Assembly (NCBI GenBank): GCA_963840645.1 | Contig: CAWIZL010000004.1 | Location: forward strand, 395,470 to 459,469 | DNA length: 64,000 nucleotides | From: Candidatus Doudnabacteria bacterium | GTDB lineage: Bacteria; Patescibacteriota; Doudnabacteria; UBA920; VMFF01 | Direction of reading: 5' to 3' | Shown here: positions 1 through 64,000 of the stretch, in pieces | How positions within the stretch are numbered: position 1 is the stretch's first letter | Layout of the letters: every line of letters starts with the position of its first letter | Made by a program: the position numbers and the translations under genes | Notes under the pieces: generated by a model | Told to the model about the DNA's origin: nothing | Seen by the model: the letters and a program-made list of their open reading frames with translations, nothing else | The model's database searches: none

Positions 1-343
1 TCGTGATGCGCCTGTGTCCGCCCTCGTGGCAGATGACGAAGCGCAGGTAGTCCATTGATTTTTCCAGTAGATCCTGGGGATCGATCCTGATGATGTTTTC
101 CTTGAAATCCCAGTGCCAGCCCTGGCCGGGCTCGTTCAGCTCTACGGGAATGCGGAAGTCCTTGCCGATGAAGTACGCCAGCGAAGAGAGCACCTGCTGC
201 TTGCGTTTAATTTCGGCCTGCTGCTCGGGGGTGAACTGGGCGAGAATATCCCTTTCTTTGTTACCCCTCAGCGCGTGGAAGGCCTGCTCTGGCTGCGCTG
301 CAACCGCTGTTTCTATGGGAGATGTATTTTCAGGATTGCGCAT
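1..343 (-). CDS. HExxH-motif metallopeptidase-like protein, N-terminal part (gene continues past left edge)
   Basis: Minus-strand ATG at 343-341. Own translation MRNPENTSPIETAVAAQPEQAFHALRGNKERDILAQFTPEQQAEIKRKQQ...MDYLRFVICHEGGHRRIT stays open to the window edge and contains HEGGH. Not in the ORF track because there is no stop in the window. Confidence 0.55.
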   Translation of the reverse strand, partial: MRNPENTSPIETAVAAQPEQAFHALRGNKERDILAQFTPEQQAEIKRKQQVLSSLAYFIGKDFRIPVELNEPGQGWHWDFKENIIRIDPQDLLEKSMDYLRFVICHEGGHRRIT

Positions 344-398
344 AAATATGCTTACATGGTAGCAGAATTACAGAATGTTTTCCATTTATGTTATGCGA

Positions 399-592
399 GA
401 CATCCAATCAGCTTCACCCTCACCCACATGGGAAAGTGTTTGCTCAACGGGGCACGATCCCGCAACCTTCCGCGCCACAGGCGGACGCTCTACCAGTTGA
501 GCTACACCCACCACGAGTGTATGAACCAAGAAACAAAAAACTCTCACACAGAAAAAGTGAAGAGCTTCGGTAACGCCCGCTGTGTCAGGCGC
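399..592. repeat. 194-bp direct repeat, left copy (partner 10978..11171)
   Basis: By-eye alignment: 449..592 is identical to 11028..11171 (about 144 bp). 399..448 differs at 7 positions (G/A, CTCAC/TGTAG, C/G). Confidence 0.9.
447..512 (-). pseudogene. tRNA-His(GTG)-like fragment lacking a 3' acceptor strand
   Basis: Reverse complement GGTGGGTGTAGCTCAACTGGTAGAGCGTCCGCCTGTGGCGCGGAAGGTTGCGGGATCGTGCCCCGT. It has G-1, acceptor 5' strand, canonical D arm and an anticodon arm with GTG. The T loop is ATCGTGC (non-canonical) and no CACCCAC(C)CCA follows. Confidence 0.45.
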
Positions 593-651
593 AGTCCTTA
601 TTGAACTACTTAATAATACTACCCAATTTATACGCGTCCGTCAACCACGAT

Positions 652-680
652 TTGACAAGAATCCTAGCCTATGTTACGAT
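652..680 (+). promoter_or_regulatory. sigma70-like promoter of the ABC exporter leader
   Basis: TTGACA (652-657), 17-nt spacer, TACGAT (675-680). Confidence 0.55.
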
Positions 681-686
681 ACTAAC

Positions 687-886
687 AATATTTCCATTAA
701 CTGGGGAAGCCCAGAGAAAGACGGCTGACCGCTAGGATATGTCTTTGCGATTGGTTGCACTTTCTCCCCGGCCTCTGCCGGCAAGCATAATGGCCTAGGC
801 TAGGAACGCCTACCACACCTTGCCCCCAGCAGCCGCGGCGAAAGCCTCGGCTGTTTTTTGTTCTTTGAAAATTTGAAGGAGATGGA
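687..886 (+). promoter_or_regulatory. ~200-nt 5' leader ending in an intrinsic terminator (candidate riboswitch or attenuator)
   Basis: Lies between the promoter and the SD/ATG of the ABC exporter. Terminator at 830-859. CGGCTG at 722-727 repeats the terminator 3' arm and could pair with its 5' arm CAGCCG as an antiterminator. Confidence 0.4.
830..859 (+). terminator. intrinsic terminator inside the leader
   Basis: CAGCCGCGGC-GAAA-GCCTCGGCTG stem with a GNRA loop followed by TTTTTT, 27 nt before the ATG at 887. Confidence 0.7.
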
Positions 887-2647
887 ATGTTCAAAACGTA
901 CGCACAGCTGGCTGAACTGCTCAAGCCATTCCGAAAAAAATTCTACCTGTTCCTGCTCATCGTGCTCGTGTACGAAGCAGCGCAGGTGGTCAACAGCTAC
1001 ATCCTCACCGGCGCAATCCGCATGTACCAGAACAGCGCCAGCACGTGGGTGTGGGTCGGCTTCTTCGTAGCGCTAGAGGTTTTCGACACGCTCTTCCGCC
1101 TCAACGATGGGTTGCTCGACTGGCACATTGTCTCAAAGCTCCTGTTCCCGATTGCCAAGCACGTCGACATGCTCGTGCTGAAGGTCTTTTTGTCACAGGA
1201 TGCCGCATGGCACCAGCGCAACAACAGCGGCGTGCTCATCGGCAAAGCGGACAACGGCAAGCGCAAAGTAGAAGAGGTTGCCGACATGATGGCGTGGGAG
1301 TTCATCCCCACGTCCATGCAGGCAATCCTGACCCTGCCGCCGCTCCTGTACTTCTCACCGCTCATCGCGGGCATCACCCTAGCTTCGCTCGCCCTGTTCA
1401 TTGCAGTCACAAAAAGGGGCGAAGACTTCCGCCTGCCCATGCGGGTAGAGCGGCACAACCTGTACGAGGAACTGTGGCAGAGCACAGAGGAAGCGGTCAA
1501 GGCACACGAGACCCTCTCTATCTACGGCCAGGTTGACCGAACCATAGCAGAGCACGATGCAACCAACGACCGCATCACCGAAATTGGCAATACAGAAGCA
1601 CGCAAGACAATCTTTCGGTACAACGCAATCCGCAGCGCTGTCATACAGAACACGAGCAGGCTCGTCCTGGGTGTGCTCATGTGGCAGGTCTACCACAAGA
1701 CCATAACGGTCGCCGAGGTATTCTTCGTGTACACGCTCAGTGAACGACTGCTCGGCTCGTTCTGGCGGTTCGCCAGGATGATTCGACGGGTCGGCGAGTG
1801 CAGCGAGGGCATCAACAGGCTGCACAGGCTCAGCAAAGAGCAACCAGAAATTGTCGATGGGCCAGAAACTCGGCACAACCTCGTCGTCCCGCGTCACCTG
1901 ACCGTCGAGTTCAGAGACGTCACGTTCTGCTACCCGGGCATCGCCAGGGAAGCAATCAGCAACGTGAGCCTGGTGGTGAACGATGGCGAGCAGGTTGCCA
2001 TTGTTGGCCCATCAGGCTCAGGCAAGACCACGCTGAGGAGGTTACTGCTCCGCCTCTTTGAGGTTACGAGCGGTGAAATTCTCATCGGCGGCATACCCAT
2101 TAAGCAGTGGCCGCTCGAAACGCTCAGGTCGCTGTTCGCGTACGTGCCGCAGGGGGACGAGGTGTTCATATTCGATAGCGATATCGAGCAGAACATTCGG
2201 CTCTCACGGCCAGAGGCAACCGAAGCAGAGGTTGCCGTGGCGGCTCGGCAGGCTGGCCTCAGCCAGTTCATAGAGTCGCTGCCAGACGGCTACAAAACAA
2301 AAGTCGGCGAGAAGGGCATGAAGCTATCTGGGGGCCAGAAGCAGCGCATGGCTCTCGCGCGTGCAATCGTCAGCGGCAGGAGGTTCCTGATTCTGGACGA
2401 GGCAACCAGCTCTGTAGATGCCTTAACAGAACAGGAAATACAGCACGAACTCAAGGAGGTTCTCAAGGGGGTAACGTCTATCGTCATCGCCCACCGCATG
2501 CCCACCATCTGGGGTGCGGACAAAATTGTGGTCATGAACAACGGCGGCAAGGAAGCAGAGGGCACGCACCACGTGCTCATGACCGAGACCGACGGCATCT
2601 ACCACAGGATGGTCAGCTTACAAACCATCCACGAACATCTAACGTAG
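887..2647 (+). CDS. ABC transporter, fused permease/ATPase (exporter type)
   Basis: 586 aa. The N-terminal half is hydrophobic. Walker A GPSGSGKTT, signature LSGGQKQR, Walker B FLILDEATSSVD. SD GAAGGAG upstream. Confidence 0.92.
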   Translation: MFKTYAQLAELLKPFRKKFYLFLLIVLVYEAAQVVNSYILTGAIRMYQNSASTWVWVGFFVALEVFDTLFRLNDGLLDWHIVSKLLFPIAKHVDMLVLKVFLSQDAAWHQRNNSGVLIGKADNGKRKVEEVADMMAWEFIPTSMQAILTLPPLLYFSPLIAGITLASLALFIAVTKRGEDFRLPMRVERHNLYEELWQSTEEAVKAHETLSIYGQVDRTIAEHDATNDRITEIGNTEARKTIFRYNAIRSAVIQNTSRLVLGVLMWQVYHKTITVAEVFFVYTLSERLLGSFWRFARMIRRVGECSEGINRLHRLSKEQPEIVDGPETRHNLVVPRHLTVEFRDVTFCYPGIAREAISNVSLVVNDGEQVAIVGPSGSGKTTLRRLLLRLFEVTSGEILIGGIPIKQWPLETLRSLFAYVPQGDEVFIFDSDIEQNIRLSRPEATEAEVAVAARQAGLSQFIESLPDGYKTKVGEKGMKLSGGQKQRMALARAIVSGRRFLILDEATSSVDALTEQEIQHELKEVLKGVTSIVIAHRMPTIWGADKIVVMNNGGKEAEGTHHVLMTETDGIYHRMVSLQTIHEHLT

Positions 2648-2669
2648 CAAACGCTCAGCGCATTCTACA

Positions 2670-2697
2670 GGCGGCTCTCACCAGGGCCGCCTTTTTT
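2670..2697 (+). terminator. intrinsic terminator after the ABC exporter
   Basis: GGCGGCT...GGCCGCC stem followed by TTTTTT. Confidence 0.7.
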
Positions 2698-2898
2698 AAT
2701 ACCAGGCTCGTAAAGAACACCTTTGATTCTCCGCGTGCCAGATGAGACAGCTTCTTCTTTCACAACCTTGAACTCTCAGCACAGGGCTCTCAAGTTTGTC
2801 ACCGAAGCATCTGGAAACGGGGTCATGATCTCATGGCTCCAAGCGCTACCGATAGCGAGCTCTCTGAAACATAAGGCATTTGCCATAACAAAATAAAA

Positions 2899-3441
2899 CT
2901 ACCTGTTTACAAAAACCCCGTCCTCTTCCCGAAGAAAGAAGACGGGTTGGCTTGACCACTTCTCGATGCCGAGCAGCGCCCCGTACATCATGTACAGGAG
3001 AGGCCAGAGCGGGAACGTCATCACGATGCTGCCCGTGAAAGCTATGAGGTCGTACACATCGCTGAACCACGCTTTGGCCTGAGCCTTACGCAGCTCGAGC
3101 TGGGTTACGCGGTGGGTGTCGATGGCGGCGATGCGCTCCTCAGGCTTGAACTCTCGGGGAGCACTCCCGATGCTCGCCATCCAGCCCTGGGAGAACCCGT
3201 GCCGCTCCTGGGCTCTGCGGATCCTGTAGTTGAAGTACTTCTCCAGCACCCACGAGACGTGGAATATTGCCACGCCCATGAACATGGGGATCAGCGACCA
3301 CTCTGGCACAAGCCCTCGCTCGTTGCCGTGGGGGTCGTGCAGGATTGCACGGGCGTGCGGAATGGCAGCCCGCAGCCAGATGCAGCACAGCAAAACAAAA
3401 ACCGCTACGTACAGGTACAGCCGAAGCTTCTTGACGTTCAT
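2899..3441 (-). CDS. membrane protein, unknown function
   Basis: ORF 2899..3465 trimmed to MNVKKLRLYLYVAVFVLLCC... with SD AGGAGGAG immediately upstream. Several hydrophobic segments. Confidence 0.6.
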   Translation of the reverse strand: MNVKKLRLYLYVAVFVLLCCIWLRAAIPHARAILHDPHGNERGLVPEWSLIPMFMGVAIFHVSWVLEKYFNYRIRRAQERHGFSQGWMASIGSAPREFKPEERIAAIDTHRVTQLELRKAQAKAWFSDVYDLIAFTGSIVMTFPLWPLLYMMYGALLGIEKWSSQPVFFLREEDGVFVNR

Positions 3442-3456
3442 ACTCCTCCTTTTTTC

Positions 3457-3520
3457 TCTCACCACAGCAAACCATCGAGTGATTTTCTAAGGTGAAGGCT
3501 CGGATGGTTTCATCCGAGCC
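3457..3520 (-). promoter_or_regulatory. conserved intergenic hairpin motif, copy L1, plus adjacent GC hairpin
   Basis: tctcaccacagcaaaccatcgagtgattttctaaggtgaag aligns with the four copies at 43.7-45.4 kb. The GC hairpin gctcggatg...catccgagc lies at 3498-3520. Confidence 0.6.
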
Positions 3521-3559
3521 GTAAGTTGGGCATGCGCATTCTGCGCATGCGGTTGGAGG

Positions 3560-4955
3560 CTACCTCTGAGAGAGGTTCGCGAGGCGGTCGAGGTACGGCT
3601 TTGCCTCGTCGCCGAAGACAGCCTTGACCCTTGCCTCGAAGCCCTCGCGGAACTTCCCGCTGGCTCGGGCAATGGCGGAACGCAGGCTGTAGCCGAGCCT
3701 CCTTGCTGTAGTAGCCGAAGTCAGCCTTGAGGAACTTCTCCCACGGGCCGTTGGTGAACTTCCCGTTGAGCTGGTCCCGCATCTCGAGTGCCTTGATCGC
3801 CCACTCGAGCTGCTCGCGCTGCGAGAGGTCTGCCCAGGTCTTCTTGGCGCGGCGGGGGCTCCTCGGTTGTGCCTGAGCCGTGTGCGGTGGCTCGGGAGAT
3901 GCCTGCGCCTGTGGAGCATGGCCGTTGGCTATGCTTGTTCCCCGCGCTGCATCGAGCAGGGCGCGGAATGTGCTGAGCTGCTGGCTGTCGGCCAAGAGCT
4001 GGGTGTACTCGGCTTGTATATCGCCGCCCAGCACCCTGACGAGTTCGTTGAGTCTTGAGGTATTCTCCATCTTCGTTTCACTTCCTTTCGTTGCGGGTTG
4101 AACTGCGATTGGTTGAACTGCTGTACCAACGGGTGGCACGCTGACCTCAGCGAATGCCGTCGCGTTGGCAAAGAAAAGTTTGCTGCCCACCCACGCTTGC
4201 GCGAAGGCGAGCTCTGAGCAGCTCGGTGTTTGCTGTCCGAAGTGGAAGAAGTACGTTCGCATTCGGAAGGGCTGGCGCTTGTAGCGGCTGACGTAGATGT
4301 ACCTTTCGATTAAGACAGGCACCCACGGCAGCTGCTGAACGCGCAGGAGCTCGGCCATCTCGATGAGCAGGCCGAACTCGCGCTTGGCAGCCTTGGCCGC
4401 ATCAAAGGGCTTGAAGAAAGCCGAGGCATCCTGCCTGACGGGCACACAGCGCTGTTGGGCTACGAGTTGGTCGTACAGGGTGCTTGCCTGTGAGCCGAAC
4501 AGCCGCTTGCCCCGCGCTCGGAAGCTCGGCCACTGCTCGAGCACCAGGTTGCGCCGCTGGTCTGCAACCGTGATTGCCAGGCAGCAGCCAGTGCTCTTCA
4601 GTACGAGCGGGAGCACGGGTGAGAAGTTCTGAATAGCCGCGTTGCTCATGGTTCCACACAAGTCGAGGTGGAAGCCGTCAATGTACGCCCGCGCTTCGCC
4701 GTGTCCAGCGAGGATGCGGTCGAAGGTTCGGAGTTGGTTGTGCGTGCCGTAGCGGTGGGTAGATATGAGATCGCCCGCCCGCTGCCTGTTGCGCTCGATG
4801 AGCCAGCCGTGCTCTGTGGGAACGTTGAGTTCCGACCAGAGCTTGGCTTCTAGGCCTCGTCCGCCCAAGGTCGCAAGCTGCGCCTGCCCGATGGGAACGT
4901 ACCGCGACAGGAACGATAGGAAAAGTCGAATTACCTGCTCTTTAGTAGCCTCCAT
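3560..4955 (-). pseudogene. hypothetical protein, apparent frameshift near 3695-3712
   Basis: The 481-aa ORF reads MEATKEQVIRLFLSFLSRYVPIG.... After ...ADFGYYSKE a plausible C-terminus (RLGYSLRSAIARASGKFREGFEARVKAVFGDEAKPYLDRLANLSQR*) continues in the frame of ORF 3560..3919. Confidence 0.5.
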
Positions 4956-5066
4956 AAGGCCTCCTGATAGATTTGAAAAAACATTTCCGCAGAGAAAAAT
5001 TTCTCAACAGAACTATCAATTGTAATAGTAAATCATCTTTTTGTCAAGTCGAGAAATAAGGCGAAA

Positions 5067-5095
5067 TTGACATAATTGATTAAAAAACCTATAAT
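5067..5095 (+). promoter_or_regulatory. sigma70-like promoter
   Basis: TTGACA, 17 nt, TATAAT, 26 nt upstream of the ATG at 5121. Confidence 0.65.
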
Positions 5096-5120
5096 ACTGT
5101 GAATCCTGAGGAGGGTTGAA

Positions 5121-5882
5121 ATGGAACCGCAAAAGAAATCGCCCGCACTACCACTCGAAACTTTACAAAAGGTTGTTGAGCTGCGTAACACGCGAGAGAT
5201 TTCTCGCGCAGTTCAATACACCGAAGAAGAGCTGGCAACGCACCTGCAGCTCGGAACAACGGACACCGAATCCAAACAGCTGCTCATCGAGACCCTGCTG
5301 AGGCTCATCAAGGACATTGGCCTTGGACAGGACAACGTAGAGCTATCGGCAGCAATCGATGCACTGCTGGAAACCGTAGAGCATCTCGACCGCGCCGCTC
5401 TCGACTTGGTAGCTGGCGCAGAAGCGCAGGCTGCTGAACTTGCCGAGGAGCTCACGCATGTGGAGCCACGATCAGAGCAGTCTCTCAATCTAACGCTCGA
5501 CCAGATCTGCACCGAACTCCGCCGCCGCGAGCAGTGGAGCGATGCAGTCAGGAACGTCCAGGAGCACCTGGAAAACGAGCGGGATACGAAACGGGAGAGA
5601 CTGTCCGTGACGACCCAGCTTCTCAACCTCGATGCATGTGAGGATGAGCAGGCGGCTAGAGCAGAGAAAGGCCGTCTGGAAGCAGAGCTCGCCAGCGAAG
5701 AAGGCGTGATCACGAGCATTGTCACAATGCTCGCCGAGAACGACCAGGAGATCGGTACGCTGCTCTCGTACCGACAGGCCATCAAGCTGGTGGCGGCTGG
5801 TTTCCCAACCACCCTCATCGGCAAGCCGTTCCGCTACTTCAACAACTTCGGCGATAAAAATAACCCCACGACCAGTACTTGA
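5121..5882 (+). CDS. acidic coiled-coil-like hypothetical protein
   Basis: 253-aa ORF with SD GAGGAGGG and a strong promoter upstream. Confidence 0.6.
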   Translation: MEPQKKSPALPLETLQKVVELRNTREISRAVQYTEEELATHLQLGTTDTESKQLLIETLLRLIKDIGLGQDNVELSAAIDALLETVEHLDRAALDLVAGAEAQAAELAEELTHVEPRSEQSLNLTLDQICTELRRREQWSDAVRNVQEHLENERDTKRERLSVTTQLLNLDACEDEQAARAEKGRLEAELASEEGVITSIVTMLAENDQEIGTLLSYRQAIKLVAAGFPTTLIGKPFRYFNNFGDKNNPTTST

Positions 5883-5915
5883 TCGTGGGGTTCTTTGTTT
5901 GACTTCAGAGCGTTG

Positions 5916-7427
5916 CTACTTGAGGAATTCGCCCCTGACCTCGTTGGCGAACATCATTGCCTGGTAGCGGTCAGAGGGGAACTTGCTCGCGCCGATTGCC
6001 ATGAGCACCTGGACGAAGCAGTGTTCGCGCCGGGCGACCTTCTGGTCGGGCAGTGCCTTGTACCCCCCCCTCACATTCACGAAGATCATCTTCGGATTGT
6101 TGGGGCTGACCTGGGCAAAGACGTATGGGTGGAGCGTCTGGCCGCGGTAGAGGTAGAAGACCTCGTCGCGGACGCGGATGGCGATGTGCCGCCGGTACTG
6201 CCGTTCAGGGTCGGGTTCTCCCTTCTCGCCGCCGTCATCCTTACCGCCAGGTTCGGCGGGTTTCGGATCGCGGGGCTTGCGGGGCTCGCCACCCTTGTCA
6301 CCATCATCGATGATGAGGCCGAACCGTTCGTTGAACAGCTCTGCAAGCTCGTCCAAGGTTTCCGCAGCACTACCGTTGATCGAGTCCCGCTCGATGAGCT
6401 GCTTTGCCTGTGATGCGACGTCCCTGATGAGGAACATCAGCAGGCGCTGCCACTCCTTGTTGCCCTTGCGGGTGAACTCCTTGGCGAGCGTGCTACGCGC
6501 GGTGTTCTGGTGTCGGAGCAGCCCTGGTGCGAAGATGTCCCCGACGAGATCGGGGTACCACAACGGATCGGGGAGCAGCCTGCCAAGCTTCTGGCAGCTC
6601 GCCACCCGAAACCCTGTCTCATCGTCGCACAGCCAGATGCCGTCGCTGTCGGTGTTGCCCGCGGCGAGGCGGGCACGGTAGCGCCCGTCGGTTGATGACA
6701 GGTTGATCTCCTTCTCGAGCGGGGGCGGCTGCATTGCCTTGCCACCGATCGTGAGATCGAACATCTTGTCCTGCTCGCGCGGGAGGAGCCACTTGATTGC
6801 CTCGTAGATCTCGGCGTGGCTCTTGAAGATGGGGGTCGGGATGACGATCGCCGTGAATGGTCCCTGGAGGTTCTTGAGAAGCCCATTTCGGTGGATGTCG
6901 CTGAGATGAAGCGCTCGGTGTCGAAGCCCTGCTCCGTCTCTGCCTTCTCGGGGATGACGGGCACGAAGCGGACGTTGCCCGTCTTCGACGTGCGGGTGAG
7001 CAGGTAGTAGCCGTTCTTGATGCGGGTCATGACATCGTCGTGCAGGCAGTTCTCGTTGAGAGCGAGCGCCGCCAGTCGGCCGATGCCCTTCTGGGATGCG
7101 CCGCCGTACGATCCGTTCACGTGATTGCGGAGCTGGCTCAGCGGTGTGCCGAGCCAGTTGAAGTAGCGCTCGAGCGCTGGATCGGTCAGGCCGCAGCCGT
7201 GGTCCGAGCACGACGAGTGCCGGGCTCTTGCTGGGCGAGAGCGGGTGGTTGGGAACGAGCGACAGCTCGATCTTCGCCCGCTTGGGTTCCCAAACGTTGG
7301 GGTTGGCCATGCTGGCGACGACTGAGTTGCGCACCAGCTCCATGAGTCGCTGCCCGACGCTCTCGTAGAGGCCAGTGGCGAGGTTGTCGACCATGTGGAA
7401 CGCGGTAACCTTCATCTGGAATTTCAT
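5916..7427 (-). pseudogene. GHKL (HATPase_c-like) ATP-binding protein with two compensating frameshifts
   Basis: The N-terminal and C-terminal parts read in the 503-aa ORF frame. The segment ~6900-7205 only makes sense in the frame of ORF 6437..7120: DHGCGLTDPALERYFNWLGTPLSQLRNHVNGSYGGASQKGIGRLAALAL, which contains the DxGxG and GxxGxG boxes. Confidence 0.7.
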
Positions 7428-8125
7428 GACTTTGCCTTTCCCTTTCTCTTGCGACGTGGCAGTCCTATGTCTGAGAGGTCTTCTCTCGTCACAGGCTGGT
7501 TGCGAGCCGCGTTCGGCTCTGGGAAAACTACGGTGATGGCAAACGCGTCGCAGATTTTCTGCAGCGCACCGCGGATTTGCATCCGATCGCCATCGTAGAC
7601 ATCTGCTGGTGCTACGCCAGACTCAACAATCAGCCCGACGAGCGAGTTGAATAGAGATATGGTGTGGTCAATGAGCTTGCGGATGACCCCTGATCCAGGA
7701 CGATTGGTTGGTAGTTCAGCAACTGATATTTCTACAGCTGCAAGTGCCCTGCATGAATCATGCTCGTCACCGTTCTTGGGTTGTTGTTGGATTTCGATCT
7801 CCAGGAACGTGGCGTCCCCCAGTGCTTTGAGGGTGCGGAGCACGAGCTGGATATCTTTTTCCAACATAGGTGATTTACCAGACAGCCAGTGCCGTGCTTC
7901 GTGGAAGGATTCGCCCCTCATGTTTAGGTAGTGGCGGCAGAAGAAGCGAACCGCGTTGCGGGTTGCGCCACTTTCCGTGGGACTCTTGCTGGTGATGGCC
8001 GCCTCAAGCTGATCGAGCATCTTCGAGAAATCCCAACTCAGGGTTTCCTCATTGAGCTCGCTAGCTATGGACTGCTTGGCTCGTTCGTACGTATCCGATT
8101 GGCTTTGCGTGAGCTCTGAAGCCAT
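7424..8125 (-). CDS. hypothetical protein, upstream partner of the GHKL ATPase
   Basis: ORF 7424..8227 trimmed to MASELTQSQSDTYERAKQ... with SD AGGAGG. Its stop overlaps the GHKL start by 4 nt. Confidence 0.6.
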   Translation of the reverse strand: MASELTQSQSDTYERAKQSIASELNEETLSWDFSKMLDQLEAAITSKSPTESGATRNAVRFFCRHYLNMRGESFHEARHWLSGKSPMLEKDIQLVLRTLKALGDATFLEIEIQQQPKNGDEHDSCRALAAVEISVAELPTNRPGSGVIRKLIDHTISLFNSLVGLIVESGVAPADVYDGDRMQIRGALQKICDAFAITVVFPEPNAARNQPVTREDLSDIGLPRRKRKGKAKS

Positions 8126-8206
8126 GTAAAAACCTCCTCTAAAATTGGGAAACTGCATTCTCGACTTTCTTCGGGGTACAGCTAGGTATTGCCAGAAGAA
8201 TTCAGA

Positions 8207-8235
8207 ATTATATGGTATATTTGACAAAATGTCAA
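8207..8235 (-). promoter_or_regulatory. sigma70-like promoter of the two-gene operon
   Basis: Minus strand reads TTGACA, 17 nt, TATAAT. Confidence 0.65.
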
Positions 8236-8299
8236 CTATTTTTCGGGCATGAAAAAGCCACGGATTCCCATTAAATCCGTGGCTGTGGTTGAGCGAGGG

Positions 8300-9154
8300 C
8301 TACTTCTTGGGTGCCCGTGCCCCCTTGATGAGGCTGTCGAGGTTATCGAGCGCCCCCTGGAGACGCGAGACTTCTCCCTGAAGCTCCTTGTTTTGAGCGG
8401 CGAGAGCGGTATTCTTGCCAGTCAGATCTGCCATTTTGTCGACCAGCTCCCGAAGGCCAGCAATTTCCTCTTCTTTGGCCGTAAGTGCCAGCTGGAGCTT
8501 GTCCCGCTGCTCTATGACACCCCGCATCCGATCGCTGATCCTGAGGACGGCATCCTGAGCCTCGGCGAAAGCAATGCCGAAGCTATCAAGAGCTGTGAGC
8601 GCAGAATCGAGCTCTTCCGATTCCTCGGATTCGCCCTTCGGATCTCCCTGATCGGCAGTTGGCGTAGGCACTTCATTTTCTTGAAGTGCCACAGGTTGGA
8701 GCCTGGCATCAACCGTATCACTACGGTGCTGGTACTGAGCTGCGCCGTTGAGTACGGGGTGGAGACCGTTACCGTTTGCTTCCACAGGTGGTGCCGTGGT
8801 TTGCGCGGCTCCATTGCGGATGTCGGCCAGGGCGCCGATGATGTCCTTCACCTCGCCTATGGTCAGCGCTTGGTTCGGGCAGCAGGCACCTGCCTGCTTA
8901 GCGGCACGCCGCATGTTGGAGAGGGTGCCGTGGTTGGTAGCAACCATGGTCAGGACAACCCCGACCCTGGCAGAGACCTGCGATTCAGGCACCTGCGCAC
9001 GGAACTCACCCCTGATCCATTCGCCGCCACGGTTCATGGTTTCGATGAGCGACTTGACCTGGTTGAGGCCGCGGAAGTCGTCTGGCCCTACGACCAGGAC
9101 AACTTTTTCTTTCGGAAGCGTCTTTGGCAGCTGATTGAGAATGCCTTCTCTCAT
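8300..9154 (-). CDS. hypothetical protein with C-terminal coiled coil
   Basis: ORF 8300..9184 trimmed to MREGILNQLPKTL... with SD AAGGAGGAG. The C-terminus is heptad-like (LTAKEEEIAGLRELVDKMADLTGKNTALAAQNKELQGEVSRLQ). Confidence 0.6.
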   Translation of the reverse strand: MREGILNQLPKTLPKEKVVLVVGPDDFRGLNQVKSLIETMNRGGEWIRGEFRAQVPESQVSARVGVVLTMVATNHGTLSNMRRAAKQAGACCPNQALTIGEVKDIIGALADIRNGAAQTTAPPVEANGNGLHPVLNGAAQYQHRSDTVDARLQPVALQENEVPTPTADQGDPKGESEESEELDSALTALDSFGIAFAEAQDAVLRISDRMRGVIEQRDKLQLALTAKEEEIAGLRELVDKMADLTGKNTALAAQNKELQGEVSRLQGALDNLDSLIKGARAPKK

Positions 9155-9190
9155 AGCTCCTCCTTTTCGTGGTGTAAACACCAACGTAAT

Positions 9191-9219
9191 AATTTACCTC
9201 ATATTTGGTATTTTGTCAA
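9191..9219 (-). promoter_or_regulatory. sigma70-like promoter
   Basis: Minus strand reads TTGACA, 17 nt, TAAATT. Confidence 0.55.
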
Positions 9220-9315
9220 GTCCATGACTAGACTTTCTCGCGACTTCTTGTTATACTGGTGTGCTTCTTGGGCTGCCTACGGCAAATACCACCCAGAGCG
9301 TGCAGGAGGAAAATC

Positions 9316-9852
9316 GTGAACAGTTTCATGGAGTGGCTCGCCGACGAGGCAAAGGGCTTTAAGGCTGTCCTCGGGTACGTTGTCTTTGCGGCTCTCGTCG
9401 TCATATCTCTCGACTACGCAGTAGACTCTGCCCTCATCAACTTGGGCTTGGCGCCGTCGCCACCGCTCCCAGCGGTCGGGGACACCCCGTTCAGGTACTA
9501 CAACGCGATGATGTTCGCCACCATGTTTCTGTGGGGCCCCATCAAGGAAGAGGTTATCTTCCGCGTGCTGCCCCTGTCAGTGGTGGTCTCGTTCATTTCG
9601 AGGAAGCCAGCGTACGTGTTCGGGGCAATGGCTGCCTGCGCAGGAATTTTTGGCGCCATACACCCGTACGGATTGGCCGGGAAGACGCAGGTTGCCATTG
9701 CTGGCTTCTTCTTTGGCCTCGTGTTTCTGAAGTGCGGAGGTATGAGCAAGTCATTCGTAAAGGCTTCGGCCTGCGCGATGGCAGCCCATGGCCTGTCGAA
9801 CCTGTTCACCGTCATAGACGCGTGGTGGGACTACTTCGCCTTGGTGAAGTAG
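9316..9852 (+). CDS. CPBP (CAAX/Abi) family intramembrane glutamic endopeptidase
   Basis: Motifs EEVIFR (EExxxR), FGAIH (FxxxH) and HGLSN (HxxxN) in a multi-TM protein. GTG start 5 nt after GGAGGA; the ATG at 9328 is an alternative. Confidence 0.8.
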   Translation: MNSFMEWLADEAKGFKAVLGYVVFAALVVISLDYAVDSALINLGLAPSPPLPAVGDTPFRYYNAMMFATMFLWGPIKEEVIFRVLPLSVVVSFISRKPAYVFGAMAACAGIFGAIHPYGLAGKTQVAIAGFFFGLVFLKCGGMSKSFVKASACAMAAHGLSNLFTVIDAWWDYFALVK

Positions 9853-9905
9853 TCCCCTGGAGCATTAGTGTGCTGTTAGACATCAAAGATTGAAAAAGGA
9901 GGCAC

Positions 9906-10169
9906 GTGGTGGTGAAGTTTACGGTCGAGCAATTGGAAAACCCGCCGACGGTTTTCGGAATTCTACAGGGAGACTTTGGAGTCAGGGTCTTCTATAACCA
10001 GCAGGCTGGCATCAGAGCTATTGAAGATTTGAGCCAGTTCCTCTCTGGTGAAGAACAAAGAAAGCTGAAAGATCTCGTCCTGTGTGACAGGAAGCTGCCA
10101 GTACATGGCGAGACAGTGGAAATGGAAGAGCTGGTTGCGGAGGCTCTGCCTACCAACTATGTAATGTGA
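9906..10169 (+). CDS. small hypothetical protein
   Basis: 87-aa ORF with SD AAGGAGG upstream of a GTG. Confidence 0.4.
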   Translation: MVVKFTVEQLENPPTVFGILQGDFGVRVFYNQQAGIRAIEDLSQFLSGEEQRKLKDLVLCDRKLPVHGETVEMEELVAEALPTNYVM

Positions 10170-10236
10170 AGATAGATCAAAAGCAAAAGGGCGCAGCGGT
10201 GATTTACCGAAGCGCCCTTTTTTGTTCACAATTATT

Positions 10237-10881
10237 TTACGGTCTCTCTTTGTGCCACGGGGTCCACCCCGCTGGTGCCTTAACCAGAGTGGCCTGCTTC
10301 GGCTCCAGCTTGTATCGTCTGATGGCACGCTGCCATAGGGAATCAACTTGCTCAGAGCCCAGGACATCCTTAGGCAGCAAGCCTTTTGCCTTTGCATTGG
10401 CAATCTCGGTTCCCAGCATTTCCATGAACACGTAACGGACACGGTTGCGACCAACCTCGTCGTCACCGATCTCGTCTGCAACGTACGGAGGTAACGATTG
10501 CTCCTTGGCCTGCGTGAAGAGCTCGTCCGATTGCAGGGTAGATCTGAAGGTGTCGATTTTCTGCTTGAGGCCTCTGGCCTGGCTCATCAAGTACTCATAG
10601 TGCTCTTGGTAGGCCTCGAGCCAGAGTTCTAAATTTTTTTCTTGGTTACCAACTTCTTTTCCATGCGCGATCACCTGGTCGTAGTCCGCCCGTGCCCTGT
10701 CCATCTCTTGCTTGGCCTCTGCCATCATAGCTTCCGCAGCCTGTTCTTCCTCGGGTGTAGCCTCGGCGCGTAGCCCACTGGCTAAATCATAGTCAGCCTG
10801 GGTTTTCTTTAGAGTATCAACGGTCTCCGTGTGGTGCTCTAGGCTCTGGTAGTGCTCGCCTGCGTTGTGTTCGGTGTCCAT
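10237..10881 (-). CDS. hypothetical protein
   Basis: 214-aa ORF with no competing ORF. No obvious SD. Confidence 0.5.
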   Translation of the reverse strand: MDTEHNAGEHYQSLEHHTETVDTLKKTQADYDLASGLRAEATPEEEQAAEAMMAEAKQEMDRARADYDQVIAHGKEVGNQEKNLELWLEAYQEHYEYLMSQARGLKQKIDTFRSTLQSDELFTQAKEQSLPPYVADEIGDDEVGRNRVRYVFMEMLGTEIANAKAKGLLPKDVLGSEQVDSLWQRAIRRYKLEPKQATLVKAPAGWTPWHKERP

Positions 10882-10977
10882 GGGAGTAAGTTATAGTATT
10901 ACGGAAAGTATATCACTTTATTTGCCGGTACAAAAATTCTACGTGGTCAGGATCCTACTGATACTCACCTTAGGCAG

Positions 10978-11171
10978 GACATCCAATCAACTTCACCTGT
11001 AGCCACATGGGAAAGTGTTTGCTCAAGGGGGCACGATCCCGCAACCTTCCGCGCCACAGGCGGACGCTCTACCAGTTGAGCTACACCCACCACGAGTGTA
11101 TGAACCAAGAAACAAAAAACTCTCACACAGAAAAAGTGAAGAGCTTCGGTAACGCCCGCTGTGTCAGGCGC
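10978..11171. repeat. 194-bp direct repeat, right copy
   Basis: See 399..592. Confidence 0.9.
11026..11091 (-). pseudogene. tRNA-His(GTG)-like fragment, second copy
   Basis: Same 66-nt sequence as 447..512 except one base in the 3' strand of the T stem. It also lacks a 3' acceptor strand. Confidence 0.45.
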
Positions 11172-11208
11172 TATTCCTCACGTATCATAGCTTTTTTAAG
11201 ACCCCTCG

Positions 11209-12297
11209 TCAATTCTCATTCGTCTGCACTGGTTTCGCGTACTGGCTCACATCGTTCCACACGGCCTTTGAAATATCTGTCACCATCTGCTGCTGCGCGT
11301 CTAAGCTGCTGCCCTTTGTCATGACGCAGAGCAGGTAGTTGTTGCTGCCGCCAGTGGAATCTTTGCCGTACACAATGCCGCAATCGTGGAACTCGTACAC
11401 CGTTGCGCCGCTGCCATCAGTGGCAGCTTCTGAACGCTCGCCAAACTTGTGAGCAACAGTTGTGCCAGATGGCACACCTGCCACCAAACCGCCCGTGTAG
11501 TCTGTCTGCGTCAGCAGCTCGAGCGCTTGGTTTGAGTAGTTGTGATCAAGGTACGCTGCATTGTACAGCGCACGGAAGAACAGGGCGTAGCTGCGCGGCG
11601 AAATGAAGTCTGCGTTGGTCGTGCTGGTCGAGAGCGGCAGGTTCACGCCAAAGTCTGCAAAAATGTCCTGCACCTTGCTGGCTGTCACCAAGTTCAGCAG
11701 CGCGTTGAACGCGTTGTCGTCAGAGTAGCGAATCATGTACGAGATCATGTCGTTCACCGTGTACGCCTTGCCGAGCGTGATAGACTGCGACGGCTTTATG
11801 TTCTGCGATGGAATGTAGTCTGGTCCGTTGTAGATAATTTTCTGTTGGAGCAGTGCTGGGCTGTCCTCTGCCTCAGAAAGAATTGCCATCATGAGCGGTA
11901 CCTTGCTGAGGCTGCCTGGCGAAAACTGGTCGTCAGGATTGACGCCAACCCAGCTTGGGTCTGTGAGGTCGCGGAAGTAGACACCAATGGTGGTGCCAGA
12001 GTTAGCCTTAACAATTTTTGAGACGTCAGAATCAATGTGCGCCTCGTACGGGTAGCGCTGTTCGTAGAGCTCCTGCGCATTGAGGTCACCCCCAAAGTAG
12101 GGGTTCAAGAGCGGGTACTGCGCCAGTGTCTGTGGCTGCTGCACGTAGTTAGAGAGAGCCAGCACGTTTGGGCCTATTGTGCGTCTCACACGAAAGTAGG
12201 CAGCTGCAAATCCAGCTGCTACAAAAATTGCGGCAACGGCAACAATTGCCCATGCGTTCCTCTTCATCCACCTGCCAAACTGCCGTAGCTTCGCCAT
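11209..12297 (-). CDS. serine hydrolase, class A beta-lactamase-related
   Basis: N-terminal TM anchor. SxxK as SLSK (GSLSKVPLMMAIL), an SDN-like motif (YSDDNAFN), and HKFG in the position of KTG. Confidence 0.7.
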   Translation of the reverse strand: MAKLRQFGRWMKRNAWAIVAVAAIFVAAGFAAAYFRVRRTIGPNVLALSNYVQQPQTLAQYPLLNPYFGGDLNAQELYEQRYPYEAHIDSDVSKIVKANSGTTIGVYFRDLTDPSWVGVNPDDQFSPGSLSKVPLMMAILSEAEDSPALLQQKIIYNGPDYIPSQNIKPSQSITLGKAYTVNDMISYMIRYSDDNAFNALLNLVTASKVQDIFADFGVNLPLSTSTTNADFISPRSYALFFRALYNAAYLDHNYSNQALELLTQTDYTGGLVAGVPSGTTVAHKFGERSEAATDGSGATVYEFHDCGIVYGKDSTGGSNNYLLCVMTKGSSLDAQQQMVTDISKAVWNDVSQYAKPVQTNEN

Positions 12298-12298
12298 G

Positions 12299-13097
12299 CT
12301 ATTTTATGATCAAAGATAGAAGGCCAATGCAGATGCTGTAGATGCCGAACGGCACGAGCGCATTCACCTCGTTCTTCTTGAAGTACTTCACCAAGAATGA
12401 AACTGATGCGTACGCAACAACGCCTGCAACCACGCCCCCTAAAACTGCAACGCCAAAGTTGCTGTGCATGCCAGGCTTGAGCAGCTTTGGCACTTCGAGC
12501 AAGCCCGCTGCCAGAATAATTGGCGTTGCAAGCAAGAACGAGAAGCGAGCTGCTGCCTCGTGGCTAAGGCCTGCCAGCAGGCCGCCAACGAGCGATGACC
12601 CAGAACGTGAAATTCCCGGAATGAGCGCGAGCGCCTGTGCTGTGCCAATCCAGAAAGCCTGCCACGGCGTGAGGCGTTCGAGCGAGCCGCGAATGCGCTC
12701 TTGGCGGCTCAGCCACTCACCTGCCAGCAGAATGGTCACCGTTCACAATGAGGAACATTGATGCAACCACAAAGCTCCCATACAGCGGTTCTAGTTTTTT
12801 CTGCAGCAGCAAGCCGAGGATGCCAGCTGGGATTGTGCCGACAACCAAGAGCAGCAGCAAGTTGTCTTTGCGCCAGTTCTTGATGATGCTCACCCAATCG
12901 CGCCAGAAGTAAGCAACGAGTGCGAGCGCAGTGCCGAGGTGCAGCATTGTGAGGAATGGCAGGAACTCTGGGTCGTTGATATTGAAGTGTAGCCCGAGCA
13001 AGTGTGGCAAGATGACCGCGTGACCAAGACTGCTGACTGGAAACAGCTCTGTAATTCCCTGGACTACTGCAAACACGAGTGACTGGAAGATTGTCAT
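12299..13097 (-). pseudogene. uppP: undecaprenyl-diphosphate phosphatase, split by a frameshift near 12735-12742
   Basis: N-terminal ORF 12717..13097 (MTIFQSLVFAVVQGITELFPVSSLGH...) and C-terminal ORF 12299..12739 (...ALIPGISRSGSS...) together form a full BacA/UppP. The junction reads LIVNG/VTILLAGEW. Confidence 0.85.
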
Positions 13098-13142
13098 TGT
13101 TGTAGTTTCTTAATTGTACGGGTTGGGAGTGGGTTTTGTTTC

Positions 13143-13239
13143 AGGCCACGGGGAGGAGTTTTTGCGAGCTTCGAGTTTCGTTTCTTTTGCGAAGCAAAAG
13201 CCAAGAAACGAGCGCTCGCAAAAACTCCTTCCCGTGGGC
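13143..13239. repeat. ~97-nt imperfect palindrome between the ABC ATPase gene and uppP
   Basis: aggccacggggaggagtttttgcgagc ... gctcgcaaaaactccttcccgtgggct. The 27-nt arms have 2 mismatches and there is inner symmetry. Confidence 0.7.
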
Positions 13240-13950
13240 TTAAAAGAAAGCGTTTCTCACACGTTCAATCTCCAAACCAAAGGCATGCCCCTGCTCACGT
13301 CTCGGTCTCGGCAGTGAAATAGCAAACTTAGCAGCAATCAGGTGATCCTGCACGACGATGATCTCATCTGCCAAGACAACAGCTTCTTCTACAGAGTGTG
13401 ACACCATCACAATGGTCAGCTCGCCCTTGCTCGCCTCCCAAATTTTTATGAGGTCAGCGTGCAGCTCGTCTGTTGTCTTGATATCGAGCGCTGAGAACGG
13501 CTCATCGAGCAGGAGCACAGCTGGCCTCACCGCGAGCGCACGCGCAATCCCCACGCGCTGCCGCTGGCCACCAGACAAATCGCGCGGGTACTTTTCCAAA
13601 AAATCTGCTAGGCCAATCATCGTGAGAAAGTGAACGCTGTCACGGTGGACTGTTGCAGGTGCATCCCCTTTTGCCTGGAGCACAATTGCAACGTTCTCCA
13701 GAACGGTCATCCACGGGAACAGCGCGCCATCTTGGAAAACCATTGAGACGCTGTCAGGCTTCTTGACCATGCCAGAGCTGGCCACCTCAAGGCCAGCAAT
13801 CAACTTTAGAATTGTAGACTTCCCAGAGCCGGACAGCCCGACCAAGCACAGGAACTCGCCCTGTGCCACTGATAAAGACACGCCTCTTAAGCCAACGCTG
13901 TTGCCCGTAAAAGTTTCTCCTACGTTGTCGAGTTCAATGGTTGGGTTCAT
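13240..13950 (-). CDS. ABC transporter ATP-binding protein (nitrate/sulfonate/taurine-type importer)
   Basis: Trimmed to MNPTIELDNVGETF.... Walker A GLSGSGKST, signature LSGGQRQR, Walker B LLLDEPFSALD. Confidence 0.9.
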   Translation of the reverse strand: MNPTIELDNVGETFTGNSVGLRGVSLSVAQGEFLCLVGLSGSGKSTILKLIAGLEVASSGMVKKPDSVSMVFQDGALFPWMTVLENVAIVLQAKGDAPATVHRDSVHFLTMIGLADFLEKYPRDLSGGQRQRVGIARALAVRPAVLLLDEPFSALDIKTTDELHADLIKIWEASKGELTIVMVSHSVEEAVVLADEIIVVQDHLIAAKFAISLPRPRREQGHAFGLEIERVRNAFF

Positions 13951-13951
13951 G

Positions 13952-14731
13952 CTATTCAAACCTAAATTTTTCAGAGTAGCGCAGCAGCTTCTGCCACACG
14001 AAGAAGTTGATGAACGCGATTGCGGCAATGAGCACGAGCATGGTCACCACGAACACGTCGTTGCGGCCGCTCGCAACGGCGTTCACGAGCATGCTGCCAA
14101 TGCCAAAGAGGTCTTGGCTCGACGTGCCACCAGGAATGTACGTGTGCAGCACCTCAGCTACAATGATGACGTTCCAGCCAGACGCCCACGCCAGGAGCGA
14201 ACCTGTGACTATTTGGGGAAACACTGCTGGCATCAACACCTCACGCAGGTAGCGCCAGCCCGTGATCTTAAAAACTTTTGCAGCGGCAAACACGTCTGAC
14301 GGCACAGTTTTCAAGCCACCGGCAATGTTAAAGACGAGGCTCCACATCATGGTGAGGAACAGAATGAACACGCACGCTGCGCTGTAGTAGCCAAAGCGGA
14401 TGAACACGAGAATGATGACCGGAAAAAATGCCAGCACTGGCACAGACTGGGTCACGTCAAAGAGCGGCAGGAAAATTCGCTCTGTGACGTGGCTGTGGGT
14501 GGCAAGAATTGCCAGTGGAATAGCCGCGGCAAGCGAGAGCACGTACGCAATGAGCAGGCGTGAAAAAGTTGCGCCGAGTGCGCTAAAAATCGTCCACACT
14601 GAAATTTGTGAGTGGAGCCCAACTGGAAACAGGTTCAGGCTTGCAAACAGGATGACGGCTGCGAGTATGAAAATGGTCGGCGCAATGAGCGCAGAGTAAA
14701 TGCGCTGCTCAATCGAAACCGGGTACGACAT
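13952..14731 (-). CDS. ABC transporter permease
   Basis: Multi-TM ORF abutting the ATPase gene. The start is uncertain (ATG 14731 chosen; the ORF is open to 14833). Confidence 0.75.
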   Translation of the reverse strand: MSYPVSIEQRIYSALIAPTIFILAAVILFASLNLFPVGLHSQISVWTIFSALGATFSRLLIAYVLSLAAAIPLAILATHSHVTERIFLPLFDVTQSVPVLAFFPVIILVFIRFGYYSAACVFILFLTMMWSLVFNIAGGLKTVPSDVFAAAKVFKITGWRYLREVLMPAVFPQIVTGSLLAWASGWNVIIVAEVLHTYIPGGTSSQDLFGIGSMLVNAVASGRNDVFVVTMLVLIAAIAFINFFVWQKLLRYSEKFRFE

Positions 14732-14927
14732 TGACCCACGCCTTAAGACGTGGTGAATGTGTTTCGTGTTCTGGGAACGTTGGTTTTGGTGTGAGTACAT
14801 AGCGCTAAAAACATTATACACCATTTGACTCAATCCCCTTTTTCTGTCAAAATTACACAGGACTTAGAGTATCTCTCTGCGCTTCCAGCGCATTTTTATT
14901 TGCTACACTTAACGGCTCCACATACAT

Positions 14928-16799
14928 ATGGCACAGACACGCGAAGACATCAGAAACATTGCAATCATTGCCCACGTTGACCACGGCAAGACAACGCTGG
15001 TTGATGCAATGCTCAAACAGACGCACACGGTCAAAGAAGGTCGCTGAGGGCGCTGACTTGATCATGGACTCAATCGGCAGCTTGAGCGCGAGCGCGGCAT
15101 TACCATCAAGGCAAAAAACGCGAGCGTCATGTACAACAGCGTAAAGATCAACATTGTGGACACGCCAGGCCACGCTGACTTTGGCGGTGAGGTTGAGCGC
15201 ACCTTGAAAATGGCTGACGGCGTGCTGCTTTTGGTAGATGCAAAAGAAGGACCAATGCCACAGACAAAGTTCGTGCTGCGCAAAGCTCTCGAGCTTGGCC
15301 TTCGTGCCATTGTGGTCATCAACAAAATTGACCGTCCAGATGCCCAGATAGACGAAGTGGTGAACAGAACATTTGATTTATTTGTAGACCTGAAGGCAAA
15401 CCACGACCAGCTCGAGTTTCCTATTATTTACGCATCTGCCATTAACGGCGTTGCAGACCCAGACGTGAAGACAGCGCTCGAACGCGCGGCTAGCCACACG
15501 AGCGACATTACTCCCCTGTTCGAAGCTGTCATCAAAAATATTCCAGCACCAACAGTAAACTTAGACGACAGCTTTGCAATGCTGGTTCTGGCAATTAGCT
15601 ACGATGCGTACAAGGGCAAAATGGGTACAGGCAAAATCTACTCTGGCAAGGTAACAAAAGGCCAAGCTGTCACGCAAATTAAGGTTGACGGCACAAAGGT
15701 CAATGGCAAGGTCAGCAACCTCATGGGCTACCAAGGCCTCGGCATGGTTGAAATTCCAGATGCGCTGGCTGGCGACATTGTTTCCATCTCAGGCTTTGAC
15801 GACATCTCCATTGGCGAAACAATTGCCGATGCGGCAAACCCAGTTCAAATTCCACCGGTGAGCATTGAAGAGCCAACAGTGCGCATGACCTTCTCGGTTA
15901 ACAGCAGCCCGTTCGCAGGTCGCGAGGGCAAGTTTGTGACGTCGCGCAACATTCGCGATCGCCTGTTTCGCGAGCTTGAGACAAACGTTGCACTGCGCGT
16001 TGAAGAGACAGGCAGCACAGACAGCTTCTTGGTTTCTGGCCGCGGCGAGCTGCACCTTGGCATCTTAATAGAGACCATGCGTCGTGAAGGCTACGAGCTG
16101 CAAGTTTCTCAGCCAGAGGTCATCTTCAAAACAGATGCCGCAACTGGCAAGAAGCTTGAGCCGTACGAAATTTTGGTCATTGACGTGCCGAGCCAGTACC
16201 AGGGTACCATGATTGAAGAAATGGGCACGCGCGGTGGCGAGCTGTTGAAAATGGACAGCAGCGAGACTTCTGCGTCGAGCGGCAGCACGTCTGAAATTCA
16301 CGCAGAGTACCTTGCGCCTACGCGCGGCATCATTGGCCTGAAGAACGCGCTGCTCACCAAGACGCGCGGCACAGCTGTGGTGAACAACCTGTTTGATTCG
16401 TACCGCCCAGTTGTGATGGAAAAGCCAGACAGCGCAAACTCGCATGGTTCTTTGATAGCATCAGAGGCTGGCGTCTCAAACGCGTATGGCTTGAACAATG
16501 CGCAGGAACGCGGCACGCTGTTCATCAAGCCTGCTGTTGAGGTGTACGAGGGCATGATTGTTGGCAAGAACGCTTTTGACAGCGACCTTGAGATCAATGT
16601 CACGAAAACGAAGAAGCTCTCGAACATGCGCTCGTCTGGTGCTGATGATGCAATTATCTTAACGCCGCCACGCGAAATTACTTTGGACTTGGCACTCGAG
16701 TACATTGGGCCAGATGAACTTGTAGAAGTTACGCCGAAGAGCGTTCGGTTGAGAAAGCGCTACTTAACGATGAATGAGCGCAAGCGCTCCGGAAAGTAA
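14928..16799 (+). pseudogene. typA: translational GTPase TypA/BipA with two closely spaced frameshifts (~15035 and ~15075)
   Basis: [37 protein letters not shown], then two in-frame TGAs. [11 protein letters not shown] is read in the +1 frame. The original frame then resumes: QLERERGITIKAKNASVMYNSVKINIVDTPGHADFGGEVER... (556-aa ORF). Confidence 0.9.
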
Positions 16800-16956
16800 G
16801 CACTAAAACAAAAAGAAGTCCTCTTTGCTCCGACTGAAGTCGCTGCAGAGGACTTCTTTTTTATGCAATATATTCCTTTACAGCTATGTAGCACTCTGGT
16901 TGACAAATTTGTTAAATTATGATACTTTAGATCTACAATTTCTTGGAGGAAATTCA

Positions 16957-17547
16957 ATGAAAATAGAACTTGGCGAAATAGAATTGGCCGCTATCAAAAT
17001 CGCAGAGCAGGCTGTTCGGGTTCTGCCTGAGCAACCATGTCTCTACCCTTTTCCATTCCTCTGTTTGCTAGACTTTGAATCTCGCGAAGAGAACACGGAG
17101 GAGGACGAAGAAGACATCACGACAGTTACCTTCCGTGCTCAAATGTCGCGCGGCTGCTTTAGCAGTCTCCATCAGGACCGATCATGCTGGCCAGAATTCG
17201 TGCTGCACATGGTGGAAAACGATTCTGGCTCGTTGGGGTGCAACTCTGCCCAGGTCAGGTACGAATCTCTTAAAGACCAATTTCATCAAATTGGTTCACT
17301 GCTACCGTCGACGAAGATGGTGAGAAGTACAAAATTTGCATCGAAATCAAAGCACCTCCTACTTAAACACCAACCATTCCTGCGGGATACGCACGAGTCA
17401 CTGGCGACGTTTCAAAAACGTACGCCAGTTTTTATTTATCCAACTACTGTAACGCTGACTGGACTATCATCAAAAACTGCAGGGCTGCTGGGCTGCTACC
17501 AGTTTTTATTTCAGTATCCAGTATTTCTAGCTTCTGGAGCGCGCTGA
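16957..17547 (+). CDS. hypothetical protein (3' end doubtful)
   Basis: MKIELGEIELAAIK... with SD GGAGGA. The 3' ~100 nt overlap holA on the opposite strand, and another frame gives ...DGEKYKICIEIKAPPT* ending near 17365, so a frameshift is possible. Confidence 0.3.
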   Translation: MKIELGEIELAAIKIAEQAVRVLPEQPCLYPFPFLCLLDFESREENTEEDEEDITTVTFRAQMSRGCFSSLHQDRSCWPEFVLHMVENDSGSLGCNSAQVRYESLKDQFHQIGSLLPSTKMVRSTKFASKSKHLLLKHQPFLRDTHESLATFQKRTPVFIYPTTVTLTGLSSKTAGLLGCYQFLFQYPVFLASGAR

Positions 17548-18418
17548 TCAATTTTGCTTGGCTGAACTGCTTGGCAATTTTTTTGTACATAAAAATTCTG
17601 CCGGGGGTGTAGCCTGTGTCTGAGGCAATAGCAGCGTCTGGTACTCTCTGCTCTGCCATGCCCTGCACAACGAGCACGCCACGGAACTGCTCAGCGAGCA
17701 CGCCAGAGATGCTTATAATTTTTGCTTTCTCGTCATTGCCTGGGAGCCTGTCCATGTAGTTCACGAGGGATGTGATGGCAGCAGGCCTGTTACGGTTCGC
17801 GATCGCATTCGTCACGGCAAAAATATCTTCTGCGATGTTCTCTGAGACAAGGGCTGCAACGTCTTCTGTGGTGATTGCGTTGCCAGCTGCGTACGTTGCC
17901 AGCTTCTGCAGCTCTGAATCAGCCTGCCACAAATCGTAGAGCTCGTCGCCAAATTCACCTTGCCCCATGCCAAGACGCGAGAGGAACTGCTCGAGGGCTT
18001 TTGGCGCAAAGGTTGCTTTGTACGTTGCTGCCCGATCACCCACCCACTTGCTGAATGCTGGACCACTTGGGATCACAAAGTCCTTTGCCGTAATCCGCTT
18101 GTCGCCAGTGACAGCCTTGCTCTGCTTCTTGCGCTTGTCGAGCGCATCCTCAATGAACACGTACGTGTTGCCTGAATGTGCAAGTGCTGCCAAAAAAGCA
18201 TCGAGTTGAAAATCTTCGTTCACTCCTGAAAAAAAGTTTGTGATTTTAAATAGTTTCTTTGAGCTGAAAAGACCCTGCTCAGACGTTGCCTGCAAAATAT
18301 CTTTTGACGAACCTTCACCCTCAAAAATAAGCACATCCGCGCCAGCTTCTTTAGCCTTCAGCTGCTCAAAAAACTCCCTTTTTGAAAAGTCGTCTTTGCC
18401 TGTCATGAGGTAAATCAT
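17444..18418 (-). CDS. holA: DNA polymerase III delta subunit
   Basis: Trimmed to MIYLMTGKDDFSKREFFEQLK.... Length and overall pattern fit HolA. Confidence 0.7.
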   Translation of the reverse strand: MIYLMTGKDDFSKREFFEQLKAKEAGADVLIFEGEGSSKDILQATSEQGLFSSKKLFKITNFFSGVNEDFQLDAFLAALAHSGNTYVFIEDALDKRKKQSKAVTGDKRITAKDFVIPSGPAFSKWVGDRAATYKATFAPKALEQFLSRLGMGQGEFGDELYDLWQADSELQKLATYAAGNAITTEDVAALVSENIAEDIFAVTNAIANRNRPAAITSLVNYMDRLPGNDEKAKIISISGVLAEQFRGVLVVQGMAEQRVPDAAIASDTGYTPGRIFMYKKIAKQFSQAKLISALQKLEILDTEIKTGSSPAALQFLMIVQSALQ

Positions 18419-18489
18419 GGGGGTAGTATATACGTTATTGACTTCTATTGAAAAACTGCTATTATGCTCGTGAAAATGGAGGAATAGTA

Positions 18490-18906
18490 ATGCTGCTTGT
18501 TCAGTACGTTCAGAGTGCACCAATGCATTTTTTTGCCATTGGGTACGTGTTGTTCATCTTCGGCGTGCTGGCAATCCTTTTGCCGCCACGCCCCCGCGCA
18601 ACCGTGGTGGCCAGCGTATGTGTCATGCTTGTGTACCTGCTCTGTGTGCACGCCTTTGGATTGTTTGTCTACTACAACGGTGCACACAGCCCAGGCAGCG
18701 GATTTGTTACCCGTTACTACGTAGATGGCAGTTTTGAAGTTAACGCAACCAACAGCTACCGGTACTGGGTGCAGCCACGAGATACCGTGCACGTAGAAAT
18801 TGGTGGCCACCCGCTTGATAGAGCCACGCCGACGCGCGCCATGCCGTTCGCGCTGTACGTTTGGAACTCTGATATCGAACATGGTACACTCACGAAGTAC
18901 GAGTGA
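18490..18906 (+). CDS. membrane protein, unknown function
   Basis: MLLVQYVQSAPMHFFAIGYVLFIFGVLAILL... with SD GGAGGA. Terminator follows. Confidence 0.5.
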   Translation: MLLVQYVQSAPMHFFAIGYVLFIFGVLAILLPPRPRATVVASVCVMLVYLLCVHAFGLFVYYNGAHSPGSGFVTRYYVDGSFEVNATNSYRYWVQPRDTVHVEIGGHPLDRATPTRAMPFALYVWNSDIEHGTLTKYE

Positions 18907-18922
18907 GCTCCGAGCGAGCACC

Positions 18923-18949
18923 ATAGCCCATCGCAAGGTGGGCTATTTT
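18923..18949 (+). terminator. intrinsic terminator
   Basis: atagccca-tcgcaagg-tgggctat followed by TTTT. Confidence 0.6.
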
Positions 18950-19191
18950 CATGCTTAGGTAAAAGTGAAGCCGCCGCCCGAGAAATTGGGCGACGGCGAG
19001 TTGTGGGAACATCACGCGAGGTAACTCTCAACGAGAAGTCAGCTGCTGTAAATACCTGCGACCGGCGCAAAGCTTCATCACGTGAAGCAACGAAACGCTC
19101 GTACTTCTGAAGGTCAGTCTGGAACCTGACGTACACCAAGGTTCCAGGTGTGACCAGGCAAATCTTGCACCTGCAGTGCTTGCCGTGCTTC

Positions 19192-19419
19192 TTACCTGCT
19201 GCCATTCTTGACCACCTCTTCGACCAGACTTTCATTAGGTTGTACCCAGATAACTTTACCACCTCGTAAGGTGGCGCTAGCGATAACAGTAGTCGACGCG
19301 TTCGACCCCATCAAATCACTATGGTAGACGAGTACACTTTTTGGAATACGATCAGGGCTATTGGGAAAATGATCCCACCAAGTGCTCCTGTAACCACGGC
19401 GCAATCGGTTTGTTTCCAC
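19192..19419 (-). CDS. hypothetical protein (may continue by frameshift into ORF 18756..19214)
   Basis: GTG start 8 nt after AGGAGG. The downstream overlapping ORF (MAAGKKHGKHCRCKICLVTPG...) would otherwise run through the terminator hairpin. Confidence 0.4.
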   Translation of the reverse strand: METNRLRRGYRSTWWDHFPNSPDRIPKSVLVYHSDLMGSNASTTVIASATLRGGKVIWVQPNESLVEEVVKNGSR

Positions 19420-19461
19420 TGTTTAATCCTCCTGGTGATACTTTACCATACTGCATTTATT

Positions 19462-19487
19462 AATAAAAATCCCCGTAAGGGGATTTT
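19462..19487 (-). terminator. hairpin plus T-run, probable native terminator downstream of tRNA-Lys before element insertion
   Basis: aaaatcccc-gtaa-ggggatttt; on the minus strand it is followed by TTTTTATT. Confidence 0.55.
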
Positions 19488-19500
19488 AGAATTTTGTGCT

Positions 19501-19563
19501 TGGTGGAGGCTGTGGGACGAAGTTAGAGGGGAGATTGCTAAAATTAACTCGCCCACCTATTGA
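19501..19563 (+). repeat. attL of element A: tRNA-Lys 3'-end core TGGTGGA fused to the orphan recombinase tail (RLWDEVRGEIAKINSPTY*)
   Basis: tgg tgg agg ctg tgg gac gaa gtt aga ggg gag att gct aaa att aac tcg ccc acc tat tga. The core and reading frame match the recombinase A / tRNA-Lys junction at 22922. Confidence 0.75.
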
Positions 19564-19567
19564 TCTT

Positions 19568-20161
19568 TTACAACCTTACTGGAGGCATACCCACCACCAT
19601 TGGCGATGGGCCTGCAAGTATTTCCTGCAATGGGATACCCAGAAACGTTGCTACCTGGTTTGCAATTGAAAGTTCCTTGCCCTGGCCGCTCATCAGCACG
19701 CCCGCCACTGATTGCCCAGAACTCTTGGCGTTTTCTAGCGGCACCTCAGTGCCATCCTTGAAGACAATCACGGACTGCGAGGTGAGCACCTCTTGTGGCA
19801 CTGACATGGCACCCTTTTCAGCAGGTGTGCTCTGCTGCATGTGGTACTCCTTGCGCAACTCAACACGCACGGCATCCTGCGTGGCGTACGCTGCTGACTT
19901 ACCTGCCAGAATGCTCTTCTTTGCAAAAGAAATTTGGCTCCTGTTGATTTGCACTGTGATGCTGCCACTGACCAAGATCAGCACGAGTCCGAAAACAAAG
20001 ACTACGACAGGAACCCAGATAATGTTTGAGAAACCAGAAGTAGCATAGTAGTGGTAGGATAGGTACAAACCTACGAGCAGCAATATTACGCCAATGACCA
20101 AGCTAGAGGCATTGCCATCTTTCAAGGTCATCTCATCTTGTGTCTGGTTCACGATTTTCAT
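19568..20161 (-). CDS. membrane protein, unknown function
   Basis: 197-aa ORF with two N-terminal TM segments. Confidence 0.6.
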   Translation of the reverse strand: MKIVNQTQDEMTLKDGNASSLVIGVILLLVGLYLSYHYYATSGFSNIIWVPVVVFVFGLVLILVSGSITVQINRSQISFAKKSILAGKSAAYATQDAVRVELRKEYHMQQSTPAEKGAMSVPQEVLTSQSVIVFKDGTEVPLENAKSSGQSVAGVLMSGQGKELSIANQVATFLGIPLQEILAGPSPMVVGMPPVRL

Positions 20162-20177
20162 ACCTTAAATGTTAATT

Positions 20178-21212
20178 TTATTGGCTAACTAAATTTAGTG
20201 CTGCTTGGGTGTCGTAGGACGGTTGTCCGCCTACTGTTCCGTCATTTACTTGTTGTATGCCGGTGAGCGTCATCGTGTAGCCGTACAAAGACGTGGAGCC
20301 ATTTACATTCAAAGATACTGACTGGCTCTGCCCAGAAGCATTGTCCTTTACCGTCATGGTGAGCTGGCTCATTGTTAAGTTGGTGACTTGAAAGTAAAGA
20401 GCACCCCCATTGCCGCCGCCGCTTTCACCGGAGCCTTGGTATAGGTCCAACGTTTCTAAACCAGCGCCGAGCGTTGGAGTTGTACCAGCAACTGTTGTTG
20501 GGATTGGAGTTTCAGTTGGCGTAGGTGCTTGCGTTGATGGGAACATTGGCGCGCTCACAGAAGCACTACCCTGCGCCGCTTTCGGCAGGGTAATTTTGCA
20601 GTACTGGTTGAGGGAGGCGGTGGTGGCACTTGAACCCGTTGACGGGTTCTGCCAATCGCCGAGGTAGGTCGCCAAGAGTGGAAGCGTGAACGTGCAGTCC
20701 TGGGTCATGCCGATGCTCACCTGCTGCGACTGGTTGTACTGCGCGATCGACTGCGTGTAGGTATCCAACTGCGCCTGGGTGATTTTACCAGAAGCCAGGT
20801 ACTGGTTTTCCAAGCTGGTGTCAACGACCACGCTGAACGCCGTCCTCGTCGAAAATATGTGGCAGTACTGTCCAGAGTAGCCGAGTATCTGCGCGTGCTC
20901 GCTATCATTGTTTATGACCCCAAGCCCCGTGTTCTGGTTGATTGTGGCGTTCACCTCTGACGGGCTGCACGTCTTCGAGGCAGCAACAAACCCAGCAAAG
21001 TCTGTGCCGTAGTCTTTAGTGTTAGTTGTTGGGGTTGGGGTAACCGCAACCATTGTTGGCGTGGGACTGGCTGTTGGTGCTGAGCTGGGCGTTTGAGTAG
21101 TAGTTTGTGCAGCTTGGATAGGTGCAGGTGTCTGAGTGGAAACCTGCGGAGAAGAATTGCATCCAGCAGCTATGAGGACAACGACGGGCAAAACCAGTAA
21201 AAACCTTTTCAT
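20178..21212 (-). CDS. lipoprotein, Thr/Pro/Gln-rich
   Basis: MKRFLLVLPVVVLIAAGCNSS, a signal peptide with a lipobox. Confidence 0.7.
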   Translation of the reverse strand: MKRFLLVLPVVVLIAAGCNSSPQVSTQTPAPIQAAQTTTQTPSSAPTASPTPTMVAVTPTPTTNTKDYGTDFAGFVAASKTCSPSEVNATINQNTGLGVINNDSEHAQILGYSGQYCHIFSTRTAFSVVVDTSLENQYLASGKITQAQLDTYTQSIAQYNQSQQVSIGMTQDCTFTLPLLATYLGDWQNPSTGSSATTASLNQYCKITLPKAAQGSASVSAPMFPSTQAPTPTETPIPTTVAGTTPTLGAGLETLDLYQGSGESGGGNGGALYFQVTNLTMSQLTMTVKDNASGQSQSVSLNVNGSTSLYGYTMTLTGIQQVNDGTVGGQPSYDTQAALNLVSQ

Positions 21213-21308
21213 TTGGTTGAGGTTATTAATTTACTACAGTGTGGCATGAATTACCCGTTTAAACAAACTTGCTTTCTCTTAGTAAAGCTAGTCCAACCCG
21301 TTTTCGCC

Positions 21309-21469
21309 TTAAGTGGTATATGTATCTAGTATAACGGGAACATGGAGACAGGGGCGCAAAACGCAGGGAGCAGCGTGGGCGCGTGGCAGTGCCACATTGC
21401 CCCCGCAGCCACGGGAGCGGCGAAGAGCTTGAGACAATACCCAAAGGCGAGTATCCTGCTGATACCAAC

Positions 21470-21497
<28 letters not shown>
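21309..21497 (-). CDS. remnant of a small Pro-rich protein (homolog of 27593..27796), 5' end overlapping recombinase A
   Basis: The C-terminus ...NVALPRAHAAPCVLRPCLHVPVILDTYTT aligns in frame with ...GVAAPPRTPPAPCPPVILDI of element B. The N-terminal part is antisense of the recombinase start. Confidence 0.3.
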
Positions 21498-22997
<1,500 letters not shown>

Positions 22998-23027
22998 GCA
23001 TATAATTGTGCGAGCATGCCTAGCGCT

Positions 23028-23140
23028 GGTGGTGCGCACTCTGGGACGAAGTGGGACGAGCACTGCAAAACCACCAACTGAGAGATTATAGCGTAAACAA
23101 TGAAAAAGGGCAACAAATTTGGCAGCAAACTAAAGGCTAG
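23028..23140 (+). repeat. attL of element B: tRNA-Arg 3'-end core GGTGGTGCGC fused to the orphan recombinase tail (ALWDEVGRALQNH...*)
   Basis: ..g tgg tgc gca ctc tgg gac gaa gtg ..., in the same frame as agg tgg tgc gcc at the recombinase B / tRNA-Arg junction. It lies 30 nt from the tRNA-Lys 5' end. Confidence 0.7.
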
Positions 23141-23163
23141 AATTGAGCTCCTTTTACAAATCC

Positions 23164-23192
23164 TTGACAAATAATCATATATATGATACTAT
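23164..23192 (+). promoter_or_regulatory. sigma70-like promoter
   Basis: TTGACA, 17 nt, TACTAT. Confidence 0.55.
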
Positions 23193-23214
23193 ATTAATAG
23201 TCAAGGAGGAATTT

Positions 23215-23499
23215 ATGAAGCAAACCAGAAGCAAACGGCACGAAGTCGCAGGTGCTCGCCACGGCGAGCAGTACCTGCTCTACGCAACGATCGAAGAAGC
23301 CTCGGCGGCAACCACGAGGGCAATGGCCAAGGTCAAGCAGCCCTACGAGCTGCCGTACAGGACGCGCGTAGACCATGCCACGTACATGCGACTGTGCAAG
23401 CGCAAAACAGGATTGCCTGTAGACGCTCGCCCGCGGCGCATTGCGCGGATGAACCGCTCCGAAATGCACAGAGCATTCGGACCACTGTCAGTCTGGTAG
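23215..23499 (+). CDS. small basic hypothetical protein
   Basis: MKQTRSKRHEVAGARHGEQ... with SD AAGGAGG. Confidence 0.5.
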   Translation: MKQTRSKRHEVAGARHGEQYLLYATIEEASAATTRAMAKVKQPYELPYRTRVDHATYMRLCKRKTGLPVDARPRRIARMNRSEMHRAFGPLSVW

Positions 23500-23577
23500 C
23501 AAAACACGACCCGGTAGCTTCTCAAAGCTATCGGGTTTGTCATTAAATTTTTCAATGCTACAATTAGCACATTACCA

Positions 23578-24111
23578 ATGGATAAGAAAATACGCATGGA
23601 TTCAGAATTGACACCACACACAGGAGAACCAACACTGAGCGCGAGCGAACGTCAGGGAAACGAAGCGCAGCTTAGACGAGATCGAATTAGACTTGAATAC
23701 CATATTACCGATGAAGAAGGTTTACGCTTTACAGAAAAATTGAAAGAGAAAATCCTTTCGTTACCAGAGGAGCCATCCACAGAAGCAATCGTGGACAGCA
23801 TGGATAGCGCGTTTGAAGGTAATGACGACAGAACTTTAGAAATCAAAAACGCTTACATGGACAGCCTGGCTGGGAAAGCCGCTGAGATGATACATTTCTA
23901 TCTCACCCCAGATCAGCAACTTTTGGCAGAACCGTTCACCGAAAGGCTGCGCGAGCATGTTTCAGGTGAGCACAGGTTTACGAGCTTCGCCGATGCCTAC
24001 GAGGAACTATCTAAGAATCAAAATACCCTCGCCAAGATGGGCTTCGATAAGGATGCACTGGTAAAAATGTTTTTCATTGAACTCAAAGATTATTTGCAGC
24101 AGGCCAAATAG
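23578..24111 (+). CDS. acidic hypothetical protein
   Basis: 177-aa ORF with no competing ORF. Confidence 0.5.
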   Translation: MDKKIRMDSELTPHTGEPTLSASERQGNEAQLRRDRIRLEYHITDEEGLRFTEKLKEKILSLPEEPSTEAIVDSMDSAFEGNDDRTLEIKNAYMDSLAGKAAEMIHFYLTPDQQLLAEPFTERLREHVSGEHRFTSFADAYEELSKNQNTLAKMGFDKDALVKMFFIELKDYLQQAK

Positions 24112-24150
24112 TCTTCTGTTTTTGAAAAGAAAAATTGCTAAAAATAAGCT

Positions 24151-24939
24151 CTAGCTCTTCCAGGCAAAGATACTTCCTGCCACGTGCTGTTCTTCAAATA
24201 CATTCGCAGGATTAATCTTCAATAGCTCGGCGGTCAGCTCTTTTTCGTAGGCCGTAGCTCTGTCTCCAAATAATCTCCTTGTAGCGTAAGATGTGGTGTA
24301 CTGGCCATTGATAATATCCTCAGCCGTTACCACCTGCACTGCCGAAGGGTACTTCTTGTACCCCAACCTTTCAAAGCCAGCCCGCCTTAAAATTTCTTCA
24401 TGTTTCTCTGGCTCTATCTTGAACAACCCATCTCCCGCTCGCCGCTCACTACCCAAATATTTTTTGATGACCTCTAATACTTTCTCTTCCCACACGCTGC
24501 GCTCCTTATTCCATATGCTCTGGCCAGTCCACGTTATGAAGATGCCACCATCTTCATCCAGTATCTTGGATGCTAACTTTGCAAATCTTTCTCTGTCCAG
24601 CCAGTGGAACGATGAGCCGAGCGTGACTAGCTTGAATTTACCAACCTCTTCGTTCAACTCATCACCCGACTTGTTGAGCCACTGGATGTTTTCAACCCCA
24701 AATTGATGCGCTCTTTCTCGTCCAGCCTCTGCCATGCCAGGGTCAACCTCGACCGCGACTACCTCTTTAAAATATTTGCTCAGCGGTACTGCGAGAACAC
24801 CTGGACCAGAGCCAACATCGAGTAACCTGCCCTGTCCGTTCAAGCCAAACTTAGCTACAACGTCCTCAAACATTTCTTGTGGGTAAGGTGCGCGGTACTT
24901 GGCGTAGTATTTTGACGTGCCATCGAAAAGTGTTTTCAT
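24151..24939 (-). CDS. class I SAM-dependent methyltransferase
   Basis: Motif I LLDVGSGPGVLA followed by an acidic residue at the end of beta-2 (VAVEVD). Confidence 0.85.
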   Translation of the reverse strand: MKTLFDGTSKYYAKYRAPYPQEMFEDVVAKFGLNGQGRLLDVGSGPGVLAVPLSKYFKEVVAVEVDPGMAEAGRERAHQFGVENIQWLNKSGDELNEEVGKFKLVTLGSSFHWLDRERFAKLASKILDEDGGIFITWTGQSIWNKERSVWEEKVLEVIKKYLGSERRAGDGLFKIEPEKHEEILRRAGFERLGYKKYPSAVQVVTAEDIINGQYTTSYATRRLFGDRATAYEKELTAELLKINPANVFEEQHVAGSIFAWKS

Positions 24940-25622
24940 GCTATCCCAATTTGCACAATTGCTTCTATCTTCTCAACGAGCATCCGCGTCTCGTCATCGT
25001 AGGCTACGTCTCCCCGCTCACCGTACTTCTTGATCCTCAGGTACTCGCCCCACACGCGCTCTCGCCCGAATGCGTACGTATGCCACGTGGTAGCATCCAG
25101 GATTATGTCGGTATTTGGGTAAACTGCGCTAAAAGTTTTCTGAACGAGCTTTGCGGTTGGCAAAAATTTCCTCAGCGTGAGGTACGCCCGCCGTGAAGCG
25201 TGGCTCTTGAAAACGTAGAGTACTTTTTCGTACGAGCTAAAATCTAAAACCTTTAGTGATTCGGTTACGTTCTCAAGGGTGTTAGCTGAAGTAGTTTCCG
25301 AGTAAAACTCCACACCAGGAAAATCTGTCTTATCTATTCTATCCAGCACGTAAGAGCTTTCTGGCTTCTCTATTCCGTTAACGCCGCCGTACTTAGCCGA
25401 TGAGCCGCCACTGATGAAAACTTTTTTTGAGATGTTGTGATTGAGAAGATCGGTTATGATGCCCACCACAATATCAGGCTCAAGTGGTGTAGAGAATACG
25501 AAGATTAGATCTGCTGGCTCAATTGGATCATCACGACGAAAGCAAAGCTGGGTGACCAGCTTGATAGCCTCATCACTTAGCTCAGGAACTGCTGGATGTC
25601 GATCCACTTCTCTTGCTTGCAT
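24936..25622 (-). CDS. YdcF/DUF218-like protein
   Basis: Pattern ...VFISGGSS...E...YSETTSANTLENV... is typical of DUF218. The stop overlaps the next gene's start by 4 nt. Confidence 0.6.
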   Translation of the reverse strand: MQAREVDRHPAVPELSDEAIKLVTQLCFRRDDPIEPADLIFVFSTPLEPDIVVGIITDLLNHNISKKVFISGGSSAKYGGVNGIEKPESSYVLDRIDKTDFPGVEFYSETTSANTLENVTESLKVLDFSSYEKVLYVFKSHASRRAYLTLRKFLPTAKLVQKTFSAVYPNTDIILDATTWHTYAFGRERVWGEYLRIKKYGERGDVAYDDETRMLVEKIEAIVQIGIA

Positions 25623-25633
25623 TTATGGATCTC

Positions 25634-26368
25634 TTAATACAACTTAGCTAACTTTTTTAGCTTTTCACCCGTTGGCGTGGAGGTAATTTTTTGAATATTT
25701 TCAGTCTGAAATTTCAACACGTCTACAGTTTTATTTGGTGTATACGTTTGGGCTTCATTAGAAAACTGGGATACTCCATACTTCCTAACGTTAAACTTCT
25801 TATCGGCAGTAGATTTTTTTAACTCGTTTACCTTCGCATCATCACCTTCAGGTAGGGCATCAATTTGAAATTCATCATGAATTGTTGCGAGCATTCTCTG
25901 TGCAACTTTTGCCCTTTCTTCCGTTGAGATCCAAAAGAAATTATTTTGGCGATTAACAAAATCCTCGATAATCTCAGAAGAATTATAGAACGAGTTTAGG
26001 AGCTGGAGCTGATCGATATCAAAATCTCTCACGAATAGGTGTGAGTACTTTCTCCAATTATTTGTGGGCAAAACAGAGGGCAGATCACCAATGTTATTTG
26101 AACGTAGTTTTTCAATGATGATATCAATCTTGGCTTCAGCATTCCTGATTTCGAAAATTACAGTTGTAGCGGCGTTTGTTTTGATATCCAGTTGTTGTTT
26201 GTTATAGACGAACAGAGCGAAACTGCCAACTACAAATGTAACAGTTGCGAAAAAGAAACTACTGTTAGCAAAATGAGAATGCGCTTTATATAACCACAAT
26301 CCACCAAGCACATAAAGAACATAGATGATTGCCAATAACAGGTAGGGATTGGATTTAATTTTTTTCAT
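25634..26368 (-). CDS. membrane-anchored hypothetical protein
   Basis: 244-aa ORF with two N-terminal TM segments. Confidence 0.55.
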   Translation of the reverse strand: MKKIKSNPYLLLAIIYVLYVLGGLWLYKAHSHFANSSFFFATVTFVVGSFALFVYNKQQLDIKTNAATTVIFEIRNAEAKIDIIIEKLRSNNIGDLPSVLPTNNWRKYSHLFVRDFDIDQLQLLNSFYNSSEIIEDFVNRQNNFFWISTEERAKVAQRMLATIHDEFQIDALPEGDDAKVNELKKSTADKKFNVRKYGVSQFSNEAQTYTPNKTVDVLKFQTENIQKITSTPTGEKLKKLAKLY

Positions 26369-26432
26369 AAAATTCTTTAGTGGTTGACTGATTAGAATAG
26401 TCGAGGCGAACGAATCATCTTTTCTTATTTTT

Positions 26433-27371
26433 CTAAATTAGTCTCCTGACCTTGTAGATAAAGCACCCTGGCTTTATTTTGTACGCCCCGTCCTCATTTT
26501 TGTAAACTGACAAGTCTTTCTCTAGAGAGTTTAGGATTTCTTCAACATCGGGATTTTGGTTGAAGTGGCACTCCATGTGAAAGTTCATGTAGTACTCTAG
26601 GACTGCCTCCGTGTTTTCAAAGACCAGCGGCTCTCCAATTAAGTGGCTGACCTCGGCTTCTACGATGCCATCCCTCTGTAATTTTTCCAGCACCGCATCA
26701 ACAGCCAGCTTTGAGGGGCTTTGCTTGTCAGGGTTGTGGAAAACAGGGTTGTCTCTCTTGCGCTGACTTATTGACGGACGCTGCTCATCTGACAGAGAAT
26801 CGAAGTGCGTCAGAAAAAATAGACCGCCCACGTTCAAAGTTTTTGTAAACAATCTATTTAGCGCGGCTTCAATTTTTGGCACACCTTTTTCTAGACCATC
26901 TATTTTTAGATGCTGGTGCACGGAGTGAGACAGGCTCCACATGCTGAATACCAAATCGTAGCTGCTCTCTGTAGAGTTTATGAAATCTATGGTGTCAGAC
27001 TGAACTGTATTGACGTTATGGTAATCAGCCAGTAAGGACTTGGCATGTTCCAGCATTGTGCGGCTCAGGTCAACGAGGTCTATCTTCTCGTAGTTAGACA
27101 GAGCCTCTAAAACTGGCATCGTCGCCCTAGCTGAACCACAGCCAAACTCCAAAATGCTTTTTACTTTCTGTTCTTTCTGAACAGCCTCTTGAAGGTATGC
27201 CAAATCGTCCTTGCCATCAAAAATGTACCTCTTCAGTATGGTACTGTACTCGTGCGGATCGAGGTAAAGGCCTTCGTCAGGCTGTAGCTTAAGCCACGCG
27301 TAATCTTTTCTTTGCATTGAATTCTTTAATCTCTTGGTAATTGCCGAAGTATGCTTGGTATATTCTGCCAT
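26433..27371 (-). CDS. class I SAM-dependent methyltransferase
   Basis: Motif I ILEFGCGSARAT, then DLVDLS. Confidence 0.8.
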   Translation of the reverse strand: MAEYTKHTSAITKRLKNSMQRKDYAWLKLQPDEGLYLDPHEYSTILKRYIFDGKDDLAYLQEAVQKEQKVKSILEFGCGSARATMPVLEALSNYEKIDLVDLSRTMLEHAKSLLADYHNVNTVQSDTIDFINSTESSYDLVFSMWSLSHSVHQHLKIDGLEKGVPKIEAALNRLFTKTLNVGGLFFLTHFDSLSDEQRPSISQRKRDNPVFHNPDKQSPSKLAVDAVLEKLQRDGIVEAEVSHLIGEPLVFENTEAVLEYYMNFHMECHFNQNPDVEEILNSLEKDLSVYKNEDGAYKIKPGCFIYKVRRLI

Positions 27372-27406
27372 AATATTTTAAACTTTGCAATGTTACCAAG
27401 AAAAAA

Positions 27407-27582
27407 TTGACTTCTTCCCCCAACAGGAATATGCTGCTCTTGGTAACGAAAGTTACTAACCTACTTACGTCCTACCCAGCAAACGTTAGTTTTAGCTAAG
27501 GTCGCGGATATCACTTTTGATATTTCTTAGCTAGGCGAAATTCGTAGTGTACCAGAATACCAGACCACAATCTGGTTTTTTT
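27407..27582 (+). promoter_or_regulatory. promoter plus ~140-nt structured transcript ending in a terminator (candidate sRNA or leader upstream of recombinase B)
   Basis: TTGACT (27407), 17 nt, TATGCT (27430). Internal hairpins (tagctaag...cttagcta; atatca...tgatat). accaga-ccacaa-tctggt followed by T7 at 27559-27582. Confidence 0.35.
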
Positions 27583-27592
27583 CGTGCACACT

Positions 27593-27796
27593 ATGAAGTA
27601 CAGCCAACAATTGCAGGATAGGCTGAAAGCCTACCTGTTAGAACTGAATGGTGTCCAAATTACCACAGACGAGGCTGAGGCTTACTTGGATTCTATGGCT
27701 AGCTACTTTCTGCTCGTTGGCAAGCGCGGCGAGGGTGTCGCGGCACCGCCGCGCACCCCGCCTGCTCCCTGCCCCCCAGTTATACTTGATATATAG
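27593..27796 (+). CDS. small protein with Pro-rich C-terminus
   Basis: MKYSQQLQDRLKAYLLELNG...PPRTPPAPCPPVILDI. The C-terminus is conserved in element A. No SD. Confidence 0.4.
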   Translation: MKYSQQLQDRLKAYLLELNGVQITTDEAEAYLDSMASYFLLVGKRGEGVAAPPRTPPAPCPPVILDI

Positions 27797-27885
27797 CTCA
27801 CTTAATCCGAAAATGGAAACAATGAAACATCTGTTCTTGAATGTCAAAGTGGCAAAAGAAATTTTTAAGTAGTAGAATGCCTACC

Positions 27886-29403
27886 ATGAACATTCTCTAC
27901 TGCCGTAAATCATCAGAAGCCGCTGACAGACAGGTGGCATCCATAGATTCCCAGAAAGACACCCTGCTTGAGCTGGCTGAAAAGTCTGGCTTGGGTGATG
28001 TTAAAATTTTCACCGAGAGCATGTCCGCCAAAGAACCAGGCAGGGTAGAGTTTGCAAAAATGATTACGCTGGTCAAGGCAAACCCAGGCAGCACATTGCT
28101 CGTGTGGAAACTAGACAGGCTTGCTCGTAATCCCGTAGATGAGGGAGAAATAAAATGGCAGTTGCAGATTAAAACAATTGCACGAATCATCACGCCCGAG
28201 AGAACCTACTACCCAGAAGACAACTCTTTGATCGCCTCTGTGGAGTTCGGCATGGCAACTCAGTACATCAAAGATTTGTCTGCCAACGTAAAGCGCGGCA
28301 ACAAGAGCAGACTAGAAAAAGGTGGGCTGCCTGGCGCAGCACCGATTGGCTACTTGGACAACAAGCTCACCAAGCACAAAGAGGTTGACCCTGTGAGGTC
28401 AGTCTTCATCAGGCAAGCATTCGAACTGTACGCCACTGGTGGGTACTCGCTCAAGCAGATCAACGTAATGATGCACGAGAAAGGCTTGCGCAGTAAGGGT
28501 GGGCTGAAACTCAGCAAGTCGAAGATGCACTACATGCTACAGAACCCCTTCTACCACGGCATCATCCGCAGGGACGGACAATTTTACAACGGCGCACATG
28601 AGCCGCTGGTGTCCACACAACTGTTCCAAGACGTACAGCGCGTCCTGTCGGGCAAGTCTCGCCCACGACCTCAGAACCACTTCTTCCACCTTAGAGGCAT
28701 GGTGTCATGCGCCCAGTGTGGCTGCGCCTACACTGGCTCAGACAAGAAAGGCCACGTGTACTACTACTGCACGAACGGACGAGGCAAGTGCGATCAACAT
28801 AAAAAGTACATCAGCAAGAAAGCTATCGATGAGCTGACTGCAAAACTCTTCACCGAAATTCAGTTCTCCGAAGAAGCCATTGAGATTGGATACCTTGCCG
28901 CCAAGGAAAACGCCGTTGCACAGTCCAGCTCTTCGCACACCCAAGAAAGCGAATCCTCCAAGAGGCTCAAGATCGTCCGCCAGCAGCTCGCGAACCTCGT
29001 GGAGGTAATCGCGACTGACCCGAGCACGGTGAACGTGCTCAAGCCCCAAATCTTGTCTCTGGAGGCGGAAGCAAAAGCAATCGAGGGTCAGGTTTCAACT
29101 GCCAAGCCCCAAACGCTCGATGAAGCCTTATCTACTTTGGAACAAACAAAAAAGGCCTTTCTACAGGCCTCTTCTGCTAGTTCTGACTATTCAAATGGCA
29201 CTGATGCGTACAAGTTTGAAATGCTCAAAAATTTACTTTGGAACTTTTCACTGGAAGACCAAACTGTGCAGTCGTACCAGTTCAAAACGCCGTTTTCTCT
29301 GCTCGCCAAATCCCCTAAAAACCTCGATTTGGACAGGTGGTGCGCCCGGCAGGATTCGAACCTGCTACCTTGTGGTTCGAAGCCACACGCTCTATCCAAA
29401 TGA
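27886..29403 (+). CDS. large serine recombinase B
   Basis: Paralog of A, with most positions identical by eye. Zinc ribbon CAQCGCAYTGSDKKGHVYYYCTNGRGKCDQH. The last ~22 codons are antisense of tRNA-Arg. Confidence 0.9.
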   Translation: MNILYCRKSSEAADRQVASIDSQKDTLLELAEKSGLGDVKIFTESMSAKEPGRVEFAKMITLVKANPGSTLLVWKLDRLARNPVDEGEIKWQLQIKTIARIITPERTYYPEDNSLIASVEFGMATQYIKDLSANVKRGNKSRLEKGGLPGAAPIGYLDNKLTKHKEVDPVRSVFIRQAFELYATGGYSLKQINVMMHEKGLRSKGGLKLSKSKMHYMLQNPFYHGIIRRDGQFYNGAHEPLVSTQLFQDVQRVLSGKSRPRPQNHFFHLRGMVSCAQCGCAYTGSDKKGHVYYYCTNGRGKCDQHKKYISKKAIDELTAKLFTEIQFSEEAIEIGYLAAKENAVAQSSSSHTQESESSKRLKIVRQQLANLVEVIATDPSTVNVLKPQILSLEAEAKAIEGQVSTAKPQTLDEALSTLEQTKKAFLQASSASSDYSNGTDAYKFEMLKNLLWNFSLEDQTVQSYQFKTPFSLLAKSPKNLDLDRWCARQDSNLLPCGSKPHALSK

Positions 29404-29414
29404 GCTACGGGCGC
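29338..29414 (-). tRNA. tRNA-Arg(TCG)
   Basis: GCGCCCG TA GCTC ATTTGGATA GAGC G TGTGG CTTCGAA CCACA AGGTA GCAGG TTCGAAT CCTGC CGGGCGC A CCA. Confidence 0.92.
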
Positions 29415-29523
29415 ATGACGTACTCTGCACCAAATTATACCGTAGCCATTAAAAAAATTCAATGGCAGGAAACAAAAGGTCACCCCAGATTAATCCTTAC
29501 GAGTTTACTTTGGCACCAGGTAG

Positions 29524-29553
29524 CAAAACCCCCGCTCTTGCGAGCGGGGGTTT
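29524..29553 (-). terminator. intrinsic terminator of the giant surface-protein gene
   Basis: cccccgct...agcggggg stem; the minus strand continues TTTTGC. Confidence 0.7.
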
Positions 29554-29582
29554 CTTGCTGAGCTAGTGAGCGCTATTCGCTA

Positions 29583-32500
29583 CTAGTAGGACAGCGTGTT
29601 ACCAGCGATTGGCAGCACGGATGCTGGCAGGTTGGCAGAAGCGCCGCCCTGGTCATTCCATACTACCGCGGTAATGTTCGGCTGGACAAAGAAGTAGGTA
29701 GAACCAGTGTGTGCCCATGATGGGTTGGTGCTATCCACTGACAGTGTCAAGATACGAGTCGTACCTGCGTTGATAACGTAGCCGTCTGGCAGAGCCACGT
29801 TGACGGTAACTGCATTGCCGCTTGGAGCTGCACTGTTGTCTGTAAGACCTGTATCAGCCAAAGTGCAGGTTGATGCACAGGTAACAGTGACAAGGGTAGG
29901 AGCAGTCACGACGAGGACAACGTTACCAGTTGTGGTGACGAGGCCTGTGACGTGGGTTGTGCTGGTAACCGTGTTGATTGCGGTTGCCAACGTGTTGCCG
30001 TTACCTGTCACAGTGGTGACTCCACCAACGGATGTTGTGTCGATCTTGAGGTCGCCGGCTGTGATGGCTGCGCCACCTGCAATGGCAATTCCAATTGTTG
30101 GGATTACCACGTGCGATGTGCCTGCGGTCAAGCCAGTGCCTGCCAAGGTTGCTGTTGCGCCCATGCCAATGGTGATGTCACCGTTGGTTGAAGCGCGGTA
30201 CAGGGCAACTGTAGCAGAAGAAGCAGCTGGGCCGACGTAAGCAGCTGTAACGCCAGTTGTGGCGGTAACAGTGTTGATGGCGGTGATGAGGTTTGTTGCC
30301 TCAGCATTGTTTGAGCCACCGAGAGTCACAGCGCCCACAGATGTTCCGTTGATCGTGAGATCGCCGGCTGAGATAGCTGCTGGGGTCGTGATGGCTGCAC
30401 CCAAGACGCTGCTCCTTGCGCTGGCGGTTACGCCGACAAGCGCGTTAGAAATGGCGCCGTTAGGGTCGCGAATGGTGAACGGGTTCGTCATTGAGGCAAC
30501 GCCGTTGTTCGTAACCTTGACGGTGAACTGCTGGAGCACAGCGTCGTAGTTAGAAGCAGCTTTGAAGTCCCACATGGCGAAGTAGTCCTGCGAGCTGGTA
30601 CCACGTGTACCGCTTGGGGAGCTACCGTCCAGGGTAACCGAGAGGTTTGTCCTGAACACTGTCTGGCCGTTGGCTGTAGCAGTACCTGTTGGGGAAATGC
30701 TCAAACCAGAGCCATCACCAGTTGCCACAATGCCCGTGGAGCCTGTCACACCAAAGGTGTGGATGCTTCCAGAGATTGAGGCAGTGCTGTTGTAAGGTGC
30801 GACGTCAGCAACAATCGTGATCGTCTTTACCGAGCCAACCGCGATGTGGTAAGCAGGGTTGAACGTGAAGGTTGCTAGGCCGTTGCCACCAGAAGAGGTC
30901 AAGCCTGTGACAGTGCCGCCGATTTGCGTTTGGCCATCAAAGAGCTTGATGTTCTGGAGAGCGTTCAGCGCGTTTGTCGTGATACCTGAGAAGGTATCGA
31001 GAACGCTGAGGCTCGTGAGGTTTGCGCCCTCAGCTGTGCCAGTGGTCAGCTTGAAGCTGCCCATGGTCACGCCAGTTGCACCCATTGCAACGTTAGCAGC
31101 TGCAACAGCACCGGTGTCATTGCTGACAGTCAGGGTTGTTGAAGTTGTGCTGAGAGTCAAGTTCTGACCTGCAATACCAGGAGCAGAAATTGCTGAGCCG
31201 CTTGCCTGGGTCGCAGAGCGAGAGGTGCCAGAAGAGGCACCTGAACCCTGTGCGCTGAGCAGGTATGCAGGAACAACAGTTGCTGCTGGTGCACCGCTCA
31301 GTGTGTCCTCGTAGACGTCAACAGCTACGCTGCCGCCTGCTGGGATCAAGAGTGGGTTGCCGCTGAACGCGTAGCTTGCACTTGGGGTAATTGAACCCTG
31401 GGTGTAAGTACCGAACTGCGTGCCGTTCACGAACACTTTCATGTTCTGGAACGTGTTTGTTGCAGCAGAAGCCTCAATGGTGACGCTGCTCAGGTTAATG
31501 CCTTCGCCAGCTGCAGCGCTCAGTGTGAACGATGCAACGCGCTGGTTAGAAGCGCCTGGGACAACCGTCTGAGCACCGAGTGAAGAGTTCACCGCTGCGT
31601 AGAATGGTGTTGCTGAGAACGTCAGCGCACGGCCATTGTTTGCAGTTGTGGTGACAGTAGCCAGAGAAATCTGACCCTGTGCGCTTCCACCAGATGCCAG
31701 GTTTGCCTGGACACCCTTAATTGCACCTGTGCCAGCAGTTGTTGCTGTGCTCAGGATGTCTGACTTGATCGAGATAATACGGGTGGTATTAGCAAGGATC
31801 GTGTAGTTCAACTGGGAGCTCGAGTTACCGAACGTGCCAGTGAAACCGTTCACGAACGTTGGGTTGTGTGATGCGTCACACGTGCCAGTCAACGTTGGGT
31901 TGCTTGCACAGGTGGTCACAGCGTAGCTCAGGATTGAGCTTGGCGTTGTGTACGTCGAGCCAATCTGAACGCCCTGGTCATCAACGAGCTTCAGGTTTGC
32001 AAGCACGCTGTTGTTGCAGTCTGTTGCGCTACCGCACGTTGTGCCGTTAGCGTACGAGAATGAAACTGGCAGGCTGTTGATCTTGACTGGTTCACCAGAT
32101 GCGGTGAAGTCAAACTGAGACAGAGTCTGGTTGCTGACGCCTGTTGCAACGTTGCCCGTTGGGGAGTTTGCATCAGTGTTCACAACAAGGTTACCTGCCT
32201 GAACCGATATAGGAGCTGCAGTGCAGGCAGAAACATCCTGTTGTACTGGGAAGCTCGTGCAGCTTGAGCTGGTCGACACGGTTGCGAGGATACCAGCGTT
32301 GTACGTCTGATCCCAAGCTTGGACATCAGAGTTTCGCTGGATGCTCATGTAGAAGTTGCGACCTGGCGTTCCGAGAACGTCAGCGTAGACGCTGAAGGTC
32401 ACGTTCTGGCCTGAAGAAATCGTGTAAGGATTTGCGGTCAGGTCAAAGTTTGCCTGGTTGTTTGCATTCAGCTGTGGAATGGTTGAACCAACCTGTGTTC

Positions 32501-33857
32501 CAGAGCCATTCTTCAGCATGATGTTTGCCAGGTCAGTTGAAGCGTTGATAGAGCCAACTTCTGTGAGGGTGAGGTAGCTCATCTTCACAGCGCTGTTCTG
32601 CGCCAAGAACTGGAACTGGCCAACGAGTACACCCGTAGAACCAGCATTGACGCTGGTGCCAACAGTGCTTGCAGATACCTGCAGAGTTGCCAAAGCTGGG
32701 TTGCTCAGAACTGTGCTCGTCATGGCATTGCCCGTGATTGGGAAGTTGCCGGCAACAGAACCGTTTCCAGAGGTCACTACGTCAGATGCTGACGCAATGC
32801 CCAAAGAGTAGGTCTTGCTGGTGGTGACGCTAGAGCTGAGATCCATCTTGAGGCTGATAACCACAGTGCTGTCTGCGGGGACTGTGAACAGACCGTTGCT
32901 GTTCGAGAAGGTAGCACGACCGGAACCCAAAGAAGATGAGTAGCCGATACGGTTGCTGCCCTGGAACAGGTAGACATTGTTGATGTCTGAGTCTGAACCC
33001 AAGCCCGTGCGGGTGACGGTCAACTGGGTGACGACAACCTGGCTGGAACCAGCTGTGAAGTTGACATCAGCCATGTCGTTGAACGCTGAACCAGCTGCAA
33101 TGTATGCAGATGCTGGTGTGGTTGAAGCCAAAGAAACTGACAAGCCGCCAGAGACTGGCAGGACTGTGCCTGTTGGTGTTGGCGTTGGGTTAATTACTGG
33201 GCCAGAGGGGCTGAGCATTCCCATTGTCCACATTGGCATGATGCCGTTGCTCATAGGAAGTGCGTTGTCGTAGGTGTTGCTTGGAACAACTGCGTTCCAA
33301 GAGTAGCCCCACGAGTTGAACACTGCCAGTGATGGAATACCCTGCTTGCCTGTTGATGAAATCAGGTAGACAGTGCCTGCCTGGTTGACCAACGTGCCTG
33401 GCAGGTGCGCCATTGCAGTTGAGCTGATTGGGGGCAACGTGTTCATGAACGATGTATCGCCAGGAATCACGTTAGAGAACGAGTAGCCCAAACCGGTGAA
33501 CACAGCTGCTGACGTAAAGCCAGCGCGTGAGCCATTCGTCATGATGTAGACAGTGCCCATATCATTGATAAGGCTGCCGTCCATAGGAGGGACGAAAGAA
33601 CCGGTTGGGAGCGCCAAGTCCTCAGGAGAAGCTGCCTGCACGCCTGCCCAGGAGTTGAATCCGTAGGACAAGAATGCGCCAGCTGAGGTGTAAGGCTGTT
33701 TCTGGTTAGATGAGTTGATGAAGTACACAGTGCCGTTTGAAACGACGTTTGTGCCGACAGCGTGCTGTTGAGCTGATGCCACGAATGGCAGAGCTGCAGC
33801 AATCATCGCAGAAGCAGCGCCTACTGCAAAGATTTTCTTTGCGATAGAGGTTTGCAT
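29583..33857 (-). CDS. very large secreted or surface protein (~1424 aa) with internal repeats
   Basis: Signal peptide MQTSIAKKIFAVGAASAMIAAALPFVASA with SD GGAG upstream. Three ~55-aa N-terminal repeats (GTVYFINS.., GTVYIMTN.., GTVYLISS..). The remainder is a long Thr/Ser/Ala/Gly/Val-rich beta-like region. Confidence 0.8.
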   Translation of the reverse strand: MQTSIAKKIFAVGAASAMIAAALPFVASAQQHAVGTNVVSNGTVYFINSSNQKQPYTSAGAFLSYGFNSWAGVQAASPEDLALPTGSFVPPMDGSLINDMGTVYIMTNGSRAGFTSAAVFTGLGYSFSNVIPGDTSFMNTLPPISSTAMAHLPGTLVNQAGTVYLISSTGKQGIPSLAVFNSWGYSWNAVVPSNTYDNALPMSNGIMPMWTMGMLSPSGPVINPTPTPTGTVLPVSGGLSVSLASTTPASAYIAAGSAFNDMADVNFTAGSSQVVVTQLTVTRTGLGSDSDINNVYLFQGSNRIGYSSSLGSGRATFSNSNGLFTVPADSTVVISLKMDLSSSVTTSKTYSLGIASASDVVTSGNGSVAGNFPITGNAMTSTVLSNPALATLQVSASTVGTSVNAGSTGVLVGQFQFLAQNSAVKMSYLTLTEVGSINASTDLANIMLKNGSGTQVGSTIPQLNANNQANFDLTANPYTISSGQNVTFSVYADVLGTPGRNFYMSIQRNSDVQAWDQTYNAGILATVSTSSSCTSFPVQQDVSACTAAPISVQAGNLVVNTDANSPTGNVATGVSNQTLSQFDFTASGEPVKINSLPVSFSYANGTTCGSATDCNNSVLANLKLVDDQGVQIGSTYTTPSSILSYAVTTCASNPTLTGTCDASHNPTFVNGFTGTFGNSSSQLNYTILANTTRIISIKSDILSTATTAGTGAIKGVQANLASGGSAQGQISLATVTTTANNGRALTFSATPFYAAVNSSLGAQTVVPGASNQRVASFTLSAAAGEGINLSSVTIEASAATNTFQNMKVFVNGTQFGTYTQGSITPSASYAFSGNPLLIPAGGSVAVDVYEDTLSGAPAATVVPAYLLSAQGSGASSGTSRSATQASGSAISAPGIAGQNLTLSTTSTTLTVSNDTGAVAAANVAMGATGVTMGSFKLTTGTAEGANLTSLSVLDTFSGITTNALNALQNIKLFDGQTQIGGTVTGLTSSGGNGLATFTFNPAYHIAVGSVKTITIVADVAPYNSTASISGSIHTFGVTGSTGIVATGDGSGLSISPTGTATANGQTVFRTNLSVTLDGSSPSGTRGTSSQDYFAMWDFKAASNYDAVLQQFTVKVTNNGVASMTNPFTIRDPNGAISNALVGVTASARSSVLGAAITTPAAISAGDLTINGTSVGAVTLGGSNNAEATNLITAINTVTATTGVTAAYVGPAASSATVALYRASTNGDITIGMGATATLAGTGLTAGTSHVVIPTIGIAIAGGAAITAGDLKIDTTSVGGVTTVTGNGNTLATAINTVTSTTHVTGLVTTTGNVVLVVTAPTLVTVTCASTCTLADTGLTDNSAAPSGNAVTVNVALPDGYVINAGTTRILTLSVDSTNPSWAHTGSTYFFVQPNITAVVWNDQGGASANLPASVLPIAGNTLSY

Positions 33858-34427
33858 TTGATACTCCATTGCCGCGTAGTGCGTAATTAATTGTTCATAT
33901 GCTGCAATCAATCACGTAGAGGTGCGCAGCAATTCTTAATTTATAGAACTTTTGACTGTTGGCGGAAAACGCGCTTGTCCTTGAGACCGACCGTTTCTTC
34001 TGTTTAAAAATGAAGGTTCTCGAACAAAAAGAACAAAAGGAGCGGTATTTTCCCAGTCACTGACCCTGACGGCGACAACGGGCCGCTGTTACAGTTTTTT
34101 AGTGGTCAGCCTCGGTAATGTTATGCGCTTCGCTGGTTTAGGGCTTGCGCACAAAAAACCAAGAAAAAAGCCTGAAATTTGGCGCATTTTCGCCTATTTT
34201 TTCAGTGCGTTTTTCTTGGCTTCTTTAGTTTTGCTTTGGGTAGATTTCTGAATTTCGACCATGGTGTGGATAATCTTAGGAGAGGGGGAATTTCTAATCT
34301 GATTATACTGGTTTGTGTAGATAAAGTCAATTGGGCCTAGGGGGCCAGCAAATCCCACGACGAGGCAAGTTAAAAGCCGCGCTCTGAATGGATCTGTTGA
34401 TCCATCCCAGCATTGCGGCTTTGTGTT

Positions 34428-35390
34428 TTATGCGTTTCGATAGCGGGGCTTCACAAATCCCCGTAAAGACACCAGCCCCTGGACAAGCTTGGGGCAGACT
34501 CTCAGCAGTGTGGCGATCAGCCAGAGCTTCTGGCTCTTGTTGTGCTTGGCGGCTTTGGCAAAATACTGCGAGGCCAAGATGGGATTCCCGTCCTGGAATG
34601 CCTGCTTGCCCCAAACAAGTGCGGCTTCGCCTGTTGCGGCATCAATCCTCTGTGAGAGCAGAAGGGCTTTGGCCGGCGGCAGCATCTGATTTTTGAACAC
34701 CTTACGGTACGCCGCCAATCGATCCTCATGCAGCCGAGCCTCGTTAGAAGAAAGGCTGTCCCCGCTCAGGCGGCGGTAGCCGGCAACCACCTGAGGCAGG
34801 TGATAGATTTCCCAACCCTGCGCTGCAATTTCAAGCCATAAACCGAGATCTTGGCAAACAACGAGGTTTGGATCCCATCCACCAGCATTGGTAATCGCCT
34901 CCCTCCGAACCATTGACGATGAGTTGTAAACCGTCGCCTTGGCGCGAACCAAGCTCCCAAACGAAGGACTTTCAGACTGAGCATTCAGGTCGTCGAGCGT
35001 CTTGCCCTCGTGTACGCTGCCACCGAAAATTCTCATGTTTCCGTAGACCACCCCAAAAGATGGCTGATTTCTCATGAAATCCGTCTGCAGCTGGAGGCAG
35101 TCTGGCATTAAAACATCGTCCGCATCGAGCAGCTGAATCAGCGGCGCCCTGCTCAGCTCAAAAGCTTTATTGCGGGCAGCTGAGACACCGCCGTTTGGCT
35201 GCACATGGTAGGTGATCCGATCCCGGTAGGGAGCGATTGCTCGCTCAAAATCGGGGGTATCGGGTGAACCATCGTTCACCACAATGACCTCGAAAGTTCC
35301 GCTGAACTTCTGAGCAAAAACAGAGTCAAGTGCCTCTGCGATGCAATGTGCGGCCTTGTAGGCCGGGATGAGAACAGACACGTCTGGCAT
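34428..35390 (-). CDS. family 2 glycosyltransferase
   Basis: MPDVSVLIPAYKAAHCIAEALDSVFAQ...VIVVNDGSPD...LDADD. SD AGGAGG upstream. Confidence 0.85.
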   Translation of the reverse strand: MPDVSVLIPAYKAAHCIAEALDSVFAQKFSGTFEVIVVNDGSPDTPDFERAIAPYRDRITYHVQPNGGVSAARNKAFELSRAPLIQLLDADDVLMPDCLQLQTDFMRNQPSFGVVYGNMRIFGGSVHEGKTLDDLNAQSESPSFGSLVRAKATVYNSSSMVRREAITNAGGWDPNLVVCQDLGLWLEIAAQGWEIYHLPQVVAGYRRLSGDSLSSNEARLHEDRLAAYRKVFKNQMLPPAKALLLSQRIDAATGEAALVWGKQAFQDGNPILASQYFAKAAKHNKSQKLWLIATLLRVCPKLVQGLVSLRGFVKPRYRNA

Positions 35391-35631
35391 AAACTTTTTC
35401 CTCCTACCTTTTTTCCTCAGCGTACCCATGATGTACTGCTAGGTTACTGAGAGAAAATTGCCACCCCTAGCAGGCAATTTTCCAACCAGCAACCATTAAC
35501 TTATCATTAACTTACTTATAGAGTACTACATTTAATCCTGTTTGTCCAGTCAACGCATTCACTGCTGCCCGACCGACTCCCGCTGCTACCACCGCCAAAT
35601 CAAAAAAGCACACTGCGGTGCCTTTTTGATT

Positions 35632-35810
35632 TGGAGCGGGAGGCCAAAGCTTTTGCTTTGGCACTTCCATTTCGATTTGCTCCGCAAATCAAATAGGTGA
35701 AGGTCGCTTGGCCGTTCGGCCTTCGCTGCCGCTCAGGCACTCCGGCACCGCCTTGCAACTCCAGACTGTGGAACGAGGTTCGAATGGAAATAGCTAAAAT
35801 GCTGCCTTAA
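35632..35810 (+). repeat. orphan tail c1: tRNA-Gly core TGGAGCGGG (35632) separated by a 125-nt insert from the tail LWNEVRMEIAKMLP* (35766-35810)
   Basis: Hairpin plus core at 35601-40, as found left of tRNA-Gly. The tail is ctg tgg aac gag gtt cga atg gaa ata gct aaa atg ctg cct taa. Confidence 0.6.
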
Positions 35811-36599
35811 TTACTTTATTTGGATAGAGCTAATTAAAGCTTCTGTTGGCAGGTCTTCATCGCTTTCACCATACCTTGAATAAGTAACGGTTAGGTAATC
35901 ATTCTTGCCAACTATATAAACCGTAACTTGGTCAGAGTCCCCATTGCCTGCACTAACCTGGGGTAATTGTATAATTGCAAAGGCCTGTTTTCCGTTTAAC
36001 TGGAAATCTGCCAAAACTTCCAAATTATTATTCAAGGAGCCTGTACCACCAGGGAATCTGTCAGTGCCAGTTATCTGTCCTTCCATCCCGTCCTGAAAAT
36101 TTGTATTAGAATAATACTGGATATTGACCACAGGTCCTGAATCTTGTTCTTGCAAATGTATTAAATTGTTGGAACTCCACTGGCTATTATCCAAAGACCA
36201 ATATTGAGGAGAGTATTTAAAACTTACTGCTTTATCCGGGCTTATATAAGTTTGCCAAGTCCGAGTGATTGCCGTTAGGGCATCTCCATAAATATTTGGC
36301 AACTCGGGATCACTATCGTAACCAGCAAAACTTAGTACTGGAACATTATTTGGCATTATCCATACACCGCTACGATTTGCCCCACCGGGACCGTATAAAT
36401 AACATTGCAGGCCGTGAGTGCCCGTGACAGAGCCACCGGCTCCGTAAGATTGAATGCTATGAAAATCACAAGGCTGGCCAACAGCTATTGTGCTTGTTGC
36501 AGACTTTGTAGACACGGGATTGATTGGGGATGGTTTTTTACTATTACATCCAGCGGCTAACAAAACGACAATTGGGAATGCAACTAATAATTTTTTCAT
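35811..36599 (-). CDS. lipoprotein
   Basis: MKKLLVAFPIVVLLAAGCNSKK, with a lipobox. Confidence 0.7.
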   Translation of the reverse strand: MKKLLVAFPIVVLLAAGCNSKKPSPINPVSTKSATSTIAVGQPCDFHSIQSYGAGGSVTGTHGLQCYLYGPGGANRSGVWIMPNNVPVLSFAGYDSDPELPNIYGDALTAITRTWQTYISPDKAVSFKYSPQYWSLDNSQWSSNNLIHLQEQDSGPVVNIQYYSNTNFQDGMEGQITGTDRFPGGTGSLNNNLEVLADFQLNGKQAFAIIQLPQVSAGNGDSDQVTVYIVGKNDYLTVTYSRYGESDEDLPTEALISSIQIK

Positions 36600-36612
36600 A
36601 AGCTGTTTGTAA

Positions 36613-37679
36613 CTTGGTTTCAATAGTCTAGCGCAACGAGGTGATATGCTCACCTCGTATGAACACACCAAACTACAGGCGTCTCTCCGGCCGTGAACGG
36701 GAGGAGATCAGCAGGGGCTTGGCGGCTGGTTCTTCCCGAGCGGACATCGCACTCCAGCTCGGCAGGAGCACGAGCACGGTTGCCCGAGAGGTTGCGGGCA
36801 ACAGCGGCGCCAGCGGGTACCGGGCGTTCTCGGCTGGGCAGCGTGCGCGGGCTGCGGCGGCAGCCCGCAGGGGTGGGATCCGCCGCCTCGACCGTGAGCC
36901 GCGGCTCCGCGCGTACGTGGTCGCGGGGCTGCGGAAGCGGTGGTCGCCGCGGGAGGTCGTCAGGCGGATGAAAATGGAGTATGCTGCTGACAGCAGTATG
37001 CGCATCTCCCACGAAGCCATCTACCAGTACATCTACGTCTTGCCGCGGGGCAGCCTGAAACAGGAGCTGGTCTCGGCGCTGCGCCGCGAGCACGCCTACC
37101 GCAGGAAGACCGGCGGCAAGGGGCGGCCCGGGGAAGCGCGCGGCAGGATAGCCGGGATGCTCTCCATCGAGGAGCGCCCAGCCGAGGCTGCCGACCGAAC
37201 CGTGCCAGGCCACTGGGAGGGCGACCTGATCCTGGGGAGGCACAAGCGGTCTGCCCTCGGCACGCTCGTGGAGCGCACCACGCGGTACACGATCCTCGTG
37301 CCGCTCGGCCGCCAGAAAGATGCCGCCAGCGTACGCCGGGCGTACGCGCGAGCTTTCCGCTCGGTGCCGCAGGAGCTGGCGAAGACGCTCACGTACGACC
37401 AGGGCAAGGAGATGTCCCAGCACGCGAGGTTCACCGTTGCCACGGGCATCCAGGTCTACTTCGCACACCCGGCATCCCCGTGGGAGCGGGGCACGAACGA
37501 GAACACGAACGGGCTCATCCGGCAGTACTTCCCGAAGGGCACCGAGTTCGACAAGGTCTCCACGCGGGAGGTCAAGCGGGTGCAGCGGCAGCTGAACGAC
37601 CGGCCGAGGGCGGCGCTAAGCTTCTACAAGCCAGACGAAATCTTTAACCGACTCGTTGCGCTAAATGTTTGAAACCAAG
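36613..37679 (+). mobile_element. IS30-family insertion sequence, strongly GC-rich relative to its surroundings
   Basis: Terminal inverted repeats cttggtttcaatagtctagcgcaacgag (36613-36640) and ctcgttgcgctaaatgtttgaaaccaag (37652-37679). Single transposase ORF. Confidence 0.85.
36659..37672 (+). CDS. IS30 family transposase
   Basis: N-terminal HTH-like region. DDE region HWEGDLI...TLTYDQGKEM...YFAHPASPWERGTNENTNGLIRQYFPKG. Confidence 0.9.
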   Translation: MNTPNYRRLSGREREEISRGLAAGSSRADIALQLGRSTSTVAREVAGNSGASGYRAFSAGQRARAAAAARRGGIRRLDREPRLRAYVVAGLRKRWSPREVVRRMKMEYAADSSMRISHEAIYQYIYVLPRGSLKQELVSALRREHAYRRKTGGKGRPGEARGRIAGMLSIEERPAEAADRTVPGHWEGDLILGRHKRSALGTLVERTTRYTILVPLGRQKDAASVRRAYARAFRSVPQELAKTLTYDQGKEMSQHARFTVATGIQVYFAHPASPWERGTNENTNGLIRQYFPKGTEFDKVSTREVKRVQRQLNDRPRAALSFYKPDEIFNRLVALNV

Positions 37680-37718
37680 AATTAAAAGTGTTCTTAGTCA
37701 ATTGTGGTTACCGAGTTA

Positions 37719-37794
37719 TGGAGCGGGCTGTGGAACGAGGTTCGAAGGGAGATAGCTAAGAATTCTACTTTTCAAACAGGCTAACGTACTCGAA
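37719..37794 (+). repeat. orphan tail c2: TGGAGCGGG plus [18 protein letters not shown]
   Basis: tgg agc ggg ctg tgg aac gag gtt cga agg gag ata gct aag aat tct ... taa. Confidence 0.7.
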
Positions 37795-38896
37795 CAGCTC
37801 GAAGGATCTATTACGTGAGTACCCTGTTTTTTCCTTTAGAATACCCTTACGCTCAAACTCGCCCACCAAACGCGTAGCCGTAACGAAAGCAACGCCCAAA
37901 TTTTCAGCAATTTGATTGAGGCTCATGATGGGCTGTGAAAAAAGAGCCACGAGAAATACCTGACCCAGCTCAGCGCGCTTACCCATTTCTAATATTTTTT
38001 TGCCGTAACGTTCCCGAAGCATGACAATCTTCTCGAGGGTCGTCTTCCCCTTTGTAGCTGTTTCAATGATACCAGACAGAAAAAACCTGATCCATTGTTC
38101 AATGTCGTTTGACGCACGCGCAACGGTGAGCGCATCGTAGTATGACCCCTTGTTTCGCTCAAAAAAATCAGAAAGGTACAGAGTTGGCTTCTTGAGTACG
38201 CCTGCATCTACAAGCTGGAGCGTGATGAGCAGGCGGCCGGTTCTCCCGTTGCCATCGAGGAATGGGTGAATCGTTTCAAACTGGTAGTGGCTCATGGCCA
38301 TTTTGATGAGCAGGGGGATCTCAAGCTGCTTGCTGTGCCAAAATCTTTCTAGGTCGGAAAGAAGCTCGGCTAGCTCATTTGGATGCGGGGGAACAAAAAC
38401 AGCATCTTTCAAGCTTGACCCGCCAATCCAGTTTTGGCTCGTTCGAACTTCGCCCGGCATCTTGCGCTCACCTCGAACGCTCGTGAGCAGCACCTTGTGG
38501 GCATCCTTGAGCAGCCGCATTGAGAGAGGCAGCTTGCTGAGATTTTTGATTGATTGGTTAATTGCAGCCACGTAGTTCTGCAAGCTCTTTCCAGTCATCA
38601 CGTCGTTCTGGGTTCACGTCTTCTCTAGACAAGAGAGCTTCGTCAATTCTCGTCTTTGTACCCTCAATACGGCTCGATGTGGTCGCCTCTTTTGTAATGT
38701 GCATGCGGATAAAGTAATCTATATCTGGCACGAGGGTCGAGTAAGCATTCAGTTCACCCAACAGGCGCATTGCCTCACCGAGGAGCACGTTGATCTTTGG
38801 ATCTTGCCAAACAAAAAGTTTGTTGATCGGCAGTGGGCTGAAGCTCTTGTACTCAAACTGTTGCTTGTAGGAACCTGCTTTGAAAGCTGTTGGCAT
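37765..38896 (-). pseudogene. Fic family protein, split by a frameshift near 38596-38612
   Basis: N-terminal ORF 38558..38896 and C-terminal ORF 37765..38601 carrying the Fic motif [12 protein letters not shown]. The junction reads ..EDVNPE / [13 protein letters not shown]. Confidence 0.85.
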
Positions 38897-38991
38897 AAGT
38901 GTAAATATAAAAATCTATATTTACACATTAGCACACTAAGTGAAAACAAGCAAAACCATACTTTCACTTAATCCAATGTGATTATTAATAG

Positions 38992-39085
38992 CCTTACGGT
39001 GCAACAAAAAACACCAATGTTTAGTTGGTGTTTTTTGCTGGAGCGGGCTGTGGAGCGAGGTTCGAAGGGAAATAATTAAGAATAT
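38992..39085 (+). repeat. copy of the tRNA-Gly downstream flank (38992-39038) plus orphan tail c3 (TGGAGCGGG plus LWSEVRREIIKN...)
   Basis: ccttacggtgcaacaaaaaacaccaa is identical to 47711-47736. A hairpin follows, then tgg agc ggg ctg tgg agc gag gtt cga agg gaa ata att aag aat. Confidence 0.7.
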
Positions 39086-39102
39086 TGGTGTTTACCAAAA
39101 TA

Positions 39103-39858
39103 CTAACGGAGCTGCTCTTGGTGATTCCCCTCAAAAATTGGGTGGACACTCTTGACCATGTAGCCACCTTTTTCCAGCAATAGCTCATAAACCATGTTCT
39201 TGCGCTCAAGGACGACCATCCACCCATACTTGGCTGCTTCTTCGTACAACGCAGCGTTCGGATTGAAAGCAATGGGGTGGTCAACAACTGATAAAAAAGA
39301 ACTGTCGCGGTGCGTGTCGCCAACGCCAATGCTATCTTCCATGGTCAACCCCCGTTCTGCGACAATGTCGGCAAGCAGCTTCTCCTTGTTCTTGTTTGTT
39401 TGGCTCAACCGCTTGCCAGTGTACAAGCCATTGTTCACCTCAAGCTCAGAAGATGTCACGACGTCAAAACCAAGCGCGTATGCAAATGGCTCTACGATAT
39501 CCTTGATTGAACCAGAAATAGCAATGAGCGTGCGCCCTTCCTTCTTTAATTTTTCAATTAAGTTGATCGTGTACGCGTAGCAGTATTTTCCTTTGACGGC
39601 GAGAACCTCGTGGACAACGTTTGCCATTTGCGCAGGACTGACCTGGGGCGTAATTTTTTCAAACACTTCGAGGATAGCCTTGTTGTATGCCCAGTAGCTC
39701 TCTGTGGAACCACGCTCCTTCCACACTTTCTTGGCTTCCTGCACCTGCTTGCGCTCTGGTTCAAGGTTAAGCTTTTCAATTAGTGCTTCGGCAACATCGA
39801 AGGTCAACGTGTGCGTATACACTGTACCGTCTAGATCAAAAATGGCAAATTTATTCAT
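39103..39858 (-). CDS. HAD-superfamily hydrolase (subfamily IB-like)
   Basis: MNKFAIFDLDGTVY (DxDxT), ...ISGS..., ...GVGDTHRD. Confidence 0.85.
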   Translation of the reverse strand: MNKFAIFDLDGTVYTHTLTFDVAEALIEKLNLEPERKQVQEAKKVWKERGSTESYWAYNKAILEVFEKITPQVSPAQMANVVHEVLAVKGKYCYAYTINLIEKLKKEGRTLIAISGSIKDIVEPFAYALGFDVVTSSELEVNNGLYTGKRLSQTNKNKEKLLADIVAERGLTMEDSIGVGDTHRDSSFLSVVDHPIAFNPNAALYEEAAKYGWMVVLERKNMVYELLLEKGGYMVKSVHPIFEGNHQEQLR

Positions 39859-39877
39859 TGTGGTTCCGTTAGTGCAG

Positions 39878-40486
39878 TTAATTGTGCAGGACTTTCAGTT
39901 GATCTCGGCGCACCAGAAGAAGCAGGACAAAACCAGCATTGATAACTGCAACCACGGCAGGGAAAAGTGCAGTTGTTAAGTTAAACGAAGCAAGCGCGAG
40001 AAGGCTCAAGCCATACTTCAGCGTACTGAGCACGTATAAGGTTGCTGTTTCTCCGTTCGGTCGTAAGTATCCTTTGCGGTAGGTTGGAGCAAAAGCTAAA
40101 ACATCTGCGAGGGTAATTACAATAACGGCTCCAAGAGGTTCTTTCGTCAGAAGCCAGAGCACGATAGCTGCGAGCGTTCCACCAAAGCAGACCCAGTCAA
40201 ACTTAGTAAGGCCTCTTTCGCCTCTTTTGACGGCGAGCATGGCAATTCCAAAAATACAAACTGCGCTCACGGCAGATGTCCACGCTCCTGCACCGCCACC
40301 TTTAGCAATCTGGGTAAAGAACGAGACTGCATTCAGGAGACCAAAACCTAGCCACGTAAAGAGGTGCGGCTTCGTTGTGCCTCGAAAGATGTCCCGGTAG
40401 TAGGGAAGGTATCCGATAAGACCAATGAAGATGGCGGCGAGTCCCAGTATGACGTGGTAACTGTAGATCATATATTCTACATACAT
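39878..40486 (-). CDS. multi-pass membrane protein
   Basis: 202-aa ORF with about 6 hydrophobic segments. Confidence 0.6.
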   Translation of the reverse strand: MYVEYMIYSYHVILGLAAIFIGLIGYLPYYRDIFRGTTKPHLFTWLGFGLLNAVSFFTQIAKGGGAGAWTSAVSAVCIFGIAMLAVKRGERGLTKFDWVCFGGTLAAIVLWLLTKEPLGAVIVITLADVLAFAPTYRKGYLRPNGETATLYVLSTLKYGLSLLALASFNLTTALFPAVVAVINAGFVLLLLVRRDQLKVLHN

Positions 40487-40501
40487 TCTACCACACCAAC
40501 T

Positions 40502-40573
40502 TATTGGAATGAGGTTCGAAGTGAGATAGTTAAGAATTCTGGTTTAGTTTATAGCCTTTCCCGTAAAGATTGA
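40502..40573 (+). repeat. orphan tail c4: YWNEVRSEIVKNSGLVYSLSRKD* (no Gly core)
   Basis: tat tgg aat gag gtt cga agt gag ata gtt aag aat tct ... Confidence 0.6.
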
Positions 40574-40659
40574 ACATAAAAAATCCGCCAGGCTTGAGCA
40601 ACCTGGCGGGAACAGACTTAGCTATTGGCAACACTAACCTTCACTGTATTCTTCTGAGA

Positions 40660-41040
40660 CTACGCCGCCGTCTCCACGGCAGGCTCTTCACCCTCCAGCA
40701 GGCCGAGCTTCCTGAGAAATTCAATAGCTACCTCAGTGACCTCGTAGCTCTTCCACGTGATTTGGCCGCGGTGCTCATCACTGTTGTCAAAGCTCTTCCA
40801 GTAAACCTCGATTGAGCCTTTGGCTATGGCCTCACGCACCAATTTGGCCATTGCCCGCTTCTCGGCTGCATCAGTGCGTTTGCCTGGAATGCGCTCGAAA
40901 GCCTCCTCGATGGCTTCATCGCAGACGAGTCCATCGCACCGCTCGAACAGGTCGCGCTCGTCCTTTGCGAGAAAGAACCTGGAAGCTCCGATCATCGTGT
41001 GCCGAAGCACAAACAATTTTAAAGCCGCCTTTGCTGCCAT
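40660..41040 (-). CDS. hypothetical protein
   Basis: Trimmed to MAAKAALKLFVLRHTMIG... with SD GGGGGA. Terminator hairpin ccgccagg...cctggcgg downstream. Confidence 0.5.
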   Translation of the reverse strand: MAAKAALKLFVLRHTMIGASRFFLAKDERDLFERCDGLVCDEAIEEAFERIPGKRTDAAEKRAMAKLVREAIAKGSIEVYWKSFDNSDEHRGQITWKSYEVTEVAIEFLRKLGLLEGEEPAVETAA

Positions 41041-41196
41041 TGGAATTCCCCCTTGAAAATCTACCCTTACACGAGCCAGCACTTTTAGGTCTCTGGATTC
41101 AGACCGAGTTTCCCCGCCCCAGCAAGCCAGCAATTGGTTTCCTAGGGTAGAGGCTCGTGCAACTAGACACGAGCCAGGTTTGAAACCTGCAAGAAG

Positions 41197-41586
41197 CTAC
41201 CGCTTCGCCAATCTTACAGGTCTGAGGAATGCGGCGACTGTCGGATTCAGAGACTTAGCACCTGTGTGGTCAACCTCAAACCTGACGCTATCCCCTTTGT
41301 GCAAGACGGCGAACTCGCCCCAGTGGGCTGAGTAATCGTCCACGGTTATGTCTCTCAAGATGAGCGACCTGTCTGTGCCGTGCACGAAGCCAAAAGTTAC
41401 CGTGCCATTCTCCTCGTAGTGCCGCGAGACGACAAACCAGGTACTCGCCGCCATTTCATCTGCCTGCTTAGATGACTTGGCGATGTACTGCCCAATGTTC
41501 GCACTTCGAACTTTGACACCGATGGCCACCAGAGAACTGACTGCCAGGATAATGGAAATACCTACAGCCAGCGGCTTCTTCTTCAT
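41197..41586 (-). CDS. membrane-anchored hypothetical protein
   Basis: MKKKPLAVGISIILAVSSLVAIGV..., with a signal or anchor segment. Confidence 0.55.
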   Translation of the reverse strand: MKKKPLAVGISIILAVSSLVAIGVKVRSANIGQYIAKSSKQADEMAASTWFVVSRHYEENGTVTFGFVHGTDRSLILRDITVDDYSAHWGEFAVLHKGDSVRFEVDHTGAKSLNPTVAAFLRPVRLAKR

Positions 41587-41706
41587 TGTTATTCCTCCTC
41601 AATTCACGGACAAAAAAGAGTAGCACGTTCCTTGCTTTTGGTCAATGCGTATTGGATAATATTTAAAGACTTTCTACCTAGTAAAAAATGAAGAAGTTTT
41701 TACATA

Positions 41707-42069
41707 TTATCTCAGATAAAACTCAAGCCTGATGCCGTCGGGGTCGTCGAACCACAGGAACTCTCGCTTGCTGTACCTGTCAATTTGGATGCCGCTGTTT
41801 TTTATGGCCGCACCCTGTAGCTTCTTGGCGTACCGCTTCAGCTCAACCACGCTCTTCACCCTGAACGCGAGGTGGTTCAGGCCAATGTTGTGCTTGTCAA
41901 AGCTGCGGGCACTCTTCTTGTACGGGTTGGTCAGGAACAGCTTCGTATCGCCGAGCTGCCAGCTGGCATCCCACTCGCTGACTTTCGACTTTTCCAAAAA
42001 AGATTGGTAGAATGCCGTGCTCTTCTTGAGGTCTTTGACTGATATGACAATGTGGTCGAGTGAGGGCAT
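41707..42069 (-). CDS. VOC family (glyoxalase/bleomycin-resistance fold) protein
   Basis: MPSLDHIVISVKDLKKSTAFYQ...GLNHLAFRV... Confidence 0.8.
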   Translation of the reverse strand: MPSLDHIVISVKDLKKSTAFYQSFLEKSKVSEWDASWQLGDTKLFLTNPYKKSARSFDKHNIGLNHLAFRVKSVVELKRYAKKLQGAAIKNSGIQIDRYSKREFLWFDDPDGIRLEFYLR

Positions 42070-42082
42070 TTGTGGGTTTTAA

Positions 42083-42640
42083 CTAAATGGACTTAAGGTA
42101 CTTCTTCACCTTCACGAGAGCCTTCTTGCGCATAGACGTTTTCTCTTTCTCTATCTCGCCCATCTCTGCCCACGTCTGGGTGTACCCTTTGGGGATGAAG
42201 ATGGGATCCCAGCCAAACGTTGTTTTGCCTTTTGGTTCTGTACTGATAGAGCCAGACGTACTGCCAGTAAATATTTTCGCAGTCTTCCCGTCGTATATGC
42301 AGTACGCTATCTCAGCTATTGCGCTCTTGTCCTTGTAATTTCTGAGGAGATCGCAAATGCCCTCGTTGCCCAAGGACTTCAGGAATCACTTGATGAGTGA
42401 GCCTGGTAAGCCGTTCATTGCGCCAAATTTTAGTGAAACGTCTTCCACCATCACGGGTTCCCGAATGATCTGGTACGCTGTCCTAGCCTTGTGCTCGACC
42501 ACCTCGCGCACGTCGAGCGACTGTATCTCTGGTAAATCAATGGAGCGCTGACGAATAGACACGTCGAAATACTCGCTCAGATACCTTGCCTTTGCGGGAT
42601 TTCCTGTTACGAATGTTAAATTTGTTAAATTCTTAGACAT
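42083..42640 (-). pseudogene. rdgB: non-canonical purine NTP pyrophosphatase (ITPase, Ham1/RdgB family) interrupted by an in-frame TGA at 42386-42388
   Basis: FVTGNPAKA...VMVEDVSLKFGAMNGLPGSLIK-TGA-FLKSLGNEGICDLL...FGWDPIF. It aligns with human ITPA ...[24 protein letters not shown], so the stop sits on the conserved Trp. Confidence 0.85.
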
Positions 42641-42681
42641 GGCTAGATTCCTTAGCTTAATCTACTTAGATTGTACCACGA

Positions 42682-42783
42682 GACAAACTTGGAACGCTTT
42701 GCGACGTTAGAACCTATTGGCAGACTACGGATGAGAGGTTTTACATACCAAAATTGTCCCTGGAGAAGGCTTTGGTCAATTAA
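42682..42783 (+). repeat. orphan tail c6 (long variant): ..LCDVRTYWQTTDERFYIPKLSLEKALVN*
   Basis: Homologous at the peptide level to c5 (LVHDVRTFWRSTDERFFIPMLSLESVELA*). Confidence 0.6.
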
Positions 42784-42861
42784 AAATCCTTCTCAACTCA
42801 CCAGAGACTGGTGAACTCAGAAGGATTGCGGGACGTTCGTACTGAACGCCCCGCTTTGTTG

Positions 42862-43053
42862 CTACAAATCCGCTCGGAGGCGGAAGATGAGCCAGATGTA
42901 GGCCGCGACGGGGAGAACGAGGATGGTTGCCACCACCCACAGAACCTTCCCCCACCAGCGCGGCGCTCTCCACACCATGCGACCCGTGAAGAGCATCGCG
43001 CACAGCGTGGCGATGCACGCTGCTGTGAACCAGAGAACCTTTTCGTCAACCAT
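42862..43053 (-). CDS. small two-TM membrane protein
   Basis: 63-aa ORF, last gene of the GC-rich operon. SD AAGGAGG upstream. Confidence 0.5.
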   Translation of the reverse strand: MVDEKVLWFTAACIATLCAMLFTGRMVWRAPRWWGKVLWVVATILVLPVAAYIWLIFRLRADL

Positions 43054-43087
43054 AAACCTCCTTGAGAGAATTGGAATGCTTGAACGC

Positions 43088-43591
43088 TCACTTGCCGATG
43101 ATCCACGGGCGCAGCGCGGTACACTTGCCGATGGTGCTGTACAGGATCTCGACGCCTGGAGTCCGCAGCAGCTCCTCTGCCTCGTACTGCTTTCTGTCCG
43201 CAGTCAAGTGGATGAACCCCAGCTGCTTCTCGATCCGCCGCTTCATCGCTGCGTCGAGCAACGAGGCCGCCTTACACGTTTCGGCAAAACCGGCGTGACC
43301 CTGCTCAACGGCGTTGGCGAAGTTCTGGATGATGTCGTGCGACTCGTTGCGGATGCTCGACTGGAGCGCCCGCTCGGCTTCCCCAGCGTCGAGAATGTAA
43401 CGCTCCCGCTCGACCTCCCGCTTCTCGACCGTCCACCGGACGTTGGCGAGCTCGTCAATCTTCTTGTCGGCGAGCTGCTCGTTGGCGAGAAACGCGGTGG
43501 CTGCCAGAGCGGCAGGCGTTGCGGGTTTCGTTTGCTGGGCGAACGACGTGCCCAGTACGAGCAAGGTAAAGGCGATGAGTTTCTGCGTCAT
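43088..43591 (-). CDS. secreted hypothetical protein
   Basis: MTQKLIAFTLLVLGTSFAQQ, a signal peptide. Confidence 0.55.
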   Translation of the reverse strand: MTQKLIAFTLLVLGTSFAQQTKPATPAALAATAFLANEQLADKKIDELANVRWTVEKREVERERYILDAGEAERALQSSIRNESHDIIQNFANAVEQGHAGFAETCKAASLLDAAMKRRIEKQLGFIHLTADRKQYEAEELLRTPGVEILYSTIGKCTALRPWIIGK

Positions 43592-43712
43592 GGTCTTGCA
43601 CACTCCACTTTTCCCTGGTTACTCCCAGAGAACACAGAGACCTAGAAAAAGTAGGTAGCTGAATACTCTGGAAGTACGCCTAGTCTGGTTCAATAAACAA
43701 GCCTCCTTTATG

Positions 43713-43774
43713 TTCTCACCTCAGCAAACCACGGAGTGATTTCCTAAGGTGAGTGCAGAAGTTTTGGCTTCTGC
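43713..43774 (-). promoter_or_regulatory. conserved intergenic hairpin motif L2 plus GC hairpin
   Basis: ttctcacctcagcaaaccacggagtgatttcctaaggtgag, then gcagaag..cttctgc. Confidence 0.65.
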
Positions 43775-43812
43775 CCCAGCAAAGCCCTGCTGGGTGGGGA
43801 ATAAACTGTTCG

Positions 43813-44208
43813 CTAGTGCATTCGCAGTGGCACCAGGCTCTCGTACCAGTTTTTTAGGTAAGCCTGCACCTCGGGGTGGTCCCCGATGGCCTGCTCGATA
43901 AGCTGGGCCTGCTGCCTCATGCCCTTGGTGAAGGCGACCGTGACCAGCTCCTCGAGTGCGGCGCGGACGGAGTCCTCGCTCGCGTTCGCCATTGCCTCGA
44001 GCGCCTTGAATCCGTCCTGCACGCTAGGGTTTTGGACGAACTCGATGCTGCCGGTATTGATCAAGCCGATGGCGCTCTCGCTTGAGCCATCGTCTTCGTT
44101 GCCGTCGAGGTCTCGCTGCACCTCCTCGATCGTCTCCATGGGGGTGACGACGCCGTAGTGCTCTGCCTTGCCGCCATCCAGGTCCTGCCGTACGAATGCA
44201 ATCCTCAT
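43813..44208 (-). CDS. acidic hypothetical protein
   Basis: Trimmed to MRIAFVRQDLDGGKAEHYG... with SD AAGGAGAGG. Confidence 0.55.
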   Translation of the reverse strand: MRIAFVRQDLDGGKAEHYGVVTPMETIEEVQRDLDGNEDDGSSESAIGLINTGSIEFVQNPSVQDGFKALEAMANASEDSVRAALEELVTVAFTKGMRQQAQLIEQAIGDHPEVQAYLKNWYESLVPLRMH

Positions 44209-44239
44209 TACGTTCCTCTCCTTTGAATTGAAGTTTTGT

Positions 44240-44306
44240 TTCCTCACCTCAATAAACCAAGATTGATTTGCTGAGGTGAGGCTCGCAGGGATTGGTGTCT
44301 GCGAGC
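44240..44306 (-). promoter_or_regulatory. conserved intergenic hairpin motif L3 plus GC hairpin
   Basis: ttcctcacctcaataaaccaagattgatttgctgaggtgag, then gctcgcag..ctgcgagc. Confidence 0.65.
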
Positions 44307-44320
44307 TTGTTGTATGTGGC

Positions 44321-44590
44321 TTACGTAGCCACGCCGTCTTCCTCGATGGTGGCGTTGTTCCGCCTCCAGGCATCCTCGGCCATGCCCGTCTGCGTCCCCT
44401 TGAGGACGAGCCAGGTCGGGCCAGAGTCGCTGACGGGGCACGGGATGCGCTCCATCTCGTGCCTGCCGGGGGCAATCACGGGAAAGGCTTCTTCCTCGTT
44501 CTCCCAGCGAGTGCCCGCTGCGAGGCGCTCCCGCAGAGCCTTGCCGTTTGTCAGGTGCCAGCTGTCGGTGATGACCACAAAGATGCTCAT
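44321..44590 (-). CDS. hypothetical protein
   Basis: Trimmed to MSIFVVITDSWHLTNGK... with SD AAAGGAGAA. Confidence 0.5.
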   Translation of the reverse strand: MSIFVVITDSWHLTNGKALRERLAAGTRWENEEEAFPVIAPGRHEMERIPCPVSDSGPTWLVLKGTQTGMAEDAWRRNNATIEEDGVAT

Positions 44591-44638
44591 GCTGTTCGTT
44601 CTCCTTTGGATTGTAGGTACCGTCGATTGATTTTTGTG

Positions 44639-44700
44639 TTCTCGCCTCAACAAACCACGAAGTGATTTCCTGAGGTGAGTCGCCAACGTTGAGGTTGGCG
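44639..44700 (-). promoter_or_regulatory. conserved intergenic hairpin motif L4 plus GC hairpin
   Basis: ttctcgcctcaacaaaccacgaagtgatttcctgaggtgag, then cgccaac..gttggcg. Confidence 0.65.
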
Positions 44701-44750
44701 TTCAGCGTAGCCCCGCTGAACAGGAATGCCGGGTCGCCGTGCATGGTCTA

Positions 44751-45278
44751 CTACCGCTTGTCGAACTGCTCTTGCAAGAAATCGTCGAGGGTTGGCAGTC
44801 CCTCGCTGGCAACTTGGTCGGCCAATTCTTCGTCGAGCGCACCGAGCACGCCTTCGATGATGTGTGCCGTGTACTCTCCTGCGGTTGCAATGCCATCCTC
44901 GCACGTCGGGTTGGTCTCGGGTCTCGACACGAACCCAGGGAAGTAGGGCATCATGGTGGCCTTGAAGTTGTAGGCCACGTCCGCGTCTGAGCTGCCCTCG
45001 AGTGGGGTTGTGACCACCACCCGCTTACCAGTCTGCCGCAGCTCCCTGATCTTGCTCGAGACGCTGCTGTCGCAGGACGGGCAGGTCAGGACGATTACCA
45101 GAACCACGCCAGCGTCCTCCGCTGAGGATGCCGCTTCGTGCTCCGCAGCAACGCGTTTCCTGATGTCGTAGAGCGCGTTCATGATGCACGGTGCCATTTC
45201 TTGGCAGGCACACCTGTCAGCGTAGCCGCCGTATAAACCGTCGTTCGATCCGATAAGTACCACGTGCACCTTTGACAT
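44751..45278 (-). CDS. hypothetical protein
   Basis: MSKVHVVLIGSNDGLYGGYADRC..., 175 aa, SD AAGGAGG. Confidence 0.55.
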   Translation of the reverse strand: MSKVHVVLIGSNDGLYGGYADRCACQEMAPCIMNALYDIRKRVAAEHEAASSAEDAGVVLVIVLTCPSCDSSVSSKIRELRQTGKRVVVTTPLEGSSDADVAYNFKATMMPYFPGFVSRPETNPTCEDGIATAGEYTAHIIEGVLGALDEELADQVASEGLPTLDDFLQEQFDKR

Positions 45279-45317
45279 TTTTCATGCCTCCTTGTGTCGA
45301 GAACCCTTGGAGTTGCT

Positions 45318-45381
45318 TTCTCGCCTCAATGAACCAAGATTGATTTGCTGAGGTGAGGCCGCGACGTTGTTCTGTCGCGGC
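45318..45381 (-). promoter_or_regulatory. conserved intergenic hairpin motif L5 plus GC hairpin
   Basis: ttctcgcctcaatgaaccaagattgatttgctgaggtgag, then gccgcgac..gtcgcggc. Confidence 0.65.
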
Positions 45382-45394
45382 TGGTCGTGTGTTG

Positions 45395-45811
45395 CTAGTA
45401 CTCGCGCTCCATGTGCAGGGAGCCGTCGTAGTGGTTGCGATCGTTCCCGCCAACCTCGTCGTCATCGTTGCAGTCCTCGCAGAGCGAGAAACCGTAGGTG
45501 ACGTTCGGCTCGCGCACGCCCTTGAACCACATGTGCTTGCCGCACTTGCAGGTCAGGCGGTACGCGGGACTGTTGAGGACGGCCTTACGGTCGTACCCGC
45601 CGTCCAGCTCGTCGCCGTCAGGTCCGCTGAAGCGAGAGAACATCTCCACTGGGGTGCCCGTGTTGCGGTTGGTGGCGATGAACTCATCGGCACGATCGGC
45701 TGAATCCAAGTTAATGTCCTGCTGGTCGGCTTCCCCAGGGTGAATCCGGAAAGTCCAACCAACAAAAATCCCCGTTACAACTTCCTGTGCGGTGGCGGTA
45801 CTAGTTCGCAT
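45395..45811 (-). CDS. hypothetical protein with Cys-pair (zinc-ribbon-like) motifs
   Basis: 138 aa, ...CKCGKHMWF...CEDCNDDD.... SD GGAGA. First gene of the operon. Confidence 0.55.
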   Translation of the reverse strand: MRTSTATAQEVVTGIFVGWTFRIHPGEADQQDINLDSADRADEFIATNRNTGTPVEMFSRFSGPDGDELDGGYDRKAVLNSPAYRLTCKCGKHMWFKGVREPNVTYGFSLCEDCNDDDEVGGNDRNHYDGSLHMEREY

Positions 45812-45832
45812 TACATTTTCTCCTTCTGGTTG

Positions 45833-45891
45833 TAGAAATATCGCTATTTCTAGCTACCAAGAGTGTAGCACATTTCCTTGCTATTTGTCAA
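45833..45891 (-). promoter_or_regulatory. operon promoter with a perfect palindrome in the 5' UTR
   Basis: Minus strand reads TTGACA (45891-45886), ~18 nt, TACACT. Palindrome TAGAAATA-tcgc-TATTTCTA at 45833-45852. Confidence 0.5.
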
Positions 45892-45973
45892 TAGGTATTG
45901 TGTAATATATTAAGAGGTTCTAACTTGTCCTAAGGTGTATTAAAAAAGTACTGCAAACATTGATGATTTGAAA

Positions 45974-46072
45974 TGGAGCGGGTTAGTGCACGACGTTAGA
46001 ACCTTTTGGCGGAGTACGGACGAACGTTTCTTTATCCCGATGCTGTCCTTGGAATCAGTCGAGTTAGCCTAA
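45974..46072 (+). repeat. orphan tail c5 (long variant): TGGAGCGGG plus LVHDVRTFWRSTDERFFIPMLSLESVELA*
   Basis: tgg agc ggg tta gtg cac gac gtt aga acc ttt tgg cgg ... Confidence 0.65.
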
Positions 46073-46089
46073 TAACCCCAAAATAGGCT

Positions 46090-46118
46090 TTTGACACGAT
46101 GGACAATTTAGGTTAGAA
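46090..46118 (+). promoter_or_regulatory. sigma70-like promoter
   Basis: TTGACA, 17 nt, TAGAAT. Confidence 0.65.
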
Positions 46119-46150
46119 TATATTGTTTTTACGCTACGAATGGAGGAAGT

Positions 46151-46444
46151 ATGAGAAGACCTATTTATAAAGTTGGCGATGAAGTAACGGTGGTGAAAGA
46201 AGCTGGCATGCTGGGCTTTCTTGTTGCTGGCAAACTCATGCAGGAACCCCCGAGCCACAACACCTTAGTCCACCTGCTCCCGAAGGAAAACTACACGCAC
46301 GGCAGCCTGAGGACGTTCTGCCAGGTTCGAGTTCCGCCGGGAAAAGGGCGGCCGGAGATGAGCTACGCACTGTACGGGTGGTGCAATTCTCTCTACGAGC
46401 TGGAGATGAACCAGAAATTCGAAATTGCTGCTCTGCCCGCATGA
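46151..46444 (+). CDS. small hypothetical protein
   Basis: 97 aa, SD GGAGGA. Has its own promoter and terminator. Confidence 0.6.
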   Translation: MRRPIYKVGDEVTVVKEAGMLGFLVAGKLMQEPPSHNTLVHLLPKENYTHGSLRTFCQVRVPPGKGRPEMSYALYGWCNSLYELEMNQKFEIAALPA

Positions 46445-46447
46445 CAA

Positions 46448-46501
46448 GAGCCCACGCCACGCAACGTTCCGACGTTCGTGCGGTGTGGGCTCTATTTTTT
46501 T
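46448..46501 (+). terminator. intrinsic terminator
   Basis: gagcccacgccacg...gtgcggtgtgggctc followed by a T-run. Confidence 0.65.
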
Positions 46502-46657
46502 ATGTCTGACTGTCGCTGGAGGCTGCAAACGTGGCAACACCACTATCTAAGATAACGATCGACCTTGATAAAAATACAGGCGTCCGTCCGGTAATAATCC
46601 GGGCGAACGCCTAACTGGTACTCTTGTGAAGGGTTAGAACCGACCGAGCACGAGTGC

Positions 46658-47508
46658 TTAGGTCTGTTTGAAAATCGCCAGGGCATCTTCGTCCGTCATC
46701 GCTTGACCGTTGGAAAAGATAGCCTCTCCATCGGTCGTGTAAATGATTGTCGGGTAAGGATCTCTCTCCTCGATCTCCGCCGACATAGAAGCCGCCTCCC
46801 GTGCTCCAGTCAACGATTCCGCCATAACCTTGCGGCCAGCTGGGGTGAACAGCCGGTCTTCCTGGGCTACTGTCATTGCAACTGGAGCACCCCGCTGGGC
46901 ATGCAGGTAGACTCGCAGAAAGAGCTCGTAGTTATCAACGTCCTCAGTCGGCCTCTCCCCACAAAGACGAACCAGGTTCAATTCACCTGGACAGGCTCCA
47001 CCCGATCCATCGTCGAGGTACAGAATGCCACGGCTCTCCCCAGGCTGCTCTCCGCGTACGAGACAGCGTGGGAGGAGACTATCATTGCCAATGAGAGTCT
47101 GAGCCAATTGCCTGCCCGTCTGTCTCAGATTCGCCGCCGCCATGGTGTATTCATCACGAACTTTCAGGATAGAATCGACCGTGATATGAGCGGGCACCCA
47201 CCCCGCTGTGGTTTCCTGAAGCGCAAAGAGCAGACGTTCCAAGAAGGCACGGAGCGGGTATGCCTCAAGCGTGGGATAGTGTGGCCCGATGCAGGCCTGC
47301 CACTAGGGCCGTAAGACCAGACAACAAGCTGCTGGTCATTGTTGTGCTGCAAGTAAACGGCATCGAACAGCTTTTGCTTCTTGCCGTTCGGTGGCGGGTT
47401 CGTGCTTGCCTTGTTCACGATTGCCTGCGTGGTATCTACGACCGCCGCTCGCATAGCCATCAGCTTGCGGAGGTATTCTGTATACGTAACGTTCGCTATC
47501 TGAGACAT
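46658..47508 (-). pseudogene. hypothetical protein, apparent 1-nt frameshift near 47285-47295
   Basis: MSQIANVTYTEYLRKLMAMR...QQLVVWSYGP (ORF 47164..47565 frame), then WQACIGPHYPTLEAYPLRAFLERLLFALQETTAGW... (ORF 46658..47242 frame). Confidence 0.45.
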
Positions 47509-47757
47509 GTCCGTGATGACCTCCAAATCGAATTTGACAACGTGCCTTCTGGCACACACCTTCACACATGATCCTCCGTGGTACTAAAGAATCTTGCGGG
47601 AAAGGTTTTGGTGACGATGTTCGAGACCAAAATGCTTCCCACAAAATTACTCTGTATTATACAAAAATTAGTAGAAAAATCAAGGTGATTGGGCTGCTAG
47701 GTTCGACTCCCCTTACGGTGCAACAAAAAACACCAAGTAAATACTGGTGATTCTTTT

Positions 47758-47832
47758 TGGAGCGGGTAGCGGGAGTCGGACCCGCGTCATCAGTTTGGAA
47801 AACTGAGATAATAGCCGTTATACGATACCCGC
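47758..47832 (-). tRNA. tRNA-Gly(TCC)
   Basis: GCGGGTATCGTATAACGGCTATTATCTCAGTTTTCCAAACTGATGACGCGGGTCCGACTCCCGCTACCCGCTCCA. Close to my recollection of E. coli glyT. The T loop TCCGACT is slightly atypical. Confidence 0.88.
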
Positions 47833-48014
47833 ACGTCTTTGACCTAAATTATAGCATAGCGTAATTGCGCAACGGTTACAGCAACTGGATGGCATCAAAA
47901 ATCCGCCATGCTAGCGGGTCTTTGGTAAAAAATAGTTTGGTCGGCACGGTCGCTCGGCTTCGCCTCGCTGTGCACTCCCTATGAGAACGTTGCCTTCAGC
48001 AACATTAATTAGTG

Positions 48015-48091
48015 TGGTCGGGAATCCGGGACTCGAACCCGGAACCTCTCGCTCCCAAAGCGAGCGCTCTAGCCAATTGAGCCAATTCCCG
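48015..48091 (-). tRNA. tRNA-Pro(TGG)
   Basis: CGGGAAT TG GCTC AATTGGCTA GAGC G CTCGC TTTGGGA GCGAG AGGTT CCGGG TTCGAGT CCCGG ATTCCCG A CCA. Confidence 0.92.
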
Positions 48092-48114
48092 ATGTGGATG
48101 AAAAAATAAACTTT

Positions 48115-48396
48115 CTACTTGCCGCGAACGGCTTCTTTGAGGTTCTTGCCTGCCCTGAACTTTGGAACTTTTGTTGCGGCAATTTGAATGCGCTCAGTTG
48201 GCTTCTGTGGGTTCACGCCCTCGCGCGCTGCTCTGTTGCTCACAGAAAACTGGCCGAAGCCTGAGATGTTCACCTCGTCACCTTTCTTGAGTGCCTCTGT
48301 GACAATGTCAACAAACGTGTTCAGAACTTTTTCTGCCTCAGACTTTGCAACGCCCAAACGGTTTGCCAAAGTTTCAATGAGATCGCTTTTGTTCAT
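48115..48396 (-). CDS. hup: DNA-binding protein HU
   Basis: MNKSDLIETLANRLGVAKSEAEKVLNTFVDIVTEALKKGDEVNISGFGQFSVSNRAAREGVNPQ... Confidence 0.92.
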   Translation of the reverse strand: MNKSDLIETLANRLGVAKSEAEKVLNTFVDIVTEALKKGDEVNISGFGQFSVSNRAAREGVNPQKPTERIQIAATKVPKFRAGKNLKEAVRGK

Positions 48397-48478
48397 GCAT
48401 TTTATCTTACGGAGCACGGGAGCAAGCCCCCCAAGTGCTCCGTAAGTATAGAACAGAACGATGAATCTGGCAATAAAG

Positions 48479-49288
48479 CTACATGCTGGTCAAAATTCTC
48501 TTCACGCTGACGAGAATTCCCATGAAGCTGCTGCCGAGCACGCTTCCGAGACCGAGCGTTGGGTTAACGTTGCTCGGCTCTGTTGCTGTTGCAGTGATAG
48601 CCTGCTGCTGTGCTGGCGCTGCTGCCAATGAAGGCTGTGGCTGTGGAGCCTGAACTGCCTGGGGCGTGAATCCAAGTCCAGGGTCAGTTGACCAATCTGA
48701 AGATGGGTCTGAAGGCTGCACTACAGTCACAGATGGAGAGCTTCCGCGTGGCAAACCCGTTGCAATCGACACAGCGGGCGAAACTGCTGCTGGCTGTGTA
48801 GACGTAGCACCAGCTGGTGCTTTCACCTTTTTAGGTTTCGTGACCTTCGGGGCTTTAGAAGCCTTTGGCACTGCAACCTTCTTCACCTTTGGGACTTTAA
48901 CCTTTGCTATACCCAGAGGCGCGCTCGCAACCACAACTGACTGCGTTGCATCCTGCGTGGCATCCACTGTGGTTGTACCACCGCCAGCTGCTGGAGCCAC
49001 TTTTTTAGTCACCTTCTTGGACGTTGACGTTGTAGACGAAGCTGCTTTCTTTGGCGTAGCCGGCTTTGTTGCCTTCGTTTTTTTAACCTTCGTGGTTTTT
49101 TTCTTTGCTGTTGTCGTTTTCTTTGCTACCTTAGCTGTCTTCTTCACAGCGGTGGATGCCTTTGTCACTGTCTTCGTCCCATGCTCCGGGGACTTTGCCA
49201 TTGCGAGCGGGGCGCTAGTAAGTAGGAGGCTCACAGCCAGAAAACCTGATGCAACAACCTTCGCAACTTTCTGTTTTCCAATGTTCAT
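48479..49288 (-). CDS. secreted Lys/Thr/Ala/Pro-rich low-complexity protein
   Basis: Signal peptide MNIGKQKVAKVVASGFLAVSLLLTSAPLAMA, then KKTTKVKK-type repeats. Confidence 0.6.
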   Translation of the reverse strand: MNIGKQKVAKVVASGFLAVSLLLTSAPLAMAKSPEHGTKTVTKASTAVKKTAKVAKKTTTAKKKTTKVKKTKATKPATPKKAASSTTSTSKKVTKKVAPAAGGGTTTVDATQDATQSVVVASAPLGIAKVKVPKVKKVAVPKASKAPKVTKPKKVKAPAGATSTQPAAVSPAVSIATGLPRGSSPSVTVVQPSDPSSDWSTDPGLGFTPQAVQAPQPQPSLAAAPAQQQAITATATEPSNVNPTLGLGSVLGSSFMGILVSVKRILTSM

Positions 49289-49367
49289 GTGTTTTGGCTT
49301 TACTTAATTAGCCAAAAGAAAAACCTTCTTCTGGAGAAGGTTGCGCAAACAGACAAACCAGGACGAG

Positions 49368-49841
49368 CTAGCTTTCACCTGGCACGGACATGTCATCATC
49401 GGCAACGGCAATCTCTGGCAACGTCTCAGCTGGGTACATTTTCTTGAAGAGCGTGCCGAGTACGCCGTTCACGAACTTACCAGAAGAGCTTCCGCCGAAC
49501 GTCTTGCCGAGCTCAACAGCTTCGTTTATCGCCACCTTTGGTGGAACTTCTTTCGCGTACATGAGCTCAAAAATTCCGAGCCGAAGAATGTTCCTGTCAA
49601 TGACGGTGATCTGGTCCATTGGCCACTCTGGAGCAGTTTCGAGTATTGTCTCGTTGATCTTCTCCAAGTTGTCGCGGACACCGTTCAAGAGCGTGTGAAT
49701 GAAAGTCGCATCGTCAATCCCAGGTGCAAACTGCTCAATGTTGTTCTTCACGAGCTCGTCTAAGCTGTCCTTCATGCCATTGAAGTCCCATTCGTAGAGG
49801 GTCTGCATTGCAACAGTTCTGGACAGGTGACGGTTTGCCAT
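49368..49841 (-). CDS. nusB: transcription antitermination factor NusB
   Basis: [20 protein letters not shown]...[14 protein letters not shown].... Confidence 0.85.
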
Positions 49842-49863
49842 CTCTGGTAACTTAAGCTACGTG

Positions 49864-50040
49864 CTACTTTGCAGTCTTGACCTGACGACCTCTGTAGTAG
49901 CCGCAGGCTTTGCAAACTTCGTGCGGCCTGACAGCAGCACCACAGTGCGAACAAACAGCAAGGCTCTTTGGGTTGAGGTGATCGTGCGCGCGTCTCTGGT
50001 TCCGACCTGACTTTGTCTTGTGCTTCTTTGGGACTGCCAT
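49864..50040 (-). CDS. rpmF: 50S ribosomal protein L32
   Basis: MAVPKKHKTKSGRNQRRAHDHL...CSHCG...CKACGYY. Confidence 0.9.
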   Translation of the reverse strand: MAVPKKHKTKSGRNQRRAHDHLNPKSLAVCSHCGAAVRPHEVCKACGYYRGRQVKTAK

Positions 50041-50393
50041 TGCTTTGTTGCTTGTATAAATTCTTAGTGCTACCTGCGAATTGTATAACAAAACAGCTTG
50101 GCTGTCAAAAAGATTGGTGAAAGCGTTGCATTGCCCACTCGTTTGTTGCAACCTTCCACCTGTTTATACTCGACGTCTATTAACAAGCCATTAATAAAGC
50201 ATTAAAAAAGACCTGTCAGATAGAGTCAATTAAATAATTACTCTCTGACTGGTCTTTTTGTGAGGCCTCGATGCTTTTTCAAGACTTCAAAACATATTAC
50301 ACTATAACTATCTTTTTGTCAAGTAATATGCCCCAATGCATAGATTTATTGGTAAATAACTGCTATAGTTGAATGAATCTGACGGAGGTCACG

Positions 50394-51194
50394 ATGAAAA
50401 CTTTAGTTCTAGACGGTGGCGGCCAACTTGGTTGCTTCACCTGGGGAATTTTGATCGAGCTGCACTTGCGCGGCTTGCGCCCTGAATACTTTGACACTTA
50501 CATTGCAACATCTGCTGGGGTATTCAATGCTTCATACTTTGCAACCAAACAGATAGGTGAGGGTACCCGAATTTGGACACAACACCTCCCGCAGGGGTTC
50601 TGGAAGTGGAATAAGAACGACATGGCCTACCTTGAACGGGTGCTACGGAAAATTGAACCATTGCACCATGGTCTGCTCGAGCATTGTTCTCCAACAATCT
50701 ACGCTGCACTCACGAATCCTAAAACCCTTACCTCAGAGTTGATCTGTCTGAATACTGCAAAAGATAGAGTTGGGGTGATGCTGGCATCTGCTGCGATGCC
50801 ATTCCTGACTGGTCCACGAACTATTGATGGCAAGGAATACTACGATGCAGGGCTGGTATCTCAACCACCCATCGAACACGCACAGCTAAACTCTGGGTCA
50901 GAGACTTGGGTTTTATTGACAACCCCGCACGGCTACCGCGCAGGTAGTGCTGCGTGGAAAATGATGAGTGCTTGCGCACTACACAACAAAAAAGTGCGCG
51001 CGCTCTTGAAAAATTGCCCGGCCCACAGAAACAGGGCGCTTCAAGCAGTGGAATCAAACCTCAACCTCAAGGTTATTCGACCAGAAACAAAGCTACCAAT
51101 CCACTGGAGGTCGAACAATCTAAGCGGAATTGCCAGAACCTTCGAGCTGGGCAGAGAAGCTGGACAACGCTTTGCCAAAGAACAAAAGTGGTAG
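50394..51194 (+). CDS. patatin-like phospholipase
   Basis: DGGGQLG (oxyanion GGG), GxSxG-type nucleophile elbow as ATSAG (Ala for the first Gly), and the catalytic Asp in DAG. SD GGAGG. Confidence 0.85.
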   Translation: MKTLVLDGGGQLGCFTWGILIELHLRGLRPEYFDTYIATSAGVFNASYFATKQIGEGTRIWTQHLPQGFWKWNKNDMAYLERVLRKIEPLHHGLLEHCSPTIYAALTNPKTLTSELICLNTAKDRVGVMLASAAMPFLTGPRTIDGKEYYDAGLVSQPPIEHAQLNSGSETWVLLTTPHGYRAGSAAWKMMSACALHNKKVRALLKNCPAHRNRALQAVESNLNLKVIRPETKLPIHWRSNNLSGIARTFELGREAGQRFAKEQKW

Positions 51195-51405
51195 TACAGA
51201 AACACCTCGGGCGTGTATCCATCGTTTCATCGGATGCACGCTCATTTTAACCTGTGGATTTCCAGTTGATAAAAATCATCACGAGATTAAATTTCTGACG
51301 ATCTTTCTTTCAAACATTCTCTTTCCACATTAAATTTGCACTTCAAAAATTACGGGTGTACTATCCCATTACGGCGCGAGTCGTTCAATTAACAAAAGGA
51401 GTTAG

Positions 51406-51888
51406 ATGGCGGAGATAAATAGTTTTGAAACCCTGGCAACTTACTTAAATGAGAAGTTTGATGCAATCGATAAAAGCTTTGCTGCAATTAACGAGCAATT
51501 CATTGCAATTGACCAGAGGTTCAATGCAATGGATTGTAGATTTGACGCGATGGACCAACGGTTTGACGCCATGGACCAACGGTTTGACGCCATGGACCAA
51601 CGGTTTGACGCCATGAACCAACGGTTTGACGCCATGGATCAACGGTTCGACGCGATGGATCAACGGTTCGACGCGATGGATCAACGGATGAAGAAAGTAG
51701 AGACTGTTATTTCTGACATGCCTACAAAGCTGTACGTCAGTGAAAAACTTATTGAAACCGAGGTTAACATAGCGAACTCGGTGAAAGTAGTTCAAAGAAA
51801 ACATGATCGCCTCGTGGATATACTGCAGACAGACAAGGCAATCACCGAAGAACACCACAAAGAGATCCGCGGCATTCCTGCATTCTAA
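51406..51888 (+). CDS. heptad tandem-repeat protein
   Basis: About 10 consecutive (M/I)DQRF(D/N)A heptads. Confidence 0.6.
   Translation: MAEINSFETLATYLNEKFDAIDKSFAAINEQFIAIDQRFNAMDCRFDAMDQRFDAMDQRFDAMDQRFDAMNQRFDAMDQRFDAMDQRFDAMDQRMKKVETVISDMPTKLYVSEKLIETEVNIANSVKVVQRKHDRLVDILQTDKAITEEHHKEIRGIPAF
51466..51690 (+). repeat. 21-bp in-frame tandem repeat array
   Basis: The unit atggaccaacggtttgacgcc is repeated head to tail. Eight near-identical units lie at 51508-51675, with degenerate flanking units. Confidence 0.9.
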
Positions 51889-52008
51889 TCGGTTGCTAAT
51901 AGGAAAGCGCGAGCCTTCACGGTTCGCGCTTTTCGTTTCTGCTACCTTTTCTTTCTGGGTTCTTGCTTTCTGGGAAGCGAACAGTGCCAGTTTGCAGCAC
52001 CTGAGCTT

Positions 52009-53679
52009 CTAGTAGTCCATTCCCATTCCGCCCATGCCACCCATTCCTGCTCCGCCTGGCATTGGCTTCTTGTCTTCAGGAGCATCAACCACAATTGCCT
52101 CTACGGTGACGAGGGTTGAGGCTATAGACGTGGCATTCTCCAGCGCCATGCGCGTGACCTTCACTGGGTCAACAATGCCGTGCTCAAACATGTCTGCCTT
52201 GCCTGCCATCCAGTTTCCCTCTTCGTACTTTGCAAAGTCGTAGCCAAACTGCGACTCAGTGGACTGCACGTAAGAGATAATGCCAGATGGCTCAACACCT
52301 GTGTTCTCGGCAATCTGCCGCAGCGGTGCCTCTAAAGCACGGCGCACTATCATCACACCAGCTCGCTCGTTCGAGCTGACACTAGCTGCAAAGCTATCGA
52401 GCTTTGGCGCAATCTTTGCCAACGCGGTACCACCACCTGCAACAATGCCCTCTTCAACAGCAGCTTTCGTTGCATTGAGCGCATCTTCAATTTTAAACTT
52501 CTTAGCTTTCATTTCAGTCTCAGTGAAAGCGCCAACCTTTATGACGCCAACGCCACCAGACAAGCGAGCCAAGCGCTCCATGAGCTTCTCACGGTCAAAA
52601 TCAGACTTTGTCTCTTTAATTTCAAGGCGAATCTGGCTAATGCGGTCATCAACAACCTGCTTGTCGCCGCGGCCATCTACTATTGTCGTGTGCTCTTTTG
52701 TGGCAATCACCTTACGTGCGTGCCCGAGCTGGTCAAGCTCTGTCTTGTCGAGCTTGAGGCCAAACTCTTCTGTGATGTACGTGCCACCACTCAACACTGC
52801 AATATCCTGCAACATTTCCTTGCGACGGTCGCCAAACCCAGGAGCTTTCACAGCCAGCACGCTGAACGTGCCGCGCATCTTGTTCACCACAAACGTTGTC
52901 AGGGCTTCACCCTCAACGTCATCTGCAATGATGACCATTTCCTTTTTGCCAGACTGCACCACTTTCTCGAGCAGCGGCAGAATATCCTGGATTGAAGAGA
53001 TCTTTTTGTCTGTAATTAAAATGTACGGATCTTCCCACACTGCTTCCATGCGCTCTGCGTTTGTGACCATGTACGCTGACACAAAACCGCGGTCAAAGCG
53101 CATGCCGCGCACGACTTCTTTTTCCAGGCCGATTTTTTGACCCTCTTCAACAGTGATCACACCATCAGCGCCAACTTCTTCCATTGCCTCTGCAATGTAC
53201 GCCCCGACCTGTGCATCGAGCGACGCAATTGTTGCCACTTGCTCGCGCTCAGCTTTTGTCTTCACCTGCTTGCTCACGCTCTTCAGCTCCTTGACGACAA
53301 ACTCAACAGCCTTGTCCATGCCGCGCTTAATGTCATTTGCCTTTGAAGAGCTCATGGCGACGAGCTGGAAAGCCTCTTCAATCATTTTCTGGGCAATCAC
53401 AGTGGCTGTTGTGGTGCCATCGCCAACGTTCTCGTTCGTCTTGTTTGCAACCTCCTTGATGAGAGATGCGCCAATGTTCTCGAACTTATCTTCAAGTTCA
53501 ATTTCCTTGGCCACTGTCACACCGTCATCGGTGATTGTTGGGCTGCCGTAGCCTCTGTCAATTACAACCGTGCGGCCAGTGGGTCCCAGCGTGACGCGAA
53601 CAGCGTTCGCCGATTTATCGACACCTGCCTTGATAGCCTTCTTTGCCTCGTACCCAAACTTTACATCTTTTGCTGCCAT
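52009..53679 (-). CDS. groL: chaperonin GroEL
   Basis: MAAKDVKFGYEAKKAIKAGVDKSANAVRVTLGPTGR...GGMGGMGMDY. Confidence 0.97.
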   Translation of the reverse strand: MAAKDVKFGYEAKKAIKAGVDKSANAVRVTLGPTGRTVVIDRGYGSPTITDDGVTVAKEIELEDKFENIGASLIKEVANKTNENVGDGTTTATVIAQKMIEEAFQLVAMSSSKANDIKRGMDKAVEFVVKELKSVSKQVKTKAEREQVATIASLDAQVGAYIAEAMEEVGADGVITVEEGQKIGLEKEVVRGMRFDRGFVSAYMVTNAERMEAVWEDPYILITDKKISSIQDILPLLEKVVQSGKKEMVIIADDVEGEALTTFVVNKMRGTFSVLAVKAPGFGDRRKEMLQDIAVLSGGTYITEEFGLKLDKTELDQLGHARKVIATKEHTTIVDGRGDKQVVDDRISQIRLEIKETKSDFDREKLMERLARLSGGVGVIKVGAFTETEMKAKKFKIEDALNATKAAVEEGIVAGGGTALAKIAPKLDSFAASVSSNERAGVMIVRRALEAPLRQIAENTGVEPSGIISYVQSTESQFGYDFAKYEEGNWMAGKADMFEHGIVDPVKVTRMALENATSIASTLVTVEAIVVDAPEDKKPMPGGAGMGGMGGMGMDY

Positions 53680-53698
53680 AGTTTAAAATTTCCAGTTA

Positions 53699-53995
53699 CT
53701 AGTCTACGAACATTGCCAGCACGTCGCTCTCGTCTTTCTCTTTGCTGACGTTCAAAATTTTGTACTCTTCGCCGTCTACCTCAACCTCATCGCCAGAGTA
53801 CTTGCCGAACACCACTGTGTCACCCTCTTTGAGGCCAAGCGACTTGATAGACTCGCCACTGCCGAGCGCCACTATTTTGCCCTGTGCCTTTTTTTCTTTC
53901 TCTGCGTTTGATGGCAAGACAATGCCAGACTTTGTGACCTCTTCTTCTTTCAGAGGCTTGACGAGGATGCGATCTCCGATTGGCTTTACTTTCAT
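53699..53995 (-). CDS. groS: co-chaperonin GroES
   Basis: MKVKPIGDRILVKPLKEEEVTKSGIVLP.... Confidence 0.95.
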   Translation of the reverse strand: MKVKPIGDRILVKPLKEEEVTKSGIVLPSNAEKEKKAQGKIVALGSGESIKSLGLKEGDTVVFGKYSGDEVEVDGEEYKILNVSKEKDESDVLAMFVD

Positions 53996-54021
53996 GTTGC
54001 GTGTTGGTTAATGCTGTTGGG

Positions 54022-54048
54022 TTAGCAATCTAGTGTTGAGAGTGCTAA
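54022..54048. promoter_or_regulatory. CIRCE operator (HrcA binding site)
   Basis: TTAGCAATC-N9-GAGTGCTAA against the consensus TTAGCACTC-N9-GAGTGCTAA. Located in the groES 5' UTR. Confidence 0.8.
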
Positions 54049-54063
54049 TTCATGTGCACAGGT

Positions 54064-54091
54064 ATTATATACAAAAAAAACGCTCCGTCAA
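54064..54091 (-). promoter_or_regulatory. groESL promoter
   Basis: Minus strand reads TTGACG, 16 nt, TATAAT. Confidence 0.65.
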
Positions 54092-54145
54092 GCGTTGTGG
54101 GTACAGGTATGGGCGGGATCGAAATCCCGCCCATACGCGTCTGGC

Positions 54146-54343
54146 CTAGTCGGGTGCAAGGATACAGAGCTTTGCAGGCTCTGCTGACTTCTGGCCGTTC
54201 CAGTAAACTGTTGGCAACGTGTGGGCAAGGCGCACTCCATGGGTACCTGCCAGCGAGCCATCCAACGCAGCGAACGCCACGTGGCCAAACTGTTCTTCAG
54301 TCTCCTCCAAAATTCTGCTGACGATTTTCCCTAAAGTGCTCAT
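54146..54343 (-). CDS. small hypothetical protein
   Basis: 65 aa, SD GGAGA. Hairpin tatgggcgggat..atcccgcccata downstream. Confidence 0.35.
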   Translation of the reverse strand: MSTLGKIVSRILEETEEQFGHVAFAALDGSLAGTHGVRLAHTLPTVYWNGQKSAEPAKLCILAPD

Positions 54344-54402
54344 TTTTCTCCAGCCTGATTAGAAACCAAGCTTAAACATTGTATGACAGATTCACTATTT
54401 TG

Positions 54403-55269
54403 TCAACCTTGCGAGTATTTGCTGGCCTTTGCTGCCTGGATGGAACGATAGCTCATCTGGCAGCACTGTGATGTAATCCTGTACTTTAATGCGGCGGCCT
54501 GGAGTCTGCCAACAGCTGCATCGAGCCAGTCACCAAAACGGTTTGCGAAAATAGACTCTACGCCACGTGCAATTTTGCTGGAACCTTGTGTTTTGTACTC
54601 CACCACGTACGGCTGCTGCAGGTACTCTGAAATCCATCCCAAATTTTGGCGCTGGAACTCGTAAGTTGCGCCACCACCAAAGTACGGGATGAGCGAGGTG
54701 TACTCAACTGCTGTGTACACGTTGTGGTCAGAGCCCAGGCAGTGGCTGCCGGCAACGTAGTGGTTGAGGCAGAACCTGTCTGCAACGTGCACGCCGTGGC
54801 GTCGCAGGCCAGTGAGCTGAAAGTAGACCGTGATCGCCAGTCGGCCAAGCCACATCCTGCGCGGCTGCGTGATGATGAAGAGGTCAATGTCACTGCCGTG
54901 CTTCGAGTTTGCCAAGGCCTCAGAGCCGGTTAAAGCTACGGCTTCTATGAATGGAACGTGCCGCACGTGCCGAAGGTACCTGCTCGCGCGCTTCAACCGT
55001 GGCGTTGCGTAAAAATTGTTCCTGAGGCGTTGGGCAACAAGGCTAGAGCGCCCAGTCAAAAAATAGAAGCCGTTCAAGGTTTCAACCGTACCAGCAAGTT
55101 CACCGCTGAGCACTGCCAAAACCTCACCAATGGTTGCGCTGGCCTGTCCAGCTAGCAGGTACTTCCAAACCTCGAGCAGCGTAACGGGGTGGTCCTGCAC
55201 GTCAAAGTAGCGCACTGTTGCCAGCACCTGTTCCTGCAAACTCGCCGGGCCTTTTCCAGTCTCTGCCAT
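54403..55269 (-). CDS. nucleotidyltransferase-domain-like hypothetical protein
   Basis: 288 aa. ...LTGSEALANSKHGSDIDLFIIT resembles the GS...DxD motif of the pol-beta NTase fold. Confidence 0.5.
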   Translation of the reverse strand: MAETGKGPASLQEQVLATVRYFDVQDHPVTLLEVWKYLLAGQASATIGEVLAVLSGELAGTVETLNGFYFLTGRSSLVAQRLRNNFYATPRLKRASRYLRHVRHVPFIEAVALTGSEALANSKHGSDIDLFIITQPRRMWLGRLAITVYFQLTGLRRHGVHVADRFCLNHYVAGSHCLGSDHNVYTAVEYTSLIPYFGGGATYEFQRQNLGWISEYLQQPYVVEYKTQGSSKIARGVESIFANRFGDWLDAAVGRLQAAALKYRITSQCCQMSYRSIQAAKASKYSQG

Positions 55270-55308
55270 ACGCAGAGTTTACCACGGAACCAGTGGTATA
55301 CTACAGGC

Positions 55309-56808
55309 ATGGACTTTGAAACGTTCCTGAACAAAATTCCAGCCAAGTTCAGCGAGAAAGACCGCGAGATGTTGCGCCGCGCGTTTGACCTTGCACACGC
55401 TGCGCACGCGGGGCAGAAACGTTTCTCCGGCGAGCCGTACGTGACGCACCCAGTGGAAGCTGCGCTGATCCTGGGTTCTATTTTTCCAGACGCCACGACC
55501 GTGGCAGCAACGCTCCTGCACGATGTGCCAGAGGACACAGAGGTTACCATTCAAGAAATTCAAAAAGAGTTTGGGGACGAGGTTGCATCGCTCGTCGATG
55601 GCGTCACGAAGCTGGGCAAGGTGCGCCTGCGCAACAGCACGGACAAGTACTACGTTGAAAACCTCCGCAAGATGTTCGTGGCAACGTCAAAGGATACGCG
55701 CGTCATCCTCATCAAGCTCGCTGACCGCCTGCACAACCTGAGAACGTTTGAGTTCGTGAGGCCAGACAAGCAGGTGCGCATTGCGCAGGAGACGCTCGAA
55801 ATTTTTGCGCCGATTGCGAGCAGGCTCGGCATTGGAGACTGGAAGGACGAGCTGGAAGACCTCTCGTTCAAGGCAGTCTTGCCCAAAGAGTACGAGGAGA
55901 CAAAGGTGCTCCGCCACGAGGCGCTCGCCGGCCGCGAGGCTGCGAGCAAAATTTTGCAGAAGGAGCTGGCCACGGTGCTGCGCACAGAGGGACTGCGCTT
56001 TGAAGAAATAACCGGGCGCACGAAGCGCCTGTACTCGCTGTACAAGAAGCTGCAGAAGTACGGGGGTGACATGTCGCACGTCTACGACCTCATTGCGCTC
56101 CGCATCATCACAAAGTCAACGCAGGAGTGCTACGCAGCGCTCGGCGCTGTGCACGAGCACTTCCAGCCGCTGCCCGGCCGCGTGAAAGACTTCATTGCCC
56201 TGCCAAAGCCGAACGGGTACCGCTCGCTCCACACGACCGTGTTTGACCACGCTGGCAACGTGTTTGAAATTCAGATCCGCACACAGCAGATGCACGACCA
56301 GGCAGAGCGCGGGTACGCTGCGCACTGGGTGTACGATGAGCAGGGCAAGTTCGATGAGGTACCCCGAAGTCCTGACGTGGCAAGCGGAACTGCCTGGGTC
56401 AAAGACCTGCAGGCAATCCACGACCAGGTGCAGAATCCGGACGACTACCTCAATGCGCTGAAGATAGACTTCTTCCGTGACCGCATCTTCGTGCTCACCC
56501 CAAAGGGCGACGTGAAGGAACTGCCAGAGGGCGCAACGCCAATTGACTTTGCATTCTCGGTGCACACTGACCTGGGCCTGTACATGCAGGGTGCAAAGGT
56601 GAACGGCAGGATAGTGAAGCTCGACTACGCACTGCGGAGTGGCGAGGTCGTGGAGATCATTAAGAGCAAGAAGCCTGTTAACATTTCTGAGGACTGGCTG
56701 AAGCACGTGAAAACGTCGCACGCGCGCTCCAAGATTCGCCAGCACCTCATGGAGAGTGATGCTGGAATCTTCAACAAGTTAAAAAAATTAGTAACAAGGA
56801 AAAAATAG
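55309..56808 (+). CDS. RelA/SpoT family (p)ppGpp synthetase/hydrolase (short form; no ACT domain apparent)
   Basis: The HD region HAGQKRFSGEPYVTHP...LLHDVPEDT, the synthetase region, and a TGS-like C-terminus. Trimmed to MDFETFLNKIP. Confidence 0.9.
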   Translation: MDFETFLNKIPAKFSEKDREMLRRAFDLAHAAHAGQKRFSGEPYVTHPVEAALILGSIFPDATTVAATLLHDVPEDTEVTIQEIQKEFGDEVASLVDGVTKLGKVRLRNSTDKYYVENLRKMFVATSKDTRVILIKLADRLHNLRTFEFVRPDKQVRIAQETLEIFAPIASRLGIGDWKDELEDLSFKAVLPKEYEETKVLRHEALAGREAASKILQKELATVLRTEGLRFEEITGRTKRLYSLYKKLQKYGGDMSHVYDLIALRIITKSTQECYAALGAVHEHFQPLPGRVKDFIALPKPNGYRSLHTTVFDHAGNVFEIQIRTQQMHDQAERGYAAHWVYDEQGKFDEVPRSPDVASGTAWVKDLQAIHDQVQNPDDYLNALKIDFFRDRIFVLTPKGDVKELPEGATPIDFAFSVHTDLGLYMQGAKVNGRIVKLDYALRSGEVVEIIKSKKPVNISEDWLKHVKTSHARSKIRQHLMESDAGIFNKLKKLVTRKK

Positions 56809-56809
56809 T

Positions 56810-57208
56810 ATGGCAAACACACCCGTGGACATAGATGAAGAAGAGATTAAGAAAAAGTTAACACCAGAGCAGTACAAGATACTGCGCGAAAAAGGCACTG
56901 AGGCGCCGTTCTCAAGCCCTCTGCTAGAAGAGCACGGGCACGGCATGTTCACGTGCGCGGTGTGCGGCGCGCAGCTGTTTGCGTCTGGTGCAAAGTTCGA
57001 CTCTGGCACGGGCTGGCCGAGCTTTGACCAGGCGATACCTGGGGCTGTGGTGCTAAAAGATGACAACGAGTACGGCATGCGCCGCACAGAGGTGGCGTGT
57101 GCAAACTGTGGTTCTCACCTTGGCCACGTGTTCGATGATGGCCCAGCTAACACAACGGGCAAGCGCTTCTGCATCAATGGCGCGTGCCTGGTTATGAAAA
57201 AAGAATAG
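56810..57208 (+). CDS. msrB: peptide-methionine (R)-S-oxide reductase
   Basis: CAVCGAQLF...GWPSF...CANCGSHLGHVFDDGP. Confidence 0.9.
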   Translation: MANTPVDIDEEEIKKKLTPEQYKILREKGTEAPFSSPLLEEHGHGMFTCAVCGAQLFASGAKFDSGTGWPSFDQAIPGAVVLKDDNEYGMRRTEVACANCGSHLGHVFDDGPANTTGKRFCINGACLVMKKE

Positions 57209-57211
57209 CTG

Positions 57212-58279
57212 CTAAATACCTAAAATTTCTCCCACCTGCTTCAGCAAACTAATGACCACTGCTGCTGGGAGCAAGCTGTACGACTCAATGCCGTCGTCAT
57301 CCTTAATTGTCCATAGGTTCTCGATTGTCTCAACTGTATCATCGTCACGCAGCTTGTAGTCGTAGCCTGGCGTGAGCTCGTAGCCATCAACGTAGTCTTT
57401 TGCAACGTCAACTGGCACAGAGTTTCGCAGGTAGACTTTGTCTACGCCGTGGAGCGTGAGCATGTTGTCGAAAATTTTCTGATCCATTTCAATGCGCGCG
57501 CGGATTGGCTCAATGCCCAGCTCATCGCCCTCTTTCGGGTACATGCGAGCCTTGTTGCACGTTGGCGTGTCGCACATTAAGTAGAACTGCTTCTTCTCAG
57601 GGTCGTAGCCAACGTCGCGCGTTGCCAAGAGCTTGAGGTTGCGAGGCGTCTTGCAAATTGGGCACACCACGCGGTACTTGATGCGCTCGTCAATGATAGA
57701 GTTTGCAACGCTGATGAACACAAAGAAGTCTGGCTCGCTCTTGTATCCGAGCGAGTCTTTGAAGTACAGCGAGTGGCCAACCTGGTCTAGGCTGCGCGGG
57801 AAACCATCCAGAAAAATGGCCTTGCCCGCGTGCTTGCTCACCTCGAACTTGATGAGTGCCATGGTGAGGTCTGACGACAGCAAGGTTGTCTGGCTGCGGC
57901 CAAGAATTTGGTCTATGGTTTCATCGACGCTGTGGAAGCCGCGGTAGTTTTCTTTCAAGAATGCCACGAGTGCTGCTTTGCCCTCTTCTGTTTCAACCTG
58001 CGCGTGGATGTCACGCACAATGTCGCCCACCGAAAGGTGTGCAACGTGATCTTTGCCAACAGCTTCCATGAAGAGCTTTGAGTAGGTTCCCTTGCCAGAG
58101 TTCTTCTTGCCGAGCAGGAACGCCACAAAGGTCTTGCCGCTATCGAGGTACGCCTTGATAGCGTCTATCTCCTTGCCAGCTTTTGCGCGAAAGTACTTTT
58201 GGCGCTCGTCAAAGTCATTGATGTCGAACTTCTGGACTGTGGCGCCCTCTGTCTTAGTTTTTCCAATTGGAAACTGCAT
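57212..58279 (-). CDS. adenylate kinase family protein with extensions
   Basis: P-loop GKKNSGKGT, FLDGFPRS, and a Cys-pair lid CPICK...C..PTC. Confidence 0.55.
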   Translation of the reverse strand: MQFPIGKTKTEGATVQKFDINDFDERQKYFRAKAGKEIDAIKAYLDSGKTFVAFLLGKKNSGKGTYSKLFMEAVGKDHVAHLSVGDIVRDIHAQVETEEGKAALVAFLKENYRGFHSVDETIDQILGRSQTTLLSSDLTMALIKFEVSKHAGKAIFLDGFPRSLDQVGHSLYFKDSLGYKSEPDFFVFISVANSIIDERIKYRVVCPICKTPRNLKLLATRDVGYDPEKKQFYLMCDTPTCNKARMYPKEGDELGIEPIRARIEMDQKIFDNMLTLHGVDKVYLRNSVPVDVAKDYVDGYELTPGYDYKLRDDDTVETIENLWTIKDDDGIESYSLLPAAVVISLLKQVGEILGI

Positions 58280-59094
58280 TAGTTTAGCGGTGGGTTGACC
58301 GTTGCCTTTGTGATGACAATTGGCGTGACAGGTGCGCCATCTTCCTGGCCCATTGCGCTCGGCGTGACCGGCACTGAGCCGATAGCGCTCACCACGCTCA
58401 TGCCGCTCGTCACCTTGCCAAAAATCGTGTAGCTGTTCGGCAGCTCTGGGTGGTCAGCCAGCATGATGAAGAACTGGGATGTGTTGGTGTTTGGTCCAGC
58501 GTTTGCCATTGCGAGCACGCCCGTGACGTACCCTGCTTTGTACGATGCTGTGTCTGGGTACAGCTCATCCATGAATGGCGCCCCGTACACGCTGCTGCCG
58601 CCACTGCCCGTGCCAGTTGGGTCACCTGCCTGGATCACGAAGCCGTGCGAAACGCGGTGGAACGTGATGCCGTTGTAGTAGCCTTTCGCGACGAGGCACT
58701 CAAAGTTTTCAACTGCCATTGGCGCATCGCTCGAGTAGAGCTCGAGCTGGATGTTGCCCATTGTTGTGTCGAGCGTCACTGTTTTGTTGGCAATGTTCAG
58801 GGTTGGAATGAAGTGGCCGTTTGCATCGTACTTCACGTCTGCCGTTGAGTTATTCGGGCAGCCAGGAATTTGCACGAGGAGCGCTGCTGCTGAAATCTGC
58901 GCTTGGGTTAGCGCGGGCGTTGGCGTTGGTGAACCTCCGGGAGTTGGGGTCATGCTTGGTGTGTTAGTTGGGTTAGTCTGGCTCACCTGGCTCTGGGGCG
59001 ATGTGCCTGCGCTGTGGTGGATTGCAACGATGGCCACGATGACCGCCACCACGACCACAATGCCAGCTGTAATGTACACTGCTCTGCTGCTCAT
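58279..59094 (-). CDS. membrane-anchored cyclophilin-type peptidylprolyl isomerase
   Basis: N-terminal TM segment. FHRVSHGFVIQAGDP...GPNTNTSQFFI. Confidence 0.85.
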   Translation of the reverse strand: MSSRAVYITAGIVVVVAVIVAIVAIHHSAGTSPQSQVSQTNPTNTPSMTPTPGGSPTPTPALTQAQISAAALLVQIPGCPNNSTADVKYDANGHFIPTLNIANKTVTLDTTMGNIQLELYSSDAPMAVENFECLVAKGYYNGITFHRVSHGFVIQAGDPTGTGSGGSSVYGAPFMDELYPDTASYKAGYVTGVLAMANAGPNTNTSQFFIMLADHPELPNSYTIFGKVTSGMSVVSAIGSVPVTPSAMGQEDGAPVTPIVITKATVNPPLN

Positions 59095-59152
59095 AGTTTA
59101 TTTTTTACTGGTAAGGTTTGTGGAGTTATTTTAGCAGGTAAGGGAACAGGTA

Positions 59153-60478
59153 TCAAGTAAGCGTGGTGGCTCTGAAATGGTTAAAGGTCGCGACTCCAAG
59201 CATTTCTGCGAAGTAGAGTGCTGCCATCCCCCACCACGCCACGTTCACGTTTGCGTACGAGAACGGCAGACCTGCTAGCCAGTTCACCACGAACAGAACG
59301 TACGCGAGTGGAAACTTTGCCACAGCTGCAACGGCAACACCGAGCACGGGCAACCCGAGCGCGTAGCCAATTCCAATGAGAGGCGCGAGCAACGGCACGA
59401 TGAGCAAGTTTGCAACTGGTGCAATGAAAGAGAACTGGTGAAAGGTGTACGCAATGACGGGCGCAGTGGCAACTTGCGCAGCAGTGGTGCTGACAAAAAT
59501 CCTCCGAATGCCGAACGTGGTGGGCAGGCGATCAACGAGCGGCGCGAGCACTGATTCAACAATTGGGCTGAAGTAGACAATGCCCAAAATTCCGACGAAC
59601 GACAAGATGAAGCCAAAATCAAAACGAGCTGCGAGCGGATTCAAAATTAAAATGACGAGCGCCGCAATGAGCAAGCTTGGCAGCAAGGCGTAGCGCCTTC
59701 CAAACGTTCGACACAGCACGAAGAGCACAGACATCACAACGGCGCGGAGCACAGCTGGCGCAAACCCAGAGCACACGAGGTACAGAGTTGCGAAGAGCAC
59801 GCTGGCACCCATAACCGTGCGCCTGCCAACCCAAACCCCTGCTGCCTCTATAGATACGAGCACGAGGGTGAGCTTGTAGCCAGAAACAGCAATGACGTGC
59901 GCAGTGCCAGTGACGCTGAAGGCACTGACAGTCTCACTGTCCAAGTTCGACTTGTCTCCTGTCAAAATTGCCTCTACTAAACCTGCTTGGTTCAACGGCA
60001 GCAGTTTTTCAATTTGCCGAAACAGTGCGTGCTTCAAATCCAAGCACCAAGCCACGACCCTGCTCGGCGGCGAGCTGCCAACCACAAAAATTTCTGTTGG
60101 GTAGCTCACCTGTGCAAAAATTCCTTTTGCAGCCAGGTAGTCTGGGTAGTCAAAGTCTGGCGATGCTGTTGGCTGCACGATTTTCCCCGTAATGTAGAGC
60201 TGGTCCCCGTACGCAAATGGCTGGTTTGAAAAACCTGTCACCAAAACTTTCTGCGACGTGGTGAATGCGCCAGCTGCTGGCTGCACAATGAGGGAGAACT
60301 TTTCATCTTTCACGGAAAGCTCTTCAACCACCAAAGCCTGGAACGCAAACTTTTGGCCAAAGTAAGCTGTGTAGCCGCTCTGCGGCACGGCAAAAAACGT
60401 GCCCGTAAAAATTCCAACAATGCACGCGCAGGCGCACAGGACAAACAGGCTGGCTTTTGCGGGCACTGGCTTTGGCAT
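59153..60478 (-). CDS. comEC: ComEC/Rec2 family competence channel protein
   Basis: 441-aa polytopic protein whose hydrophobic-segment pattern is typical of the ComEC core. Confidence 0.75.
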   Translation of the reverse strand: MPKPVPAKASLFVLCACACIVGIFTGTFFAVPQSGYTAYFGQKFAFQALVVEELSVKDEKFSLIVQPAAGAFTTSQKVLVTGFSNQPFAYGDQLYITGKIVQPTASPDFDYPDYLAAKGIFAQVSYPTEIFVVGSSPPSRVVAWCLDLKHALFRQIEKLLPLNQAGLVEAILTGDKSNLDSETVSAFSVTGTAHVIAVSGYKLTLVLVSIEAAGVWVGRRTVMGASVLFATLYLVCSGFAPAVLRAVVMSVLFVLCRTFGRRYALLPSLLIAALVILILNPLAARFDFGFILSFVGILGIVYFSPIVESVLAPLVDRLPTTFGIRRIFVSTTAAQVATAPVIAYTFHQFSFIAPVANLLIVPLLAPLIGIGYALGLPVLGVAVAAVAKFPLAYVLFVVNWLAGLPFSYANVNVAWWGMAALYFAEMLGVATFNHFRATTLT

Positions 60479-60695
60479 TTCGGCAGCCTAGCACATCAAC
60501 ATTAAAAAATTATGACGCACGCTAATACGTGTATGCCAAGTAGCCCCATGAGCCACTCCGTGCTACAATGCGAGCAGCTACACAACGCGCCAGACCAAAC
60601 ACCACTCCCCCGCTCGGCACAGTGGAACTAGGCGTACGCTAAAAAATTGGGCGACCAGGTAAAGGTCGAAAAACTTTACTCGCCAAAAAATATCT

Positions 60696-60896
60696 ATGAA
60701 CCATCACGAAATAGATGCAATGGTAAAATCAGACACTATGTCTGAAGACCAAAAAGAGTGGATGAGAGAGCACATGCGTAACTGGCGCAGCTGGGGATCT
60801 TGGTTTTCCTGGGGATCTCCAGTGGGTCTTGGCCTCTTCGTTATCTCGATCGGGGTCTTCCTGGTGCTCCTGCACTACGCAGGGCTAGCCAGGTAA
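60696..60896 (+). CDS. small membrane protein
   Basis: 66 aa with a C-terminal TM segment. Confidence 0.4.
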   Translation: MNHHEIDAMVKSDTMSEDQKEWMREHMRNWRSWGSWFSWGSPVGLGLFVISIGVFLVLLHYAGLAR

Positions 60897-60986
60897 AGCC
60901 GATCCACGAAGACACCGATCAAAAACCGCCTTGCGAGAGGCGGTTTTAAAATGGTACAATGCGGGCAAAGGTTACAGGAGGGGTTC

Positions 60987-61399
60987 GTGTCCAAGACAAT
61001 TTTTGCTCTATCCTTACTGGTACTCGCTTGGGCAGCGCAAGCCCAACAGAGTACCAAAACCAAAAACAAGGTTCAGGATGAACCTGCGTACGAGTGCTCA
61101 GTAGCACAACAGGGGAGGTTCTGTGGAACCGCCCAGGCTCGCCAACAAAGGCAGCTATCGCAGACTGCCAAAAACGCTTTGCTGACGAAGAAAAGGCGTT
61201 AAAGTTGCAATGGTGTCAGAGCCGCTACCGTTACCGAAACGACGGGACAGATAACCCTGACTGTGCCAAAGTTCCACCAAACGCCGACGAGGTAAAAGCC
61301 GCGAAACAGATCTGCAAAGACAGGCCGACAGCCTCCTACTGCGACAAGGTGATAACGACATGGCCACCGACTGCGCAAAAGGTACCAGCGAAGGAGTAG
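60987..61399 (+). CDS. secreted Cys-containing protein, probable frameshift near 61090-61110
   Basis: GTG after AGGAGGGG. Signal peptide VSKTIFALSLLVLAWAAQA (ORF 60951 frame). The plausible continuation ...GEVLWNRPGSPTKAAIADCQKRF... is in the ORF 61094..61399 frame. Confidence 0.4.
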
Positions 61400-61678
61400 C
61401 GCAGGAATGGAACTCTTGGTTACACCAGTGGGCGGCATCCTTTGCTGCCCAATTTTTTTATTCCACTCGTGCTAAAGGAAGCTTTTCAAGGTCTCTCAAT
61501 GTAAAACTTGCCCTGTACCCAGTTCTCTATAACCTCAAAGCTTGGAAAGTAGCGGGGCTGCGGCAGGCTGAGTCTGCCTTGTCAGGATCTTCGTGCCGCT
61601 TGCCCAGCAAAATTTTACCGTCGTGCTCTATGATTACGCCGAACCCTGCACCTACTCGCTTTTTCTCTTCTGGCATGG

Positions 61679-61942
61679 CTACAGGTAAATTTCGTCAACG
61701 TAGCACCACGTGAACCCTTCGCCTGGGCTCACTGACTTCATAATTGGGTGGCCAGTGGCTTTGAAGTGCGCTGTTGCGTGCTTGTTCTTTGAGCTGTTGC
61801 AGCAGCCAACGTGCCCGCACGTTAAGCACTGGCGCAGCATTACCCACGTGTCGCCTGTCTTGATACAGTCTTCGCATACTGTTACATCGTGCGGCGGGAA
61901 ATCCTTAATTTGGTCTCTGTGCGTGCAAATTTTTTCTGGCAT
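61679..61942 (-). CDS. UBP-type zinc-finger protein
   Basis: CEDCIKTGDTWVMLRQCLTCGHVGCCNSSKNKHATAHFKATGHP. Confidence 0.7.
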   Translation of the reverse strand: MPEKICTHRDQIKDFPPHDVTVCEDCIKTGDTWVMLRQCLTCGHVGCCNSSKNKHATAHFKATGHPIMKSVSPGEGFTWCYVDEIYL

Positions 61943-61957
61943 TTAATTTAAGTTTAA

Positions 61958-62554
61958 TTATTTTGTGCTGTTCATGCCATCCATTTGCTTCTTCCACTTG
62001 TTTGACTGCATGTGCCAGTTCGACGGATCAGCCACCTGAATTTCATCCCAAAGTTTTTTAGCTGATTCTGTGGAGAGCTTGTTGTTTCGCACAAACTCGC
62101 GGTTCCACTTCCACTTCTCTGGCAACGTAGAGCCGCGCTCCGCAAACTCTCTCAGTTCAACATCGACGTCCAGGTTGTCCGCATCCTTCACAATTTTCGA
62201 CTCAATTGACTCGTGCGCCTCGTACTCTCTTACGACCTCGCGCAAGCCTTCGAACGAAGAGCCATTGAGCGCATCGTCAGCTGCGGCCTCCTCATTAGCC
62301 GTAACGTACGTTTTCTGGACGTAGCTTAGGTCTGACACCCTCGCCTCTGCAACATCGTACACGAGCGCCATCTTCAAAATTTTCTCGTCACTGCCAACGA
62401 CACCTTCCATCTTGGCAATCATGAGGGCTAGAAACGCAACTCGGAAAGAGTGCTCTGGCACTGTGGCGCAGTCCATGCCCAGGTGCTGGCGCCACCCACG
62501 CTGGACGTTGAACAGTGAACCTATTTCAAATAAAAAATCTAGATCTTTTTGCAT
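61958..62554 (-). CDS. HD-domain phosphohydrolase
   Basis: ...[14 protein letters not shown]...[12 protein letters not shown]..., the H...HD pattern. Confidence 0.7.
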
Positions 62555-62583
62555 GCTGTTCCAAAAATTTACAACTCCTGATC

Positions 62584-62660
<77 letters not shown>

Positions 62661-62675
62661 ATGAGGCGCAATCTA

Positions 62676-63986
62676 CTACTCAGCTCCCCGCGGCAGCCGC
62701 GCCAAAACTTGTGCTGCTAAACTTTTCCGTGGCACGTTCTGCTGCTCGCGCGTGGCAAGGTCACGGATCGTCACAGTGCTGGCAGCGGCTTCGTCTTCAC
62801 CGTACAGCACGGCAAGCACAACGCCCTTCTGCTCAGCGTAGCGAAACTGCTTCTTCATGTCAGAGTCTTCGTAAATAACTTCTGCGTTCACGCCAGCCTT
62901 TCGTAGCTCTGTTGCAATTTCCAAGTACTCGCCTTCAAACTCGTTGCCCATGTTGAGCACGAGCACGTCTGTGACGTGGCCAGCTGCAAGCAAGCCAAGC
63001 TCTTGCAGAGCTGGCAGCAAGCGATCAAGGCCAATGGCAACGCCAACAGCTGGAACATCTTTGCCAGTAAACATTTTCATCAAACCATCGTAGCGACCGC
63101 CGCCAGCAACAGAGCCGTACTTGCGTGCCTCTGGAGTCTCCGTGATCACAGTTTCAATGACCGTTGAGGTGTAGTAGTCGAGTCCGCGGGCGAGCGTAAG
63201 GTCAACTTCAACGTGGCCAACGCCGAGCGCCTTCAGGCTTGCCAGCACAGCATCGAGCTCAGCAAACCCAAGCTCAACCTCCACGCTGTTCACCTTGCGA
63301 ACTTTTTCTTCGCCAGAAGACAGCAGCTCAATCAGCTTTTTTGCGTCCGCGGCACTTAACCCGCAGGTTGTGCGCAGCTCTTCAGCAACAGCCCCTGCGC
63401 CGACTTTTTCTAATTTATCAATTACCCTTATTGCACCTACAATTTTGTCTGGCGCAACGCCGCTGGCCACAACTACGCCGTTCAAAATTTTCCTGTTGTT
63501 CACCTTGATCTCAAACTTCTCCAGGCCAAGAGCCAGCATCACCTGCTCGACGAGCGCAATGCACTCTGCGTCTGGCACGCCAATTTCTGCGCCAACAACG
63601 TCAACATCGCACTGCACGAACTCACGGTAGCGACCTTTCTGGGTGTTGTCAGCTCGCCACACTGGCGCAACTTGGTAGCGCTTGAAAGGACGTGGCAGAT
63701 CGTTTGCGTACTGCGCAACAACGCGCGCAAGCGGCACGGTGAGGTCGTAGCGCATTGCAACAGCGCGGTCGCCGTGGTCTTTGAAGCGGTACATGAGAGC
63801 CTCGCCCTCATCACCGTACTTACCTGTGAGCACGTCTTCGTACTCGAGAGCTGGAGTATCGAGCGGCTCAAAGCCAAAGCGCTCAAACACGCGCTTGATC
63901 TTTTCAATGGCAGCCTGGCGCGTGATCTGCTCAGCAGGCAGGTAGTCGTGGAAGCCCTTCAACGTGCGTGGTTCAATCAGTTTCAT
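62676..63986 (-). CDS. hisS: histidine--tRNA ligase
   Basis: [20 protein letters not shown]...[11 protein letters not shown]...GGGRYDGL.... Confidence 0.92.
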
Positions 63987-64000
63987 GCTGTAACTATATA

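Follow-up and report, generated by a model that had tools for sequence, protein, structure and literature searches.

Direct repeats with 3'-truncated tRNA-His fragments around a 10.4-kb interval look like scars of mobile-DNA integration

Two copies of a tRNA-His gene that keep the 5' side and lack the 3' end raise the questions of how they came to bound a 10.4-kb interval and where the working tRNA-His of this Saccharibacteria-like bacterium is encoded. The window, i.e. the whole stretch of DNA analysed (64,000 nucleotides), contains two direct repeats of 202 nt each (391–592 and 10970–11171), which share 96% identity by alignment, lie 10,579 bp apart and constitute the sole such family within the first 14 kb. 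Both are read on the minus strand. The left copy comprises a leader (592 to 513, 80 nt), a tRNA-His fragment (512 to 447) and a non-tRNA tail (446 to 391), and the right copy is arranged in the same order (leader 11171 to 11092, fragment 11091 to 11026, tail 11025 to 10970). The two copies have non-homologous flanks on both sides. The preliminary description had proposed an island bounded by direct repeats with 3'-truncated tRNA-His, identical over about 144 bp and diverging on the tRNA-3' side, and both statements are confirmed. Positions 449–592 form a block of 144 nt that is 100% identical between the copies, and the nine mismatches (left-copy numbering 394, 397, 398, 411, 419, 420, 421, 423 and 448) fall at 8 of 56 positions in the tail and at 1 of 146 in the leader plus tRNA (Fisher p = 1.7e-4). 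Several of the tail mismatches are clustered within the five positions 419–423, with conserved stretches on either side, and the first 24 nt of the tail, like the truncation, are the same in both copies. No further copy of the repeat was found in the window or in public collections, the tail sequence, the identical tRNA block and a related element have no match in viral or metagenome collections, and neither a 32-mer of the repeat tRNA nor the 22-nt tail gave a match in metagenome and viral scans.

From G-1 and the acceptor 5' strand (GTGGGTG) through the D arm and the anticodon arm (GTG) to a complete T arm, each fragment spans positions -1 to 65 of tRNA-His, with 11 nt missing (the 3' acceptor strand, the discriminator and CCA). 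This amounts to about 85% of the tRNA rather than the 5' two-thirds given in the preliminary description. The left fragment is perfect from G-1 through position 65, while the right one has an extra T-stem mismatch (C for G at position 64), one of its pairs being marked as non-standard in the Rfam alignment. Similarity to tRNA stops after CCCCGT at position 65/66, which is the junction of the T stem and the acceptor stem, and both copies then read TGAGCAAACAC, which provides no 3' strand pairing with positions 1–7, no C73 and no CCA. The Rfam tRNA model matches the left and right copies with 37.4 and 29.3 bits, respectively (cutoff 29), over model positions 8–63 only, and no other Rfam family is found in positions 1–12000. 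ARAGORN calls five other tRNAs in the 64-kb window, neither repeat copy and no tRNA-His, and the expected 11-nt 3' end (CACCCACCCCA) is absent from the same 64 kb. The earlier view that neither copy folds into a complete tRNA agrees with these results. A role of the tail in restoring the acceptor stem or forming a conserved structure was considered and rejected (folding z = 0.07 and -1.72).

The T loop ATCGTGC, which had been described as odd, is the normal tRNA-His T loop in Saccharibacteria MAGs, and an identical T arm occurs in the intact tRNA-His genes of L002 and L007. Intact tRNA-His genes were recovered from L002, L007 and L006 by scanning the genome collection with a 22-mer of the T arm, and those of related Saccharibacteria are ordinary one-piece genes. 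Five Pseudonocardiales matches to the same 22-mer lie inside conserved coding DNA and are chance matches rather than tRNA. An intact tRNA-His gene is therefore expected elsewhere in the genome, given that tRNA-His is normal in this lineage and that a full HisRS is encoded in the window. The Saccharibacteria MAG L002 carries a 59-nt insert beside its intact tRNA-His gene, flanked by a 14-nt repeat (GTCGCCCACCCCAA) starting at position 64, while L007 contains no such insert. The scar is thus in the same gene and at the same position (64–66) as the truncation described here, which indicates that this crossover spot recombines within Saccharibacteria. Synteny of L002 with the window, suggested by equal ORF lengths, was rejected, as there is no relationship between the 362-aa proteins and identity between the exporters is just 31%.

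Both repeat copies are preceded by a sigma-70-like promoter on the minus strand, identified by consensus match only, which is located just outside the repeat and faces into it: TTGACG-17-TAGTAT (616–644) at the left copy and TTGACG-17-TATGAT (11184–11212) at the right copy. The latter overlaps the stop codon of a gene for a beta-lactamase-like serine hydrolase (11209–12297, minus strand), which forms the right flank of the interval. The left copy is immediately followed by a co-oriented ORF (2–343, minus strand, start codon 48 nt off) encoding the N-terminal 114 aa of an HEGGH-motif protein, the gene exceeding the window, and the right copy is likewise followed by a co-oriented orphan ORF of 214 aa (10237–10881, minus strand, start codon 88 nt off). 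These two ORFs are not paralogues produced by tandem gene duplication, as their proteins are unrelated. In a relative with about 85% nucleotide identity (L009/L010), synteny is lost exactly where the beta-lactamase-like gene ends, at its stop codon 37 nt away from the right repeat. Next to this gene the relative has neither repeat nor interval and no tRNA-His, but an overlapping CofE-like gene, and so shows another neighbouring gene instead of a clean empty site. Elsewhere in the window, two large serine recombinase genes (21383–22997 and 27841–29414) abut tRNA 3' ends, with the junction at the CACCA end. A link between these enzymes and the repeats was rejected: the repeats break at 65/66 and not at a tRNA 3' end, and the tail has no relation to the sequences at the serine recombinase junctions. 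Neither within nor next to the repeats is there a Resolvase or Recombinase domain.

The interval between the repeats (593–10969, 10.4 kb) is GC-richer, as previously stated (56.5% versus 51.3% for the remaining window), though a region at 43–46 kb also reaches about 55–58%, and the tetranucleotide deviation at 1–7 kb ranks with the highest values of the window. The majority of its ORFs are orphans with no family match in Pfam, NCBIfam, PHROGs or PADLOC. The reported lack of an integrase holds: a six-frame Pfam scan of 2648–10969 detects no integrase, serine recombinase or transposase and matches a CPBP (Rce1-like) domain only, and the ORF scans with the same four resources reveal no recombinase. 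Viral relatives were not detected for two of the island proteins. The ABC exporter of the preliminary description is present on the plus strand (652–2647), comprising a promoter (652–680), a conserved leader of about 200 nt and the exporter gene (887–2647), as is the CPBP/Rce1-like intramembrane protease (9259–9852, plus strand; Pfam). The GHKL ATPase is not upheld, as the frameshifted GHKL-like ORF (5916–7427, minus strand) gives a sub-threshold Pfam match (HATPase_c_3, E = 0.014) solely after frameshift repair and has no PDB relative. Frameshifts do occur in the interval, but also outside it, e.g. in BacA (12299–13097). Orthologues of the exporter with 60–76% identity are found on other CPR contigs in unrelated neighbourhoods. 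The exporter and its leader, a conserved unit in several CPR genomes, may be resident rather than cargo.

Taken together, the repeats look like integration scars of mobile DNA, representing a known but uncommon variant rather than a new kind of system. In the reading we favour, to which we give an even chance, they are displaced 5' fragments of tRNA-His left by tandem integration, with the intact gene to the left of the window. A circular element that brought along its own leader and 5' part of tRNA-His, headed by a promoter of its own, would have recombined with the chromosomal gene, so that the original 5' fragment ended up at the far (right) end of the insert, joined there to element DNA, the present tail, while the element's own 5' copy acquired the 3' end of the tRNA-His gene. 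A second, related element would then have inserted likewise into the regenerated gene, turning the copy of the first element into the left repeat, i.e. a second truncated fragment with a tail that is related but not identical. Positions 593–11025 would accordingly be one integrated island, now devoid of an integrase and partly decayed, the DNA to the left of 447 would be the start of a second island, and the working tRNA-His gene would lie further left, beyond the window. The anatomy, the place of the cut, the T arm normal for the lineage, the unequal divergence, the promoter-like sites and the lack of a recombinase are observed, whereas we infer the integration events, their tandem order and the off-window intact gene.

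Several features argue for tandem integration. The cut at the T-stem/acceptor-stem junction, which leaves the T arm whole, supports a crossover of the integrase type, as this junction (J) is, besides the anticodon loop and the T loop, one of the crossover sublocations recognised by Islander (PMC4383910). The unequal, clustered divergence agrees with two related attachment-site arms that were linked to one common block, and not with uniform drift after one duplication, and the promoter-like site before each copy, located in non-homologous DNA, would suit an element that takes the place of a gene's 5' end and therefore needs a promoter. The scar at the same position in L002, the atypical composition and mostly orphan ORFs of the interval, the break of synteny near the right repeat, and the normal tRNA-His of the lineage along with the HisRS encoded in the window point in the same direction. 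Against it stand the lack of an intact tRNA-His or its 11-nt 3' end in the 64-kb window, the lack of a detectable recombinase in 2648–10969, the possibly resident nature of the exporter unit, the want of any related element among the viral and metagenome matches and the identification of the promoters by consensus alone. The right copy is also not demonstrable as the original chromosomal site, as the relative has the CofE-like gene and no tRNA-His there.

Islander identifies islands by a terminal tRNA fragment in the same orientation, an intact gene at the other end, a recognised crossover, an integrase, a size of 2–200 kb and absence from relatives (PMC4383910). The present locus has a displaced tRNA fragment in the same orientation, a crossover at a recognised sublocation and a size (10.4 kb) in that range, while its interval contains no integrase. 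Among 3919 islands in that resource, 159 leave a 5' tDNA fragment and 3760 a 3' fragment, and 125 tandem arrays are recorded (PMC4383910). The 5'-fragment islands resemble the present case in the terminal fragment, the T-stem/acceptor-stem cut, the size, the atypical and mostly unknown content and the documented tandem arrays. They differ from it in that here neither copy is more than a fragment, an intact tRNA-His is not visible and no integrase lies inside, and in that the repeat reaches 80 nt upstream of the tRNA and the copies share a related non-tRNA tail. As in the usual 3'-fragment islands and prophages, of which the scar in L002 is a local example, the element would carry part of its target gene, but here the 5' side and the leader are duplicated instead of the 3' end. 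The preliminary description was right about this duplication of the 5' side and upstream DNA and overstated it as an anomaly, given the 159 of 3919 precedents. The islands at the 5' end of dusA use a protein-coding target and a dedicated integrase family (PMC4482086). They share with the present locus the involvement of the 5' side of the target gene, which here is a tRNA gene with no detectable integrase. The structure is thus less anomalous than it first appeared, as its T loop is normal for the lineage, 5'-fragment islands are known and the cut is at a recognised crossover site.

A recombinase-independent origin is the best of the alternatives, although we consider it distinctly less probable. 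An older tRNA-His pseudogene, consisting of leader, positions -1 to 65 and tail, would have mediated a Campbell-type homologous entry of the 10.4 kb from circular or incoming DNA that bore a related copy, or the 202-nt unit would have been copied by segmental duplication or rearrangement, the repeats then being plain homology and not attachment sites. This agrees with the lack of a recombinase between the repeats, with the rearrangement of the region relative to its nearest relative and with the 144 nt of perfect identity, an ample RecA substrate. It also agrees with the truncation and first 24 nt of tail common to both copies, which indicate that the truncation predates at least one duplication. 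However, it leaves unexplained why the truncation coincides exactly with a known crossover site of integrases, one that L002 uses as well, why each copy has a separate promoter-like site in front and why the divergence of the tail is clustered and non-uniform, and it still requires an earlier event of the integration type to make the pseudogene.

The repeat could instead be a working expression module, i.e. a tRNA-derived leader recruited twice as the 5' untranslated region of the ORFs at 2–343 and 10237–10881, perhaps as a signal for processing or stability. The co-oriented ORF 48 or 88 nt beyond each copy, the promoter-like site upstream, the lack of a called terminator after the tail and the perfect conservation of the 144-nt block, but not of the tail, are in keeping with this idea. 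It is nevertheless improbable, as the two downstream proteins are unrelated, the tail fold is neither conserved nor unusually stable (the z values given above), a T-stem pair is broken in the right copy, a tRNA without an acceptor stem is no standard substrate for the usual tRNA-processing enzymes, and the window and public collections hold no further copy. Still less probable is an assembly artefact, in which the two copies would stem from one tRNA-His locus through a mis-join or a duplicated collapse in a long-read or metagenome assembly. The frameshifts inside and outside the interval (the GHKL-like ORF and BacA) do suggest an error-prone assembly, and the source is one contig of 523,761 bp, seen once; but the copies differ at nine positions, their flanks are different and non-homologous on both sides, and truncation of both copies would not result from simply mis-joining at a genuine tRNA gene.

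In the split tRNA genes of archaea (Nanoarchaeum and some Thermoproteales), the break lies mostly after position 37, and a complementary guide is matched by a separate 3' piece. The present fragments are similar in that a piece lacking the 3' part has its own promoter. That one copy yields a functional tRNA-His unconventionally, its acceptor 3' strand being supplied from elsewhere or by a downstream UUCCCAU after a 12-nt insertion, is very hard to credit. In its favour, the left copy has no flaw between G-1 and position 65 and is preceded by a promoter-like site, no intact tRNA-His is found in the 64 kb, and by eye UUCCCAU, located 12 nt beyond the T stem, might pair with six of the seven positions of GUGGGUG, two of these pairs being G-U. 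Against it, folding does not recover this pairing, neither C73 nor CCA follows UUCCCAU, the 64-kb window holds no 3' end and no sequence complementary to the tail by which pieces might be guided together in trans, one-piece tRNA-His genes are ordinary in related Saccharibacteria, and the 64 kb cover only a small fraction of the genome. It is equally hard to believe that the bacterium has no one-piece tRNA-His gene at all and makes its tRNA-His from a 3'-truncated gene plus a separately supplied acceptor 3' strand (a split or repaired tRNA).

For annotation, the unusual T loop of tRNA-His should be taken as normal in the Saccharibacteria lineage, and truncated copies barely over the Rfam cutoff of 29 (29.3 and 37.4 bits) should not be counted as tRNA genes. 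The importance of the locus would become much greater only if the genome proved to have no intact tRNA-His gene. If tandem integration is the true origin, both the recombinase responsible and the intact tRNA-His gene are to be expected just beyond the window, and the element would be one that replaces the 5' end of its target gene, bringing its own promoter and leader. As an example from the Saccharibacteria/CPR group, which is little studied, the locus would then illustrate the rarer way in which mobile DNA uses tRNA genes.

The first 14 kb of the window contain a single long direct repeat (391–592 and 10970–11171), whose two copies of 202 nt lie 10,579 bp apart and are 96% identical in alignment, which bears out the preliminary description of a repeat pair with truncated tRNA-His sequences. 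The tRNA-like part of both copies is on the minus strand. Read along this strand, each copy consists of a shared leader of 80 nt (592→513 and 11171→11092), a tRNA-His fragment (512→447 and 11091→11026) comprising G-1, the acceptor 5′ strand GTGGGTG, the D arm, the anticodon arm (GTG), the variable loop and the complete T arm, and a shared tail (TGAGCAAACACTTTCCCATGTGG...; 446→391 and 11025→10970) with no tRNA similarity. The Rfam tRNA model matches the two copies with 37.4 and 29.3 bits, covering only model positions 8–63 of 71, and ARAGORN passes over both copies, calling in the window only five ordinary tRNA genes, each with an encoded CCA; neither copy is thus an intact tRNA, as had been proposed. 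The expected tRNA-His 3′ end CACCCACCCCA is absent from the 64-kb window, where the nearest thing to it is a single one-mismatch match at 47195, no more than is expected by chance. Each fragment therefore lacks 11 nt only, namely the 3′ acceptor strand, the discriminator and CCA, and represents ~85% of the gene rather than the 5′ two-thirds first estimated.

The T loop ATCGTGC, initially regarded as odd, is normal here, as the same T arm occurs in intact Saccharibacteria tRNA-His genes. A scan with the T-arm 22-mer (one genome per species) identified three MAGs with an intact tRNA-His gene, two from Candidatus Saccharibacteria (contigs L002 and L007) and one from Omnitrophota (L006), in which the T arm is exactly as in the window (GCGGG-ATCGTGC-CCCGT) and is followed by CGCCCAC-C-CCA. 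The other five matches, all from Pseudonocardiales, were rejected as tRNA-His, being chance matches inside coding DNA. The window, which is part of a contig of 523,761 bp, is Patescibacteria/Saccharibacteria-like: its tRNA-His fragment is 88% identical to the genes of the Saccharibacteria MAGs, and the best named relatives of its proteins belong to CPR groups.

The tRNA similarity ends after ...CCCCGT, at position 65/66, which is the T-stem/acceptor-stem junction. This junction is one of the three crossover sublocations named by Islander, a catalogue of tRNA-gene-integrated genomic islands, the others being the anticodon loop and the T loop; by the rule stated there, a tRNA gene split by integration is restored by the island, whose ends are marked by the regenerated gene and its displaced fragment (PMC4383910). 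The nine mismatches between the copies are unevenly distributed, with one in the 146 nt of leader and tRNA (position 448, where the right copy loses a T-stem pair) and eight in the 56-nt tail (Fisher p = 1.7e-4). The first 24 nt of the tail are identical, five mismatches then fall within five consecutive positions (419–423) between conserved stretches, and past both repeat ends similarity falls to noise. This pattern resembles a common block with two related but distinct arms attached to it, and is unlike a single duplication followed by even drift.

We give about an even chance to the explanation that covers most of these features, in which the repeats are displaced 5′ tRNA-His fragments from the tandem integration of two related elements at the T-stem/acceptor-stem junction. 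The attachment site of the integrating elements would comprise the leader and the 5′ part of tRNA-His behind its own promoter. Two such elements in tandem would produce exactly the order that is seen. Along the tRNA strand, this order would start with the chromosome on the beta-lactamase side, followed by the fragment and tail of element A, the element A body (593–11025), element A's own tRNA-His copy, itself now a fragment, and the tail of element B, running off the window, with the intact tRNA-His gene standing last. Tandem integration would account for the sharp outer repeat boundary, for the perfect identity of the shared block, for tails that are related yet diverged and for a promoter preceding each copy.

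An unlikely alternative, which still deserves weight, is that an older tRNA-His pseudogene provided plain homology for a recombinase-independent insertion or duplication; the position of the cut would nevertheless require an earlier integration-type event. Immediately outside each copy, in otherwise non-homologous DNA, the minus strand has a predicted sigma-70-like promoter, a consensus match only, that is directed into the copy (left copy, 644→616, TTGACG-17-TAGTAT; right copy, 11212→11184, TTGACG-17-TATGAT), and a co-oriented ORF follows each copy after 48 or 88 nt. These ORFs encode a HEGGH-motif protein running off the window (2–343, left copy) and an acidic orphan of 214 aa (10237–10881, right copy); they were considered as relatives and rejected, the two proteins being unrelated. 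The repeat block could be a promoter/leader module recruited for two unrelated genes, which is improbable, as neither a conserved fold nor further copies were found and the right copy has a broken T-stem pair. An assembly artefact is very improbable in view of the nine differences between the copies and their four different flanks. Hardly credible is an unconventional functional tRNA-His, split or with an insertion, for which UUCCCAU, 12 nt past the T stem, could by eye pair imperfectly with the 5′ strand, since folding does not support this pairing, the tail has no partner in the window and the relatives carry ordinary tRNA-His genes.

The family of the left-flank HEGGH protein (P0122–P0162) is 60–80% identical across CPR groups, with most database members truncated. 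A homologue adjoins tRNA-Ser in contig L011 and a reverse-transcriptase gene in contigs L012 (4058–5223) and L014 (1866–3031), where a shortened HEGGH ORF precedes an RVT_1 gene, which may be an intron-type insertion. These neighbourhoods are compatible with a mobile context and do not prove it. L011 also contains a direct repeat with copies no shorter than 121 nt (1–121, cut by the contig start, and 4953–5074; 98–100% identical), in which Rfam detects no tRNA. It brackets ~5 kb with radical SAM, PNP_UDP and ABC-F genes and lies ~415 nt upstream of the HEGGH homologue, after which comes a convergent tRNA-Ser(gga).

On the right flank, the window shares BacA and a beta-lactamase-like gene with a relative of ~85% nucleotide identity (contigs L009/L010). 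The right repeat is at a synteny breakpoint, because this homology ends exactly at the beta-lactamase-like stop codon, 37 nt from the repeat; the next gene in the relative is an overlapping, convergent CofE-like gene, which the window does not have. No tRNA-His is present beside the beta-lactamase-like gene in L009/L010. Between BacA and this gene, L009 also has a trypsin-like protease gene (1057–2085, against window ~12297) that is missing from the window.

The interval between the copies (593–10969) is GC-richer than the remaining window (56.5% vs 51.3%), and its tetranucleotide deviation at 1–7 kb, equalled only at 22–25 kb and 29–31 kb, ranks among the window's highest. A six-frame Pfam scan of 2648–10969 detected no integrase, serine recombinase or transposase, the only domain being CPBP, and apart from the ABC exporter and the CPBP protease, no ORF of the interval matches Pfam, NCBIfam, PHROGs or PADLOC. 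The preliminary description was therefore sound as regards the GC content, these two genes and the missing integrase. Of the proposed GHKL ATPase pair, the GHKL-like ORF (5916–7427) requires two frameshift repairs and even then gives only a sub-threshold HATPase_c_3 match (E = 0.014), with no relative of solved structure found. The frameshifts attributed to the island do occur within it, in this ORF and at the C-terminal end of a 481-aa ORF (3510–4955), but also affect BacA outside it (12299–13097, split into ORFs of 146 and 126 aa), and may stem from the assembly and not from the island; they may be either sequencing errors or real pseudogenes.

Orthologues of the exporter (60–76% identity) occur in several CPR contigs with different neighbourhoods; homology to contig L019 spans 740–2696 of the window. 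A leader of ~200 nt is conserved across them (window 652–886; L015 9640–10000; L016 1040–1320; L017 3790–4075; L019 2040–2342), with a promoter, several sequence blocks and covarying hairpins (compensatory changes in 11 of 24 predicted pairs), including a terminator just ahead of the ribosome-binding site. Matching no Rfam family, the leader qualifies as a candidate attenuator or riboswitch on the basis of only four or five sequences. The GC content of the exporter is high, like that of the interval, and the gene may be either cargo or resident.

Two hairpin or repeat motifs recur in the window. The first (~47 nt, CTCACCTCA...TGAGGTGAG) has one copy within the interval (3450–3497) and four in another GC-richer stretch at 43–46 kb (43707–43754, 44236–44282, 44633–44680 and 45313–45359). 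The second (45 nt, TGGAGCGGGCTGTGGAACGAGGTTCGAAGGGAGATAGCTAAGAAT) has five copies (19501–19545, 35757–35801, 37719–37763, 39039–39083 and 40493–40537), 67–91% identical to the reference copy. The window also encodes two paralogous large serine recombinases with Resolvase, Recombinase and Zn_ribbon_recom domains (21383–22997 and 27841–29414), 6416 bp apart and 69–80% identical in nucleotide sequence. They read antisense into the 3′ ends of tRNA-Lys (22922–22997) and tRNA-Arg (29338–29414), respectively, and their mutual similarity stops at a shared TGGTG, corresponding to the CACCA 3′ end. Both resemble serine-integrase elements that have inserted at the 3′ ends of tRNA genes, and their far ends were not found; in 2014, the Islander paper described tyrosine integrases as the only kind known to target tRNA genes (PMC4383910).

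The weak points of tandem integration are that the intact tRNA-His is not within the window, that L009/L010 provide no clean empty site for the island and that element A carries no recombinase, which also distinguishes it from Islander islands, for which an integrase is a criterion. Among the islands in Islander, the fragment is a 3′ one in 3760 cases and a 5′ one in 159, and 125 tandem arrays are recorded (PMC4383910). It is standard for island borders to carry displaced tRNA-gene fragments, and the 5′-fragment version is uncommon but already catalogued; the initial interpretation holds in part, the structure being less anomalous than first suggested. Comparison of L002 (329–399) with L007 (6860–6930) reveals a 59-nt insert directly 3′ of the intact tRNA-His in L002, which L007 does not have and which is flanked by a 14-nt direct repeat (GTCGCCCACCCCAA) starting at tRNA position 64. 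The insert resembles a minimal scar left at the T-stem/acceptor-stem junction by integration or excision, and it indicates that the same tRNA-His position recombines in this lineage.

Follow-up and report, generated by a model that had tools for sequence, protein, structure and literature searches.

The question that this locus raises is whether a recombinase gene running antisense into a tRNA gene marks an element that the recombinase itself inserted there, and how such an enzyme would recognize its site. The window, which is the whole 64-kb stretch of Candidatus Doudnabacteria DNA that we analyzed, had been predicted from sequence alone to carry a second, paralogous element in tRNA-Arg, bounded by a 10-nt repeat. 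This prediction held, with family-wide evidence behind it. We conclude that positions 23028 to 29345 are very likely a 6.3-kb integrative element (element B) at the extreme 3' end of tRNA-Arg(TCG), inserted by the recombinase gene recB; mobility of element B today has not been shown. The features that bound it are these.

22922..22997, minus strand: tRNA-Lys(CTT), target of element A and left neighbor of element B (ARAGORN)
23028..23037, plus strand: attL (far-end) core of element B, one of two exact copies in the window
23030..23140, plus strand: displaced end of the recB frame, the P' arm of attP, W-C-ALWDEVGRAL...KG and stop, with the top score of an independent matrix
23042..23047, plus strand: TGGGAC in the P' arm
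23051..23058, plus strand: degenerate zinc-ribbon-type motif GTGGGACG in the P' arm
29336..29345, plus strand: attR (tRNA-proximal) core of element B, the other exact copy
29338..29414, minus strand: tRNA-Arg(TCG), target of element B, intact (ARAGORN)

We observed that the 3' end of recB (...gac agg tgg tgc gcc cgg cag gat tcg aac ctg...) is the antisense of tRNA-Arg, which accounts for its last 19 codons; ARAGORN and the open reading frame both confirmed this part of the original prediction. The core, GGTGGTGCGC, occurs exactly twice in the window, at 23028..23037 and 29336..29345, both on the plus strand. Its reverse complement, GCGCACCACC, comprises the final 8 nt of tRNA-Arg and 2 nt of trailer, and the plus-strand T-loop TTCGAAC of the tRNA starts 19 nt past the core start. 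The predicted recurrence at 23028, 30 nt from tRNA-Lys (spacer 22998..23027), held, whereas the tRNA-side copy that the prediction implied, 29338..29347, was 2 nt off. The chance expectation for exact core copies on the same strand within the 6.3 kb upstream is about 0.006. As predicted, the far copy is in the codon phase of the recombinase, reading W-C-ALWDEVGRALQNHQLRDYSVNNEKGQQIWQQTKG up to a stop at 23138..23140; this is best explained by an attP that lies across the gene end. We trained a scoring matrix exclusively on far ends from other genomes and scanned all six frames of the window with it. The two best matches were at 23036 (25.2, element B) and 19507 (21.3, element A), and the highest score over 20 shuffled windows was 15.1. 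The GC content is 0.41 to 0.46 over the element B cargo (24 to 28 kb) versus about 0.52 in the flanks. Element B also has the Islander signature: an intact tRNA gene on one side, a displaced repeat of the tRNA 3' end on the other, and an integrase gene in the interval. However, the tyrosine-integrase criterion of Islander is not met: the sole recombinase in element B is of the serine type. The reconstructed sites are attP = cctcgatttggacaGGTGGTGCGCactctgggacgaagtgggacgagc and attB = gcgagcatgcctagcgctGGTGGTGCGCccggcaggattcgaacctgc.

Between its two cores, element B contains the following.

23085..23113, minus strand: sigma-70-like promoter match TTGCCC-17-TATAAT, directed toward tRNA-Lys from a point close to the left end, within the element
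23216..23499, plus strand: cargo ORF of 94 aa, from an ATG after a GGAGG ribosome-binding site; no family match
23578..24111, plus strand: cargo ORF of 177 aa; no family match
24151..24939, minus strand: cargo SAM-dependent methyltransferase (Methyltransf_25/11)
24936..25622, minus strand: cargo DUF218 protein
25634..26368, minus strand: cargo protein of 244 aa with a hydrophobic N-terminus; no family match
26433..27371, minus strand: second cargo SAM-dependent methyltransferase
27584..27796, plus strand: small ORF conserved across the family (tblastn)
27841..29403, plus strand, its end running past the attR core: recB, large serine recombinase (LSR) with Resolvase, Recombinase, and Zn_ribbon_recom domains

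The domain matches in recB are PF00239 (E 1e-18), PF07508, and PF13408. In the database, the protein (P0001) begins at 27877, and the conserved stretch MNILYCRKSS begins at 27886. Residues Y8, R10, S12, D80, R81, and R84 of the catalytic domain are invariant across 22 family members, as are the zinc-ribbon cysteines in family alignments. An AlphaFold model of a free form has a long helical hairpin at residues 312 to 451 (the coiled coil in the zinc ribbon) and is of high confidence up to the junction, with pLDDT <50 from the first residue beyond. These data show that recB meets the LSR domain criteria, namely, a catalytic domain, a Recombinase domain, and a coiled-coil-interrupted zinc ribbon; that it catalyzes attP x attB recombination at a 2-bp crossover is inferred. 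The function of the promoter at 23085..23113 is likewise inferred, by its consensus match alone. Searches of Pfam and PHROGs gave no match for the element A cargo or for four element B ORFs. The small ORF had no Pfam match; tblastn matched it in 14 loci of the family, each time immediately upstream of the Rep/recombinase genes. It may encode a regulator or directionality factor. No directionality factor was identified. The cargo of element B has no second resolvase-domain ORF and no ParB-, RecF-, or Mom-like domains, and a rolling-circle Rep gene (PF23343) is absent from 19.0 to 29.5 kb of the window.

We surveyed 80 homologous loci in species-representative genomes. An antisense tRNA lies at the recombinase 3' end in 61 of them, and 44 of these 61 have a displaced tail 4.0 to 13 kb upstream, behind a 4- to 14-nt copy of the tRNA end, which keeps the reading phase in 34 cases, with 7 ties. 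The family as a whole comprises hundreds of homologues, with at least 551 loci in species-representative genomes, and targets 12 tRNA isotypes. When recombinase phylogeny was compared with target tRNA, as the original prediction had suggested, the nearest neighbor shared the isotype in 35/63 cases, against 13 expected. Contigs that carry an uninterrupted recombinase gene are small and lack the tRNA. Three of these free forms are circular, at 4.3 to 5.6 kb. One has ends that overlap by 121 nt and another by 30 nt; for the third, different samples yielded two contigs that are 100%-identical circular permutations of each other. Both the generality of the arrangement and the circular free forms are thereby shown. 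Rep (PF23343), expected directly upstream of the recombinase, is present in 62/80 loci. Element B meets the family criterion, a clade recombinase overlapping a convergent tRNA 3' end together with a far-end P' arm, but it fails the Rep criterion, as do L085 and L168, and only the conserved small ORF remains in B. We place element B in a large and apparently undescribed family of elements that target tRNA genes in genomes of Patescibacteria (the candidate phyla radiation). A scan of IMG/VR found almost no family members; a phage origin is therefore not supported. A locus with two recombinases (L155) was examined for a tandem junction, and the result was uninformative.

Element A, in the neighboring tRNA-Lys, has the following features.

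19466..19487, no strand assigned: hairpin and T-run, which would terminate the reconstructed tRNA-Arg/tRNA-Lys unit 13 nt past tRNA-Lys
19501..19563, plus strand: far end of element A, core TGGTGGA (19501..19507) and then the displaced tail WWRLWDEVRGEIAKINSPTY and stop; matrix score 21.3
21383..22963, plus strand: recA, a paralogous large serine recombinase with its end antisense to tRNA-Lys
22922..22928, no strand assigned: attR core TGGTGGA of element A

The element A tail carries RLWDEVRGEI, in phase behind the core, like that of element B. We propose that element A (19501..22928) was formed in the same way by a 72%-identical paralogue of recB. The claim that the same core-plus-frame logic on two tRNAs is no coincidence held, each core being specific to its own tRNA. 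Exact 9- to 10-mer searches misled us for element A; its true core is only 7 nt. We rejected the exact matches at 5865, a terminator hairpin, and at 15401, inside typA. The closest relative of recA is recB and vice versa (73%), with 72% protein identity, 73 to 74% DNA identity, and a longest exact run of 29 nt. With about 74% identity and so short a run, the case for the two genes as a substrate for homologous deletion or fusion is weak, and we judge a deletion between them unlikely. Given where the two elements end, it follows that removal of the inserted DNA restores an original tRNA-Arg/tRNA-Lys tandem, which remains an inference. We searched genome and metagenome contigs for the empty-site pattern (tRNA-Lys 5' end, 15 to 45 nt, tRNA-Arg 3' end), a comparison that had been proposed with the prediction, and found no empty tRNA-Arg site in the species-genome or metagenome collections, which include no close relative of the source genome. 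The terminator layout at 19466..19487 agrees with that of unoccupied tRNA-Lys genes in L165/L166. The exact tRNA-Lys half was present in two contigs only, from a distant relative (holA 30% identical), where tRNA-Arg and tRNA-Lys are neighbors but convergent, with a gene between. These contigs inform on unoccupied tRNA ends, not on the tandem.

Is the in-phase tail a peptide or a site? The far-end tail has fixed synonymous codons, TGG nAC GAn GTT nGA AC. The tail uses GAC for Asp in 29/33 cases (against a rate of 41% for these genes), GGA for Gly in 29/29 (29%), and GTT for Val in 32/38 (37%). The nAC and nGA codons stay constant while the encoded amino acid varies (Gly/Arg, Asp/Tyr/Asn). Fixed synonymous positions with varying amino acids indicate selection at the DNA level, and this constraint is shown. 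The tail peptide is thus largely a DNA signal and gives no evidence of a functional alternative C-terminus.

The anatomy of the sites is also shown. Relative to the T-loop TTCGAAC of the tRNA, the tail TTnGAAC is shifted away from the crossover by exactly 5 bp, in 32 of the 36 scorable elements and also in A and B of the window. It is the 5-bp motif offset of the attP/attB rule for the serine integrase zinc-ribbon domain (PMC3783163), met here in the right arms only. Of the 6 specified bases of the consensus GTTnGAAC, the P' motif of element B (GTGGGACG) misses 3 and that of element A misses 2; both arms lack the terminal AC of TTnGAAC. The left arms (coding P and chromosomal B) were searched for an inverted form of the right-arm motif and showed none, and the chromosomal B arm carries <0.4 bit per position. 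The dyad-symmetry criterion, that both half-sites be recognizable, is not met. The shared cores (4 to 14 nt) bracket the crossover without fixing it, and no single index in the minimal cores gave a non-palindromic dinucleotide in all members; the exact crossover dinucleotide is inferred.

We propose that, in the circular form, attP would span the last recB codons, with a left (P) arm encoding ...SPKNLDLDRW, a crossover inside GGTGGTGCGC, and a right (P') arm reading ALWDEVGR.... Integration would part the two arms and swap a tail that is probably dispensable. The integrated recB would retain its whole folded part and gain a junk tail from the antisense tRNA, while the P' arm would land 6.3 kb off, beside tRNA-Lys, and tRNA-Arg itself would be unchanged. 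The zinc-ribbon domain would read the universal T-loop TTCGAAC in attB and the mimic TTnGAAC, 5 bp farther out, in attP. The two arms have GGA in common, equally far from the core. This equal distance, together with the TTnGAAC 5 bp farther out, suggests that the P' arm amounts to a T-arm carrying a 5-bp insertion. The assignment of domain to motif is inferred, as is any present activity of element B.

The alternative that survives best is that A and B are immobilized relics, which integrated as proposed and are now fixed islands without excision or replication. In its favor, the Rep gene is missing from 19.0 to 29.5 kb, the P' arms of both lack the terminal AC, and about six recombinase-less P'-type relics lie near tRNA-Gly in the same genome. 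However, recA and recB each have a complete, uninterrupted ORF, the core repeats match perfectly, Rep-less members exist elsewhere (L085 and L168), the family small ORF is kept in B, and the arm differences could be clade-specific specificity. We lean slightly against this reading. A protein-level switch, in which a WDEVG-tailed circle enzyme integrates and the tRNA-antisense-tailed copy has altered activity, is unlikely. Under such a switch, control would depend on integration, an idea put forward for Mx8 IntP/IntX or Dehalococcoides DsiB, and dsiB provides a precedent for the hypothesis (PMC3146451). No member has a stop within the motif: at the first position of the nGA codon, which varies, T never occurs (0 TGA stops in 42). 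However, this absence of T could equally stem from the base preferences of the DNA-binding domain, the amino acids change where the synonymous positions do not, the tails past the motif are unconserved and end after a median of 16 codons, and the tail is modeled at pLDDT <50.

A bolder reading, which we also regard as improbable, is that specificity resides in the right arms alone, the chromosomal T-arm and its 5-bp-expanded mimic in the element. If this were true, attL and attR would still act like attP and attB, the same enzyme could excise without a directionality factor, repeated insertion of new units at the same tRNA would be possible, and the tail swap might also tune enzyme activity. 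Near tRNA-Gly, the window contains a 12-kb array made up of units that lack a recombinase and that each end in a P'-type site. Under the bolder reading, this array would be a cassette-like store, served in trans by recA- or recB-type enzymes. Finally, that there is no element, recB being resident beside tRNA-Arg and the 10-nt repeat due to chance or a local recA duplication, is all but excluded: recA and recB are mutually closest (73%) and a lone 10-mer repeat is only moderately improbable, but the repeat is followed in phase by the family far-end motif (the best window match of the independent matrix), the same architecture recurs in 44 unrelated genomes and 12 tRNA isotypes, the core of each window element is specific to its own tRNA, and GC dips over the cargo.

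Our preferred reading remains that recB inserted element B at tRNA-Arg through a T-arm site. According to reviews and island-finding tools, serine integrases are not known to target tRNA genes (PMC4383910), and elsewhere 14/297 unproven tRNA-gene cases are noted (PMC7192596); one clade here targets such genes systematically. In Patescibacteria, these elements will escape island finders that consider tyrosine integrases only. The readable anatomy (attB corresponds to the tRNA T-arm, and attP to that arm plus 5 bp) provides a natural test of the model in which zinc-ribbon spacing discriminates attP from attB and suggests a route of tRNA target switching, in which the T-loop contact is kept and a few core bases are changed. 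Annotated recombinase C-termini in most genomes are integration artifacts, and the conserved "motif" of the free forms is a DNA site, not a protein feature. Because the T-loop sequence is universal, it may be worthwhile to examine the family enzymes as integrases for which many genomes offer natural landing sites, with genome engineering as a possible use.

Among known systems, the phage large serine integrases (Listeria A118/LI, phiC31, Bxb1, and SPbeta) have the same domain set as recB and short attachment sites, as in its family, and the LI integrase has a right-arm motif 5 bp farther from the center in attP than in attB (PMC3783163), as here. However, the similarity of recB to them is only weak (E about 1e-4 to 4KIS). 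Its family hits a tRNA gene instead of a protein-coding gene, has attP inside the integrase ORF and strongly asymmetric sites with the motif in the right arms only, and is carried by 4- to 10-kb plasmid-like elements with rolling-circle Rep, not by phages.

Islander-type islands and pSAM2-like AICEs resemble element B in being flanked by an intact tRNA gene on one side and a displaced duplicate of that gene's 3' end on the other, and their integrase likewise lies on the side nearest the tRNA; pSAM2 has a replication initiator beside the integrase, as in the wider recB family. Unlike element B, they use tyrosine integrases and longer repeats. An attP inside a tyrosine integrase gene is found in Myxococcus phage Mx8 intP/intX and Sulfolobus SSV1. 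There, integration rearranges the integrase gene, so that the free and integrated C-termini differ or the gene is split, much as in recB. Those enzymes are tyrosine recombinases with other chemistry and site structure, and the SSV1 gene is split mid-gene and inactivated, unlike recB.

The Dehalococcoides ssrA islands (DsiB; McMurdie 2011, PMC3146451) differ in their target, the tmRNA gene ssrA with an about 20-bp repeat, as opposed to tRNA-Arg for element B and 12 tRNA isotypes for its family. They have a six-gene integration module with a second, small serine recombinase (DsiA) and ParB-, RecF-, and Mom-like genes, whereas element B has a single recombinase and no such module. No Rep-LSR module and no T-loop/5-bp analysis were reported for them (PMC3146451). 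The likeness lies in the gene end: the 3' end of the LSR gene always overlaps the attachment site, as in recB, and dsiB, like recB, runs antisense into a small stable-RNA gene with its stop codon outside the element. The idea that the complete gene exists only on the circle was already raised for dsiB (PMC3146451), and the ssrA islands can stack downstream of their target, as the elements do here.

Both recombinase genes run antisense into the 3' end of a neighboring tRNA gene (tRNA positions from ARAGORN):

22922..22997, minus strand, tRNA-Lys(ctt)
29338..29414, minus strand, tRNA-Arg(tcg)
21383..22963, plus strand, recA ORF (element A), antisense into the tRNA-Lys 3' end
27841..29403, plus strand, recB ORF (element B), antisense into the tRNA-Arg 3' end

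Each of recA and recB has the domain set of large serine recombinases: Resolvase, Recombinase, and zinc ribbon. They share 72% protein identity, and the likeness extends up to the tRNA end. The window contains exactly two copies of the core GGTGGTGCGC, at 23028 and 29336; therefore, the second copy begins 2 nt ahead of the position implied by the original prediction. The far copy lies 30 nt from tRNA-Lys and, read in the recB codon phase, encodes W-C-ALWDEVGRALQNH..., with a stop at 23138. GC content drops to 0.41-0.46 over the cargo of B. The far end of A has the 7-mer TGGTGGA (19501), and the in-phase reading beyond it, RLWDEVRGEI, shows the motif found in B. Exact 9- to 10-mers tried as the core of this end gave only false leads. 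We ran a far-end scoring matrix, trained solely on far ends from other genomes, on all six frames of the window. Its top two matches were at 23036 (25.2) and 19507 (21.3), and 20 shuffled windows all scored ≤15.1. The claim of a second, paralogous element in tRNA-Arg held, both as an observation and in its main interpretation. The reconstructed junctions are as follows:

attB of B (chromosomal site), gcctagcgctGGTGGTGCGCccggcaggattcgaacc
attP of B (element site), cgatttggacaGGTGGTGCGCactctgggacgaagtg
attB of A, ttagaattttgtgctTGGTGGAccgggtgggattc
attP of A, gattctgacgaaTGGTGGAggctgtgggacgaag

The original prediction also held that tRNA-Arg and tRNA-Lys once stood in tandem, which is logical but unconfirmed, and that the two recombinase genes could drive homologous deletion or fusion, which we regard as a weak idea. 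A hairpin with a T-run lies left of 19501 and, with A removed, would end transcription 13 nt past tRNA-Lys; two metagenome contigs show this layout at tRNA-Lys(CTT) genes that are unoccupied. The contigs L165 (708..1854) and L166 (1516..3454) carry a nearly identical tRNA-Lys(CTT) with a terminator directly after it. In both, tRNA-Arg(TCG) lies about 1 kb from tRNA-Lys, convergent with it and separated by a nucleotidyltransferase gene, and both tRNA ends are unoccupied. The contigs are from a distant relative; holA adjoins as in the window and is 30% identical. Just within the left end of B, a sigma-70-like match (23113..23085, minus strand) faces tRNA-Lys, and another (29434..29462, minus strand) lies upstream of tRNA-Arg. 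The first, a consensus match only, could conceivably substitute for a promoter lost by tRNA-Lys on separation from tRNA-Arg. Elsewhere in the window, the TypA/BipA ORF as listed (15129..16799) is missing about 65 positions from the start of the GTPase domain profile; the actual start codon may be farther upstream, or a frameshift may be present.

Among 8,000 candidates scored, 857 were recB homologues at E ≤ 0.001, and those with a named source were mostly assigned to Patescibacteria (candidate phyla radiation) groups. Most annotated C-termini read ...DSN(L/P/Q)..., the antisense translation of a tRNA T-arm, and a minority have a longer tail with a WD(E/D)V(G/R)T motif. Scanning a single genome for each species gave at least 551 loci, of which we analyzed the best 80. 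An antisense tRNA overlapped the recombinase 3' end in 61/80 (Gln 24, Ser 15, plus ten other isotypes). The displaced tail was found 4.0 to 13 kb upstream (median, 5.8 kb) in 44 of these 61; in 13 of the remaining 17, the locus extends <4 kb upstream. It stands directly behind a 4- to 14-nt repeat of the extreme tRNA 3' end; of the 44 repeats, 34 are in the recombinase codon phase, 3 are not, and 7 are ties. Contigs whose recombinase has an uninterrupted tail show no tRNA at that end, and three are circular: L167 (121-nt terminal overlap), L171 (30-nt overlap), and L169/L170, which come from two samples and are 100% identical circular permutations of one 4,602-bp circle. A rolling-circle Rep gene lies directly upstream of the recombinase in 62/80 loci; the window has none. 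The nearest recombinase neighbor shared the tRNA isotype in 35/63 cases, versus 13 expected by permutation. All nearest-neighbor pairs above 75% identity agreed in target isotype, and the recA/recB pair (73% identity) has differing targets. Together, we consider it likely that these elements form a large clade of tRNA-targeting serine integrases with an attP T-arm mimic inside the gene; the assignment of domains to motifs is inferred.

Three further observations concern individual loci. Contigs L091, L093, L098, L114, L115, L136, L141, L143, L148, L149, and L155 have a Patescibacteria-type recombinase under MAG titles of Legionella, Bdellovibrionales, Chlorobiaceae, Gammaproteobacteria, or Fimivivens; this points to binning errors, labelling errors, or a broader range of hosts. 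In L087 (about 11470..11500), the recombinase tail ...WLGW*DSNL is tRNA-antisense-like and ARAGORN finds no tRNA, perhaps reflecting an atypical or intron-containing gene. L001 has a full-length attP-form recombinase (10001..11521) and Rep within a 164-kb contig, rather than on a small circle, beside restriction-modification genes (EcoRI-type methylase, GmrSD/HNH protein).

We then considered the nature of the tail. Far ends share the consensus TGG nAC GAn GTT nGA ACn. Against the codon usage of the same recombinase genes, the motif favored GAC for Asp (29/33; background, 41%; p 3e-8), GGA for Gly (29/29; 29%; p 4e-16), and GTT for Val (32/38; 37%; p 3e-9). Tails were selected by peptide score, a choice that leaves synonymous positions unbiased. 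Codons that differ in amino acid (Asp/Tyr/Asn, Gly/Arg) still keep their second and third bases. Therefore, the constraint is largely at the DNA level. Past the motif, the tails bear no relation to one another, and a stop comes after 16 codons (median). AlphaFold modeled one free-form protein with high confidence up to ...SPKNLILSDWL and at <50 from the next residue, the exact junction; this is supportive only, because the alignment is shallower over the tail. The predicted phase continuity held, and what explains it is simpler than an additional working C-terminus.

At the far end, TTnGAAC lies exactly 5 bp farther from the shared core than the T-loop TTCGAAC does in the tRNA. Of the family elements that could be scored, 32/36 showed this shift, as did A and B in the window, and GGA is equally distant from the core in both arms. 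Thus, inserting five bases into the T-arm GGA-TTCGAAC gives the P' arm, GGA-CGAnG-TTnGAAC. In the Listeria LI integrase, Rutherford et al. placed the attB zinc-ribbon motif 5 bp nearer the center than in attP, with recombinase-domain contacts unmoved (PMC3783163). By analogy with this rule, the zinc-ribbon domain would read TTCGAAC in attB and TTnGAAC in attP. A symmetric site is not borne out by the left arms: almost no information resides in the chromosomal flank, and the coding P arm has a pattern that fits only constraint at the protein level. The sites did not fix the crossover dinucleotide. We infer that tRNA read-through would be antisense to the recombinase gene, given that this gene and its tRNA always converge.

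A small ORF of 60 to 77 aa is conserved immediately upstream of the recombinase or of Rep at no fewer than 14 family loci, among them:

27584..27796, element B
8967..9155, L001
2512..2745, L171
432..638, L168

It had no match in Pfam or PHROG and is possibly a regulator or directionality factor.

One rival explanation is that B is integrated but now an immobile relic. In its favor, B lacks Rep, which points to decay, and its P' arm (GTGGGACG; in A, GTTAGAGG) departs from the family GTTnGAAC. Against it, B has an intact recB ORF, perfect cores, and an untouched tRNA, and it retains the family small ORF, which favors a functional element. The P' arm departures in A and B could reflect decay or a specificity peculiar to their clade. 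We lean slightly against the relic reading, which has no bearing on how B arrived.

Far-end sequences also recur near tRNA-Gly(tcc). Its 3'-end 9-mer TGGAGCGGG is repeated at 35632, 37719, 39039, and 45974 (0.44 expected), and the copies at 37719 and 39039 lead in phase into the P'-type tails GLWNEVRREI and GLWSEVRREI. There are also tail relics at 35757 and 40493, and another type occurs at 42702 and 45991. To the left of 39039, the flank (38992..39017 and a hairpin) is a duplicate of the one left of tRNA-Gly (47711..47736). There is no recombinase or Rep in this 12-kb region (35632..47766), which contains the following:

36641..37672, IS30-like transposase (rve + HTH_38)
37765..38601, Fic/DOC protein with Crp-type HTH
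39103..39858, HAD hydrolase

The region looks like recombinase-less units in an array, or like relics of far-end sites, of unexplained assembly.

We found no prior description of the family in the full-text literature searched (Patescibacteria/CPR with serine recombinase, tRNA, attP, or rolling-circle), a limited search that does not prove absence. Two papers from the Islander/TIGER group bear on it: one stated that serine integrases were not known to use tRNA genes (PMC4383910), and the other reported 14/297 serine integrase tRNA cases, for which experimental proof was needed (PMC7192596). Among solved structures, the nearest is the A118/LI integrase C-terminal domain (E of about 1e-4). The closest precedent for the family is the Dehalococcoides ssrA islands, which differ from it in target, module content, and repeat length.

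Follow-up and report, generated by a model that had tools for sequence, protein, structure and literature searches.

The 12 kb beside the tRNA-Gly gene of the window (the whole stretch of 64,000 nt analyzed here) form an island anchored at this tRNA gene, and the enzymes that built it belong to a family of large serine recombinases (LSRs) that is widespread in Patescibacteria. The analysis establishes the identity and geometry of its sites; recombinase remnants are absent, and the arrangement recurs in other genomes. We consider it rather likely that the units are non-autonomous cassettes that owe their movement to LSRs encoded at other sites, which would act in trans or carry them along as passengers.

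The recombinase family and its attachment sites

By domain architecture, recombinases A and B of the window are LSRs, with the SPbeta and A118 serine integrases as the nearest solved structures, and their family is common across Patescibacteria. Most of 120 LSR homologs end in W..DSN-like peptides read from tRNA antisense, and about eight retain intact tails like DVRT...TDRYIYVP, of the same family as tails 5 and 6 of the window. Of 80 loci taken from genome assemblies, 59 have an LSR whose 3′ end overlaps a tRNA gene convergent with it, with many tRNA specificities, and full LSR elements carry a rolling-circle Rep. The attB is the 3′ end of a tRNA gene, with the T-arm antisense as the attB-type recognition motif and with the crossover within the three bases formed by the discriminator and the first two bases of the acceptor stem. 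The attP sits in the last codons of the LSR's own gene; its right half-site (P′) therefore encodes the C-terminal tail W-D/N-E-V-R/G-T/R.. and holds GTTNGAAC 5 bp farther out than the T-loop motif. Because of this position of attP, integration makes the LSR gene end inside the tRNA antisense and leaves its C-terminal tail stranded at the opposite end, as in elements A and B (Table 1).

The geometry of the tails was compared across genomes. Among 69 same-strand matches to the tail motif, 66 lie upstream of an LSR, at a median of 5.5 kb from the LSR end; five matches lie on the opposite strand, and 0.56 Mb of shuffled sequence gives one. A single register is common to 51 of 53 tail-tRNA pairs from dozens of genomes, and the core that tail and tRNA have in common invariably spans the positions from the discriminator to +2. 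The motif GTTNGAAC is located at +18..+25 in the tails, whereas the T-loop antisense is at +13..+20 in the tRNAs, a 5-bp shift that corresponds to the attP versus attB geometry described for serine integrases (PMC3783163). Since the tail motif is 5 bp farther from the crossover than the T-loop, the six tails of the island are attL-type left-end junctions.

Peptide-level conservation of the tails had been proposed from the window, and it extends to a larger sample. The reading frame is open for at least 7 codons in 77 of 77 tails, TGA is found at the variable codon in none of them (0/77), and in 57 of 59 cases the frame of the tail is that of the LSR. Between tails 5 and 6, nine codons differ synonymously and five non-synonymously. 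This protein-level constraint indicates that the tails once belonged to LSR genes. The left half-sites (the left arms of the junctions) show little or no conservation and no inverted copy of the tail motif was found in the LSR 3′ end, thus the tail sites are asymmetric.

Structure of the array at tRNA-Gly

The original prediction, that the repeats are C-terminal tails left stranded by tRNA-targeting recombinases of the kind of A and B, that they divide the island into cassette-like units, and that no recombinase body precedes any tail, was confirmed in all three points. The six same-strand tails were recovered with the predicted positions and translations, far above chance, and a tblastn search of 35.4-47.9 kb for a recombinase body gave no match better than E 0.01. 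Four tails are of type 1 (LWNEVRREIAKN; 35766, 37728, 39048 and 40502) and two of type 2 (DVRT.W..TDERF.IP.LSLE; 42702 and 45991). The pattern GASGTTMGAAS was observed five times (0.20 expected). At 14.6 bits or more, a 17-nt weight matrix matches on the + strand of the 64 kb solely the array tails and the left ends of A (19501) and B (23030), tail 5 (9.5 bits) being the exception.

Table 1. Coordinates of elements A and B and of the features of the tRNA-Gly array
Feature	Position	Strand	Description
Element A	19501..22930	+	Reference case
Left junction of A	19501		Terminator hairpin, then TGGTGGA, then tail encoding RLWDEVRGEIAKINSPTY and stop
Cargo of A	20178-21212	-	One lipoprotein gene
LSR A	21383-22963		Reads into antisense of tRNA-Lys (22922-22997)
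Element B	23030..29345	+	Reference case
Left junction of B	23030		TGGTGCGC and tail encoding LWDEVGR...
Cargo of B	23143-27371		
LSR B	27841-29403		Reads into antisense of tRNA-Arg(tcg) (29338-29414)
Outermost Gly 3′-end copy	35596..35640	+	TGGAGCGGG at 35632; terminator hairpin before; no tail attached
Non-coding insert, 125 nt	35641..35765		Three minus-strand hairpins, z = -3.2
Tail 1, type 1	35766..35810	+	LWNEVRMEIAKMLP and stop; P′ half-site; AACTCCAGA replaces Gly core
Cassette 1	35811..37718	-	Lipoprotein gene 35811-36671, minus
IS30-family transposase gene	36641-37672	+	Inserted in cassette 1
Junction 2	37719..37763	+	Exact Gly core TGGAGCGGG and tail 2 (LWNEVRREIAKN)
Cassette 2 cargo	37765..38896	-	Fic/DOC protein, two overlapping ORFs: Fic_N 38558-38896; Fic + HTH 37765-38601
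Cassette 2 right-end module	38992..39038		CCTTACGGTGCAACAAAAAACACC and two-way terminator hairpin; abuts core
Junction 3	39039..39083	+	Exact Gly core and tail 3 (LWSEVRREIIKN)
Cargo after tail 3	39103..40486	-	HAD hydrolase 39103-39858; 202-aa membrane protein 39878-40486
Tail 4	40502..40537	+	YWNEVRSEIVKN; without Gly core
Cargo after tail 4	40585..42640	-	Terminator 40585-40609; orphan genes 40660-41133, 41197-41586
Glyoxalase/VOC, after tail 4	41707-42069	-	
Ham1/RdgB, after tail 4	42083-42373, 42386-42640	-	Two ORFs
Tail 5, type 2	42697..42764	+	..CDVRTYWQTTDERFYIPKLSLE; without Gly core
Cargo block after tail 5	42776..45811	-	G+C higher, 0.54-0.59; 4-6 ORFs, gene count uncertain
Junction 6	45974..46060	+	Exact Gly core and tail 6 (type 2, LVHDVRTFWRSTDERFFIPMLSLE)
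Cassette 6 cargo	46637..47526	-	One ~300-aa gene, split by frameshift
Cassette 6 right-end module	47711..47757		Same family as 38992-39038
tRNA-Gly(tcc)	47758..47832	-	Integration target; 3′ end faces array

The antisense of the tRNA-Gly 3′ end, TGGAGCGGG, is found five times, always on the + strand (35632, 37719, 39039, 45974 and 47758), against 0.44 expected, and at least five copies were reached in 0 of 100 shuffles. In antisense, the core of tRNA-Gly reads TGGA-GC-GGG, with the crossover most probably at the central GC, and the T-arm antisense contains the attB-type motif 5 bp nearer the crossover than in the tails. Four tail sites had been thought to carry this core; those at 37719, 39039 and 45974 do, whereas the copy at 35632 is split from tail 1 by the 125-nt insert. 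The three core-bearing junctions are exact recombination products at the local tRNA-Gly, with base-exact joints to the tRNA core. The tails at 35766, 40502 and 42702 are older junctions that were carried in, because they have no Gly core; tails 4 and 5 are internal, and tail 4 lies inside a composite unit (39039-45973). The array represents four successive insertions, of which the newest is presumably nearest the tRNA. The outermost copy of the Gly 3′ end is probably the original tRNA trailer and the island's left border, and small inserts comparable to the one next to it flank tRNA 3′ ends at other loci.

The units share one plan: they open with a tail, carry one to a few genes on the tRNA strand, and end on the right directly against TGGAGC. 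The right ends of units 2 and 4 are a shared terminator module, which is also common to the cassettes of the array L118 described below, and the copy at 47711..47757 is now the trailer and terminator of tRNA-Gly. The G+C content varies from cassette to cassette. Cassettes 5 and 6 have promoter-like sites at their gene-start ends, and terminator-like hairpins follow tRNA-Gly and cassette 4. The two orphan genes proposed for the last unit are instead one gene split by a frameshift, and Fic and Ham1/RdgB are likewise each split into two ORFs. The GC-rich block is present as described, with four to six genes in place of the definite six of an operon; none of its ORFs has a Pfam match, and two pairs of 47-nt hairpin-like repeats separate them. 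Tail 6 matches the C-terminus of an intact-tail LSR (P0060) and a tail at 11144 of L118 (reverse complement).

Cassettes in other genomes and their proposed mobilization

Two to four tails precede a single LSR in 13 of the 80 loci, which gives 17 LSR-less cassettes in 13 other genomes, most of them with a single gene that lies on the tRNA strand. The 23 LSR-less cassettes of the window and these genomes (26.6 kb) are free of LSR and Rep remnants, although their tails are in as good a state as the tails of elements with an LSR. A second array without an LSR, L118, consists of five single-gene cassettes and is located at tRNA-Cys. Its right ends consist of the same terminator and TGGAGC as in the window, each of its eight junctions is exact at the first core base, and its tails combine three post-crossover trinucleotides (GGG, TCC or GGC). 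One of its genes, P0121, is 71% identical in amino acids and 76% in nucleotides to the cassette-6 gene but is linked to a different tail. Among genomes, cargo, tails and tRNA cores reassort, and the recurring layout points to an exchange of cassettes between tRNA genes.

That mobilization took place, by which route and through which LSR, we infer. In trans, an LSR would recombine free cassette circles. As a passenger, a cassette would be taken along when an LSR element beside the tRNA uses a tail lying farther out for its excision, and it would be left behind when that element later departs alone. Such co-excision fits the data as well as movement in trans. The conserved LSR 3′-end sequence (P arm) is absent from the cassette right ends, so a free circle would present an attL-like site and not a canonical attP; recombination between attL and attB is not carried out by canonical serine integrases (PMC3783163). 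A search for excised circles, empty sites and strain variants of the window array found none. LSRs A and B, which had been named as possible movers, both carry type-1 tails and therefore could serve cassettes 1-4 at most; for cassettes 5 and 6, no LSR with a type-2 tail was found in the 64-kb window. With three split cargo genes and one IS30-carrying cassette the array could be a graveyard, and the frameshifts could also be assembly errors. The non-autonomous-cassette reading leaves the origin of the first recombinase-less cassette unexplained.

Under plain decay, autonomous LSR elements (with Rep) would have integrated in tandem at tRNA-Gly and later lost their recombinase modules by deletion, leaving immobile relics. 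Genomes of Patescibacteria are streamlined, which would favor deletion; tandem arrays that keep an inner LSR do occur (L019, L054, L062 and L117), the coding constraint places the tails in former LSR genes, and the IS30 insertion and split genes are decay within the array. Nevertheless, deletions would have had to end exactly at the first core base at all Gly junctions and at the eight junctions of L118, and to remove every piece of LSR and Rep from 23 cassettes whose tails are well preserved. The right ends are a conserved terminator module rather than random sequence, the same cargo gene is found with another tail at another tRNA, and inner junctions in the 80 loci are LSR-less in 17 cases versus LSR-retaining in three. 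The repeated integration with systematic recombinase loss that was offered at the outset is thus disfavored as ordinary decay; it is less likely than non-autonomous cassettes, and we regard it as improbable.

A strict integron-like platform would use the tRNA gene as a fixed capture site, with circles of terminator, core and tail as normal substrates of an LSR in trans and with irrelevant left half-sites. Single-gene cassettes in one orientation with both ends conserved, the asymmetry of the sites, and the three trinucleotides within one array argue for it, as do the tandem arrays, which imply that a tRNA was targeted again though its left flank was already the LSR 3′ end of a resident element. 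Against it, serine integrases are not known to perform the attL-like by attB-like pairing that it needs (PMC3783163), and circles were not seen. The tails are coding-constrained, which would be needless for a never-translated site, and they do not fold into hairpins; moreover, the promoter-like sites of cassettes 5 and 6 mean that a common platform promoter is not required. We regard this model as doubtful, if somewhat less so than decay. The architecture of the integron-like movement originally suggested does fit, and its single-gene cassettes recur elsewhere, whereas the attC-like fold and the tyrosine enzyme do not apply. Spread of the tails independently of serine recombinases, by local duplication, gene conversion, IS30 or another mobile element, might account for tails being more alike within one array than between genomes, and one IS30 is present. 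It is very improbable and already contradicted by the fixed register of tail to tRNA core; in addition, tails are in frame with LSRs and LSRs with intact tails exist, the mainly synonymous differences between tails 5 and 6 are unlike recent duplication, and the tail motif was not found as inverted repeats at cassette ends.

Comparison with known systems

The LSRs share domain architecture, a short common core around the crossover, and a recognition motif 5 bp nearer the crossover in attB than in attP with phage serine integrases (A118/LI, phiC31, Bxb1, SPbeta; PMC3783163). They differ in having an attP that overlaps the stop region of the integrase, and an attB that is the tRNA T-arm, so that many tRNA species are targets; in addition, left half-sites are little or not conserved, and a tRNA flanked on the left by a resident element's end is used again. 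Filamentous phages of the phiRSM type reportedly (Askora et al., 2011) integrate at tRNA-Ser with a resolvase-like small serine recombinase. Like the LSR elements, they combine a serine recombinase, a tRNA 3′-end target and a G2P-type rolling-circle Rep; we know of no description of tail exchange or recombinase-less cassette arrays in them. Archaeal integrases of the SSV1 type also have attP within the integrase gene, a tRNA target, and different integrated and free proteins. They are tyrosine recombinases whose integration splits the gene into two large parts, whereas here a serine recombinase exchanges its last ~7-30 codons.

As in integrons, an array of cassettes lies beside a fixed insertion point; most hold a single gene, all have the same orientation, each is bounded by a recombination site, and cassettes and sites reassort. 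Membership was rejected, given a serine recombinase and sites without attC-like folding into imperfect palindromes; an IntI-type tyrosine recombinase is also absent, as are attI and Pc beside an integrase gene, the insertion point is a tRNA gene, and the array has the promoter-like sites and terminator-like hairpins noted above.

The array resembles tycheposon islands and SCC composite islands. In tRNA tandem arrays including Prochlorococcus tycheposons, repeated integration at one tRNA likewise displaces older units outward, with partial tRNA copies at the joints and with cargo and degenerate elements (PMC7192596; bioRxiv 10.1101/2020.12.28.424599). Tyrosine recombinases are present in 910 of 937 tycheposons and tens of tRNA bases are duplicated (PMC7192596; bioRxiv 10.1101/2020.12.28.424599), whereas the island involves an LSR, a shared core of 3-9 bases only, a conserved coding tail at the joint, and recombinase-less units without integrase fragments. 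SCC composite islands and pseudo-SCC (PMC6243372) share insertion driven by an LSR, with the 3′ end of a single conserved gene as its site, tandem units bounded by direct repeats of the target core, and recombinase-less units beside recombinase-bearing ones. The target there is rlmH and not a tRNA gene; here, attP lies inside the recombinase gene, so integration changes the enzyme's C-terminus, the cassettes are far smaller and often of one gene, full elements carry a rolling-circle Rep, and the hosts are Patescibacteria. Recombinase-less SCC units such as ACME are reported to be mobilized by Ccr in trans.

The tRNA-Gly array of the window

Six same-strand tails, i.e., stranded C-terminal coding ends of large serine recombinases (LSRs), occur between 35 and 48 kb of the window together with antisense copies of the 3′ end of tRNA-Gly(tcc), in line with the original prediction. 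The antisense sequence TGGAGCGGG is present in five copies, compared with 0.44 expected by chance in the window, and forms direct repeats oriented like the tRNA, as tandem tRNA-linked arrays require. Four of these copies had been described as tail sites; all four exist, but only three are joined to tails (junctions 2, 3, and 6). Every one of the six tails is an attL-type junction. Junctions 2, 3, and 6 carry the exact Gly core, the antisense of the tRNA 3′ end, and therefore formed at this tRNA-Gly; tails 1, 4, and 5 differ from it at the core positions and therefore formed elsewhere and were carried in.

No recombinase body precedes the tails, as had been noted: tblastn with six diverse recombinases as queries was empty in 35.4-47.9 kb, and Pfam scans of the array genes detected no recombinase besides the IS30 transposase, so the units between the tails (cassettes) are without an integrase of their own. 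They hold one to six genes each, with the cargo in one orientation, and their G+C content spans 0.47 to 0.59. The genes are those first described, except that Fic and Ham1 each consist of two ORFs, and the “two orphans” of the last unit are instead one frameshifted gene of ~300 aa. The three cargo genes that lie in two frames, Fic (37765-38896), Ham1/RdgB (42083-42640), and the cassette-6 gene (46637-47526), are either true pseudogenes or homopolymer errors of the long-read assembly.

Units 2 and 4 share a right-end module, CCTTACGGTGCAACAAAAAACACC with a two-way terminator hairpin, immediately 5′ of TGGAGC, and the copy adjoining tRNA-Gly now functions as that tRNA’s terminator. Promoter-like sites, as consensus matches only, were found at the gene-start ends of cassettes 5 and 6. 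A 55-nt stretch with a TTGACA-like box is 78% identical between an intergenic region of cassette 4 (41628-41682) and the gene-start end of cassette 5 (45874-45928), and looks like a shared promoter module. The G+C-rich block contains two 47-nt intergenic repeat pairs between ORFs, 90-91% identical and with a CCTCA...TGAGG hairpin, which may be a common leader or processing signal.

Coordinates of the features in the window and in related loci (L-numbers denote LSR-related loci from other genomes or contigs; rc, reverse complement)
Feature	Sequence	Coordinates	Strand	Remark
tRNA-Gly(tcc)	window	47758-47832	minus	3′ end faces lower coordinates
TGGAGCGGG copies	window	35632, 37719, 39039, 45974, 47758	all +	all inside the region first predicted
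Type-1 tails, CTGTGGAACGAGGTTCGAAGGGAGATAGCTAAGAAT	window	35766, 37728, 39048, 40502	+	sequence repeats; encode LWNEVRREIAKN
Type-2 tails	window	42702, 45991	+	sequence repeats; encode DVRT.W..TDERF.IP.LSLE
Insertion 1 of four	window	35632/35766 to 37718
Insertion 2 of four	window	37719 to 39038
Insertion 3 of four	window	39039 to 45973		composite, two old tails inside
Insertion 4 of four	window	45974 to 47757
47-nt repeat pairs	window	43707-43754 / 44633-44680; 44236-44282 / 45313-45359		sequence repeats
Element A left end	window	19501	+	terminator hairpin, TGGTGGA (tRNA-Lys 3′ end), tail encoding RLWDEVRGEIAKINSPTY and stop
Element B left end	window	23030	+	TGGTGCGC (tRNA-Arg 3′ end), then LWDEVGR...
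Conserved ~315-nt stretches, group 1	L034; L039; L044; L045	3965-4284; 7534-7852; 1778-2091; 8024-8341
Conserved ~315-nt stretches, group 2	L017; L019; L033	2772-3088; 7047-7360; 5723-6036
tRNA-Cys(gca) genes	L118 rc	4911-4985; 14063-14136	+; -
Small inserts	window	47938-48014; 35641-35765
Small inserts	L034; L032; L080	7910-8074; 11446-11613 and 5958; about 1875-2024
Small inserts	L118 rc	11942-12053; 13456-13568

A tRNA-targeting recombinase family and its tails

Two elements of the window retain their recombinases: element A (3.4 kb, one lipoprotein gene and the LSR) and element B (6.3 kb). Both LSRs match PF00239, PF07508, and PF13408 (resolvase catalytic, recombinase, and zinc-ribbon domains), the catalytic-region residues R10 and S12 are invariant among 39 homologues, and their closest relatives in the PDB are the serine integrases of SPbeta and A118. 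The LSR A gene runs into the antisense of a convergent tRNA-Lys and the LSR B gene into tRNA-Arg, and the left ends of both elements are built like the orphan sites of the tRNA-Gly array. The lipoproteins encoded in cassette 1 and in element A, once supposed to be homologous, match in their signal peptides only, and this homology was dropped.

A protein search returned 868 LSR relatives at E ≤ 1e-20, and those with a source name are mostly from Patescibacteria. Among the best 120 of the 868, most end in peptides like W-L-G-R-D-S-N-P, as encoded by a tRNA acceptor stem and T-arm in antisense, and ~8 end in tails like WQDVVKDVRTKIQQTDRYIYVPSLDL, the family of window tails 5 and 6. We fetched 80 LSR loci from genome assemblies. 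At 59 of these loci, the end of the LSR gene overlaps a tRNA gene convergent to it, the tRNAs including Gln, Ser, Tyr, Leu, Trp, Ile, Glu, Ala, Pro, Asn, Lys, and Arg. A 17-nt weight matrix for the tail (consensus TGGGAYGAAGTTGGAAC) gave 69 matches on the LSR strand, 66 of these upstream of the LSR, against five on the other strand and one in 0.56 Mb of shuffled sequence. The median distance from the nearest tail to the LSR end, and therefore the size of a typical element, is 5.5 kb. In full elements, a rolling-circle Rep (PF23343, REP_ORF2-G2P type) lies beside the LSR with cargo on the opposite strand. Full-text searches, with their incomplete coverage, returned no description of tRNA-targeting LSRs in Patescibacteria or of an attP inside an integrase’s own stop region.

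Several side observations concern these loci. Many LSR contigs (L007, L017, L018, L024, L025, L030, L031, L035, L040, and L054) stop tens to a few hundred bases from the LSR 3′ end, as assemblers do where the sampled population is polymorphic for a site or contains repeats of it. Stretches of ~315 nt are 86-93% identical between otherwise diverged LSR elements of different genomes, compared with 80-88% across the LSR genes. The idea that LSRs with intact tails are free circles was abandoned, since the examined case (L117) is a tandem chromosomal array with a second LSR missed by the gene caller.

Of 53 tail-tRNA pairs aligned on the discriminator base, 51 fall in one register. Identity always spans the discriminator and the next two bases; its left start varies from -6 to 0, and it ends at +2 in 27/51 pairs. 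Because every pair shares these three bases, the crossover lies within discriminator to +2, and most probably at +1/+2, which would be the GC of the TGGAGC common to the Gly junctions of the window and all junctions of L118, a second LSR-less array. AttP and attB share a short core only, as expected of serine integrases. The tails carry a conserved GTTNGAAC at +18..+25, and the tRNAs a ATTCGAAC-like T-loop antisense at +13..+20. In an A118-like integrase, the zinc-ribbon motif occupies bp 16-24 of attP and bp 11-19 of attB (PMC3783163), and for the right half-sites only, both the 5-bp shift and the distances from the crossover agree with these positions. By the shift and distances, the tail is thus the P′ half-site, which imitates the B′ half-site provided by the tRNA T-arm.

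On the left side, by contrast, the junction arms carry ~0 bits and the two-fold half-site symmetry of serine integrases is lacking. In a 61-site information profile, the LSR 3′ end is conserved only as far as its PKN.D peptide explains, and it lacks an inverted copy of the tail motif. GCTCGAT in LSR A, once taken for such a copy, is not general in this profile and was dropped together with the symmetry argument for the crossover position, leaving the shared cores as the sole basis for its placement. The tail is also not a decayed tRNA fragment: it does not align with tRNA-Gly beyond the 9-nt core, Rfam finds no tRNA there, and the only further sequence in common is a T-loop-like TTCGAA at a shifted position.

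The original prediction had asked whether the reading frame of the tails is conserved in a larger sample, and this is the case. An LSR codon starts with the discriminator in 57/59 cases and the tail motif begins 9 nt later, so the unintegrated LSR reads the tail as W-D/N-E-V-G/R-T-x-L.... The frame is open for at least seven codons in all 77 tails. The variable first base of an NGA codon is T in 0/77, which indicates avoidance of TGA, and the T at a second codon position is retained in 68/77 while adjacent positions vary. Between tails 5 and 6, 14 of 21 codons differ, nine of them synonymously, including AGG vs. CGT. Frame, open reading, TGA avoidance, codon-position pattern, and synonymous changes together show that the tails evolved within recombinase genes. 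Integration swaps the LSR tail for a tRNA-encoded C-terminus; an LSR integrated at tRNA-Gly would stop at once, with W-S-G-stop.

Recombinase-less cassettes in other genomes

In 13/80 loci, a single LSR has two to four tails upstream of it, and every tail follows a core of the same tRNA. These loci yielded 17 LSR-less cassettes of 0.4-2.5 kb, mostly with one gene on the tRNA strand. An inner LSR was retained, fused to the tail of the next element, in 3/80 loci and in L117. The left-arm motifs of L011/L059 and of window units 2 and 4 were rejected as cross-genome motifs, being absent elsewhere among the 80 loci; that of units 2 and 4 was later found in L118, outside this set.

The cassette-6 gene is 71% identical to P0121, a gene on the JGI contig L118, whose 14.6 kb contain no LSR. 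Its reverse complement has eight “terminator hairpin + TGGAGC” junctions, ending at tRNA-Cys(gca), which enclose five single-gene cassettes (296, 218, 138, 129, and 99 aa), and its right-end module belongs to the family of window units 2 and 4. TGGAGC alone is common to the junctions, and tails with differing post-crossover bases stand in one array: TCC follows at three type-2 tails, GGG at one tail 79% identical to window tail 6, and GGCTAA at tRNA-Cys itself, a tail-like site, and two 105-nt inserts. We take these bases to record the different tRNA ends that the tails presumably once matched. The homology between window and L118 (76% nt) covers the gene, its promoter region, and its own terminator, with the tail outside it; the L118 counterpart of window tail 6 is instead found in the following cassette. 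Reassortment has therefore affected cargo, tails, and tRNA targets alike. Two tRNA-Cys(gca) genes in inverted orientation flank a 9-kb region of L118 that has the cassette array at its end.

Searches for proteins identical to HU, LSR B, and the glycosyltransferase beside the array returned no strain variants of the window array. A metagenome scan with the type-1 tail pattern gave 11 matches, mostly unrelated, and a viral-contig scan gave one truncated and one ordinary integrated relative.

Proposed movement of the cassettes and comparison with known systems

Given the nature and geometry of the sites, the exact joints, the lack of LSR debris, and the recurrence and reassortment of cassettes, we infer that each unit is a non-autonomous cassette on which LSRs from elsewhere act. 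The original prediction had also allowed for repeated integration at tRNA-Gly with subsequent loss of the LSRs. Integration in tandem with later deletion of every LSR is possible; partial decay of the array is evident from IS30 and the split cargo genes, although three frameshifts in 12 kb could also be assembly errors. Such decay would need base-exact deletions at every joint and predicts intermediate pseudogenes. None was found in the 23 LSR-less cassettes (26.6 kb, the window plus the 17 others), in which no LSR or Rep fragment was detected at E ≤ 0.1.

Two routes could move non-autonomous cassettes. As passengers, they would be taken along when an LSR element that has integrated beside the tRNA excises from a more distal tail, and dropped when, after reintegration, the element leaves from its own tail. 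This needs the known attL x attR reaction only and would keep the tails under occasional coding selection; the origin of the first LSR-less unit is left unexplained. Alternatively, an LSR acting in trans could excise a tRNA-adjacent cassette as a circle and reinsert it, with right ends that must supply the tRNA’s last bases and terminator. This would account for both the origin of LSR-less units and their conserved right ends. It requires recombination of sites with one good half-site each, which is not known for serine integrases (PMC3783163). The trans route gains some plausibility because the left arms carry no information, and because in tandem integration beside a resident LSR the left arm of the target is already an LSR 3′ end. 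Recombinases A and B, proposed earlier as the movers, have type-1 tails and therefore could serve cassettes 1-4 at most; no LSR with a type-2 tail was found in the window.

Compared with serine integrases in general, the system is alike in enzyme and right half-sites, whereas half-sites there are symmetric. Closest in architecture are SCC composite islands and pseudo-SCC, in which LSRs insert units in tandem where a conserved gene ends (3′ end) and core repeats border the recombinase-less units (PMC6243372). LSR-less units bounded by core repeats are found here as well, but SCC uses Ccr-family recombinases and targets rlmH (orfX) rather than a tRNA gene. Tandem tRNA islands such as tycheposon islands are likewise close, being tRNA-linked with partial tRNA repeats and cargo; tycheposons have a characteristic tyrosine recombinase and replication modules in place of the LSR and REP_ORF2-G2P-type Rep, and each unit of a tandem tRNA array is expected to have its own integrase, unlike those at 35.4-47.9 kb. 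Of the integron-like situation suggested originally, an array of mostly single, promoterless ORFs in one orientation may apply in part: the orientation is uniform, and cassettes have single genes in L118 and most other loci, but the window has one to six genes per unit, and promoter-like sites occur at cassettes 5 and 6. The resemblance does not extend to the enzyme, as IntI is a tyrosine recombinase with adjacent attI and Pc, none of which appeared in the Pfam scans of the array genes, and the recombinases elsewhere in the window are serine recombinases. Nor does it extend to attC, which folds as an imperfect hairpin, whereas the six tails as DNA do not (z-scores -1.25 to +1.30). Mobilization itself is deduced.

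Patescibacteria have tiny genomes, and to our knowledge little is known about how their genes are gained and lost. A widespread LSR family aimed at the universally conserved tRNA T-arm is a potential main route of gene flow, with one-gene cassettes left behind or traded (lipoproteins, Fic, methyltransferases, restriction-type, and membrane proteins). Three properties are unusual for the sites of serine integrases: asymmetry, an attP within the enzyme’s gene, and a C-terminus tied to the integration state. These properties make it testable which parts of a serine integrase site are really required and whether direction depends on the tail, and integrases recognizing a motif of every tRNA gene could be of interest as insertion tools. 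Tentatively, and with doubt outweighing belief, Patescibacteria might possess a serine-recombinase cassette-exchange system that combines three features: a capture site at any tRNA gene that has the crossover bases in common at its antisense 3′ end (TGGAGC in the window and L118), small “terminator + core + tail” cassettes excised and inserted by integrases in trans, and the swap of the integrase C-terminal tail upon integration as a built-in switch of activity or direction. If true, it would be a functional analogue of the integron with another enzyme family and a tRNA as platform.

Other tRNA-like stretches were observed in the window. A stretch of at least 160 nt occurs twice on the minus strand in near-identical form, at 400-560 and, 10.6 kb away, at 10980-11140, and both copies contain a tRNA-like piece that covers Rfam model positions 8-63 only (37 and 29 bits; no ARAGORN call). 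At 30014-30023, within the gene of a repeat-rich 1442-aa surface protein, 10 nt are identical to the 3′ end of tRNA-Arg(ccg) (62584) in antisense, probably by chance because no tail follows them.

Finally, noncoding inserts of 70-170 nt, often G+C-rich, have on one side a repeat of the first 6-21 nt from a tRNA 3′ end and on the other side the next core or the tRNA. Folding is strong in some of them (z = -3.2 and -4.4). The 165-nt insert between LSR and tRNA in L034, across which the reading frame of the LSR is open throughout, is part of either the element or the chromosome. The small inserts may represent an empty cassette, the scar of another integrase, or a part of an element.
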